Assembly: GCF_006345805.1 (NCBI RefSeq)
Contig: NW_021833706.1
Location: 9,926 to 73,925 of the forward strand
Length of the DNA stretch: 64,000 nt
Reading direction: 5' to 3'
From: Octopus sinensis
Taxonomy: Eukaryota
Position numbers and translations under genes: made by a program. This document shows, in pieces, positions 1 to 64,000 of the stretch. Position 1 is the first letter of the stretch, and each line of letters begins with the position of its first letter. Under the pieces are notes generated by a model that had not been told where the DNA came from, ran no database searches, and saw nothing but the letters and a program-made list of their open reading frames with translations.

Positions 1-336
1 AGCGTTTCGTGAAAATTTCAATGTGTTAGTAACCTGACAACTCGTTAGGTAGTCAACATTTTGTGGTATTTCTTCAGTGGATATCAAATATCCTTCATTA
101 GGTAATATCCGCGATTGGATTGCAGAGATTTCATCGCATCGATTGTAGTTACAATGATGCGTATGGGAGTAAATTTTTTATTAACCCATCATGATTTAGT
201 GATGTTAGTTATAAGCTTTTTTCGTGTTTTCTGAAGATTGATCATGAAAGGGTGATATATTTGTACGGAGGTGTTTCATTTGGGGATTGTTTTCATTTTA
301 AGACGGAATACAACACACATTTAATCGAATCATCAT

Positions 337-342
337 TTTATT
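337..342 (-). terminator. Polyadenylation signal AATAAA of copy A (homologous sites ~27485 C, 37564-37569 D, ~50025 E; AGTAAA variant in B)
   Basis: About 265 nt after the stop codon. Conserved even in the diverged 3' flank of D. Followed on the minus strand by a GT-rich tract (TGTGTGTTGTATTCC). Confidence 0.55.
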
Positions 343-1332
343 TCAACTTTGAAATTTGATAAACTGAACCTCATACAATGTATTCTAGAATCATTCCCTG
401 AGGATTACATCGTTCTGTTAAGCTATTTGTCACATTCTATGACGTCTCTGTTGTTTCGTTTTGAATATTTTCTGAAAACTTGTAGCAGCAATTTATTTAA
501 CGATATATATTAGTCGTATAAAATTTTGCGAAACACAATTACAAGAAACGTATATGTTGCTTTATTATATTATATTTTATGATTCGCCGAATGTAAATTT
601 CTATTCAATATTTACTGCACACAACGCAGGTTAATTCTCGACCATTGACATACGGTGGACATGGCAATGAACCACAAGCAGCCTGAACGAAATATAATAG
701 AGCTCCGTCTTCGTTACTGTAACCCGCTGGATCAGCTTCTGGTGCGTAGTCCACACAACATATTAAAGTCTGCCCTTATGATCATGACGCGCGGTCATCA
801 AATATCCTGAAAATTCAATCGTCCAACCAGGGTAACAGCGTGTCCTAGCTGGTAAAAATCATTACAACAGCAGGTTGTCGTGTCAAACAGACAGCGCACG
901 GAACGTTGTGTTCATAAATTGATTCAGCGTTAGCAAAAAGAAAGAGTTTATTAGTTGGGTATAATTCGAATTGATATTCACTGCCATAAATGTAACCACA
1001 TTTTTCTACTTCTGTCGTATAATTGGCCCAAATGGGATCGTTAGGTAACACAAGAGATTACTACCGCCACCTGTGTGGTCAAAGAATTGTCCACCACCAC
1101 ACATAGAATTGGTAAGAATAAATCAAATAAAAAAAGATGTAAGCAAAATTATATATGAAATAACGGAAACATTCATTACAATTTGACCCTTAAAGAAGTC
1201 GTTTAGCCACGTGTGAACGAATTGTGGTGTATATGTTAGTGTTATATGAGTGTAAGCTGTGTGTTGGTGTATGCTTGAGATCATAGCTGTGCATTTGCAT
1301 TCTCTTCATATATATATATATATATATCGAAG

Positions 1333-2254
1333 TAAGCAACAAGGATATCCAGAGATAATGCAGTACGATTGTTTCATGCAACTCCATTTAATTGAACAAT
1401 ACAATCATTACATCAATTTAAAATATAGAGGAATCTTCAGCTGCACAAATACATAGGATTTAATTCAATTAAAACAGATTGACAAATTAGTATAATTATA
1501 CCCAAATCTCCAAGAAGTTAAGGAGATACACAAAGAACATGTTGTCTCTACTTCAGCATAGTAGTTAATAAAATTATCAAAAAATTTATGAATACTTATG
1601 AATATAAAAAATATTCAACAATTTCTATCCTTTGTTATATATTCTTCTAAATAATTCTTTGGAAACCCTAAACTTCAACTGTATTCATAGCAACATTGTT
1701 TAAAATATTTTAACTATAATAATGATAAGACCTTCCGTTTCATTGTCAATTGTCTGCCAGTGTGCGACCCCCTTAATTATCAGCTAACACCTTGTTTTAA
1801 GTTTTCCCTTACTAAATCTCATAGTATTGCTTATAATAATTCTTGAATTTTTATGACTATATACCAACTAGAATGTCTATCTACTGCCTGAGCCCTCCCC
1901 CTAACAGATACTGCCCTATGTTCTCTCAGGCTTAGATATACAAAGGATTTGTAAATTAGTCTATAAATTAAAACTGACCCCATAAAGACAAAAATCAGTG
2001 GTAAGTTGAGTCTTCTTTATAATTTTTAGTAACTGCTATGCTGAAGTAGAGACAACATGTTCTATGTAATATTTGGAGATTTTAAGTATAATATACAAAT
2101 GTGTCCATCTGTTGAATTCAATTAAATCCAACGTATTTTGCAGCTGAAAATTGCTCTAAATTTTAAACTGATGTAATGATTGCATTGTTCAATTAAATGG
2201 AGTTGCATGATGAAACGAACGTACTGCATTATCTCTGGATATCATCGTTGCTTA
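1333..2254. mobile_element. Foldback / large MITE with ~260-bp imperfect inverted arms in intron 3 of A
   Basis: Left arm TAAGCAACAAGGATATCCAGAGATAATGCAGTAC...CTTCAGCATAG matches the reverse complement of ~2030-2254. Confidence 0.8.
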
Positions 2255-4389
2255 TTTTAATTTTAATCACCTTAATTTGAAATTGTATGGATAATGTCGT
2301 ACTAAATTCTGGAGGATCAACTTAAGTGCCATATTCATCTGAATCAAATATATATATTTAATATATATATATATAATATATATGTAAGTATATGTATATA
2401 TATATGTTGTGTGTATATACGGGCAAGTATTTGGGGATATGACGTGGATTATTATGTAATTTGCATGGGGAAGTGTATTTGCGTGGATGTTAATAGAAGG
2501 AGAAAAAGAAGGAATTCGGTAACGCATGTACTCGTGTTACCCGAAATGGAAAAGGTGTTCACGAGTGAACGGGGATATTTTTGTTGTGATGGAGTCGGCG
2601 ACCGATAAAATATACGTATAGGATTTATAAAGAGCAGATTCAGAGCATTTTAAAGGAATGTGAGGTTGATTGGGGACGCAGCTTGTAGCAGCAGTTTTGA
2701 ATTGGAAGTTTCGGAATTACCTTACAAAGATATCCTGGATAATTATTGAGGTGATGTGGTGCATGAAAAGAGCAAGGTTTTAGCGATAGGACGATTTCGG
2801 TGAGGCGGAGAAGAATAGAAGTGCATTCTGTACTCTGTTGCGTTCTCTCACTAATATTTAGTCTCTCTCATTTTACTTAATGAATAAAGTCCTTAGCTTT
2901 TTCCATCAGTTACATGTGGCTTGTCCAGTCCTCATTCTACATTGTGCGTTCATTTCATTAATCGTTTACAGTCACTGTCATCAATTATAATAGACTCTAT
3001 TCAATTTAGCCCACACCTACGATCATGGGCACTCTAGTTAATGATAGTCAAGTGGCCACTTTTTCAGCTCTGGTCACTCACGTACATACCACCATCCGTA
3101 GCCTGGACAATTGATCACCAGTTAGCAGCCTCGGTATTTGATATATACAATCAAAAGCTGGTCAGCCAGAAATTCTTGATCGCCATGGTGGTTTTCAGTC
3201 GCCCCTATCTGTATTTTTAACGTAGAGATATCTATATTCTGTGGTTAGACAACATCATTTTCATTTGGTCCGTAGTAGATAACATATAATATTCTGATTT
3301 GACCAAATACCTACAAAGGAGTAAGCAGTTCTTGGAGTTTTTGTTTGTTTAGTTAGGTATAGACGTTTGAAACGTGACATATCGTAAGAGGATTTGAAAA
3401 CGTTTATGTCAGACAACCCGACAAAGGTGAGTGTGTGTGCATGTGCGTGAGAGAGAGGGTGAGAGAGAAAGGGAGGCAACAAAAAGAGGGAATGAGAGGT
3501 ATAAAAAGAGAACAAGAGAAAGACAAAAAAGAGAATGAGAGGTCAGAAATATAAAGTATACAACCGTCATATACAAGGTTTGAATAAGGAGGACAAGTTG
3601 TTCTACCCACCGGGTATACAATGATCCGAGACCGGGTTCTGTGAAATTAAAATGAAATAATGTAGTTTAAAAGAAAGAATTGGGGGATCATTTACAAAGT
3701 ATGTTTTTTGGATGGGAAGAATTGATGGAGAAGAGAGAAATATAGAATTTAAGAAAAGAACGAGTGAATGAATGAAAGTCAGAACGAAAGATGTAAATAA
3801 TAAGAATAAATTGTAAAGAAGAAAGAAGACATTTGTCTGTTGAGCTTGTTGGTGACGTTGATGTCAAAGATTTGAGAGATTAATCTCAGAATATCAGAAT
3901 GTGTATCGGTCTCCGCTATGAACGGATGTATGTATGATACGTAAATTGGGTATGAGTATATATATCTCAATAGAATAATGATAAAACTCAATAGAATAAT
4001 GATAGAAATTCGCCATGTGCGAGTATTCATCGGTCAATTACAAATATCAGTTGGAACTCGGCGCAAATAAGGCCATCATAACTACAATATGAAAATAACA
4101 ACTATACCGCATCATTTGTCGATTTAGTTAAAAGATATCGCATCCGGATCTCGAGTAGAGGGGTCCGTTCGATAAATGTATAGCACAACCCACCCAATAC
4201 CGGTGCAACCAGTAAGAAGCCAGCAACTTAATCTGGGGTGTGTGAGGTGGGAGCACAAAATTGACGGTCTCAGGAAACCAAAGCAGATGAAGAAGGGAAC
4301 AACCTTTAATAATTGAGAATTAAAACATCAAAATTGTTAGATATAATCTGCCTGTAAGATATAATCGGTGTCTCCTCTACAAAATTTCG

Positions 4390-5870
4390 TTTCTCCGATA
4401 GCGTACACCTGGATATAGGCTTGAAACTCCACTACGCAACTGTGGTGCCAACAATGTCTGCACAGGTGAGATTAGGATACTCTCAATACCCAGCTTTCGG
4501 ATTGTATTATGCAGTGAAACCGACTAGGTGTGAGGGTTCACCTCTTGAAGCTAAGGCTGAATATGAAGGACCACTGTGGCTGCTGTAAGTATAATATATG
4601 CAGCAAACAGCGGGGTCAAATACATATCCTTCCTAAGCAAATCACCTCAGCTTTAGATATATTTGGGGTAAAGTCATTTGTCCTGCAAGGAGACTTCAGT
4701 GTCACTTGGCACTGATAACCGTGAGAAGGGTTGATTGGAAGAAATGTCGTCAGTGAACTTAATGGACAGGTCATAGTAGACTTTCTGCAGGATACACACT
4801 CTCATCTCTTTGGTATGGATATTATTTAAGACAGGGATATTTATAAGGGTACCTGGTATAGAAATTCTGAGAGATTTCAGTCATCTTTCACTCTTTGATG
4901 AACGTTCGGGTTTTGACTACCTAAATGTCTGAAAACCTGAAAATTCCTACAGTCTGCCGAACACTGGCAATTGGTAAGCCGTGGATGTTGCGATCAGAAA
5001 CAAAATGTGTAGACTTTTGCATCCAAATGAGAGTGTCCCTCCTAAATTAAGTTGGATATCGAAATACATTCGTGAATGTATTATTTTTTTCGGTAGGTTC
5101 TTCTTCGTTTGAACGCTTATTTGAGCTAAACTCACTTAAATGTGATAAAATGCTTGTGAAAAGCACGTTCGGGTTGATATTTTAGAAGCCATAAATACAG
5201 ATGTATTCTCTGAGTGTCCCATGTACGCTAGGTCGATAAGGCCTCTGGAAAAACACCAAGGCAATGGTAATATGGGGTGACAATCACAATTTTTTCAAAC
5301 AAAGACCAAAGAGTGTGTTTAATTATAGAAAAGTCTAAACTAGATTTCAGGAAAAGATATGTAGGGAAGTTATCGCGCCAAAGGTTACTGTCCGGGACAC
5401 AGTACACCCGACCAGAGAGTCATTCAAAGACAGATCTTCCAGCAAACGTTGAAGCATTTCAAGAGGAATACGCTGTAAACCACGAAAAGGCACATGATCA
5501 CGTGCCCTGAGGCATGTTGTGGGATGGTTTACCAGGAAGGTGAGTTTACTGGGCAAATACTGGTTGCCATAAAATATATATGGATGTTCAATGATTGTAT
5601 TTATGTAAAAGTGGAAAGTTTTCAACGAGAAGTTTTCACTTAGTTGAAGTGTGCATTGTTAATGCCCCTTCTCACATTCTATTTTGTGATCTGGTTGAAT
5701 ATGCTCAGCCATTGTGGTAGAGGTATCCCATTCATCTCTACGTGATCGGTCGACTGTTATTTGTAGACGACAAGCTGCTACCTAATTTGTCTGATTGTCA
5801 CCAACAACGTGCACTGAATGGGTTGGCTGCCGAGTACACCAAGGCAGGATTGACAAATATGCACTGTGTA
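4390..5870 (+). mobile_element. Degenerate RTE-clade LINE (APE endonuclease plus RT remnant) in intron 2 of copy A
   Basis: Broken frames RVHLLKLRL...VLQGDFS (APE, GDFN), KAAGEKHVRLDILETLNTDGIL, NHEKAHDHVP (DLEKAYDRVP) and RLLFVDD (RT, LFADD). Many stops. Confidence 0.85.
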
Positions 5871-6774
5871 GGAAAGTGGAAATCATTATTTCGGGTCTCT
5901 ATTCGCGAATGATTGGAAGCACAAGAGTTGACAGAATGCTGAATTGTAGATATAAACGCAGTGATGCGCCAGCTCGGGCATTTGATTCTCAGATGAAGAA
6001 GGCATTCATGCTTTTCGTATGCAAGCCGGTGGGCTCGCTCTGAGCACTCTAATGTTTTTCACAGTGAATGTACCGGCCGACTAGGACACTCGGCAAAGAG
6101 CTCCCTCAGAGGAAACGTGCGGGCCGAAACAATTCTCGACGTTGCACTGCATATTTTATTTATTTGTTTTTTATTTATTAAATTTGGCTCAAAGCAAATA
6201 GCAAGGCCATGTAGTGGGACATGGAGTTAAGTACAGGGTGGTGTTCATGTGAAGAGTTCAGGCCACTTGAGGTCCAGGGAGGCTTTGAACAAAGCGGTCG
6301 TCGGCATCTTCACATCTCTTCTGGCAGCTTGTTCCACGGATCGGCAACCCGGACGGAGAAACGCTCCTCTCCTTCGATTGAGACGAAATCGTCGCAGGTA
6401 GAGCTTTTCGGAATGACCCCGCAGCCGACGCTCATATATATACTCATATACACACAATAAATGGCCATAGTATATTAGAATAACATTATATTTAGGGAAT
6501 CTTGTAAAGTAGAACATATTTTGAAATAAATTCAGGCAAGTGTCTGAGTTTATATTATTGTGGATATATGGATAGTAATAGTAATGTGGAACTAATTCAA
6601 AGTTGGTAAAATTTTAAATCATTAGTTAAGGAGACACGGGTAAAAGACTTTAGCCATAAAATCAGTTTACTTGGCGTATCATCAGGTTTATCGTCGAGAG
6701 ATTTCTTGGAGATGAAACGGTTCTGTGAAAAAATAGAAATAGCATCATATAAATAGAACTTCAGTGTATTATTA

Positions 6775-7030
6775 TCGGACGGATCATTGCAGACACTACC
6801 ATCTCAACCCTTAGGAATATTCTAGAAGGCGCTTCAATCGAGTCGAACGATTTTCTGAACAATCAGACAATAAAAATCTGAATTTCAAATGACATCGTTT
6901 GGTGAATCTAAGAAGATAGATAAACATGAATTACGCCGACGTGAAAGTTCAAGGCAAGTCTATCCCCTCATGGTTCCCTGGTACCCGCGAATGAACAACC
7001 ACCGTTCTCCAAACTTACTCTATAAGTGAT
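6775..7030 (+). mobile_element. Helitron Rep/helicase N-terminal remnant (also ~20030-20310, ~43135-43410, ~55995-56250)
   Basis: Translation PLRNRLEGASIQSNDFLKNVRKYNSAFQMTSYG...KVQGQVY..IGS..NEQPQFLQIY resembles the conserved Helitron segment FL.NIR.YNS.FQMTSFG...FKVQGQVYH..GSL.P......FLQIY. Confidence 0.75.
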
Positions 7031-7744
7031 GTAGGACAACAAACCCGACGTGAGGTGTCAAAATTTCCGATGATGGGTCGTGTTAGACACAGCGCACACT
7101 GCTGCAAAGGAGAGTATATCCACTGACAGCTTTCGGTGCGTTCAAAAATCACTCTAACTCCACCTCCAATTTTGCATGACAGGTTAGGGCCTGAAACACT
7201 CCAAACGGACGCTTAGCATGTTGCTTAGTCGAATTAGCCCAGCATTTACTCTACAAATGTTTTGTTGTCAATGTTGCACTTTCCCATATCACCTGTTTCA
7301 AAATGACTGGAATATATTATATACCATCTTTGCCATTTTAATCCCCTGCAATGCCGGGTATGACTGCTAGTACACACACACACACACACACACAAATATA
7401 TATACACACACATATTTCTACATATATATATATATATATATCTACACACATGTATATATATAGTTAAATTTAATCCAAACAAGAAAGCACAAAAAAAACA
7501 ACAACGCGAGGACGTGGAACAAATATATTATTACTGGACGCTCAGTAGAGAAGGAAAGAAGGAGGGTTTAACGTTTCGGGTGGAGCTCTTCGTCGGAAAC
7601 TTACGAGAAGGAAAGATCCAGAGGAGGGAAAACGGAAGACAAAAATCGCCAATGGTACACACGCGGGCGCATTTTGAATAACGGAAGGGAAATGGGAGAA
7701 GTAGTAAGATCTTTCAAAGACAGGAGAGAGGTAGAGGAGGAGGG

Positions 7745-8690
7745 ATGTGTGTGTGTAAGTGGATAAGAGCGTGCGCGGAGGTCTGCGTGTGCGTGTGTGT
7801 ATGTGAGTATGTGGTATGGTGCAATGATGACAAATGTGTGTGTGGTGCATGTGCGTGTGTAAAGTGTGGGTGGTGGGCTGTTAATCTTTGCGTGTGTAGG
7901 GTTTAGAGTGTTAAGGTCAAGGAAGAAGGAGAAGGATTTGGGCGTGGCTCCTTTTGTCTCTACCACAGGTCAAGTAGTAGGTACTGCTAGTTTGATGTAT
8001 GTGTGTGTGTGCGTGTATGTATATGTATCATGTGTGTATTGTTTGTAGTGTGTGTGGTGTGCATGTGTGTGTGTTCGTGTGTGTATGCGTAGAGTTTGGG
8101 TTTGTAGCGAATAACTGTGCGTATGTGTGTGTACATGTATGTATAATTGTGCGCGTGTATGTATGGGACGTAGTGTGGGTTCATTTGTGTGTGTGTGTAT
8201 GTATGTGCGTGCGTCTCGTATGTGCGTGTGTGCATGTACGTGTACGTTTGTATGTGTGTGTGTAAGCGTATATGGGTTGTATAGCGTGTATCCGTGGGGT
8301 TGTGAGTTTTCGGTGTGTGCATTAATGTGCGTGTGTACGTGCGTATGTGTGCGCATGTTTTTGCGTGCGTGGTGTGTGTGTGTCTCTGTCTATATGTGTA
8401 TACGGATGTGTATGTGAGTGCGTGTAGGCATATATTGTGTGTATGTATATGTATCGGTGTGTATGTGAATTTGTACATGCATGTGTGTTTTGGGTTTTTC
8501 TGGAGTTTTGTGGGTGTAATGTGCGTGCGTGTGTGCGCTTAAGTACGTGTATGTGCGTGTGTGTCTGTGCCCATGTGTGTATAAGTCTGTGCGTATCTGT
8601 ATAAAGGTATATGTGGACATCTGTGCTGGTGTGTGTGTATGTACGTGTGTATGTGTGCGTGCGTGTTTTGTGTGCGTATGATACATATAT
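7745..8690. repeat. Degenerate (TG)n/(TGTA)n tract (also ~21060-22050, ~56690-57640; shortened in D ~44130-44375)
   Basis: Directly visible. Confidence 0.9.
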
Positions 8691-8982
8691 CTCCGTGATC
8701 ACCGTCACAGACCAGGCTATCAGTTGTTGCTATACATCGCTGGTCACAATGCGCTTCGCGTTGTTTTAGCCTTCAAATGACGCCACCCCGCTGGCTAAGC
8801 GAGCAGGCCAACAGAAGAAAGGGAGAAAGTTGTAGCGAAAGAGTACAGCAGAGATCAACACAACCCACTCCCTGAGCCTCGTGGAGCATTAAACACTCAT
8901 AACGCCCAGTCTGGGAATCGAAACCGCGATCCGACAATCATGAGTCCGCTGCGCTAACCACTAGTCCACTGCGCCTCCACAC
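8690..8982 (-). mobile_element. tRNA-derived SINE (also ~22055-22327, ~44760-45010, ~57647-57925)
   Basis: Minus strand begins GGAGGCGCAGTGGACTAGTGGTTAGCGC...GGTTTCGATTCCCAG, with Pol III A-box-like and B-box-like motifs. Same position in four copies. Confidence 0.75.
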
Positions 8983-9595
8983 AGACATATATATATATAT
9001 ACATACATATCAATATATATATTACACATAATATCACAAATACACATATCTACTTATACGCATACACACACACAAACGCACACATATATGTGAGTGGACA
9101 TACACTGTATAGTGTGATTGTTCGTGTACAATTGAGCACGGTGTCTGTGTGCGTGCGTATGTGTGTGTGTTTGTGTTTATTGTGCGTGTGTTTGTCCGTG
9201 TGTCTGTGTGTATGTATTTACATTCGTTCTTACATATTGATATATAAAAACCAACGTGAATTACAGTCAAACATTACGAAATCACCGATCTACATTGGCA
9301 CTCGCACGTTTTATTTTCATTTGGAAAGAAAAGATTTTAAAAAACTCGCCTCACTTCCGTTCCTGATGGAGAGAAATAGATAAATGTGTGTAAATATGTA
9401 CGTATTCCTATGTGTGGTGTGTGTGTGTTTGTAGGTCTGTTTCTGTGCGTGTGTGTAAGTGTACATCTAGATAATACTTAACACTAATATTAATAGGGCT
9501 AAACGTTGCAGCGACAGGGCATGGACATGCTAGAACCCCACCATTAGATCTTTTCATACGCACTTATTTCCCTCTCCAGGATTATGTCTGGTAAA

Positions 9596-9833
9596 AGAGC
9601 GATCGGACAGGAGTACAATTCCACCCTTCTTTGTGTTTAATTGGGATGTGTGTATATGTATGTATATATAGATATAGATATATATATCCATATACATATA
9701 TATATATATATATATATAATATATATATATATGTATATGGATATATATATCTATATCTATATATACATACATATACACACATCCCCATATTAAACACAAA
9801 GAAGGTGGAATTGTACTCCTGTCCGATCGCTCT
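9596..9833. repeat. Inverted duplication centred on a (TA)n tract, copy A only
   Basis: AGAGCGATCGGACAGGAGTACAATTCC... at 9596 recurs as its reverse complement ending at 9833. Absent from B, D and E. Confidence 0.85.
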
Positions 9834-10683
9834 GTATATATATATAGATAGATAGATAGATATATAAGAAAAAGGGACAGGCAAACAGGTTACTGAACTT
9901 TACAGAAGTTCCTGCCGCTAATCGGCTATATTTACATACCGAATTCTACCAGTAAATAATTGAGGTTTTTTTAAAAGCCTTTATAGAAATTATTTACTCT
10001 TATTATTATATGGATAGATAGATAGATAGATATGTAGACAAATAGATTGATTGATAGATATGTATGTAGTTACATACGTAACTATATATGTGTGTATGTA
10101 TATATGATATGTATATATATATATATAGATGTAGTGTTGTGTGTGTATGTGTGTGTGTATGGGTGTGGTATAGCACACATAGTGTGTATGTATCTATGTT
10201 TTATGTATGTGTCTGTTATTGTCGCACCACTATCGATTCTCAACTGATATCGGTGTGTTTACGTCCCTGTTACATAGCCGATCGTCTAGAGATACCGATA
10301 GAATGAGCAATAGGCTTACAAGGAATAATCCTGAAGTCGATTTGTTCTACTGAACGCAGTGCTCTAGCATGGCCGCAGTCAAATGATGAAACGGTTAAAA
10401 GAATATATTTTATACAAACACACCACATATACACACACACACACATACAAATATAATAGATAAATAGAGAGAGAGAGGGATAGACAGAGAGATACAGTGA
10501 TAGATACCACCACACAATGTATTTGTTTGTATATATATATCCATATATGTTCAGGCACTAATATATTCATATATATGTATATTTAATATACATATATATG
10601 TATAATATATATCCACAATATACGTATATGTATATATATGTATATTTAGGTGTGTGCGCCTGCGTGTTCGTGTGTGATTACAC

Positions 10684-10718
<35 letters not shown>

Positions 10719-11689
10719 GATAAATGGAGAGAGAGAGAGAGAGATAGACAGAGAGATACAGTGATAGATACACACACGCATATATTTGTTTGTATATATA
10801 TATATATCTATATATGTTCACGCACTAATATATTCATATATATGTATATTATATATACAAATATACCTATATGTATATATATGTATGCTTAGGTGTGTGC
10901 GCCTGTGTGTTCGTGTGTGATTACGTGTGTTGTCTTATGTGTGTGTGTGTGCTTCATAGGAACATATGTAAGTGATACATGCATACATCCTTACATTCAT
11001 CCATCCATCGGTACGTACATACATCCACATATTAATACATACATACGTAAATGCATACATACATACATGCATATATAAATACATAAAGACATACATATAT
11101 TAACACAAAATCCATGACTTACCGTTTTCGATTTCTTTCCATTTTCCTATTCTTGAATCTTGATGAAGAATCACGATCGTCAGAACGAGAAGAACCCCAA
11201 AAGCTATGAGAGAAGAAATGGAATAACGCTGCGAAATATTTCTGGACAGTTGTGCGAAATCCATTCTGGTGACAGTTGTCGGTCGTACGTGATACTTCGT
11301 GTGGCTTCAACAAAAGATCGAGATGCGAGGTTTAAGCTGAAGACCTGTGACTGAATTCCACGTATTTATTGAGCGCACAACACCCAGCTCGGGCATAGAT
11401 CTTATCGTAAATTTATGAACCAATGCGATTGGTGGAACTGTAAAAGTGGGTGTGAACTTGTCTGACAGGTTTAATTATTGAAAGAGATGGTTTGATATTG
11501 TCACAAAATAATTAGCAAAATATTTTGATGAATGATAGACACGTTGTAAAGTGAATGATTCCTGTTTCTGGATATATTAAGATATATTTATTTACTAATG
11601 TTGTTATTAATTTTATTTGTTATTCTTGGGAAAACTTTTTAATATTCAGTGTGGGATGTATTTCGTTCAACAGACGAATACACAGACAC

Positions 11690-12354
11690 ACACAAAACAC
11701 ACACACACAGAACACACACACACATACTGCACACAAACCCACACTCACACACTGACACACACACACACAACACACATACACACGCACACATGACATACAT
11801 ACACACACACACACAAATACACACACCACACTGAATTACACACGACACACTGACACGCAAACACACACATACTGACATACACTGCCACACACACACGACC
11901 GACACACCACACACCAACACTGACATAACACACACAAACGCACACAGTGAAACACACACTGACACACACACACATCTGACATTACACACACACACACAAA
12001 CACACACACACACTGACATAAAACACACACAAAAGCACCAGTGACAACACACCACTGACACACACTGGCACACACCAGTGACACACACCAACTGACACAC
12101 ACACACATTTGTACACCACACACCACACACACTGACACGCACACAAACAAACACGCACCACTGGCTCACACACACTGACAACAACACACACATACACATA
12201 CAAACACATACAAACAGACACACGCACACCCCAGACACACACACGACACATGACACTCACACAAAACTGACACACACACACACACACACTCAGAAGGACA
12301 CACACACACACACACACTGACACACCACACAACACTGACACACACAAACACTGA

Positions 12355-12388
<34 letters not shown>

Positions 12389-12460
12389 GACACACTCACA
12401 CCACACTCACTGGTGCACACACACACCTACACCCACACACTGACACACACACACATACAC
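11690..12460. repeat. Compound (CA)n/(CACT) microsatellite (also ~25390-26090, ~32270-32640, ~47990-48640, ~61020-61490)
   Basis: Directly visible. Source of the spurious CVCV/HTHT ORFs. Confidence 0.95.
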
Positions 12461-12618
12461 AAATGCGGGGAAAATGCAGGCGTACGAAGCGACCGCAGTT
12501 TCTGTTGGGGCACAAGGTTGAAGGTCAACTCCTCTAGCGAAGTATTTATGAAAGAGAAATACCGAAGGGAGGTAACTCACGACAGACTCCAGCCTGGCGC
12601 TCTGATGGCGTCACTTAC

Positions 12619-12745
12619 TCGTTGTTGTTTGACTATGTTTAAGTTAAAGCTATGGCTTTAAGTTTGTCTAGATATTCCCCTCTTCGGTATTTTCTTTTGA
12701 TAACGGCTGAACTGGAACCCGATAGGGAGCAGCACTGGACTGATA
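12619..12745 (-). other. Candidate non-coding first exon (also ending at 26249 and 48799)
   Basis: Donor CAACAACGA|GTAAGT conserved in A, B and D inside a strongly conserved non-repetitive block. Inr-like TCAGTC near 12738-12743. The 5' boundary is a guess. Confidence 0.45.
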
Positions 12746-14849
12746 TGCTGTTTTTGCAACTTTTGCACAGAATTTGCGTTTTAGAGTTTGAAATATGCCA
12801 TTAGCACATTTTAACGAACCCAAAAATTGCTTATGCCTAATACTGAGCGCTAATACTGTTCACTGGAAACGCCATGTTGAATGTTTCCATATATTCATTT
12901 GTCAATTTGCATTTCGTGCTTTCATATTACTTAATTATTATTCTTTTTCTCTAGCTTTTTACAAATCGAGCATTCTTATGGCACGCAATTAATCGGACAA
13001 AAAACGTGCTGCCACCCACAGATCCCTCTTTTCCACGGATACCTTCGTTTATCTGGCAGCCATTCTACAAACTCCCACATACAAGGAGCAATCATGCTGG
13101 ATAGAGTGTGAAAGACTCAACATGTTGCACTGATTCCACCTAATGTATATTTTATAAGTCGTCTTCCTTTCCTTACTAAGTCGTTTATGTGTGTTACAGT
13201 TATTGTATGCATGTATCTCGAAGCAAGTTCCTCTTCTGCGAGTTTGATAGTTTTATGTTACAGACGGAGATAATTTGTTGAACTCGATGTTTTGTGGTGT
13301 TGCTGTAGATTCGGTTGATGCTGTTCCTGAAGTTTACTCATATTTCTTGGTGGTTTCATATTTTATTTTGGCACATCAGTGTTCAGGGAACGATGAGAGG
13401 CTGCGTGTGTAATGTGACGCGAGGCTGTGTGTCTGTGATTTTTGAAGAAAAGCGGGAATATGTGAATGTAGGTTGAAAATAGTTAATCGTGGGACGTGTA
13501 CTTGTACCTTTCGAAAGTGTTTCTTGAAAACTTCAATGTTTAGTAACCTGACAGTAGTTAGGTAGTCAACATTTTGTGGTATTACTTCAGTGGATATCAA
13601 ATATCCTTTATTAGGTAATATCCGCATTGGATTGCAGAGCTTTCATCGCATCGATTGTAGTTACAATGATACGTATGGGAGTATTTTTTTTATTACACCA
13701 TCATGATTTAGTGATGTTAGTTATAAGCTTTATCGTGTTTTCTGAAGATTGATCATGAAAGGTGATATATTTGTACGGGTGTTTCTTTTGGGGATTGTTT
13801 TCATTTTAAGACGGAATACAACACACATTTAAACGAATCATCATTTTACTTCAACATTTAAATTTGATAAACTTAACCTCAATACAATGTATGCTAGAAT
13901 CATTCCCCGAGGATTATATCGTTCTGTTAAGCTATTTGTCACATTCTATGACGTCTCTGTTGTTTCGTTTTGAATATTTTCTGAAAAATTGTAGCAGAAA
14001 TTTATTTAACGACATATATTAGTTGGATAAAATATTGCGAAACACAATTACAAGAAACGTATATGTTGCTCTATTATATTATATTTTATGATTCGCCGAC
14101 ATAAAGTTTCATATAGAAACGAATGTAAATTTCTATTCAATATTGACTGCACAAAACGCAGGTTAATTCTCGACCATTGACATACGGTGGACATGGCAAT
14201 GAACCACAAGCAGCCTGAACGAAATATAATAGAGCTCCATTTTCGTTTCTGTAACCTGCTGGATCAGCTTCTGGTGCATAATCCAACACACACATATTCA
14301 TGTCTGCCCTTATGCTTATAATACTCGGTCATCAAATATCCCGAATCTAGCTGTCCCAACCAGGGTAACACTCGGGTAACACTTGTCTGCTGGTAACATC
14401 ATAACAACAGCAGGTGTCGTGTCAAACAGACAGCGCACGGAACGTTGTGATGATGAAGTGATTCAGCGTTAGCAAAAGAAAAGAGTAGTTGGGTAAAAAT
14501 TTAGTTCATATTCACTACCCATAAATGTAACCTCCTTCTTCAACTTCTGTAGTATAATTGGCCCAAATGGGATCGTTGGGTAGACACAAGAGATTACTTC
14601 CGCCACCAGTATGGCTATAAAGTTGTCCACCAACAACACCTAGAATTGGTAAGAATAAATCAAGTAAAAAAGATGTTAAGCAAAATTATATATGAAATAA
14701 CGGATACATTCATTACAATTTGACCCTTAAAAGGAGTCATGTTTAGTTGCGTGTGAACGAATTGTGGTGTATATGTTAGCGTTTATGTGAGTGTAAGCTG
14801 TCTGTTGTTGTATGCTGATATCATAGCTGTGCATTTGCATTCTCTTCAT

Positions 14850-14938
<89 letters not shown>

Positions 14939-14940
14939 AG

Positions 14941-15865
14941 TAAGCAACAAGGATATCCAGAGATAATGCAGTACGATTGTTTCATGCAACTCCATTTAAT
15001 TGAACAATACAATGATTGTATCAATTTAAAATATAGAGGAATCTTCAGCTGCACCAATACATAGGATTTAATTAAATTAAAACAGATTGACACATTAGTA
15101 TAATTATACCTAAAATTTCCAAGAAGTTAAGGAGATACACAAAGAACATGTTGTCTCTACTTCAGCATAGAAGTTAATAAAATTATCAAGAAATTTTTGA
15201 ATACTTATGAATACAATAAGTATTCAAGAATTTCTATCCTTTTGTTATAATATTCTTCTAAATAATTCTTTGGAAAACCCTAAACTTCAACTGTATTCAT
15301 AGCAACATTGTTTAAAATATTTAACTATAATATATGATAAGACCTTCCGTTTCATTGTCAATAGTCTGCCAGTGTGCGACCCCCTTAATTGTCATCTAAC
15401 ACCTTGTTTTAAGTTTTCCTTTACTAAACCTCATGGTATTGCTTATAATAATTCTTGATTTTTTATGACTATACCAACTAGAATGTCTATCTACTCCCTA
15501 AGCCCTCCCCCTAACAGATACTTCCCTATGTTCTCTCAGGCTTAGATATACAAAGGATTTGTAAATTAGTCTATAAATTAAAACTGACCCCATAATGACA
15601 AAAAATCAGTGGCAACCTGAGTCTTCTTGATAATTTTAGTAACTGCTATGCTGAAGTAGAGACAACATGTTCTATGTAAAATCTTGGAGATTTTAAGTAT
15701 AATTATACAAATGTGTCCATCTGTTGGAATTTAATTAAATCCTACGTATTTTGCAGCTGAAAATTGCTCTAAATTTTAAACTGATGTAATGATTGCATTG
15801 TTCAATTAAATGGAGTTGCATGAAACGAACGTACTGCATTAGTATCTGGATATCATCGTTGCTTA
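14941..15865. mobile_element. Same foldback element, copy B
   Basis: Homologous arms and core. Confidence 0.8.
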
Positions 15866-17989
15866 TTTTTAATTTTAATCACCTTAATTTGAAATAGTAT
15901 GGATAATGCCGTACTAAATTCTGGAGGCCACTCATTAAGTGCCATATTCATCCAATCATATATATCAATATATATATATATATCTATAATATATATATAT
16001 ATAATATAATATATATGTAAGTATATGTATATATATATTGTGTGTATACGGGTAAGTAGTTGGGGATATGACGTGGATTATTATGTAAGTTTGCATGGGG
16101 AAGTGTTTTTGCGTGGATGTTAATTGAAGGAGAAAAAGAAAGGAATTCGGTAACGCATGTACTCGTGTTTACCCGAAATGTAAGAGGTGTTCACGAGTGA
16201 ACGGGGATATTTTTCGTGATGGAGTCGGCGACCGATAAAATATACGTATAGGATATATGAAGAGCAGATTCACAGCATTTTTAAGGAACGTAAGGTTGAT
16301 TGGGGACGCAGTTTGTAGCAGCAGTTTTGAATTGGAAGTTTCGGAATTACCTTACAAAGATATACTGGATAATTAATGAGGTGATGTGGTGCATGAAAAG
16401 AGCAAGGTTTTAGCGATAGGACGATTTCGGTGAGGCGGAGAAGAATAGAAGTGCATTCTGTACTCTGTTGTGTTCTCTCACTAATATTTAGTCTCTCTCT
16501 ATTTTACTTAATGAATACAGTCCTTAGCTTTTTCCATCTGTTACAGTATGTGGCTTGTCCAGTCCTCATTCTACATTGTGCGTTCATTTCATTCAACATT
16601 TACAGTCACTGTCATCAATTCTAATAGACTCTATTCAATTTAGTCCACACCTACGATCATTGGGCACTCTAGTTAATGATAGTCACGTGGCCACTTTCAG
16701 CTCTGGTCACTCACGTACAATACCACCATCCGTAGCCAGTACAATTGATCACCAGTTAGCAGCCTCGGTATTTGATATCTATAATCCAAAGCTGGTCAGC
16801 CTGAAATTCTTGATCGCCATGGTGGTTTTCAGTCCAGCCCCTATCTGTAATTTAGCGTAGAGATATCGATATTCTGTGGTTAGACAACATCCTTTTCATT
16901 TGTTCCGTAGTAGACAACATATAATATTCTGATTTGACCAAATACCTAAAAAGGAGTAAGCAGTCTTGTGTAGTGTCTGTATAGTCTACAGGTATAGACG
17001 TTTGAAACGTGACATATCATATGAGGATTTGAGAATGTTTATGTCAGACAACCCGACAAAGAGTGTGTGTGCATGTGCGTGAGAGAGAGGGTGGGAGAGA
17101 AAGAGAGGGAAGAAAATGAGAGAATGAGAGGTATAAAAAGAGAACAAGAGAAATACAAGAAGAGAATGAGAGGTCAGAAATATAAAGTATACTAACCGTC
17201 ATATACAAGGTTTGAATAAGGAGGACAAGTTGTTCTGCCCCACCGGGTATACAATGATCCGAGACCGGGTTCTGTGAAATTAAAATGAAATAATGTAGTT
17301 TAAAAGAAAGAATTGGGGGATCATTTACAAAGTAGGATGTTGGATGGGAAGGAATTGATGGAGAAGAGAGAAATAAAGAATTTAAGAAAGAACGAGTGAA
17401 TGAATGAAAGTCAGAACGAAAGATGTAAATAATAAGAATAAATTGTAAAGAAAGAAAAAAGACATTTGTCTGTTGAGCCTGTTGGTGACGTTGATGTCAA
17501 AGATTTGAGAGATTAATCTCAGAATATCAGAATGTGTATCGGTCTTCGCTATGAACGGATGTATGTATGATACGTAAACTTGGGTATGTGTATATATACT
17601 TCTCAATAGAATAATGATAAAACTCAATAGAATAATGATAAAATATTCGCCAGGTGCGAATATTCATCGGTCAATTACAAATATCAGTTTGGAGCTCAGC
17701 GCAAACAAGTCCATCATAACTACAATATGAAAATAACAACCATACCGCATCATTTGTCGATAAATGTATAGCACACCCCACCCAATAATGGTGCAACCGG
17801 CAAGAAGCCTGCAAATTAATCTGGGGTGCGTGGGGTGGGAGCACAAAATTGACGGTCTCAGGAAACCAAAGCAGATCAAGAAGGGAAGAACCTTTAATAA
17901 TTGAGAATTAAAACGTCAAAATTGTTAGATAATAATCTGCCTGTAAGATATAATCGGTGTCTCTTCTACAAAATTTCCTTTCTCCGATA

Positions 17990-19500
17990 GCGTACACTTG
18001 GATATAGACTTGAAACTCCACGACGCAACTGTGGTGCCAATAATATCTGCACAGGTGGGATTAGGATAATCTCAATCCCCAGCTTTCGGACTGTATTATG
18101 GAGTGAAACCTACTAGGTGTGAGGGTTCACCTCTTGAAGCTAAGGTTGAATATGAAGGATCACAGTGGCTCTGTAAGTATATGCAGCAAACAGCGAGGTC
18201 AAATACAAATCCTTCCTAAGAAAATTCACCTCAGCTTTAGATATATTTGGGGTAAAGTCATTTGTCCCGCAAGGAGACTTCAGTGCACATCTTGGCACTG
18301 ATAACCGTGAGAAGGCTTGATTGGAAGGAATGTCGTCAGTGAACTTAATGGAGAGGTCATAGCAGCCTTCTGTGCAGGATACACACTCTTCTCTCTATGG
18401 TATAGAGATTATTTTAAGACAGGGATATTTATAAGGGTGCCTGGTATAGAAATACTTGGTGACAGAGGTTTTTGATAGATTTCGGTCATCTTTCACTCTT
18501 TGCTGAACGTTCGGGTAAGAGGAGGGGTGGAGTTGTCAACTCGTCACTACCTAAATGTCCAAAAACCTGAAAATTCCTACAGTCTGCCGAACACTGGAAA
18601 TTGGTAAGCCGTGGATGCTGGGATAAGAAACAAAAATGTGGAGACTTTTGCACCCAAATTGAGAATGACCATCCAGAATTAAGTTGGACATCGAAATGGA
18701 TTCGTGATTGTATTATGTTTTTCAGCAGGTTCTTCTTCGGTCGAACGCTTATTTGAGCTAAACTCACTTAAAAGTGTTAAAGCTGCTGGTGAAAAGCACG
18801 TTCGGCTTGATATTTTAGAAACCTTAAATACAGATGGTATTCTCTGAGTGACCCATGTAAGCTAGGTGGATGGGACCTCTGGAAAAAACACCAAGGCAAT
18901 GGTAATATGGGGTGACAATCGCAATTTCTTCAAACAAAGACCAAAGAGTGTGTTCTAATTATAGAAAAGTCTACACTAGATGTCAGGAAAAGATATGTAG
19001 GGAAATTTTCGTGGCCAAGATTACTGTCAGGGACGCAGTACACCCGACCATATAGTCATTCAAAGACAAATCTTCCAGCAAACATTGAAATATTTCCAAG
19101 GTTTATACGCTGTAAACCACGAAAAGGCAGGCGATCACGTGCCATGGGACATGTTGCGGATTTGTTTACGAGGAAGGTGATTTTACTGGGCAAATACTTG
19201 TCGCCATAAAGTACATATATGTATGTTCAAATGTTTGTATTTAAGCAAATGTCGAAAGTTTTCAACGTGAAGGTTTCACTTAGTTGAAGTGTGCATTGTT
19301 AGTGCCCCATTTCACGTTCTTTTTGTGATCTGGTTGAATATGCGCAGCCATTGTGGTAGAGGTATCCCAATTCATCTCTACGTGATCGGTCGACTGTTAT
19401 TTGTAGACGACATCCTGCTACCTGATTCGTCTGATGGTCACCAACAACATGCACTGAATGGGTTGGCTGCCGAGTACCCCAAGGCAGGATTGACAAATAC
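17990..19500 (+). mobile_element. RTE-LINE remnant, copy B
   Basis: Homologous to 4390-5870. ORF 19289-19696 contains RLLFVDDILL. Confidence 0.85.
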
Positions 19501-20720
19501 CGACTTTGTAGGAAAGTGGAACATCATTAGTTCGGGTTTCTATTCACGAATGATTGGAAGCACAAAAGTGGACAGAATGCTGAATTGTAGATATAAACGC
19601 AGTGAAGCGCCAGCTCGGACATTTGATTCTCAGATGAAGAGGTCTTGGCACAATTATCGACGTAGCACTGCATATATACTCATATACACACAATAAATGG
19701 CATAGTATATTAGAGTAACATTTTATTTAGAAATTATTGTAAAGTAGAATATATTTTGAAATAAATTCAGGCAAGCGTCTTAGTATATATTATTGTGGAC
19801 ATATGGATAATAATGTGGAACTAATTCAAAGTTGGTGAAATTATAAATCATTAGCTAATGAGTCACGGGTAAGAGACTTTAGCCATAAAATTAGTTCTTA
19901 CTTGGTGTGTCATCAGGTTTATCGTCGAGAGATTTCTTGGATATGAAACTGTTCTGTAAAAAAATAGAAATAGCATCATATAAATAGAACTTCAGGGTAT
20001 TTATAATCGTTTAGAACTTAAAACAATACAATGGATGACAACATATTCGGGCAGGTATCATTGCCAACAATACCATCTCAACCCCTTCGGAATCGTCTAG
20101 AAGGCGCTTCAATCCAGTCAAACGATTTTCTGAAGAATGTCAGAAAATACAATTCTGCATTTCAAATGACATCGTATGGTGAATCTAAGAAGATAGATAA
20201 ACATGAATTTACTCCGACGTCAAAGTTCAAGGGCAACTCTATCCCCTCATTGGTTCCCTGGTAACCGCAAATGAACAACCACAGTTCCTCCAAATTTACT
20301 CTATAAGTGGTGTAGGACAACAAACCTGACGTGTGGTGTCAAAATTTCCGATGATGGGTCGTGTTAGACACAGCGCACACTGCTGCAAAGGAGAGTATAT
20401 CCACTGACAGCATTTCGGTGCCTTCAAAAATCACACAAACCCCACCTCCAATTTTGCATGACAGGTTAGGGCCTGAAACACTCCAAACGGACACATAGCA
20501 TGTTGCTTAGTCGAATTAGCCCAGCATTTACTCTACAAATGTTTTGTTGTCAATGTTGCACTTTTCCATATCACCTGTTTCAAAATGACTGGAATATATT
20601 ATATACCAACTTTGCCATTTTAATCATTAGCAATGCCGGGTAATTCTACTAGTACACACGTACACACAGACACACACACAGACACACACACACATACAGA
20701 CATATACACACACATATTTC

Positions 20721-20765
<45 letters not shown>

Positions 20766-22370
20766 TGTATGTATATAGTTAAATTTAATCCAAACAAGAA
20801 AGCACAAAAAAACACAACAATGCGAGGACGTGGAACAAAGATAGTATTATTGGACGCCCAGGAAAGAAAGAAAGAAGAAGCGTTTAATGTTTCGGGTGAG
20901 ACTCTTCGTCGGAAACATACGAGATGGAAAGATCCAGAGGAGGGTAGACAGAGGAAAAAAAATCGCCAACGTTACACACGCGTCACATTTTGAATGACCG
21001 GAAGGAAATGGGTGAAGAAAAGTTCTTTCAAAGGCAGGAGAGTGGTAGAGGAGGAGGAATGTGTGTGTAAGTGTGGATAAGAGCGTGTGCGGAGGTCTGC
21101 GTGTGCGTGTGTGTGTCTGTGTGTATGTGTGCAATAATGACACGTGTGTGTGTATGTGCGTGTGTATGTGTGTGTGGTTGTGGCTGTTAATCTTTGCGTG
21201 TTTTAGGGTTAGTAGTGTTAAGGTCAAGGAAGAAGCAATTGGGCGTGGCTCCTTTTGTCTCTACCCCAGGTCAAGTAGTAGGTACTGCTAGTGTGAAGTA
21301 TGTGTGTGTGTGCGTGTATGTATATGTATCATGTGTGTGTTTTGTTTGTAGTGTGTGTGTGTGTGTATGTATGTGTGTGTTCGTGTGTGTACGCGTAGAC
21401 TTTGGGTATGTGGCCAATAACTTTGCTTTACTTAGTGTATGTGTGTGCGTGTGCTTGTACGTGCGTATGTGTGTACACATGTATGAAAAAATGTGTGCCG
21501 TGTGTATGGGATGTATGTTTGGGCTCATTTGTGTGTGTGTGTGTGTGTATGTGCGTGCGTGTTCGTAGGTTTGTAGTTGTGTGTGCATGTACGTGTGCGT
21601 TTCTATGTGTGTGTGTAAGTGTATATAGGTGTATATACGTATATCCGTGGGGTTGTGAGTTTTGGGTGTGTGCGTCCGTATGTGTGTGCTTGTTTTTGCG
21701 TGCGTGTGTGTGTCTGTGTCTATATGTGTATACGTATGTGTATGTGTGTGTGCGCGTGTAGGCGTATATTGTGTGCATGTATATGTATCGGTGTGTGTAT
21801 GTGAATTTGTACATGCGTGTGTGTTGTGTTTTTTGGAGTTGTGTGGGCGTAATGTGCGTGCGTGTGCTTGTGTGCGTGTGTGCGCTTAAGTACGTGTATG
21901 TGCGTGTGTGTCTCTGCCATGTGTGTATAAGTGTGTGCGTATCTGTATGAGTATTGTTCGTTAAAGGTATACGTGGGCATCTGTGCTGGTGTGTGTGTAT
22001 GTACGTGTGTATGTGTGTGTGCGTATTGTTTGTGTGCGTATGATGCATATATCTCCGTGATCACCGTCACTGAACAGTTGTTGCTACATATCGCTGGTCA
22101 CAATGCGCTTCGCGTTGTTTTAGCCTTTAAATGACGCCACCCGCTGGTTAAGCGAGCAGGCCAACAGAAGAAAGGGAGAAAGTTGTAGCGAAGAGTGATC
22201 ACAACAACCCAACTCACTGAGCTTCGTGGAGCATTAAACACTCACAACGCCCAGTCTGGGAATCGAAACCGCGATCCGGCAACCACGAGACCGCTGCCCT
22301 AACCCTTGGGCCATTGCGCCTCCACACAGACATATATATATATATATTATATATATATATATATATAATA

Positions 22371-22425
<55 letters not shown>

Positions 22426-22502
22426 GGTCCCGGGTTGAGTCGGGGTTAACCACAGTAAATAAGGTACTCAATACATAGCAGAGTAAATTAATTTATTATA
22501 GA

Positions 22503-22557
22503 AGGAGCTTCTACAGGACTAGAACTGTTTCATTCAAAAGAAATCATCAGGAAGCTC

Positions 22558-22559
<2 letters not shown>
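22503..22559 (-). ncRNA. Type I hammerhead ribozyme motif in a ~140-bp Penelope-like insertion, copy B
   Basis: AGGAGCTTC-CTGATGA-TTTCTTTTGAAT-GAA-ACAG-TTCTAGTC-CTGT-A-GAAGCTCCT: perfect 9-bp stem I, intact core, 4-bp stem III, GUA triplet. Stem II is TTC/GAA with a U.U mismatch at its base. Confidence 0.7.
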
Positions 22560-22595
<36 letters not shown>

Positions 22596-23921
22596 CATAT
22601 CAATATATAGGTATACACGTAAATATCACAAATATACGTATCTACTTATACGCATACACACACACAAACGCACACATATATGTGAGTGGACATACACTGT
22701 ATAGTGTGGTTGTTCGTGTACAATTGAGCACGTGTGTCTATGTGCGTGCGTATGTGTGTGTGTGTTTGTGTTTATTTGTGCGTGTGTTTGTCCGTGTGTC
22801 TGTGTGTATGTATTTACATTCGTTCTTAAATATTGTCATATATAAAAACCAACGTGAATTACAGTCAAACATTACGAAATTCACCGATCTACATTGGCAC
22901 TCGCACGTTTTATTTTCAGTTGGAAAGAAAAGATTCAAAAAAACTCGCCTCACTTCCGTTCCCGATGGAGAGAAATAGATAAATGTGTGTAAATATGTAC
23001 GTATTCCTATGTGTGCGTGTGTGTGTGTTTGCATGTGTCTGTTTCTGTGCGTGTGTGTAAGTGTACATCTAGATATAATACTTAACACTAATATTAATAG
23101 GGCTAAACGTTGCAGCGACAGGACATGGCCATGCTGGAACCCCACCATTAGATTTTTTTCATTACGCACTTATTTTCCTCTCCAGGATTATGTCTGGTGA
23201 AAGAGCGATCGGACAGGAGTACAATTCCACACTTCTTTGTGTTTACTTCGGATGTTTGTATATATGTATATATATATATATATATATATACAAAAAAAAG
23301 AAAATGGAGAAACATATCTAAATCAATTATCAACTATCAGAATACCCAATCAATACTTTATTAAAATTACATAACGGCATATACATATATATTGCAAATA
23401 TAACTAGACATGGAAATAGAAATAGAATATACGATTACATCATATCTGACAGATATATATATATATATCCATATATATATATATATATAATATATAATAT
23501 ATATATATATATATAATATATTAAGGTATGTAGAAAATACAACATGGACAAGAACGCATAACTCTTAGAAGACGATACAATAAACACGGACAGGACATTC
23601 GAAACCCTCAGTCTTCAGTCAAGAACCGATCATCGTGGTAATTTCGGCTGATTAATCTTGAGATTACTAGATCCGGCCAGCCCTCCAAGAAAAACTAAGC
23701 ACCGAGCATTAGAAAAACTAAGCACCGAGCATTAGAAAAACTAAGCTGGGAGCGTAGATTTCCTGGAAGAAGGATCGAATGCATACGAACACCGGGACAG
23801 CAAAAAGGACGACAATAAAAGGCAAAAAACAATAATGGAATACAGAAACATGAAATACAGAAACATTAACGGTGAAAACAACAAGTGTCTTACGACTGAT
23901 AACAAGCAAAGATATATATAT

Positions 23922-23988
<67 letters not shown>

Positions 23989-26041
23989 TGTATGTACATA
24001 CATACGTAACTATATATGTGTGTATGTATATATGATATGTATATATATATATATATTAATTTGTGTGTGTGCGTGTGTGTGTGTATAGCACACATGGTGT
24101 GTATGTATCTATGTTTTATGTATGTGTCTGTTATAGTCGCACCGCTATCGATTCTCAACTGATGTCGGTGTGTTTACGTCCCCGTTACATAGCCGATCGT
24201 CTAGAGATACCGATAGAATGAGCAATAGGCTTACAAGGAATAATTCCTGAAGTCGATTTGTCCTACTAAACGCAGTGCCCTAGCATGGCCGCAGTCAGAT
24301 GACTGAAACGGATAAAAGTATATATTTATATACAAACACACACACACACACACACACACATACATATATATATATAGATAAATAGAGAGAGAGAGATAGA
24401 CAGAGAGATAGACAGAGAGAGAGAGAGAGATGGACAGAGAGATACAGTGATAGATACACGCACGCATATATTTGTTTGTATATATATATCTATATATGTT
24501 CACGCACTAATATATTCATATATATGTATATTTATATATACATATATATGTATATTATATATACAAATATATGTATATGTGTATATACGTATGTTTAGGT
24601 GTGTGCGCCTGTGTGTTCGTGTGTGATTACGAGTGTGATCTTATGTGTGTGTGTGTGCTCCATAGGAACATATGTACGTGATTCATGCATACATCCTTAC
24701 ATTCATCCAGCCATCCGTACGTACATACATCCACATATTAATACATACATACGTAAATGCATACATACATACATGCATATATAAATACATAAAGACATAC
24801 ATATATTAACACAAAATCCATGACTTACCGTTTTCGATTTCTCTTCCATTTTTCCTATTCTTGAATCTTGATGAAGAATCACGATCGTCAGAACGAGAAG
24901 AACCCCAAAAGCTATGAGAGAAGAAATGGAATAACGCTGCGAAATATTCCTGGACAGTTGTGCGAAATCCATTCTGGTGACAGTTGTCGGTCGTAAGTGA
25001 TACTTCGTGTGGCTTCAACAAAAGATCGAGATGCGAGGTTTAAGCTGAAGACCTGTAACTGAATTCCACGTATTTATTGAGCGCACAACAACCCAGCTCT
25101 GGCATAGATCTTATCGTAAATTTATGAACCAATGCGATTGGTGGAACTGTAAAAGTGGGCGTGAACTTGTCTGACAGGTTTAATTATTGGAAAGAGATGG
25201 TTTGATATTGTCACACAATAATTAGCAAAATATTTTGATGAATGAGAGACACGTGTAAAGTGAAATGATTCCTGTTTCTATGATATATTATGATATATTT
25301 ATTTACTAATGTTGTTATTTAATTTTATTTGTTATTCTTGGGAAACTGTTTTAATATTCAGTGTGGGAAGTATTTCGTTCAACCAACAAAAACACAGACA
25401 CAAAGACACACACACACACACTGACACATACACTGATACACAAACACACACTGACACACAATGACACACACACTGAGAAACACACACACACTGACACCCA
25501 CACACACACACACACTGAGAAACACACACAAACACACACACACACACGCACACACACACACACACCGATACACACACACTGACAAACACACATACACACT
25601 GACACACACACACACACAGTCTGACATACACACATACACACTGACACACACACTGACATACACACACACACACACTGACATACACACACACACACACACA
25701 CACTGACACACACACACACACTAACATACACACACACGCACACACACGCTGACACACATACACACACTGACATACACACACACACACACTGACACACAGA
25801 CACACTCACACACACACACACTGGCATACTCAAACACACATACACACTGAAACACACACACACATTCACACACACACACATACACTGACACACACACACA
25901 CACACACACATACACACTGATATACACACACACACACACTGACACACACACTCACACACACTGACCCACACACCGTGACTCACACACACTGACACACACA
26001 CACGCTGACACACACACACACATCCACACACATGGACACAT

Positions 26042-26080
<39 letters not shown>

Positions 26081-27776
26081 CATACACACAAATATGCGGG
26101 AAAATGCGGGCACGTACGAGCCACCGCAGTTACTGTTGGGGCCCAAGGTTGAAGTCAACTCCTCTAGCGAAGTATTTATCAAAGTGAAATACCGAAGGTA
26201 GGTAACTCACGACAGACTACAGCCTGGCGCTCTAATGGCGTCACTTACTCGTTGTTGTTGACTATGTTTAAGTTAAAGCTATGGCTTTAAGTTTGTCCAG
26301 ATATTCCCCTCTTCGGTATTTTCTTTTGATAACGACTGAACTGGAACCCGATAGGGAGCAGCACTGGACTGATATGCTGTTTTTGCCGCTTCCCGCACTG
26401 AATTTGCCTTTAGAGTTTGAAATATGCCATTATCACATTTTAACGAACCTAAAAATTGCTTATGCCTAATACTGAGCGCTAATACTGTTCACTGGAAACG
26501 CCATGTTGAATGTTTCCATATATTCATTTGTCAATTTGCATTTCGTGCTTTCATATTACTTAATTATTATTCTTTTTCTCTAGCTTTTTCACAATCGAGC
26601 ATTCTTATGGCACGCAATTAATCGACAAAAAAACGTGCTGCCACCCATAGATCCCTCTTTCCACGGATACCTTCGTTTATCTGGCAGCCATTCTACAAAA
26701 CCTCCCACATACAAGGAGCAATCATGCTGGGTATAGTGTGAAAGGCTCAACATGTTGCACTGATTCCACCTAATGTATATTTTATAAGTGGTGTTCCTTT
26801 CCTTACTAAGTCGTTTATGTGTGTTACAGTTATTGTATGCATGTATCTCGAAGCAAGTTCCTCTTCTGCGAGTTTGATAGTTTTATGTTACAGACGGAGA
26901 TAATTTGTTGAACTTGATGTTTCGTGGTGTTGCTGTAGATTCGGTTGATGCTGTTCCTGAGGTGTACTCATATTTCTTGGTGGTTTCATATTTTCTTTTG
27001 GCACATCAGTGTTCAGGGTACGATGATAGTCTGCGTGTGTAATGTGAGGCGAGGCTGTGTGTGTTTGTGATTTTTGTAGAAAAGCGGGAAGATGTGAATG
27101 TAGGTTGAAAATAGTTAATCGTGGGACATGTACTTGTACTCTTGTCGAAAGTGTTTCGTGAAAACTTCAATGTGTTAGTAACCTGACAAGTAGTTAGGTA
27201 GTCAACATTTTGTGGTATTTCTTCAGTGGATATCAAATATCCTTTATTTGGTAATATCCGCAATTGGATTGCAGAGATTTCATCGCATCGATTGTAGTTA
27301 CAATGATACGTATGGGAGTATTTTTTTTATTAACCCATCATGATTTAGTGATATTAGTTATAAGCTTTTATCGTGTTTTTTGAAGATTGATCATGAAAGG
27401 GAGATATATTTGTACTGAGGTGTTTCATTTGGGGTTTGTTTTCATTTTAAGACGGAATACAACACACATTTAAACGAATCATCATTTTATTTCAGTATTT
27501 AAATTTGATAAATTTAACCTCATACAATGTATTCTAGAATCATTCCCTGGGGATTACATCGTTCTCTTAAACTATTTGTCACATTCTATGACGTCTCTGT
27601 TGTTTCGTTTTGAATATTTTCTGAAAACTTGTAGCAGCAATTTATTTAACGACATATATTAGTCGGATAAAATATTGCGAAACACAATTACAAGAAACGT
27701 ATATGTTGCTTTATTATATTATATTTTATAATTCGCAAACATAAATTTTCATATAGAAACGAATGTAAATTTCTGT

Positions 27777-28556
27777 TCAATATTTACTACACACAACGCA
27801 GGTTAATTCTCGACCATTGACATACGGTGGACATGGCAATGAACCACAAGCAGCCTGAACGAAATATAATACAGCTCCGTCTTCGTTTCTGTAACCTGCT
27901 GGATCAGCTTCTGGTGCATAGTCCATACACACATATTCAAGTCTGCTCTTATGTCCGTTATGCTCGGTCATCAAATATCCCGAATACTCAGCTTTCCAAC
28001 CAGCGTAACACTTTGTCCTGGCTGGTAACATCATAACAACAGCAGGTTGTCGTGTCAAACAGACAGCGCACGGAATGTTGTGGTCATGAATTCATTCAGC
28101 GTTAGCAAAAGAAAAGAGTTTATTAGTTGGGTATAAGTCTAATTGATATTCACTGCCATAAATGTAACCACCTTTTTCAACTTCTGTCGTATAATTTGCC
28201 CAAATGGGGTCGTTAGGTAAACACAAGAGATTACTTCCGCCTCCAGTTTGGGTATAATGTTGTCCACCAACCACACCTAGAATTGGTAAGAATAAATCAA
28301 GTAAAAAACATATTAAGCAAAATTATATATGAAATAACGGATACATTCATTACAATTTTTCATTTAAAGGAAGTCATGTTTAATAACGTGTGGACGAATT
28401 GTGGTGTATATATGATAGTGTTTATGTAAGTGTAAGCTGTGTGTTGCTGAATCGCAGCTGTACATTTACCTTCTCATCATATATATATATATATATCGTA
28501 ATAAGCAACAAGTATATCCAGAAGTAATGCGGTACGTTTGTTTCATGCAACTCCAT

Positions 28557-28607
<51 letters not shown>

Positions 28608-31600
28608 GTTGTGTGTATACGAGTAAGTATTTGTGGTTGCGACGTGGATTATTATTTATGTTTGCATGGGGTAGATGTTTTTCGGTGGATGTCAATAGAT
28701 GGAGAAAAAGAAAGATATTTTATAACGCATGCACTCGTGTTTATCCGAAATGGTAAAGATATTCTTGTGTGAACGGGGATATTTAGGGTGGTGGAAATTG
28801 TTGGTGACTTGAGTAGGACAATACGGGAGACGACGAGATGCAGAGAAGTGGTGGGTAACCGTCGATGAAATGTTGTTCAGTCGATCATACGAGAGTCAGT
28901 GGCTAAACCTCTCGTTTAGACTCGGACGAATCAGGCTTACATAGACGTTATGATCACACAGACGTTATTTCATGCAATACACAGAAACGAGGTGGGAGGA
29001 AAAATTGTGAGGTTCAGTAATGGCGTAGTGCTTAAGATGAATGGACGGCGGAGTGGGCGACCGATAAAGGATACGTGTAGGGTTTATAGAGAGCAGATTC
29101 AGAGCATTTTTAGGGATTGTGAGGTTGATTGGGGAAGAGGTTTGTAGCAGCAGTTTTGAATTGGAAGTTTCGGAATTACCTTACAAAGATATACTGGATA
29201 ATTAATGAGGTGATGTGGTGCATGAAAAGAGCAAGGTTTTAGCGATAGGACGATTTCGGTGAGGCGGAGAAGAATAGAAGTGCATTCTGTACTCTGTTGT
29301 GTTCTCTCACTAATATTTAGTCTCTCTATATTTTACTTAATGAATACAGTCCTTAGCTTTTTCCATCAGTTACAGTATGTAGCTTGTCCAGTCCTCATTG
29401 TACATTGTGCGTTCATTCCATTAACCATTTACAGTCACTGTCATCAATTCTATTAGACTCTATTCAATTTAGCCCACACCTACGATCACTGTGCACTCTA
29501 GTTAATGATAGTCAAGTGGCCACATTTCAGCTCTGGTCACTCACGTACAATACCACCATCCGTAGCCTGTACAATTGATCACCAGTTAGCAGCCTCGGTA
29601 TTTGATATCTACAATCCAAAGCTGGTCAGCCTAAAATTCTTGATCGCCATGGTCGTTTTCAGTCCAGCCCCGATCTGTAATTTAACGTAGAGATATCTAT
29701 ATTCCGTGGTTAGACAACCTCCTTTTCAATTGGTCCGTAGTAGACAACATATAATATTCTGATTTGACCAAATACCTACAAAGGAGTGAGCAGTCTTGTG
29801 TAGTGTCTGTATAGTCTACAGGTATAGTCGTTTGAAACGTGACATACGAGGGACGTTCAATAAGTAATGCCTCTGACCTACTTGCAGTTGTGTGATCTAG
29901 CTGAAATTTTGCATGTGCAATCACTTATATCTCTATAGAGTAAGTGGCAAATTACAGTTTCTGATTTACACGTGTTTGACCTGAGTCAAGTGTGAAATGG
30001 AGCCTGTTGAGTGGCGAGCAGTGATCCGGTTTTTGTATTTGAAAGGACGCACACCACGGAAGACTTTTGATGAAATGAAAGTAACTTATGGTGATGATGC
30101 CCCATCATATGACCTTGTAAAACGCTGGCATAATGAATTCAAACATGGTCGGAACTCTGTGGAAACAGCTCTCAGATATGGTCACCCCCTTCTGCCATTG
30201 ATGAGGCATCTGTCCGTCAAGTTGAGGCTGCCATTTTGGAAGATCGACGCATAACTATTCGCCAAATAGCCCATGAGGTCAAGATTAATACCGGGTCTGT
30301 GGAAACTATCATTCATGACCTTCTGCATATGCAAAAGGTGTCTGCCAAATGGATTCCCAGGTTGCTCACATCTTTCCAGACGCAAGAACGCGTCGAGTGC
30401 TCGAAGATGAATTTGGAGATGTGCCAAGAAGATGAGTCAAAATTTTTCAAAAGTCTGATTACACAGGATGAAAACGGTCCATCACTTTGAACCAGAGACC
30501 AAAGCCCAGTCAATGCAGTGAAAGCACTGTGACTCACCTCCTCCATAGAAGGCAAGGGTGCAGCCCTCCGCTGGTAAGGTCACGCTCACAGTCTTCTGGG
30601 ACCAGGACGGAGTAGTGATGACAGATTTCCTGGCAAAGGGTACCACAATTACAGGAGCCTATTATGCTTCACTTTTGAGGAAATTAAGAGAAGCTATCAA
30701 AATCAAGAGGCGGGGCAAGTTCAACAAAGGTATCCTCCTGCTGCAGGACAACGCTCCGGTCCACAACTCGCGTGTCACCAAATCAGAACCACAGGCATGC
30801 GGCTATGAACTCCTCCCCCATCCCCCTACTCTCCTGACCTTGCATCCTCTGATTTTCACCTCTTCCCAGTCATGAAGTTGTTTTTGAAAGGAAAGCGTTT
30901 CCCAGATGATGCAGCTTTAATTTCTGAAGTCACATCGTGGTTGGAGGACCAAGCTGGGATCTTCTACAAAAACGGTCTCCAGAGCTGCGTCAAACGGTGG
31001 GAGAACTGCGTAACTCTGGGTGGTTTTTATGTAGAAAAAGACTAATAACTGTGCCAAATTTCGTTGCTCTACTGCTAAGGGAAGTGGGTCAGGGGTATTA
31101 CTTATTGAACGGCCCTCGTATCATAAGAGGATTTGAGAATGTTTATGTCGGACAACCCGACAACGGGTGAGTGTGTGTGCATGTGCGTGAGAGAGAGAGG
31201 GTGAGAGAGAAGAGGTCAACAAAGTGTGAATGAGAGGTATAAAAAGAGAACAAGAGAAAAACAAAAAGAGAATGAGAGGTCAGAAATATAAAGTATACTA
31301 ACCGTCATATACAAGGTTTGAGTGATAGACGGAGATATACAGTGATAGATACACACACGCATATATTTGTTTGTATATATATATCTATATATGTTCACGC
31401 ACTAATATATTCATATATATGTATATTTATATATACATATATATGTATATTATATATACAAATATATGTATATGTATATATATGTATATTTAGGTGTGTG
31501 CGCCTGTGTGTTCGTGTGTGATTACGTGTGTGATCTTATGTGTGTGTGTGTGCTCCATAGGAACATATGTACATGGTTCATGCATACATCCTTACATTCA

Positions 31601-31867
31601 TCCATCGATCGGTACGTACATACATCCACACATTAATACATACATACGTAAATGCATACATACATACATGCATATATAAATACATAAAGACATACATATA
31701 TTAACACAAAATCCATGACTTACCGTTCTCGATTTCTCTTCCATTTTTCCTATTCTTGAATCTTGATGAAGAATCACGATCGTCAGAACGAGAAGAACCC
31801 CAAAAGCTATGAGAGAAGAAATGGAATAACGCTGCGAAATATTCCTGGACAGTTGTGCGAAATCCAT
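27777..31867 (-). pseudogene. Copy C: true pseudogene
   Basis: In-frame TCA>TGA at 28092-28094 in exon 4 (27777-28276). Exon 3 is reduced to its last ~19 nt (31303-31321) and exon 2 is absent because of a ~7-kb deletion. Exon 1 (31724-31867) is still open. A mariner sits in intron 3. Confidence 0.9.
29847..31118 (+). mobile_element. Full-length (1272 bp) mariner transposon, DD34D, defective transposase
   Basis: TIRs CGAGGGACGTTCAATAAGTAATGCC and CGAGGGCCGTTCAATAAGTAATACC. TA duplication at 29845-46 and 31119-20, with the empty site gacaTAtcata in B, D and E (gacaTAtcgta in A). Transposase fragments MEPVEWRAVIRFL..., ITQDE, LLLQDNAPVH...YSPDLASSDFHLF give 34 residues between the last two Asp. 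Frameshifts and stops present. Confidence 0.95.
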
Positions 31868-32639
31868 TCTGGTGACAGTTGTCGGTCGTACGTGATACTT
31901 CGTGTGGCTTCAACAAAAGATCGAGATGCGAGGTTTAAGCTGAAGACCTGTAACTGAATTCCACGTATTTATTGAGCGCACAACAACCCAGCTCTGGCAT
32001 AGATCTTATCGTAAATTTATGAACCAATGCGATTGGTGGAACTGTAAAAGCGGGTGTGAACTTGTCTGACAGGTTTAATTATTGGAAAGAGATGGTTTGA
32101 TATTGTCACACAATAATTAGCAAAATATTTTGATGAATGAGAGACACGTGTAAAGTGAAATGATTCCTGTTTCTGGATATATTATGATATATTTATTTAC
32201 TAATGTTGTTATTCTTGGGAAACTGTTTTAATATTCAGTGTGGGAAGTATTTCGTTCAACCAACAAATACACAGACACACGCACACACACCGACACACAC
32301 ACTGAAACACACACACACACACACACACGCACACACTGACACACACACACCAACAAAACACTGACACACACACACACACACACTAACAAACAGACACACA
32401 CACACACACACACTGACACACACACACACACTCAAACATAGACACACACACTGACACACACACTGACACACACACACTGACAAACACACATACATTGGCA
32501 TAAACACACACTCACACACACACACACTAACGCACACACATACACAAACAATCACACACACACACGCACACTAACACACATACACACTGACAAACACACA
32601 CACACACACACTCACACACATACACACATACTCACACAC

Positions 32640-35517
32640 TGTTTTAATATTCAGTGTGGGAAGTATTTCGTTCAACCCACACAGTAATCGCAAGACTTAG
32701 TCTAATGAAGTCCGCTGTTCGGATTGGATTCTTCACAACAAGCGTTAATCGGATTAGAAAAGTTTTATGGGAATATCAAAATCAAAACCTACCAATTCCC
32801 ACCCACCCATACATATATACACACACACATACATACATGCATACATATATACACACATACATACACACATACATACATACACACATACATACACACATGC
32901 TTACATGTATACATACATACACACATACATACACTCATTCTTACATATATACATACATACATACCCCCATACATACAAATATACATACATACACACACAC
33001 ATATGTACATACACACATACATACACACATACATACATACAAACATACATACATACACACACATAGATACATACATACATAGATACATACATGCATACAT
33101 ACATGCATACATACATGCATACATACATGCACACATACATACATATATACATACAAACATACATACATACATACATGCAAACATACATACATACATATAT
33201 ACATACACACATACATACATGCATACATACATGCATACATACACACTCACGTATATACATACATATATACATACATACCCCCATACAAACATATATACAT
33301 ACATACACACAAATATATATACATACATACACACATACATGCACACATACATACATACAAACATACATACAAACACACACATACATACATACATACATAC
33401 ATACATACATACATTACATACATACTTCCATACATACATACATACATACATACATGCACACATACATACACACATACATACACACATACATACATGCACA
33501 CATACATACCCCCATACATATATACATACACACACACACATATGCATACATACAAACATACATACACACATACATACATACATACATACGTACATACATA
33601 CATACATACTTTCATACATACATACATGCATGCATATATGCATACATACATTTATGTATGTATACATGTATGCATGAATATAAGCATGTATATATCGAAT
33701 AGACACATATATACATACATACATACATACATACATACGTACATACATACACACATACTTACATCCATCCATCCATACATACATACATACATACTTGGTG
33801 GCTGCCCCTTCGTTATCGAGTTGGGCCATTGCACGAAGCTTAATCAATGTTGTTATCATGCTATGCCTGTGCATGAAGTTTTTTTTGAAAGCGAGGAAAG
33901 GCTGTGCACTGAGTCTATCCCACTCACTAAGCAACACCAGCCATAATCCGAAAAAAAAACAAGTCAACATCATCGGTAACCACTGAGCCGCAGGTTTTAT
34001 ATCGGAGTTATCCCAGTTACCTGAGGTACCTTCTCCTAGAAGGATGCCCTAACAAAGTCTAGGAGTCCTGCACTCCCAATGGTTTAACCGCGCGATCGGG
34101 TATTCAGTCCGATTATTTCTATGTCCCCGCGAATGATACAGCCTTAAGACATATATTGGATGGCAGTTGACTCTCAAGCGTTCTACCGCCCTTTGACGGG
34201 TTTTGTTTTTCATCCCGCAGGGTGACCAATAAACTCCCTCCTCACCAAACAAGTTTGGTGGGGTTGCCGGTTTAGTCGCCGACGAACCGACAATGCAACA
34301 GGTTGTACTGGGTTACATGTTACCAGTAGCACTCGAAAGTGACCTGAACTACATACATGCATACATACATACATATATACATACATACATATATACATAC
34401 ATACATGCATACATACATACATACATACATGCATACATACATACATACATACATACATACATACATACATACCCCCATACATACATATATACATACATAC
34501 CCCCCATACATACATATATACATACATACATACATACATACCCTCATTCATACATATATAAATACACACACACATATATACATACATACACACATACATA
34601 CACACATACATACATACAAACATACATACACACACACACATACATACATACATACATACATACATACACACATACATACTTTCACACTTACATATATACA
34701 TGCATGCATATATGTATACATACATACATGTATGTATACATGTATACATGCATGTATGTTTGAATATAAGCATGTATATATCGATAGACACATATACACA
34801 TACATATATATACAAACATACTTACATACATACATACATGCATACATACTTACATCCAGCCATCCATACATACATACATACTTGGTGGCTGCCCCCTCGT
34901 TATCGAGTATGGGCATTGCACGATGCTTAATCAACGTCGTTATCTTGCAATGCCTGTGCATGAAGATTTTTTTTTTTATAGTGAGGAAAGGCTGTGAACT
35001 GTGTCAATCCCAGTCACTAAGCAACAGCAGCCATAATCCGAATCGAAGTATAAGTCAACCTCATCGGTAACCACTGAGCCGCAGGTTTTATATCGGAGTT
35101 ATCCCGGTTACCTGAGTTACCTTCTCCTAGAAGGATGCCCTAACAATGTGTAGGAGTCCTTCAATCCCAATGGTTTAACCGCGCGATCGGGTATTCAGTC
35201 CGATTATTTCTATGTCCCCGCGAATGATACAGCCTTAAGACATATTGGATGGCCGTTGATTCTCAAGAGTTCCTCCGCTCTTTGACGGGTTTTGTTTTTC
35301 ATCCCGCAGGGTGTCCAATAAACTCCCTCCTCACCAAGCAAGCTTGGTGGGGTTGCCGGCTTAGTCGCCGACGACCCGACAATGCAACAGGTTGTACTGG
35401 GTTACATGTCACCAGTAGCACTCGAAAGTGACCTGACATACATACATGCATTCATACATACATATATACATACATACATACATACAAACATTCATACATG
35501 CATACATACATACATAA

Positions 35518-35548
<31 letters not shown>

Positions 35549-37500
35549 CATACATACATACATACATACAAACATTTATACATGCATACATACATACATA
35601 CTTACATACATACATATATACATACATACATACATACATACATACATGCATACATACATGCATACATGCATACATGCATACATACATTCATGCATATATA
35701 CATACATACATGCATACATACATACATGCATACATACATACATTCATGCATATATACATACATACATGCATACATACATACATGCATACATACATACATA
35801 CATGCATACCTACTTACATACATGCATACATACATACATACATACATACATACATACATTCATGCATACATACATACATACATACATACATACATACATA
35901 CATGCATACATGCATGCATACATACATACAGACATACATACATGCATACAAAAATATCCTGTTCATGTTGTTGAAATTCCAATGAAAGATACTTGGAACT
36001 AAGTTAGAAGCCGTCTCTCTTTCTGTTGGCCAGAAATATTCTATTAAAACCGAATAATGACATTCATACATATTTTTAGCTAGTCATTATCACTAGCTTT
36101 GAATATGTTTCTTCTTGTTTTATAAATCATAGCAAAACTTACAGGTACAGTGTCTCCCATTCGAAACTCAATTCGCAAGTGCACCTTCCGTATGGACTGC
36201 ATATGTACGACGGAATTCCATAGTTATGATTAAATTTTCTTAGATGAAGCATATTAGACCTCTCAGATATAGTTTGACCTAATTTAATATATATGTGTGC
36301 GTGCGTGTGTGTGTGTGTGTGGTGTGTGTGTGTGTGTGTAACACTCACTGTTTGGCCCTCGAAATAAGGTGAATTTGAAATAAGCTACAAAATAAATCTT
36401 ACAGCCATGTCAGATTTCAACAAAGTCCCATAATTTTTCCTATTGTAATGGCGGGTTGCATATGCAGCTGCGCATGCTCTGTACAGCTTAAACACCTGGC
36501 GGTCGTTTTAACTGTCTAATTATGCCGCTGAATCAAAAGATGAATTTGAAGATCTACCAGCGTCCGTATTCTCTGCAATTGTTTACGATTTACAACCAGG
36601 AAAATATTTGTAATCTGGAGAAGCGAATGCAGATTTACCCATTAGACTAATAATAGTGGGATAGTAAACATTAATAATCTTTAATCTTTATTGCAGCTTG
36701 ATGTTCTTAACCGAACCCTTCTTTTATCTAACAAATATTCGACACACTCCAACATACTGTCATGAATCCTATTGGATATAACGTGACGGTCACAACATCT
36801 CAGCCTTCTTACACACAGCATCCGTGATTGCCCTGACTATATTTGCTCTCTTTACTCTCACTTATATGGGTGTTGTATTCGTTTGGCATTAAATGTATTC
36901 AGCTTCTAGGATCCATCCTTTTTTCGGTTCTGGTATGTTTACGTAGATGAGTGAAAGAAATCGTCGTATTTGATGTTCTCTGCTTTCGAAATGAGGCAAT
37001 TTTTCTGGTTGATTTCATTTCTTATTCTTGTATATCAGCATTTAGTGTATGACGTGTATGTTGTGGGCATCGAGTTTCGTTTTGTATCTTATTTTGAAGA
37101 GAGGTGGGAATTTTGTGATATAGATTTAGGTTGGCAGGACCAATACTCATTTATACTGTCTTTTGAAGGATTGATCGCGTAAATTCCACATTCTCAGAGA
37201 GCTTAATTTGAACATTTTGTGATATTTCTAAAGTAGACGATAAATAGGTTTTATAAGATATGGGGTAGGAATGGAACGGAGAGCTTTCCTGATTAATAAC
37301 GTCAAATAGAATGGATTGTGTGGAAGTATCTGGTTGTTGTTGAAAGAATCAGTTAAGTTCCGTGCGAAGTAATGTAGCGGTTCATGGCTCCTCGTCAGAA
37401 TCCGAGTTGTAATTTGAAAACCAAGATGTCTGAGATAGTAGCGTCGAGTATTAGAAATTCTAAGGCTGTGCATGAAAAGCTGATATAATTCTATGGTGGT
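32640..37500. repeat. Spacer X: (TACA)n arrays with two copies of a ~555-bp retroposon-derived unit (33794-34350, 34880-35436)
   Basis: The whole block recurs from 61490 to the window end with a single unit (62232-62786). The unit contains CCTTCTCCTAGAAGGATGCCCTAACAAAG, resembling (from recall) RTE 5' UTR sequence in reverse orientation. Confidence 0.75.
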
Positions 37501-37837
37501 ACTTTATTTGGGGTTTGTTGAATCATGAGACAGAAGACAAAATACTGTTAAACAAAATAACATTTTATTTCAACGATAAGTTTGATAAACTGAAATCTTA
37601 CAAAATGTTTTCTAGAATCATTTCGACAGATTTAGACTTTTCTTGTTTTTGAGGATATTTCTTGTATTCTACGTCGCCTCTTTTGTATTGTTTGAATATC
37701 TTCTGTAAACTAGTATAACAGTTTATTGTAACGATAGACATACTTTAAAGAAAATATTAGGTAAAACAATTGAAATTTTATGTTATTTATTGTAATTCAC
37801 AGACATATTTTCATATGGAACCGAATTTAATTTCTGT

Positions 37838-38334
37838 TCAATATTTACTGCACACAACGCAGGTTAATTCTTGACCTTCGACATACGGTGGACATGGCAA
37901 TGAACCACAAACAGTCTGAACGAAATATAATAGAGCACCATCTTCGTTTCTGTAACCCGCTGGATCAGCTTCTGGTGCATAATCCACACAAACATATTCA
38001 TGTCTGCCCTTATGATCATAACGCTCGGTCATCAAATATCCTGAATACTCAGTTGACCAACCATCGTAACACTTTGTCCTGGCTGGTAACATCATAACAA
38101 CAGCAGGTTGTCGTGTCAAACAGACAGCGCACGGAACGTTGTGTTGTTGAAGTGATTTAGCGTTAGCAAAAGAAAAGAGATTATTTGAGTAGTGGCCTAA
38201 TTCATATTCACTGCCATGAATGTAACCACCTTCTTCAACTTCAGTCGTATAATTGGCCCAAATGGGATCGTTAGGTAAACACAAGAGATTACTTCCGCCA
38301 CCTGTGTGGTCATAAAATTGTCCACCAACCACAC
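37838..38334 (-). CDS. Copy D coding exon 4 (497 nt): (G)VVGGQFYDHTGGGSNLLCLP...ELTCVVCSKY*, spongin short-chain collagen / collagen IV NC1-like domain
   Basis: Open 164-aa frame in the ORF track with acceptor ttctag|GT GTG. Family motifs GGGSNLLCLP, GSEY, HNVPCAVC, LPARTKC, GYLM, EYVCVD and LPCPPY. Joined exons give 768 nt = 255 aa plus stop. Confidence 0.9.
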
Positions 38335-38540
38335 CTAGAATTGGTAAGAATAAATCAAGTAAAAAAGATATTAAGCAAAATTATATATGAAATAACGGAA
38401 ACATTCGTTACAATTTTTCACTTAAAAGAAGTCATGTTTACTAGCGTGTGAACGAATTGTGGTGTATATATTAGTGTTTATATGAGTGTAAGCTGTGTGA
38501 TGCTGTATGCATGAGAACGTAGCAGTGCATTTGAATTCTC

Positions 38541-38616
<76 letters not shown>

Positions 38617-38621
38617 CAAAG

Positions 38622-39530
38622 TAAGCAACAAGGATATCCAGAGATAATGCAGTACAATTGTTTCATGCAACTCCATTTAATTGAACAATACAATCATTAC
38701 ATCAATTTAAAATTTACAGCAATCTTCAGCTGCATCAATACATAGGATTTAATTAAATTAAAACAGATTGACACATTAGTATAATTATACCTAAAATATC
38801 CAAGAAGTTAAGGAGATACACAAAGAACATGTTTTCTCTACTTCAGCATAGAAGTTAATAAAATTATAAAGAAATTTATGAATACTTACGAATACAAAAA
38901 GTATTCAACCACTCCTATCCTTTTGTTATATTATTCTTCTTAATATTCCTTTGGAAAACCCTAAACTCCAACTGTATTCATAGCAACATTGTTTAAAATA
39001 TTTAACTATAATATATGATAAGACCTTCCGTTTCATTGTCAATAGTCTGCCAGTGTGCGACCCCCTTAATTATCAGCTAACATCTTGTTTTAAGTTTTCC
39101 CTTACTAAACCTCATGGTATTGCTTATAATAATTCTTGATGTTTTTATGACTATACCAACTAGAATGTCTGTCTACCCCCTAAGCCCTCACCCTAACAGA
39201 TACTGCCCTATGTTCTCTCAGCCTTAGATATACAAAGGATTTTTAAACAATTAAAACTGACCCCATAAAGACAAATAATCAGTGGTAAGCTGAGTCTTCT
39301 TGATAATTTTAGTAACTGCTATGCTGAAATAGAGACAACATGTTCTATGTAAAATCTTAGAGATTTTAAGTATAATTATACAAATGTGTCCATCTGTTGT
39401 ATTTTGATTAAATTCTACGTCTTTGTGCAGCTGAAGATTGCTCTAAATTTTAAACTGATGTAATGATTACATTATTGAATTAAATGGAGGTGCATGAAAC
39501 GAACGTACTGCTTATTTTAATCGTTGCTTA
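38622..39530. mobile_element. Same foldback element, copy D
   Basis: Homologous arms and core. The right arm has a small deletion. Confidence 0.8.
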
Positions 39531-40837
39531 TTTAAATTTTAATCACCTTACTTTGAAATTGTATGGATAATGCCGTACTAAATTCTGGAGCCTCAACTTA
39601 AGTACCATATTCATCTGAATCAATATATATATATTATATATATATTATATATATGTAGGTATATGTATATATATGTTGTGTGTATACGGGTAAGTATTTG
39701 GGGATATGACATGGATTATTATGTAAGTTTGCATGGGGAAGTGTATTTGCGTGGATGTTAATAGAAGGAGAAAAAGAAAGGAATTCTGTAACGCATGTAC
39801 ACGTGTTTACCCGAAATGGAAAATTTGTTCACGAGTGAATGGGGATATTTTGGTGATGGAGTCGGCGACCGATAAAATATACGTATAGGATTTATAAAGA
39901 GCAGATTCGGAGCATTTTAAAGGAATGTGAGGTTGACTGGGGAAGCTGTTTGTAGCAGCAGTTTTGAATTGGAAGTTTCGGAATTACCTTACAAAGATAT
40001 ACTGTATAATTAATGAGGTGATGTGGTGCATGAAAAGAGCAAGGTTTTAGCGATAGGACGATTTCGGTGACGCGGAGAAGAATAGAAGTGCATTCTGTAC
40101 TCTGTTGTGTTCTCTCACTAATAATTAATCTCCCTATATTTTACTTAATGAATACAGTCCTTAGCTTTTTCCATCAGTTACAGTATGTGGCTTGTCCAGT
40201 CCTCATTCTACATTGTGTGTTCATTCCATTAACCATTAACAGTCACTGTCATCAATTCTAATAGACTATTTTCAATTTAGCCCACACCTACGATCATTGG
40301 GCACTCTAATTAATGATAGTCACGTGGCCACTTTTCAGCTCTGGTCACTCACGTACAATACCACCATCCGTAGCCAGTACAATTGATCACCAGTTAGCAG
40401 CCTCGGTATTTGATATCTACAATCCAAAGCTGGTCAGCCTGAAATTCTTGATCGCCATGGTGGTTTTCAGTCCAGCCCTGTCTGTAATTTAACGTAGAGA
40501 TATCTATATTCTATGGTTAGACAACATTCTTTTCATTTGGTCCGTAGTAGACAACATATAATATACTGATTTGACCAAATACCTACAAAGGAGTAAGCAG
40601 TCTTGTGTAGTGTCTGTATAGTCTACAGGTATAGACGTTTGAAACGTGACATATCATAAAAGGATTTGAGAATGTCTATGTCAGAAAACCCGAGAAAGGG
40701 TGAGTGTGTGTGCGTGTGCGTGGGAGAGAGTGTTAGAGAGAAAGAGAGGTAACAAAAAGAGAGAATGAGAGGTATAAAAAGAGAAAAAGAGAAGGACAAA
40801 AAGAGAATGAGAGGTCAGAAATATAAAGTATACTAAC

Positions 40838-40912
40838 CGTCATATACAAGGTTTGAATAAGGAGGACAAGTTGTTCTACCCCACCGGGTATACAATGATC
40901 CGAGACCGGGTT
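40838..40912 (-). CDS. Copy D coding exon 3 (75 nt, phase 1 to 1): (K)PGLGSLYTRWGRTTCPPYSNLVYD(G), start of the NC1-like domain
   Basis: Acceptor ttttaatttcgcag| and donor G|GTTAGT. YTRWGRTTCP is the typical N-terminal motif of the spongin/short-chain collagen C4 domain. Intact in B (17197-17271) and E (53076-53150). One nt short in A (3565-3638). Confidence 0.85.
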
Positions 40913-41649
40913 CTGCGAAATTAAAATGAAATAAAGTAGTTTAAAAGAAAGAATTGGGGAATCACTTACAAAGTAGGTTGTTGGATGGGAAGGAATTGAT
41001 GGAGAAGAGAGAAATATAGAATTTAAGAAAGAACGAGTGAATGAATGAAAGTCAGAACGAAAGATGTAAATAATAAGAATAAATTGTAAAGAAAGAAAAA
41101 AGACATTTGTCTGTTGAGCCTGTTGGTGACGTTGATGTCAAAGATTTGAGAGATTAATCCCAGAATATCAGAATGTGTATCGGTCTCCGCTATGAACGGA
41201 TGTATGTATGATACGTAAACTTGGGTATGAGTATATATACTTCTCAATAGAATAATGATAAAATATTCGCCAGGTGCGAATATTCATCGGTCAATTACAA
41301 ATATCAGTTTGGAGCTCGGCGCAAATAAGGCCATCATAACTACAATATGAAAATAACAACCATACCGCATCATTTGTCGATTTAGTTAAAAGACATCGCA
41401 TCCGGATCTCGAGTAGAGGAGTCCGTTCGATAAATGTATAGCACACCCCACACAACACCGGTGCAACCAGCAAGAAGTCTGGAACTAAATATGGGGTGTT
41501 TGGCGTGGGAGCACAAAATTGACGCTCTCAGGACATCAAAGCAGATCAAGGAGGGAACAACCTTTAATAATTGAGAATTAAACTGTCTGAATTGTTAGAT
41601 ATAATCTGCCTGTAAGATATAATCGGTGTCTGCTCTAAAAAATTTCGTT

Positions 41650-42480
41650 TGTCCGGCTTTTGCATCCAAATTGAGAGTGATCCACCTGAATGAAGTTGGA
41701 CATCGAAATGGATTCGTGATTGTATTATTTTTTTCGGCAGGTTCTTCTTCGGTTGAACGCTTATTTGAGCTAAACTCACTTAAATGTGATAAAGCTGCTG
41801 GTGAAAAGCAGGTTCGGCTTGATATTTTAGAAACCTTAAATACAGATGGTATTCTCTGAGTGTCCCATGTACGCTAGGTGGATGGGACCTCTGGAAAAAA
41901 TACCAAGGCAATGAAATATAGGGTGACAATCACAATTTCTTCGGACAGAGACCAAGGAGTGTGCTCGAATTATAGAAATGTCTACACTAGATGTCAAGAA
42001 AAGATTTGTAGGAAAATTGTCGCGCCCAAGATTACCGTCCGACACGCGGTACACTCGACCTTTTAGACGTTCAAAACAGATCTTCCAGCAAATACAGAAA
42101 TATTTCCAAAGTTTAAACGCTATAAACCACGAAAAGGCACACGATCACGTGCCCTGGGTATTGTTTTGGATGGTTTTCCAGGAAGGTGAGTTTAGTGGGC
42201 AAATCATGGTTGCCATAAAGTACTTATATGGATGTTCAAATGTTTGTATTTCTGTAAAAGTCGAAAGTTTTCAACGTGAAGGTTTCACTTAGTTGAAGTG
42301 TGCATTGTTAGTGCCCCTTCTCACATTCTTTTTTGTGATCTGGTTGAATATGCGCAGCCATTGTGGTAGAGGTATCCCAATTCATCTCTACGTGGTCGGT
42401 CGACTGTTATTTGTAGACGACATGCTGCTACCAGATTCGTCTGATGTTCACCAACAACGTGCACTGAATTGGTTGACAAA
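41650..42480 (+). mobile_element. RTE-LINE remnant, copy D (APE part deleted)
   Basis: ORFs 41626-41859, 41978-42292 and 42293-42610 carry the RT motifs. The junction at ~41650 removes about 600 bp relative to A. Confidence 0.85.
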
Positions 42481-43000
42481 TACGCACTGTGTAGGAAAGT
42501 GGAAAATCATTATTTCGGGTCTCTATTCACGAATGATTGGAAACACAAGAGTGGACAGAATGCTGAATTGTAGATATAAACGCAGTGAAGCGCCAGCTCA
42601 GGGCATTTGATTCTCAAAAGAAGAGGGCATTCTATGCTTATCGTATGCAAGCCGGTGGGGCTCGCTCTGAGCACTCTAACTTTTTCACAGTGAACGTACC
42701 GGCCACCTAGGACACTCGGCAAAGAGCTCCCTCAGAGGAACCGTGCGGGCCGAAACAATTATCGACGTAGCACTGCAAATATGCTCATATACACGCAATA
42801 AATGGCATAGTATATTAGAATAACATTTTATTTAGGAACTTATTGTAAAATATTTTAAAATAAATTCAGGCAAGTGTCTTAGTATATACTATCGTAGACA
42901 TGTGGATAGTAATGTGGAACTAATTCAAAGTTGGTGAAATTATAAATCATTGGTTAAGGAGACACGGATAAAAGACTTTAGCTATAAAATTATTTCTTAC

Positions 43001-43052
43001 TTGGTGTGTCATCAGGTTTATCGTCGAGAGATTTCTTGGAGATGAAACGGTT
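43001..43052 (-). CDS. Copy D coding exon 2 (52 nt, phase 0 to 1): NRFISKKSLDDKPDDTP, stalk
   Basis: Acceptor tttctattttttcacag| and donor CCAA|GTAAGA. Phases link exon 1 to exon 3. Exactly 52 nt in A (6671-6722), B (19902-19953) and E (55861-55912), with mostly synonymous differences (ACA/ACG/ACT, GAC/GAT, ATC/ATA). Not in the ORF track. Confidence 0.75.
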
Positions 43053-43745
43053 CTGTGAAAAAATAGAAATAGCATCATATAAATAGAACTTCAGGGTATT
43101 TATTATCGTTTAGAACTTAAAACAATGCAATAGATGACAACATATTCGAGCAGGTATCATTGCCAACACTACCATCTCAACCCCTTAGGAATCTTCTAGA
43201 AGGCGCTTCCACCCTGTCAAACGATTTCTGAACAATAACAGACAATACAACTCTGCATTTCAAATGACATCGTTTGGTGAATCTAAGAAGATAGATAAAC
43301 ATGAATTTACGCCGACGTCAAAGTTCAAGGGCAAGTCTATCCCATCATTGGTTCTCTGGTACCCGCGAATGAACAACCACAGTTCCTCCAAATTTACTCT
43401 ATTAGTGATGTAGGACAACAAACCCGACGTGAGGTGTCAAAATTTCCGATGATGGGTCGTGTTAGACACAGCGCACACTGCTGCAAAGGAGAGTATATCC
43501 ACTGACATTTCGGTGCGTTCAAAAATCACTCAAACTCCACATCCAATTTTGCAAGACAGGTTACGGCCTGAAACACTCCAAACGGACGCATAGCATGTTG
43601 CTTAGTCGAATTAGCCCAGCATTTACTCTACAAATGTTTTGTTGTCAATGTTGCACTTTCCCATATCACCTTTTTTAAAATGACTGGTATATATTATATA
43701 CCATCTTTGCCATTTTAATCCCCAGCAATGCCGGGTATGACTGCT

Positions 43746-43784
<39 letters not shown>

Positions 43785-44381
43785 CTACACACACATTTCT
43801 ACATATATATATATATATATATATCTACACACATGTATATTTATAGTTAAATTTAATCCAAACAAGAAAGCACAAAAAAACAACAACGCGAGAACGTGGA
43901 ACCAGCATAGTATTACTGGACGCTCAGTAGAGAAGGAAAGAAGGAGGGTTTAACGTTTCAGGTGCAGCTCTTCGTCGGAAACTTAGGAGAAGGAAAGATC
44001 CAGAGGAGGGAAGACGGAAGACAAAAAATCGCCAATGGTACACACACGGGCACATTTTGAATGACCGGAAGGAAATGGGAGAAGTAAAGATCTTTCAAAG
44101 ACAGGAGAAAGGTAGAGGAGGAGGGATGTGTGTTTGTAAGTGTGGATAAGAGCGTGCGCGGAGGTCTGCGTGTGTGTGTGGGTTTTTTTTGTGTTGTGTG
44201 GGAGTAATGTGCGTGCGTGTGTGCGCTTAAGTACCTGTATGTGCGTGTGTATCTGTGCCCATGTGTGTATAAGTGTGGGTATTGTTATATATGAGTATTG
44301 TTCGTTAAAGGTATATGTGGGCATCTGTGCTGGTGTGTGTGTATGTGTGCGTGTGCGTGTATTGTGTGCGTATGATACGTA

Positions 44382-44758
44382 CACTTGCGTCAGAAATTAA
44401 TTAGCACTTCTCAAATTTCTACATTAAATAGGTTAAATCAATTAACCTATGAGCTGTTCAAAACGTCTTACGCGATGAGAAAACTTAGTATGGTGTGATT
44501 TCGGTCCTTGCGAGGCGCTACCTATATCTATTAAACAAAGGAAGATTTGTCTGCATCCGCACTCCAATTTGTTGCACTGCTATGTCAACATCATAAGGCT
44601 GTAGACTCTCAAACTGCTCTGCAAACAAAGTTACGTCATCATTCTGCGCAACAGTGAACTCGCAACAAAGCAATAGTTCGAGATATGGCCACTAGGTGAC
44701 AGCACATACCTTGAGTGAAGAGCAAATCAAGGGTGCTAATTAATTTCTGACGGTAGTG
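44382..44758. mobile_element. Tc1/mariner-type MITE (377 bp) specific to copy D
   Basis: TIRs CACTTGCGTCAGAAATTAATTAGCAC and CACTACCGTCAGAAATTAATTAGCAC, flanked by TA on both sides. Other copies show the empty site (atgatgcaTAtatctccgtg in B and E). Confidence 0.85.
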
Positions 44759-45014
44759 TATATCTCCGTGATCACCGTCACAGACCAGGCTATCAGTTGT
44801 TGCTCCATATCGCTGGTCACAATGCGCTTCGCGTTGTTTTAGCATTCAAATGACAACGCGAGTAGGCCAACAGAAGGAAGGGAAAAAGTTGTAGCGAAAG
44901 GGTACATCAGTGATCACAACAACCCAATTCCCTGAGACTCGTGGAGCATTAAACACTCACTACGCCCAGTCCGCTTCCCTAACCACTAGGCCACTGCCAC
45001 TGCCACGCCACACA

Positions 45015-45104
<90 letters not shown>

Positions 45105-45115
45105 ATATAATCAAA

Positions 45116-45729
45116 AATGAGGGTGTCTGAAAGACACCAACATGCCGAAATAGCAGTCGAAATTCTGACTATAAAACCACGAGGTAAAGCGGAGGGACAA
45201 AACATACAAGCAAAATTATTGAATAATTCAAGATCCAAGGATTTCTGGTTCTGCTTTAAATAAGCTTTACCATCATCAATTGAATATATCAAGGGTACAT
45301 AAATACAGATTTATATATGCACAGCAAACGATATACTTACACATACGAGCGTCGTGCATACATACATATGCACGTATTGACACAGCCAGTTGAATTGCCC
45401 GCCAAAGCACCGCATAAATACGATATGGTTAAAATAAGCACCGCAGTGAATATAATAACGAATTATATAAATTTATATATGAGGATAATATCGATATTTA
45501 AGTATCAAAATTATCAAGTGGCCAGCATGAAAGAAATACCTCACAGAGGTAAAAAATGTTTTAACAATTAAATATGAGGGTGTCTAAAAGACACCAACAT
45601 GCCGAAATAGCAGTCGAAATTCTGACTATAAAACCACGTTAAGTGTTCATATCGTACCATGAGGTAAAGCGGAGGGACAAAACATACGAGCAAAAATCAT
45701 TGAATAATTCAAGATCCAAGGATTTCTGG
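45116..45729. repeat. Insertion with ~135-bp direct terminal repeats (45116-45248, 45574-45729), copy D only
   Basis: ATGAGGGTGTCT(G/A)AAAGACACCAACATGCCGAAATAGCAGTC...CCAAGGATTTCTGG occurs twice around a ~325-bp core, inside (TA)n. Confidence 0.75.
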
Positions 45730-46418
45730 ATATATATACATACATCTCAATATATAGGTATACACATAAATATCACAAATATACATATCTACTTATACGC
45801 ATACACACACACAAACGCACACATATATGTGAGTGGACATACACTGTATAGTGTGATTGTTCGTGTACAATTGAGCACGTGTGTCTGTGTGCGTGCGTAT
45901 GTGTGTGTGTTTGTGTTTATTTGTGCGTGTGTTTGTCCGTGTGTCTGTGTGTATGTATTTACATTCGTTCTTACATATTGTCATATATAAAAACCAACGT
46001 GAATTACAGTCAAACATTACGAAATTCACCGATCTACATTGGCACTCGTACGTTTTATTTTCAGTTGGAAAGAAAAGATTAAAAAAACTCGCCTCACTTC
46101 CGTTCCTGATGGAGAGAAATAGATAAAACGTGTGTAAATATGTACGTATTCCTATGTGTGTGTGTGTGTGGTGTGTGTGTGTTTGTATGTGTCTGTTTCT
46201 GTGCGTGTGCGTAAGTGTACATCTAGATATAATACTTAACGCTAATATTAATAGGGCTAAACGTTGCAGCGACAGGGCATGGCCATGCTGGAACCCCACC
46301 ATTAGATTTTTTTCATTACGCACTTATTTCCCTCTCCAGGATTATGTCTGGTGAAAGAGCGATCGGACAGGAGTACAATTCCACCCTTCTTTGTGTTTCC
46401 TTGGGATGTGCGTATATG

Positions 46419-46502
<84 letters not shown>

Positions 46503-46507
46503 ATATA

Positions 46508-46554
<47 letters not shown>

Positions 46555-46566
46555 ATATATATATAT

Positions 46567-46613
<47 letters not shown>

Positions 46614-46659
46614 TGTATGTACATACATACGTAACTATATATGTGTGTATGTATATATG

Positions 46660-46694
<35 letters not shown>

Positions 46695-47001
46695 TGTATG
46701 TATGTGTGTGTGTGTGTGTGTGTATAGCACACATAGTGTGTATGCATCTATATTTTATGTATGTGTCTGTGATTGTCGCACCGCTATCGATTCTCAACTG
46801 ATGTCGGCGTGTTTACGTCCCCGTTACATAGCGGTTCGGCTAGAGATACCGATATAATGAGCAATAGGCTTACAAAGAATAATTCCTGAAGTCGATTTGT
46901 CCTACTAAACGCAGTGCTCTAGCATAGCCGCAGTCAAATGAATGAAACGGTTAACAGAATATATTTATATACAAACAAACACACACACACACACACCACA
47001 C

Positions 47002-47032
<31 letters not shown>

Positions 47033-47428
47033 GATATATATATAGAGAAAGATAGACAGAGAGATACAGTGATAGATACACACACGCATATATTTGCTTG
47101 TATATATATATCTATATGTGTTCACGCGCTAATATATTCATATATATGTATATTTATATATACATATATATGTATATTATATATACAAATATATGTATAT
47201 GTATATATATGTATGTTTAGGTGTGTGCGCCTGTGTGTTCGTGTGTGATTACGTGTGTGATCGTATGTGTGTGTGTGCTCCATAGGAACATATGTACGTG
47301 ATTCATCCATCCATCGGTACGTACATACATCCACATATTAATACATACATACGTAAATGCATACATACATACATGCATATATAAATACATAAATACATAA
47401 ATATATTAACAAAAAATCCATGACTTAC

Positions 47429-47572
47429 CGTTTTCGATTTCTCTTCCATTTTTCCTATTCTTGAATCTTGATGAAGAATCACGATCGTCAGAACGAGAAG
47501 AACCCCAAAAGCTATGAGAGAAGAAATGGAATAACGCTGCGAAATATTCCTGGACAGTTGTGCGAAATCCAT
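47429..47572 (-). CDS. Copy D coding exon 1: MDFAQLSRNISQRYSISSLIAFGVLLVLTIVILHQDSRIGKMEEKSKT, signal-anchor/TM exon of a short-chain collagen C4-like (NC1-type domain) protein
   Basis: ATG in AGAATGG context, 48 codons, ends at a phase-0 donor ACG|GTAAGT. Upstream acceptor TTACAG| at ~47652. Hydrophobic run SISSLIAFGVLLVLTIVIL. The same exon recurs at 11123-11264, 24829-24972, 31724-31867 and 60448-60591. Confidence 0.8.
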
Positions 47573-50500
47573 TCTGGTGACAGTTGTCGGTCGTAAGTGA
47601 TACTTCGTGTGGCTTCAACAAAAGATCGAGATGCGAGGTTGAAGCTGAAGACTGTAACTGAATTCCACGTATTTATTGAGCGCACAACAACCCAGCTCTG
47701 GCATAGATCTTATCGTAAATGTATGAACCAATGCGATTGGTGGAACTGTAAAAGCGGGTGTGTGAACTTGTCTGACAGGTTTAATTATTGGAAAGAGATG
47801 GTTTGATATTGTCACACAATAATTAGCAAAATATTTTGATGAATGAGAGACACGTGTAAAGTGAAATGATTCCTGTTTCTGGATATATTATGATATATTT
47901 ATTTACTAATGTTTTTATTTAATTTTATTTGTTATTCTTGGGAAACTGTTTTAATATTCAGTGTGGGAAGTATTTCGTTCAACAGACGAGTACACAGACA
48001 CACACAAAACACACACACACACAAACACACACACACAAACACACACACACACACTGACACACACACACACTGACACACTGACACACACACACACACACAG
48101 ACACACATACACAGGTACGCACACACTGACACACACACACACACTGACACACACACACACGCACACTGAGAAACACACACACACTGACACACACACACCG
48201 ATACACACACAAATACAAACACACATACACACTGACACACCCACACACACACACACTCTCACACACACACACTGACACACACACACTGACATACACACAC
48301 ACACATACACTGACACACACACACACACACTGACATACACACACACACACACACACACACTGACACACATACACACTGACATACACACACACACACAGAC
48401 ACACACACACTCACACACACACACACTGACATACTCATACACACATACACACATTAACACACACACACACATTCACACACACACACATACACTGACGCAC
48501 ACACACACATACACACTGATAAACACACACACACACACTGACCCACACACTGTGACTCACACACACTGACACACACACACGCTGTGACACACACACACAC
48601 ATACACACACACGGACAGATGCACACACACACACACACACATATGCGGGGAAAATGCAGGCTCGTACGAGCGACCGCAGTTACTGTTGGGGCACAAGGTT
48701 GAAGTCATCTCCTCTAGCGAAGTAGTTATCAAAGAGAAATACCGAAGGGAGGTAACTCACGACAGACTCCAGCCTGGCGCTCTAATGGCGTCACTTACTC
48801 GTTGTTGTTGACTATGTTTAAGTTAAAGCTATGGTTTTAAGTTTGTCCAGATATTCCCCTCTTCGGTATTTTCTTTTGATAACGGCTGAACTGGAACCCG
48901 ATAGGGAGCAGCAGTGGACTGATATGCTGTTTTTGCCGCTTTCTGCACTGAATTTGCCTTTAGAGTTTGAAATATGCCATTAGCACATTTTAACGAACCT
49001 AAAAATTGCTTATGCCTAATACTGAGCGCTAATACTGTTCACTGGAAACGCCATGTTGAATGTTTCCATATATTCATTTGTCAATTTGCATTTCGTGCTT
49101 TCATATTACTTAATTATTATTCTTTTTCTCTAGCTTTTTCACAATCGAGCATTCTTATGGCACGCAATTATTCGGACAAAAAACGTGCTGCCACCCACAG
49201 ATCCCTCTTTCCACGGATACCTTCGTTTATCTGGCAGCGATTCTACAAACTCCCACATACAAGGAGCAATCATGCTGGGTAGAGTGTGAAAGACTCAACA
49301 TGTTGCACTGATTCCACCTAATGTATATTTTATAAGTGGTGTTCCTTTCCTTACTAAGTCGTTTATGTGTGTTACAGTTATTGTATGCATGTATCTCGAA
49401 GCAAGTTCCTCTTCTGCGAGTTTGATAGTTTTATGTTACAGACGGAGATAATTTGTTGAACTCGATGTTTTGTGGTGTTGCTGTAGATTCGGTTGATGCT
49501 GTTCCTGAAGTCTACTCATATTTCTTGGTGGTTTCATATTTTATTTTGGCACATCAGTTTTCAGGGAACGATGAGAGGCTGCGTGTGTAATGTGACGCGA
49601 GGCTGTGTGTGTGTGATTTTTATAGAAAAGCGGGAATATGTGAATGTAGGTTGAAAATATTTCATCGTGGGACGTGTACTTGTACCCTTGTCGAAAGTGT
49701 TTCGTGAAAACTTCAATGTGTTAGTAACCTGACAAGTAGTTAGGTAGTCAACATTTTGTGGTATTACTTCAGTGGATATCAAATATGCTTTATTAGGTAA
49801 TATCCGCGATTGGATTGCAGAGCTTTCATCGCATCGATTGTAGTTACATTGATACGTATGGGAGTATTTTTCTTATTAAACCATCATGATTTAGTGATGT
49901 TAGTTATAAGCTTTTATCGTGTTTTTTGAAGATTGATCATGAAAGGGTGATATATTTGTACGGAGGTGTTTCATTTGGGGATTGTTTTCATTTTAAGACG
50001 GAATACACACATTTAAACGAATCATTTTATTTCAACTTTTAAATTTGATAAACTGAACCTCATAAAATGTATTCTAGAATCATTCCCTGAGGATTACATC
50101 GTTCTGTTAAGCTATTTGTCACATTCTATGACGTCTCTGTTGTTTCGTTTTGAATATTTTCTGAAAACTTGTAGCAGCAATTTAATTAACGACATATATT
50201 AGTTGGATAAAATACTGCGAAACATAATTACAAGAAACGTATATGTTGCTTTAAAATATTATATTTTAGGAATCGCCAACAAATTTTCATATAGAAACGA
50301 ATGTAATTCTATTCAATATTTACTGCACACAACACAGGTTAATTCTCTCGACATCGACATACGGTGGACATGGCAATGAACCACAAGCAGCCTGAACGAA
50401 ATACAGTAGAGCTCCATCTTCGTTTCTGTAACCCGCTGGATCAGCTTCTGGTGCATAATCCACACACACATATTCTTGCCTGCCCTTTTCTGCGTGATGA

Positions 50501-51009
50501 CTAGCCATCAAATATCCTGAATACTCAGCTGTCCAACCAGAGTAACACTTTGTCCTGGCTGGTAACATCATAACGACAGCAGGTTGTCGTGTCAAACAGA
50601 CAGCGCACGGAACGTTGTGCTCATGAATTGATTCAGCGCGTTAGCAAAAGAAAAGAGTTTATTAGTCGGGTAATACTGTAGTTGATATTCACTGCCATGA
50701 ATGTAACCACCTTTTTCAACTTCTGTCGTTATAATTGGCCCAAATGGGGTCGTTAGGTAGACACAAGAGATTACTTCCGCCACCTGTGTGGTCGTACCAT
50801 TGTCCACCAGCCACACCTTGAATTAGTAAGAATAAATCAATTAAAAAAGATATTAAGCAAAATTATATACGAAATAACGGAAACATTCATTACAATTTTT
50901 CACTTAAAAGAAGTCATGCTTAGTCACGTGTGAACGAATTGTGGTGTATATATGTTAGTGTTTATGATGTTTAACTGTGTGTTGCTGAATCGTAACTGTA
51001 CATATACCT

Positions 51010-51056
<47 letters not shown>

Positions 51057-51086
51057 GATCAAATAAAACATGATGCCAAGGATTCA

Positions 51087-51163
51087 GCGGTACATATGTT
51101 TCGGGCCTTTATTAGGCAGATTTATAACAATGCATAATGTATGTCGTGGCCTTCTTCAGCCGC
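51087..51163 (-). ncRNA. Type I hammerhead ribozyme motif, antisense twin (host-gene sense strand)
   Basis: Reverse complement of the left arm reads GCGGCTGAAGAAGGCC...GGCCCGAAACATATGTACCGC. Confidence 0.7.
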
Positions 51164-51292
51164 GCACAACAACTTCTTCCACAAGGACATGTGTTACATC
51201 AAAAATTCTTGGTTGGGGATGCAAATCCTCTCATTCGCGTACGACAAGAATTTTTGATGTAACACATGTCCTTGTGGAAGAAGTTGTTGTGC

Positions 51293-51370
51293 GCGGCTGA
51301 AGAAGGCCACAGACATACATTATGCATTGTTATAAATCTGTCTAATAAAGGCCCGAAACATATGTACCGC
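51293..51370 (+). ncRNA. Type I hammerhead ribozyme motif (Penelope type)
   Basis: GCGG-CTGAAGA-AGGCC[long insert]GGCCC-GAA-ACATATGT-A-CCGC: stem I 4 bp, intact core, stem II 4 bp over an A.C pair, palindromic helix III, GUA cleavage triplet. Confidence 0.7.
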
Positions 51371-51492
51371 TGAATCCTTGGCATCATGTTTTTATTTTGA
51401 TCAATTTATTCCACCACCTACACCACCTAACGGTATATACATGTGCTTACATTTATCAAGTACTCACCCCGAATTTCTGTACTCACTTATAT

Positions 51493-51549
<57 letters not shown>

Positions 51550-53909
51550 TATTATGTATGTATATGTATGTATATATATCGTAGTAAGCAACGAGGATAT
51601 CCAGAGATAATGCGGCACGATTGTTTCATGCAACTCCATTTATATATATATATGTTTTGTGTATGCGGGTAAGTATTTGTGGTTACGACGTGGATTATTA
51701 TGTATGTTTGCATGGGGTAGGTGTTTTTCGGTGGATGTCAATAGATGGAGGAAAAGAACGATATTTTATAACGCATGCACTCGTGTTTATCGGAAATGGA
51801 AAAGATGTTCACGTGTGAACGGGGATATTTTGGGTGGTGGAAAGTGTAGGAGGTTTGAGTAGGACAATACGGGAGACGACGAGATGCAGAGAAGTGGTGG
51901 GTAACCGTCGATGAAATGTTGTTTAGTTGATCATACGAGAGTCAGTGGCTAAACCTCTCGTTTAGACTCGGACGAATCAGGCTTACATAGACGTTATGAT
52001 CACACAGACCTTTTTTCATGCAATACACAGAAACGAGGTGGGAGGAAAAATTGTGAGGTTCAGTGATGGCGTAGTGTTTAAGATGAATGGACGGTGGAGT
52101 GGGCGACCGATAAAGGATACGTGTAGGGTTTATAGAGAGAAGATTCGGAGCACTTTTAGGGATTGTGAGATTGATTGGGGAAGAGGTTTGTAGCAGCAGT
52201 TTTGAATTGGAAGTTTCGGAATTACCTTACAAAGATATACTGGATAATTAATGAGGTGATGTGGTGCATGAAAAGAGCAAGGTTTTAGCGATAGGACGAT
52301 TTCGGTGAGGCGGAGAAGAATAGAAGTGCATTCTGTACTCTGTTGTGTTCTCTCACTAATATTTAGTCTCTCTCTATTTTACTTAATGAATAAAGTCCTT
52401 CGCTTTTTCCATCAGTTACAATATGTGGCTTGTCCAGTCCTCATTCTACATTGTGCGTTCATTCCATTAACCATTTACAGTCACTGTCATCAATTCTAAA
52501 AGACTCAATTCAATTTAGCCCACACCTACGATCACCGGGCACGTTAGTTAATGATAGTCACGTGGCCACTATTCAGCTCTGGTCACTCACGTACAATACC
52601 ACCATCCGTAGCCTGTACAATTGATCACCAGTTAGCAGCCTCGGTATTTGATATCTACAATCCAAAGCTGGTCAGCCTGAAATTCTTGATCGCCATGGTG
52701 GTTTTCAGTCCAGCCCTGTCTGTAATTTAACGTAGAGATATCTATATTCTGTAGTTAGACAACATCCTTTTCACTTGGTCCGTAGTAGACAACATATAAT
52801 ATTCTGATTTGACCAAATACCTACAAAGGAGTAAGCAGTCTTGTGTAGTGTCTGTATAGTCTACAGGTATAGACTTTTGAAACGTGACATATCATAAGAG
52901 GATTTGAGAATGTTTATGTCAGACAAGCCGACAAAGGGTGAGTGTGTGCGCATGTGCGTGAGAGAGAAGGTGAGAGAGAAAGAGAGGCAACAAAAAGGTA
53001 GAATGAGAGGTATAAAAAGAGAACAAGAGAAAGACAAAAAGAGAATGAGACGTCAGAAATATAAAGTATACTAACCGTCATATACAAGGTTTGAATAAGG
53101 AGGACAAGTTGTTCTACCCCACCGGGTATACAATGATCCGAGACCGGGTTCTGTGATATTAAAATGAAATAATTTAGTTTAAAAGAAAGAATTGGGGGAT
53201 CATTTACAAAGTAGGTTTTTGGATGGGATGGAATTGATGGAGAAGAGAGAAATATAGATTTGAAGAAAGAACGAGTGAATGAATGAAAGTCAGAACGAAA
53301 GATGTAAATAATAAGAATAAATTGTAAAGAAAGAAAGAAGACATTTGTCTGTTGAGCCTGTTGTTGACTTTGATGTCAAAGATTTGAGAGATTAATCTCA
53401 GAATATCAGAATGTGTATCGGTCTCCGCTATGAACGGATGTATGTATGATACGTAAACTTGGGTATGAGTATATATACTTCTCAATAGAATTATGATAAA
53501 ACTCAATAGAATAAAGATAAAATATTCGCCAGGTGCGAATATTCATCGGTCAATTACAAATATCAGTTTGGAGCTCGGCGCAAATAAGGCCATCATAACT
53601 ACAATATGAAAATAACAACCATACCGCATCATTTGTCGATTTAGTTAAAAGACATCGCATCCGTATCTCGAGTAGAGAAGTCGATAAATGTATAGCACAA
53701 CCCACCCAATACCGGTGCAACCAACAAGAAGCCTGCAACTTAATCTGGCGTGCGTGGGGTGGGAGCACAAAATTGACGGTCTCAGGACACGAAAGCAGAT
53801 CAAGAAAGGAACAACCTTTAATAAATGAGAATTAAAAAGTCAAAATTGTTAGATATAATCTGCCTGTAAGATATAATCGGTGTCTCCTCTACAAAATATC
53901 GTTTCTCCG

Positions 53910-55460
53910 ATAGCGTACACCTGGATATAGGCTTGAAACTCCACTACGCAACTCTGGTGCCAACAATGTCTGCACAGGTGGGATTAGGATACTCTCAATC
54001 CCCAGCTTTCGGATTGTATTATGGAGTGAAACCTACTAGGTGTGAGGGTTCACCTCTTGAAACTAAGGCTGAATATGAAAGACCACTGTGGCTGTTGAAA
54101 GTATATGCAGCAAACAGCTGGGTCAAATACATATCCTTCCTAAGCAAATTCACCTCAGCTTTAGATATATTTGGGGCAAAGTCATTTGTCCTGCAAGGAG
54201 ACTTCAGTGCACACCTTGGCACTGATACCCGTGAGAAGGATTGATTGGAAGGAATGTCGTCAGTGAACTTAATGGAGAGGTCATAGCAGCCTTCTGTGAA
54301 GGATACACACACTCCACTCTATGGTATAGATATTATTTTAAGACAGGGATATTTATAAGGGTGCCTGGTATAGAAATAGTTGGTGACAGAGGTTTCTGAT
54401 AGATTTCGGTCATCTTTCACTCTTTGCTGAACGTTCGGGTAAAAGGAAGGGGTGGAGTTGTCAACTCGTCACTACCTAAATGTCTGAAAACCTGAAAATT
54501 CCTACAGTCTGCCGAACACTAGAAATTGTTAAGTCCAGTGCGACCTACAGAATACAGTTGGAAGCCGCAGTGGATGCTGGAATCAGAATCAAAATTGTGG
54601 AGACTTTTGCATCCAAATTGGGAGTGACTATCCTGAATGAAGTTGGACCTCGAAATGGATTCGTGATTGTATTATGTTTTTCGGCAGGTTCTTCTTCGGT
54701 TGAACGCTTATTTGAGCAAAACTCACTTAAAAGTGACAAAGCTGCTGGTGAAAAGCACGTTCGGCTTGATATTTTAGAAACCTTAAATACAGATGGTATT
54801 CTCTGAGTGACCCATGTATGCTAGGTGGATGGGACCTCTGGAAAAAACACCAAGGCAATGGTAATATGGGGAGACAATCACAATTTTTTCAAACAGAGAC
54901 CAAAAAGTGTGTTCTAATTATAGAAAAGTCTACACTAGATGTCAGGAAGAGATATGTAGGGAAATTGTCGTCCCAAGATTACTGTCCGGGACGCAGTACA
55001 CCCGACCAGAGAGTCGTTCAAAGACAGATCTTCCAGCAAACTTTGAAATATTTCTAAGGTTTATACAATGTAAACCACGGAAAGTCACGCAATCACGTGC
55101 CCTTGGGCAGATTGTGGAATGTTTACCATGAAGGTGTGTTTAATGGGCAAATACTGGTTGCCCTAAAACACTTATATGGATGTTCAAATGATTGTATTTA
55201 TGTAAAAGTCGAAAGTTTTCAACGTGAAGGTTTCACTTAGTTGAAGTGTGCATTGTTAGTGCCCCTTCTCACATTCTTTTTTGTGATCTGGTTGAGTATG
55301 CGCACCCATTGTGGTAGAGGTATCCCAATTCATCTCTACGTGATTGGTCGACTGTTATTTGTAGACGACATGCTGCTACATGATTCGTCTGATGGTAACC
55401 AACAACATGCGTTGAATGAGTTGGCTGCCGAGTACCCCTGGGAAGGATTGACAAATACGC
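53910..55460 (+). mobile_element. RTE-LINE remnant, copy E
   Basis: ORFs 53933-54244 (VLQGDFSAHLGTD), 54480-54806 and 55241-55654. Confidence 0.85.
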
Positions 55461-58400
55461 ACTGTGTAGGAAAGGGGAACATCATTATTTCGGGTCTCTA
55501 TTCACGAACGATTGGAAGCACAAGAGTGGACAGAATGCTGAATTGTAGATATAAACGCAGTGAAGCGCCAGCTCGGGCTTTTGATTCTCAGATGAAGAGG
55601 GATTGGTACAATTCTCGACGTATCGTTGCATATATACTCATATACACACAATAAATGGCATAGTGTATTAAAGTAACATTTTATTTAGGAAATTATTGTA
55701 AAGTAGAACATATTTTGAAATAAATTCAGGCAAGTGTCTTAGTGTATGCTATGGTGGACATATGGATAGTATTGTGGAACTAATTCAAAGTTGGTGAAAT
55801 TATAAATCATTAGTTAATGAGTCAAGGGTAAAAGACTTTAGCCATAAAAATAGTTCTTACTTGGAGTGTCATCAGGTTTATCGTCGAGAGATTTCTTGGA
55901 GATGAAACGGTTCTGTGAAAAAATAGAAATAGCATCATATATATAGAACTTCAGGGTATTTATAATCGTTTAGAACTTAAAACAATGCAATAGATGACAA
56001 CATATTCGGACAGGTATCATTGACAACACTACCATCTCAACCCCTTAGAAATCTTCTAGAAGGCGCTTCCATCAAGTCAAAGGATTTTCTGAACAATATC
56101 AACTCTGCATTTCAAATGACATCGTTTGGTGAATCTAAGAAGATAGATAAACATGATTTATTACGGCCGACGTCAGTTCAAGGGCAAGTTTATCCCATCA
56201 TTGGTTCTGGTACCCGCGAATGAACAACCACAGTTCCTCCAAATTTACTCTATGAGTGATGTAGGACAAGAAACCCGACGTGAGGTGTCAAAATTTCCGA
56301 TGATGGGTCGTGTTAGACACAGCGCACACTGCTGCAAAGGTGAGTATATCCACTGACAGCTTTTCGGTGCATTCAAAAATCACAGAAACCCCAGTTTATA
56401 TAGTTAAATTTAATCCAAACAAAAAAGCACAAAGAAACACATCAACGTGTGAACGTGAAACAAACATAGTATTATTGGACGCCCAGGAAAGAAAGAAAGA
56501 AGGAGGGTTTAACGTTTCGGGTGGAGCTCTTCGTCGGAAACATACGAGATGGAAAGATCCAGAGGAGGGAAGACAGAGGAAAAAAATCGCCAACGGTACA
56601 CACGCGCACACATTTTGAATGACCGGAAGGAAATGGGTGAAGAAAAGTTCTTTCAAAGACAGGAGATTGGTGGAGGAAGAAGTATGTGTGTGTAAGTGTG
56701 GATAAGAGCGTGTGCGGAGGTCTGTGTGTGCGTGTGTGTGTCTGTGTGTATGTGTGCAATAATGACACGTGTGTGTGTATGTGTGTGTGTATGTGTGTGT
56801 GGTTGTGGCTGTTAATCTTTGCGTGTTGTAAGGTTAGTAGTGTTAAGGTCAAGGAAGAAGGAATTGGGCGTGGCTCCTTTTGTCTCTACCCTAGGTCAAG
56901 TAGTAGGTACTGCTAGTTTGATGTATGTGTGTGCGTGCGTGTATGTATATGTATCGTGTGTGTGTATTGTTTGTAGTGTGTGTGTGTGCATGTGTGTGTG
57001 TTCGTGTGTGTAGGCGTAGAGTTAGGGTGTGTGGCGAATAACTGTGCGTCTGTGTGTGTACATGTATGTATAATTGTGCGCGTGTATGTATTATTGTGTA
57101 CCGTGTGTATGGGACGTATGTGTGGGATCATTTGTGTGTGTGTGTATGTATGTGCGTGCGTCTCGTATGTGCGTGAGTGCATGTACGTGTACGTTTGTAT
57201 GTGTGTGTGTAGGCGTATATGGGTGTATATGCGTGTATCCGTAGGGTTGTGAGTTTTCTGTGTGTGCATTAATGTGCGTGTGTACGTGCGTATGTGTGCG
57301 CATGTTTTTGCGTGCGTGTGTGTGTGTCTCTGTCTATATGTGTATACGGATGTGTATGAGTGTGCGTGTAGGCATATATTGTGTATGTATATGTATCGGT
57401 GTGTATGTGAATTTGTGCATGCGTGTGTGTTTTGGGTTTTTCTGGAGTTTTGTGGGAGTAATGTGCGTGCGTGTGTGCGCTTAAGTACGTGTATGTGCGT
57501 GTGTGTCTCTGCCCATATGTGTATGAGTGTGTGCGTATCTGTATGAGTATTGTTCGTTAAAGGTATATGTGGACATCTGTGCTGGTGTGTGTGTATGTAC
57601 GTGTGTATGTATGTGTGTATGTATTGTGTGCGTATGATGCATATATCTCCGTGATCACCGTCACAGACCAGTTGTTGCTACATATCGCTAGTCACAATGC
57701 GCTTCGCGTTGTTTTAGCCTTCAAATGACGCCACCCCGCTGGCTAGTTGAGCAGGCCAACAGAAGAAAGGGAGAAAGTTGTAGCGAAAGAGTACAGCAGA
57801 GATCAACACAACCCAATTCCCTGAGCCTCGTGAAGCATTAAACACTCACAACGCCCAGTCTGGGAATCGAAACCGCGATCCGACAACCATGAGTCCGCTG
57901 CCCGAACCACTGAGCCACTGCGCATCCCCCCCCCCCCACACACATCACACATATATAAATACATATCGAAATATACGTATGCACGTACACTGAAGCATAC
58001 ACACCATAAATATCACAAGTATACGTATCTACTTATACGCATACACACACACAAACGCACACATATATGTGAGTGGACATACACTGTATAGTGTGGTTGT
58101 TCGTGTACAATTGAGCACGTGTGTCTGTGTGCGTGCGTATGTGTGTGTGTTTGTGTTTATTTGTGCGTGTGTTTGTCCGTGTGTCTGTGTGTATGTATTT
58201 ACATTCGTTCTTACATATTGTCATATATAAAAACCAACGTGAATTACAGTCAAACATTACGAAATTCACCGATCTACATTGGCACTCGCACGTTTTATTT
58301 TCAGTTGGAAAGAAAAGATTCAAAAAAACTCGCCTCACTTCCGTTCCTGATGGAGAGAAATAGATAAATGTGTGTAAATATGTACGTATTCCTATGTGTG

Positions 58401-58702
58401 CGTGTGTGTGTGTTTGTATGTGTCTGTTTCTGTGCGTGTGTGCAAGTGTACATCTAGATATAATACTTAACACTAATATTTATAGGGCTAAAAGTTGCAG
58501 CGACAGGGCATAGCCATGCTAGAACCCCACCATTAGATTTTTTTCATTACGCACTTATTTCCCTCTCCAGGATTATGTCTGGTGAAAGAGCGATCGGACA
58601 GGAGTACAATTCCACTCTTCTTTGTGTTTCCTTGGGGTGTGTGTATATGTATATATTAATACATACATATATATCCATATCCATATATATATATATATAT
58701 AT

Positions 58703-58735
<33 letters not shown>

Positions 58736-58796
58736 GAGATAGATATGTATGTATATACATACGTAACTATATATGTGTGTATGCATATATGATATG

Positions 58797-58828
<32 letters not shown>

Positions 58829-58904
58829 GAGGTACAATGGCCTAGTGGTCGTAGGATCGCGCTTTCGATTCTCAGACCGAGCGGTGATATATATATATAT
58901 ATAA

Positions 58905-59085
58905 TTTTAATAAGGGTTTTTGGCAATAAGTTGCTTAAACTACATACCGAAAATGTTAGAAATAGCAGTCAAAGGCCTACCAATTCTACTACAACAATGG
59001 TAGAAACGGTAGCCCTTTGACTGCTATTTCTAACATTTTCGGTATGTGGTTGAAGCAACATGTTGCAAAGAGCCCTTATTATAAT
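58905..59085. repeat. ~175-bp hairpin element (about 73-bp imperfect arms) in copy E
   Basis: AATAAGGG...CATACCGAAAATGTTAGAAATAGCAGTCAAAGG pairs with CCTTTGACTGCTATTTCTAACATTTTCGGTATG...CCCTTATT. Confidence 0.75.
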
Positions 59086-59211
59086 TAAATATACTTTTAC
59101 CGTATATGGTCCTTTTCCATACCAAAGTAGTACTAGGTGAAATTTTTTGATTTTATTAAATTAATTATATTTCCCCCTTTATCTGTATATATGTATATAT
59201 ATATATATTAC

Positions 59212-59364
59212 AGTGTCTGTGTGGTAAGACACTTGCTTCTTAACACCAAGGTATTCTGTTCAGTCCCACTGCGTAGAAAATTGGACGAATGCCTACCAAT
59301 ATATACTCGAGCTGACCAGAGCCACGTCAGTAGATTTGGTAGATTGAGACGGAAAGAAGGGTGC

Positions 59365-59431
<67 letters not shown>

Positions 59432-59672
59432 ACACACACACACATGTGTATGTATGTATATATGTATTATGTATGTGTCTGTGATTGTCGCACCACTATC
59501 GCTTCTCAAGTGATATCGGTGTGTTTACGTCCCCGTTACATAGCGGTTCGGCTACAGATACCGTTAGAATGAGCACTAGGCTTACAAAGAATAATTGCCG
59601 AAGTCGATTTGTCCTACTAAAGGCAGAGCTCTAGCATGGCCGCAGTCAAATGACTGAAACGGGTGAAAGAAT
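59212..59672 (+). mobile_element. Octopus-type tRNA SINE (MetaSINE-like head, internal CA tract, tail), complete only in copy E
   Basis: Head GTGTGGTAAGA..CTTGCTT...GTTCAGTCCCACTGCG, central GATTTGGTAGA...GAAAGAAG, tail GGTGTGTTTACGTCCCCG...GCATGGCCGCAGTCAAATGACTGAAAC. Family assignment from recall. Only the tail remains at ~10215-10400, ~24135-24318 and ~46775-46957. Confidence 0.65.
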
Positions 59673-59682
59673 ATATTTATAG

Positions 59683-59718
<36 letters not shown>

Positions 59719-60023
59719 GTATATAGAGAAAGATACACAGATAGTAACATACACACACGAATATACATGTTTGCATTTATATATATATATATATATAATG
59801 TGTGTGTATATATATATATATATATATGTATGTATATATATATATATATACATACTTAATAAAAAGAGTTCAGCAAAGATTTGCTTTATCACATACCGAA
59901 GTTTAGAAATAGCAGCCAAAAATCTTAGCTATTTCTTCTACTTTAAAAAATGATTTCTAGAGAAACCAAAATATATATATATATAGAGAGAGAGATATAT
60001 CTACACAACCGCATTTATGTGTT

Positions 60024-60098
<75 letters not shown>

Positions 60099-61489
60099 AC
60101 GCACTAATATATTCATATATATGTATGTTTATATATACATATATCTGTATATTATATATACAAATATATGTATATGTATATATATGTATATACACATATG
60201 TATGTTTAGGTGTGTGCGCCTGTGTGTTTTTCTGTGATTACGGGTGTGATGGATCGTATGTGTGTGTGTGTGTGTGCTCTATAGGAACATATGTACATGG
60301 TTTATGCATACATCCGTCCATCCATACATCCATCGCTACCTACATACATCCATATTTTCATACATACATACGTTAATGCATACATACATACATGCATATA
60401 TAAATACATAAAGACATAAATATATTAACTCAAAATCCATGATTTACCGTTTGCGATTTCTCTTCCATTTTTCCTATTCTTGAATCTTGATGAAGAATCA
60501 CGATCGTCAGAACGAGAAGAACCCCAAAAGCTATGAGAGAAGAAATGGAATAACGCTGCGAAATACTCCTGGACAGTTGTGCGAAATCCATTCTGGTGAC
60601 AGTTGTCGGTCGTACGTGATACTTCGTGTGGCTTCAACAAAAGATCGAGATGCGAGGTTTAAGCTGAAGACCTGTAACTGAATTCCACGTATTTATTGAG
60701 CGCACAACGACCCAGCTCTGGCAGAGATCTTATCGTAAATTTATGAACCAATGCGATTGGTGGAACTGTAAAAGCGGGTGTGAACTTGTCTGACAGGTTT
60801 AATTATTGGAAAGAGATGGTTTGATATTGTCACACAATAATTAGCAAAATATTTTGATGAATGAGAGACACGTGTAAAGTGAAATGATTCCTATTTCTAG
60901 ATATATTATGATATATTTATTTACTAATGTTTTTATTTAATTTTATTTGTTATTATTGAGAAACTGTTTTAATATTCATTGTGGGAAGTATTTCGTTCAA
61001 CAGACGAATACACAGAAGCACGCGCATACACACACACACACACACACACACACTGACACACACACACTGACACAAACACGAACACACACACACCCACACA
61101 CACTGACACACAGACACACACACGCACACACACTAACACACACACACTGACATACACACACACCAACACACAAACCCACAGACACCAACACACACTGACA
61201 CACACACACAGATACATTGTCTTACACACACACACACACACACACACTCACGCACACACATACACATTGACACACAGACACTGACACAGACACACACACT
61301 GACACACACACACACACGCTGACACACACACGCACACACACTGACACACACACATACACTGACACACACACACACATTGACACACACACACACTCCCACA
61401 CACACACATACACTGACACACACACACATACACTGACACACACACACACACACACACCGACACACACACACACACACACTCACACACTG

Positions 61490-63753
61490 TTTTAACATTC
61501 AGTGTGGGAAGTATTTCGTTCAACCCAAAACAGTAATCGCAAGACTTAATCTAATGAAGTTCGCTGTTCGGATTGGATTCTTCACAACAAGCGTTAATCT
61601 GATTAGAAAAGTTTTATGTGAATATCAAAATCAAAACCTACCAATTCCCACCCACCCATACATACATATATACATACATACATATATACATACATACATA
61701 TATACATACATACACACTTACATACACACATAGATACATACATGCATACATACACACACACACATACATACATACATGCATATATACATACAAACATGCG
61801 TACATACATACACACCCACATACATACATACATACACACATACATACATACATGCATACATACACACTCGCGTATATACATACATATATACATACATACA
61901 TACCCCCATACATATATACTTACATACACACACATATATACATATATATACATACATACACACATACATACACACATACATACATACAAACATACATACA
62001 TACACACACATACATACATACATGCATACATACTTTCATACATACATACATACATATATGTATGCATATATTTATACATATATGTATGTATATATGTATA
62101 CATGCATGTATGTTTGAATGTAAGCGTGTATATATCGATAGACACATATACACATACATATATATATACATACATCCATACATACATGCATATATACTTA
62201 CATCCATCCATCCATCCCTACATACATACATACTTGGTGGCTGCCCCCTCGTTATCGAGTATGGGCATTGCTCGGTGCTTAATCAATGTTGTTAACTTGC
62301 AATGCCTGTGCATGAAGATTTTTTTTAAAGCGAGGAAAGTGTGTGCACTGTGTCAATCCCAGTCACTAAGCAACAGCAGCCATAATCCGAAAAAAAAACA
62401 AGTCAACATCATTGGAAACCACTGAGCGGCAGTTTTATATCGGAGTTATCCCAGTTACCTGAATTACCTTCTCCTAGAAGGATGCCCTAACAAAGTCTAG
62501 GAGTCCTTCACTCCCAATGGTTTAACCGCGCGATGGGGTATTCAGTCCGATTATTTCTATGTCCCCGCGCATGATACAGCCTTAACACATTTATTGGATG
62601 GCCGTTGACTCTCAAGAGTTCCACCGCTCTTTGACGGGTTTTGTTTTTCATCCAGCAGGGTGTCCAATAAACTCCCTCCTCACCAAGCAAGTTTGGTGGG
62701 GTTGACGGTTTAGTCGCCGACGACCCGACAATGCAACAGGTTGTACTGGGTTACATGTTACCAGTAGCACACGAAAGTGACCTGACATACATACATACAT
62801 GCATACATACCTACATATATACATACATACATACATACATGCATACATACATGCATACATACATACATACATGCATACATACATGCATACATGCATACAT
62901 ACATACATGCATACATACATACAAGCATACATTCATGCATGCATACATAATACATACATACATACATGCATACATGCATACATACATACATACATACATA
63001 CATACATGCATACATGCATACATACATACATGCATACATACATACAAGCATACATTCATGCATGCATACATAATACATACATACATACATGCATACATGC
63101 ATGCATACATACATACATACATACATACATGCATACATGCATACATACATACATTCATGCATATATACATACATACATGCATACATACATACATGCATAC
63201 ATACATACATATATGCATACCTACTTACATTCATGCATACTTACATACATACATACATACATGCATACATACATACAGACATACATACATACATACATCA
63301 TACATACATACATACATACATACAAAAATATCCTGTTCATGTTGTTGAAATTCCAATGAAAGATACTTGGAACTAGGTTAGAAGCCGTCTCTCTTTCTGT
63401 TGGCCAGAATTATTCTATTAAAACCGAATAATGACATTCATACATATTTTTAGCTAGTCATTATCACTAGCTTTGAATACTTTTCTTCTTGTTTTATAAA
63501 TCATAGCAAAACATACAGGTACAGTGTCTCCAATTTGAAACTCAATTCGCAAGTGCACCTTCCGTATGGACTGCATACGTACGACGGAATTCCATAGTTA
63601 TGATTAAATTTACTCAGAGGAAGCATATTAGACCCCTCAGATATAGTTTGACCTAATTTAATATATTTGTATATATATGTGTATGTATGTGTGTGTGTGT
63701 GCGTGTGTGTGTGTGCGTGCGTGTGTATTTGTGTGTGTGTGTGTGTATTTGTG

Positions 63754-63784
<31 letters not shown>

Positions 63785-64000
63785 TGTGCGTGTAACACTC
63801 TCGGTTTGGCCCTCGAAATAAGGGTAATTTGAAATAAGCTACAAAATAAATCTTACATCCATGTCAGATTTCAACAAAGTCCCATAATTTTTCCTATCGT
63901 AATGGCGGGTTGCATATGCAGCTGCGCATGCTCTGTACAGCTTAAACACCTGGCGGTTGTTTTCACTGTCTAATTATGCCGCTGAATCAAAAGATGAATT
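61490..64000. repeat. Second copy of spacer X
   Basis: Colinear with 32640-36550, minus the ~1.09-kb internal duplication. Confidence 0.9.

What the first reader, a model, noticed from the sequence alone, without database searches (positions are those of the whole stretch)
37838..38334. Hypervariable segments on a fixed 10-Cys NC1-like scaffold: candidate diversifying recognition-protein family
Aligning exon 4 of A/B/C/D/E by eye, variation is confined to short segments. After GGQ: FFDH/LYSH/HYTQ/FYDH/WYDH. After GSEY: QFELYPT/ELNFYPT/QLDLYPT/ELGHYS-/QLQYYPT. Before HN: ESIYE/ESLHH/E*IHD/KSLQQ/ESIHE. After YLM: TARHDH/TEYYKH/TEHNGH/TERYDH/ASHHAE (38012-38029 in D; codons such as CGT CAT GAT / TAT TAT AAG / CAT AAC GGA / CGT TAT GAT / CAT CAC GCA are almost all replacements). 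Exon 3 is protein-identical in B, D and E, exon 1 differs at about two residues, and the cysteines plus DYAPEADPAGY...LPCPPY are nearly invariant. The variable residues are rich in His, aromatic and charged side chains. That this reflects positive selection on a ligand-binding face (pathogen, allorecognition, gamete or adhesion) is inference. I know of no description of this domain as a diversified receptor array in cephalopods, but could not search.
Basis: partly seen in the sequence, partly recalled or inferred. Interest (0 to 1): 0.85.

Follow-up and report, generated by a model that had tools for sequence, protein, structure and literature searches.

The report
Octopus NC1-like gene array, variable loops
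The region is the last exon of one gene in a large tandem array of octopus membrane-anchored, collagen-IV-NC1-like ("short-chain collagen C4-like") proteins whose surface loops differ strongly between copies, but the tests run here fit loosely constrained loops shuffled by gene conversion better than an arms-race type of selection.

Summary
Window 37838-38334 (minus strand) is an intact 164-codon last exon (copy D) of a four-exon gene. Four paralogous exon-4 copies lie 10-13.6 kb apart. Amino-acid variation is clustered in short segments on an invariant 10-Cys scaffold. The same pattern appears in 14 intact Octopus sinensis copies.

A, B and E carry frameshifts. C has a stop codon and lacks exon 2 and most of exon 3. 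At least A's lesions look like assembly deletion errors.

The family is the known "short-chain collagen C4-like" (spongin-type NC1) family. Here it has no Gly-X-Y repeats and has an N-terminal hydrophobic anchor.

The diversifying-selection reading is only weakly supported:
- Synonymous divergence is also raised in those segments.
- A home-made FUBAR-like scan gives 2 sites with block trees and 13 with one tree.
- The variable columns are the same ones that vary family-wide across phyla.
- Gene-conversion mosaicism is strong.

Function is unknown. I infer a surface or matrix oligomerising module with loop-set specificity. I found no published description of this array.

The parts
37838..38334 (-). 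Copy D exon 4. It opens with a phase-1 acceptor (ctag|GT), then 164 codons and a TGA stop at 37840-37838. It encodes most of the NC1-like 10-Cys domain. It is the only intact exon-4 copy in the window.
40838..40912 (-). Copy D exon 3 (75 nt). It encodes (K)PGLGSLYTRWGRTTCPPYSNLVYD(G), the start of the NC1-like domain including the first Cys. It has an AG acceptor and a GT donor.
43001..43052 (-). Copy D exon 2 (52 nt). It encodes the stalk NRFISKKSLDDKPDDTP.
47429..47572 (-). Copy D exon 1 (144 nt, starts at ATG). It encodes MDFAQLSRNISQRYSISSLIAFGVLLVLTIVILHQDSRIGKMEEKSKT. A hydrophobic 19-mer starts at residue 15, read as a signal anchor or TM helix.
   Evidence: In the AF2 model of homologue P0014, residues 16-53 form a helix.
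38306..38317 (-). Variable segment 1 in D (FYDH, exon-4 codons 6-9)
38186..38203 (-). Variable segment 2 in D (ELGHYS, codons 44-49). This loop varies in length between copies by in-frame 3-bp indels.
38144..38158 (-). Variable segment 3 in D (KSLQQ, codons 59-63)
38012..38029 (-). Variable segment 4 in D (TERYDH, codons 102-107)
38222..38224 (-). Codon 37 (Y in GGYIHG). It is one of the two sites with posterior >= 0.9 for beta > alpha under both tree schemes in the home-made FUBAR-like scan. The other is D codon 87, at 38072-38074.
37786..37791 (-). AATAAA, 47 nt after D's stop codon. This is a candidate polyadenylation signal, read from the sequence only.
605..1102 (-). Copy A exon 4. It has 4 one-base indels, AG>AT at the acceptor and a TAA. 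Otherwise it is identical to an intact O. sinensis exon (protein P0004).
14137..14639 (-). Copy B exon 4. It has six indel events (+1, -5, -1, +8, -1, +1). B's exons 1-3 are intact.
27777..28276 (-). Copy C exon 4. It has an in-frame TGA in variable segment 3. The unit lacks exon 2 and most of exon 3, so it is a truncated pseudogene.
50313..50816 (-). Copy E exon 4. It has three insertions (+1, +2, +1). E's exons 1-3 are intact.

Best explanation
The finding is the last exon of one gene (copy D, 255 aa) in a large octopus tandem array of spongin-type "short-chain collagen C4-like" genes.

The encoded protein has:
- an N-terminal hydrophobic signal anchor;
- a short stalk;
- a disulfide-rich domain with 10 Cys, related to the collagen IV NC1 domain;
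- no collagen triple helix.

The array evolves by tandem duplication plus frequent gene conversion or unequal exchange. The promoter, exons 1-3 and introns are kept 93-98% alike. Exon 4 retains older, mosaic diversity. Within exon 4 the beta-strand and cysteine scaffold is under purifying selection (omega about 0.3). Four to six connecting loops evolve almost freely (omega about 0.7), tolerate in-frame indels, and are reshuffled between copies as blocks. At most a handful of sites show beta > alpha.

Inferred, not shown: the domain sits outside the cell and oligomerises as NC1 domains do. The loop set of each paralogue would then set which partner chain or ligand it accepts. On this reading the array gives a graded repertoire of surface or matrix modules, not an arms-race receptor set.
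For: Family and architecture:
- There are over 1,000 homologues. The best are Octopus sinensis, O. vulgaris and O. bimaculoides "short-chain collagen C4-like" proteins at 75-88% identity.
- The four-exon model has canonical splice sites.
- A hydrophobic 19-mer starts at residue 15, and no octopod member has a Gly-X-Y run. Pfam Collagen hits only 6 of 81 homologues.
- The AF2 model has mean pLDDT 85.8, with a long N-terminal helix followed by a beta-rich domain.
- Foldseek's top 16 PDB hits are all collagen IV NC1 (E 2e-5, probability 1.0).
- The literature describes spongins as 7 shared plus 3 unique Cys, with NC1 acting as a recognition module.

Array:
- The window holds 5 copies.
- About 248 kb of O. 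sinensis chromosome CM016876.1, sampled between 3.97 and 6.55 Mb, holds 14 intact exon-4 copies.

Concerted evolution and mosaicism:
- Identity along the repeat unit falls from 0.98 at exon 1, through 0.93-0.96 in introns and 0.90 in exon 4, to 0.80 in the 3' flank.
- Hudson-Kaplan Rmin is 34 in 498 bp, and the PHI-like test gives P = 0.002.
- 29 of 231 pairs share unusually long identical tracts at P <= 0.01, against 2.3 expected.
- Identical loop motifs recur in different combinations.

Selection:
- Tree-based counts give 0.68-0.70 for those segments.
- 125 of 166 sites have posterior >= 0.9 for beta < alpha.
- Octopus-variable columns match the family-wide variable columns (rho 0.53, P = 3e-13).
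- The variable segments fall between the predicted strands.

Expression: a peptide of a close array member was found in the O. vulgaris ink proteome.
Against: - Segment dN is 1.4-1.6x exon-wide dS and far above intron divergence.
- 2 to 13 sites reach posterior >= 0.9 for beta > alpha, depending on the tree.
- Exon 4 is the least homogenised coding part of the unit. That is also what selection against homogenisation would produce.
- His and acidic enrichment in the loops is not what purely neutral drift predicts.
- My codon analyses are home-made, use only 22 sequences and NJ trees, and include frame-corrected broken copies.
- Foldseek TM-scores to NC1 are low (about 0.2). Neither Pfam C4 nor a PDB profile search finds the domain.
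- Membrane topology, oligomerisation and any ligand are untested.
Confidence: 0.55

Rival explanations
1. The loops form a ligand-binding face under positive diversifying selection, and the array is a germline-encoded recognition repertoire for pathogens, allorecognition, gametes or cell identity.
For: - Discrete hypervariable segments sit on an invariant scaffold and recur in O. sinensis.
- 14-18 distinct haplotypes per segment occur among 22 copies.
- Segment dN exceeds exon-wide dS by 1.4-1.6x.
- Some sites have beta > alpha.
- Exon 4 escapes the homogenisation seen in the rest of the unit.
- Loop motifs are shuffled combinatorially.
- His, Tyr and acidic residues are enriched.
- The architecture looks membrane-anchored.
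Against: - Local dN/dS in the named segments is 0.64-0.75 and nominally below 1.
- No segment or sliding window is significantly above 1.
- The same columns vary across phyla.
- There are no data on surface clustering, expression or binding.
Confidence: 0.22
2. A structural-material role. These are matrix or secreted-material proteins (ink, cuticle, beak-like or adhesive matrices) in which His/Tyr/acid-rich loops serve metal coordination or cross-linking. Their exact sequence matters little, so they drift.
For: - His is enriched 12-fold in the loops.
- Family relatives are spongin skeletal collagens.
- A family peptide was detected in the ink proteome.
- Loop omega is near neutral.
Against: - There is no collagenous domain.
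- The N-terminal hydrophobic segment looks like a membrane anchor, not a cleaved signal peptide.
- A material protein does not obviously need over 100 distinct paralogues.
- The idea rests on composition only.
Confidence: 0.13
3. Artefact or decay. The differences between copies are sequencing or assembly noise, or pseudogene drift, with no functional family behind them.
For: - 4 of 5 exon-4 copies in the window are not open.
- Unit A shows a strong excess of one-base deletions relative to O. sinensis: 86 versus 26 gap events (P = 1e-8), many outside homopolymers.
- Copy C is structurally truncated.
Against: - A's variable segments are identical in an independent O. sinensis assembly in which the exon is intact.
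- 14 of 14 O. sinensis copies are intact and carry the same kind of variation.
- Scaffold omega is 0.28-0.30 even among the window copies.
- All Cys are conserved after frame correction.
- There is protein-level evidence for a family member.
Confidence: 0.05

Closest known systems
Spongin short-chain collagens, also called "short-chain collagen C4" (Exposito 1991; Aouacheria et al. 2006; Fidler et al. 2017, PMC5395295)
   Same: There is clear sequence homology: database relatives carry this name and E-values reach 1e-97. The C-terminal NC1-type domain has 10 conserved Cys, matching the described pattern of 7 shared with collagen IV plus 3 spongin-specific. The family is distributed across non-ecdysozoan invertebrates and amphioxus.
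   Different: The octopus proteins have no Gly-X-Y collagenous domain, which among the sampled homologues was found only in named sponge and cnidarian members and one unnamed sequence. They have an internal hydrophobic anchor instead of a plain signal peptide. They are organised as a very large tandem array with mosaic hypervariable loops. I found none of this described.
Collagen IV NC1 domain (PDB 1LI1, 1M3D, 5NAX; Pfam C4 PF01413)
   Same: NC1 domains are the only significant Foldseek hits (16 chains, probability up to 1.0). hhalign aligns a shared CAVC...P-C-GW...GY core. NC1 is known as the recognition module that selects chains for trimerisation. That makes loop-encoded partner specificity a natural analogy.
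   Different: Global superposition is poor (TM about 0.2). Pfam C4 does not hit, and an HMM profile of the family finds no NC1 chain in the PDB. The literature reports no HSQ motif in spongins and, from predictive modelling, that spongins lack the domain-swapping region. No triple helix is attached.
Expanded, tandemly arrayed invertebrate recognition families: bivalve C1qDC, snail FREPs, and clustered protocadherins in octopus
   Same: These are also large lineage-specific tandem arrays with variability concentrated in parts of a conserved fold and with gene-conversion mosaics. This comparison rests on my own knowledge plus the C1qDC example listed.
   Different: The fold is unrelated. No expression, binding or dN/dS > 1 evidence was obtained here. 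Diversity is germline paralogous only, and nothing suggests somatic diversification.

Membership tests
Spongin-type short-chain collagen ("short-chain collagen C4-like") | Significant full-domain sequence similarity to named members | tested here: met
   1,032 hits at E <= 1e-3. The top hits are named short-chain collagen C4(-like), with 99-100% query coverage.
Spongin-type short-chain collagen ("short-chain collagen C4-like") | Ten conserved cysteines in the NC1-type domain (7 shared with collagen IV plus 3 spongin-specific) | tested here: met
   D has 1 Cys in exon 3 and 9 in exon 4. All 9 exon-4 Cys are invariant in all 22 exon-4 copies (the exon-3 Cys is conserved in A, B, D and E) and invariant or nearly so in 81 homologues. 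I did not map which seven correspond to collagen IV.
Spongin-type short-chain collagen ("short-chain collagen C4-like") | Short collagenous (Gly-X-Y) domain N-terminal to the NC1 | tested here: not met
   No run of 4 or more Gly-X-Y in any octopod member. Pfam Collagen hits only 6 of 81 homologues and none from octopus. D's exons 2-3 encode only a 20-residue stalk.
Collagen IV NC1 (Pfam C4, PF01413) | Match to the Pfam C4 model, or a sequence-profile match to solved NC1 chains | tested here: not met
   There is no Pfam hit at E <= 10 for D or at E <= 1 for 81 homologues. A family HMM against PDB sequences finds no NC1 chain.
Collagen IV NC1 (Pfam C4, PF01413) | NC1 fold | tested here: inconclusive
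   Foldseek's top 16 hits are exclusively NC1 chains (E 2e-5 to 3e-2, probability up to 1.0). TM-scores are about 0.2 and rmsd about 17 Å.
Collagen IV NC1 (Pfam C4, PF01413) | Trimer and hexamer assembly, including the sulfilimine Met93-Hyl211 cross-link | not testable with these tools
   No multimer modelling or model coordinates were available. The literature says spongins lack the HSQ motifs and the domain-swap region.
   Against local dS the ratio is 0.64-0.75. Against exon-wide dS it is 1.4-1.6. The counting test finds no site significant. The FUBAR-like scan gives 2 sites with block trees and 13 with a single tree. Strong recombination and synonymous-rate heterogeneity confound all of these.
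I can only say that the segments lie in loops between predicted strands.
   The only expression evidence is one peptide of a family member in the O. vulgaris ink proteome.

The most novel reading that the evidence does not exclude
Octopus genomes carry a megabase-scale tandem array, possibly over 100 genes, of membrane-anchored, collagen-less NC1 "recognition modules". Their loops are kept diverse and recombined by gene conversion. This would be a germline combinatorial cell-surface code, for homo- or heterotypic oligomer specificity, self/non-self recognition or cell identity, built on the collagen IV assembly domain. It would parallel the octopus protocadherin expansion.
Probability: 0.15. 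Interest if true: 0.8.

Novelty: new variant of a known kind. Interest (0 to 1): 0.45.

Why it matters
The NC1 domain is known as the module that tells collagen IV chains which partners to assemble with. Here the same kind of domain has no collagen, sits on a membrane anchor, and is multiplied into a large array with reshuffled variable loops. That could be a new use of an ancient matrix-assembly domain as a specificity code in cephalopods. It also gives a tractable system for studying how gene conversion homogenises most of a gene while one exon stays diverse. If the loops are merely unconstrained, the array is an ordinary lineage-specific expansion. The main practical lesson would then be that visually hypervariable segments need a local synonymous control.

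Tried and rejected
- Pfam on D exon 4 and on 81 homologues gave no C4 hit.
- phmmer and a family HMM against PDB sequences gave only chance hits (Mdm2 RING, galectin).
I modelled the 87%-identical O. vulgaris homologue P0014 instead.
- A MAFFT alignment of 800 bp of intron 3 across 22 copies was unusable because of microsatellites and indels (p = 0.32). I replaced it with chained pairwise BLAST identity along the unit.
- The look-up for P0016 found no gene on record.
- The site-wise binomial N/S test found no positive site and has low power.
- I found no orthologues of copies B-E in the O. sinensis or O. vulgaris loci and proteins fetched. Their frameshifts therefore could not be checked against a second assembly.
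- Literature searches for an octopus or cephalopod description of this family as an expanded or diversified array returned nothing relevant.
- I rejected the idea that the variation is read error.
- I considered and rejected somatic diversification, because orthologous A copies in two assemblies have identical loops.

Full report
**What is at the coordinates**

Window 37838-38334, read on the minus strand from 38332, is an uninterrupted 164-codon reading frame ending in TGA. It opens with VVGGQFYDHTGGGSNLLCLP and ends with CGSLPCPPYVEGQELTCVVCSKY*. A tblastn search and a DNA alignment find four further copies on the same strand:
- A at 605-1102
- B at 14137-14639
- C at 27777-28276
- E at 50313-50816

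The copies are spaced 10-13.6 kb apart. Upstream exons were located with an octopus homologue's N-terminus. For D they are:
- exon 1, 47572-47429
- exon 2, 43052-43001
- exon 3, 40912-40838
- exon 4, 38334-37838

All have canonical GT/AG boundaries and give a 255-aa product. An AATAAA lies 47 nt after the stop codon.

**Check of the observation**

I collected 22 exon-4 copies:
- 5 from the window
- 14 from four O. sinensis loci
- 2 from O. vulgaris
- 1 from O. bimaculoides

Of the 166 codon columns, 82 are invariant at the protein level. Twenty-seven have entropy of at least 1 bit, and these are clustered. There are 12 adjacent pairs against 4.2 expected, and none of 20,000 permutations reached 12. 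Further variable stretches exist at alignment codons 30-37 and 87-96 and at single sites 113, 143 and 154. His is 12-fold enriched and acidic residues 2-fold enriched in the segments.

The variation is not read noise. Copy A's exon 4 matches an intact O. sinensis exon (protein P0004) at every position except its lesions, including all variable segments.

Only D is open.
- A has four one-base indels, an AG>AT change at the acceptor and a TAA. It also has one-base deletions in exons 1 and 3.
- B has six indel events in exon 4.
- E has three.
- C has an in-frame TGA. It also lacks exon 2 and all but about 20 nt of exon 3, so it is a truncated unit.

After frame correction all copies keep every conserved residue.

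Unit A can be compared with its O. sinensis counterpart over 9.7 kb. The two differ by 2% substitutions. There are 86 gap events in the window against 26 in O. sinensis (binomial P = 1e-8). Nineteen of the 59 one-base window deletions are outside homopolymers. All 14 O. sinensis exon-4 copies are intact. I therefore think A's frameshifts are mostly assembly deletion errors. For B and E I could not find a second assembly of the same copy, so their status is open.

**What the gene is**

The protein search returns over 1,000 relatives. The closest, at 75-88% identity, are octopus proteins that NCBI names "short-chain collagen C4-like". More distant ones come from Argonauta, annelids, bivalves, octocorals, amphioxus and a sponge. 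This is the spongin short-chain collagen family. The literature describes it as a short collagenous domain plus an NC1 domain homologous to that of collagen IV, with seven cysteines shared with collagen IV and three of its own. The 10 Cys seen here fit that description.

Direct tests of the NC1 relationship are mixed.
- Pfam C4 does not hit.
- A family HMM finds no NC1 chain in the PDB.
- An AlphaFold model of the 87%-identical O. vulgaris homologue P0014 has pLDDT 85.8. It retrieves only collagen IV NC1 chains as significant Foldseek hits (16 chains, probability up to 1.0), but with TM-scores of only about 0.2.

I accept "NC1-like" as homology supported by the literature and by local structure. 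I do not file the domain as a Pfam C4 member.

The octopus proteins depart from the family description in two ways. They have no Gly-X-Y run at all; such runs occur in 6 of the 48 full-length homologues sampled, those with names being cnidarian or sponge. They also carry a hydrophobic 19-mer starting at residue 15. It is preceded by Arg residues and modelled as a long helix. I read this as a signal anchor that leaves the NC1-like domain outside the cell. That topology is inferred. The same architecture appears in some bivalve homologues, so it is not unique to octopus.

**Size of the array**

The four O. sinensis loci lie at 3.97, 4.12, 5.24 and 6.52 Mb of chromosome CM016876.1. They hold 14 complete exon-4 copies in about 248 kb. 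Extrapolating to one continuous array would give more than 100 genes. That is inference only.

**How the array evolves**

Substitution-only identity of unit D to the other window units changes along the repeat:

| Region | Identity |
|---|---|
| Promoter and exon 1 | 0.98 |
| Introns | 0.93-0.96 |
| Exon 4 | 0.90 |
| 3' flank | 0.80 |

The unit is therefore not uniformly old. The 5' part is homogenised and exon 4 is not.

Within exon 4 recombination signals are strong.
- 48% of informative site pairs fail the four-gamete test.
- Rmin is 34.
- Neighbour incompatibility is below permuted values (P = 0.002).
- 29 of 231 pairs share unexpectedly long identical tracts at P <= 0.01, against 2.3 expected. 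For example, two O. sinensis copies are identical over codons 92-166 but differ upstream.
- Identical loop motifs (TEYYKHKGRH, QLDLYPT, SSLHAEKGRL) recur in different combinations.

**Selection tests**

Pairwise Nei-Gojobori estimates:

| Partition | dN/dS | Notes |
|---|---|---|
| Whole exon | 0.43 | |
| Scaffold (rest of exon) | 0.30 | |

The result holds in the O. sinensis copies alone. That is an out-of-sample check, because the segments were defined on the window copies.

Synonymous divergence varies from 0.03 to 0.48 along the exon. It peaks in and next to segments 2 and 4. This is nominally below 1 (P = 0.01-0.02). No segment is significantly above 1.

Against exon-wide dS the segments reach 1.4-1.6. 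That yardstick ignores the local rise in dS and the post hoc choice of sites. A per-site binomial test finds no positive site and 18-26 negative ones.

I wrote a FUBAR-like empirical-Bayes scan: GY-type model, F3x4 frequencies, kappa 2, a 12x12 alpha/beta grid and fixed NJ branch lengths. Results:
- Block trees: two sites with posterior >= 0.9 (alignment codons 37 and 89), four at 0.8-0.9, and 125 sites under purifying selection.
- A single tree, which ignores recombination and is liberal: 13 sites.

The octopus-variable columns coincide with the columns that vary among homologues from other phyla (Spearman 0.53, P = 3e-13). They also fall between predicted strands, and one of them changes length by in-frame indels.

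**Interpretation**

The simplest account covers all of this. The array is a functional tandem family with a strongly constrained scaffold. It evolves by duplication and gene conversion. Its loops are weakly constrained and are passed around as blocks.

Positive selection at a few sites is possible but not demonstrated. Selection against homogenisation of exon 4 is an attractive explanation for the divergence gradient, but it is untested.

For function I commit, as inference, to an extracellular oligomerising module whose loops set partner or ligand specificity. The basis is the established role of NC1 as the chain-selection and assembly module of collagen IV. Protein-level evidence is limited to one peptide of a close array member in the O. 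vulgaris ink proteome.

**Novelty**

The family and its NC1 relationship are known, and the octopus proteins are in public databases under an automatic name. Six literature searches found nothing describing the collagen-less anchored form, the array or its mosaic hypervariable loops. That library omits most subscription journals. I rate this a new variant of a known kind, of moderate interest. Its most exciting reading is not supported by the tests I could run.

**Limits**

- No model coordinates were available, so surface clustering is untested.
- The codon analyses are my own implementations, run on 22 sequences of which five needed frame correction.
- The source species of the window is not established. 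It is closest to O. sinensis/O. vulgaris (98% substitution identity to O. sinensis in unit A).

Noticed in passing
window 31301-31867 and 27777-28276: Copy C is a truncated unit. Exon 1 is followed about 400 bp later by only the last ~20 nt of exon 3. About 6 kb, equivalent to D coordinates ~40856-47051 and including exon 2, is missing. Exon 4 carries a TGA.
   Followed up: partly
window 1-9777 versus L001 40910-50839 (O. sinensis CM016876.1): There are 86 gap events in the window against 26 in O. sinensis (P = 1e-8). Nineteen of the 59 one-base window deletions are at non-homopolymer bases. This suggests a deletion-prone consensus in this part of the window's assembly.
   Followed up: partly
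window 37440-47900 (unit D) compared with units A, B, C and E: Identity between repeat units falls steadily from the 5' end to the 3' end: 0.98 at the promoter and exon 1, 0.93-0.96 in introns, 0.90 in exon 4, and 0.80 in the 3' flank. Homogenisation is therefore uneven along the unit.
   Followed up: partly
window 11680-12461, 25392-26090, 32269-35950, 46413-46703, 47992-48641, 61028-63324: Long imperfect (AC)n, (CATA)n and (TA)n microsatellites lie within and between units. They account for the strong GC and AT skew at 32-36 kb and 60-63 kb.
   Followed up: no
L003 21924-22415 (O. vulgaris OX597833.1): An O. vulgaris exon-4 copy has an 8-bp deletion. The annotated protein P033 (P0033) consequently ends in an out-of-frame tail (...EYGLCTRS). 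P0057 and P0067 look similar. Frameshifted copies, or assembly errors, are therefore not confined to the window.
   Followed up: no
L001, L002 and L004 (O. sinensis gene models): Several NCBI gene models span 30-86 kb and skip over intervening exon-4 copies. They have odd N-termini (for example P0001, P0004, P0007), so the array is mis-annotated and its gene count is underestimated.
   Followed up: no
Variable segments of all 22 exon-4 copies (in D: 38306-38317, 38186-38203, 38144-38158, 38012-38029): Histidine makes up 16% of residues in the variable segments against 1.3% elsewhere. This could point to metal or pH-dependent chemistry.
   Followed up: no
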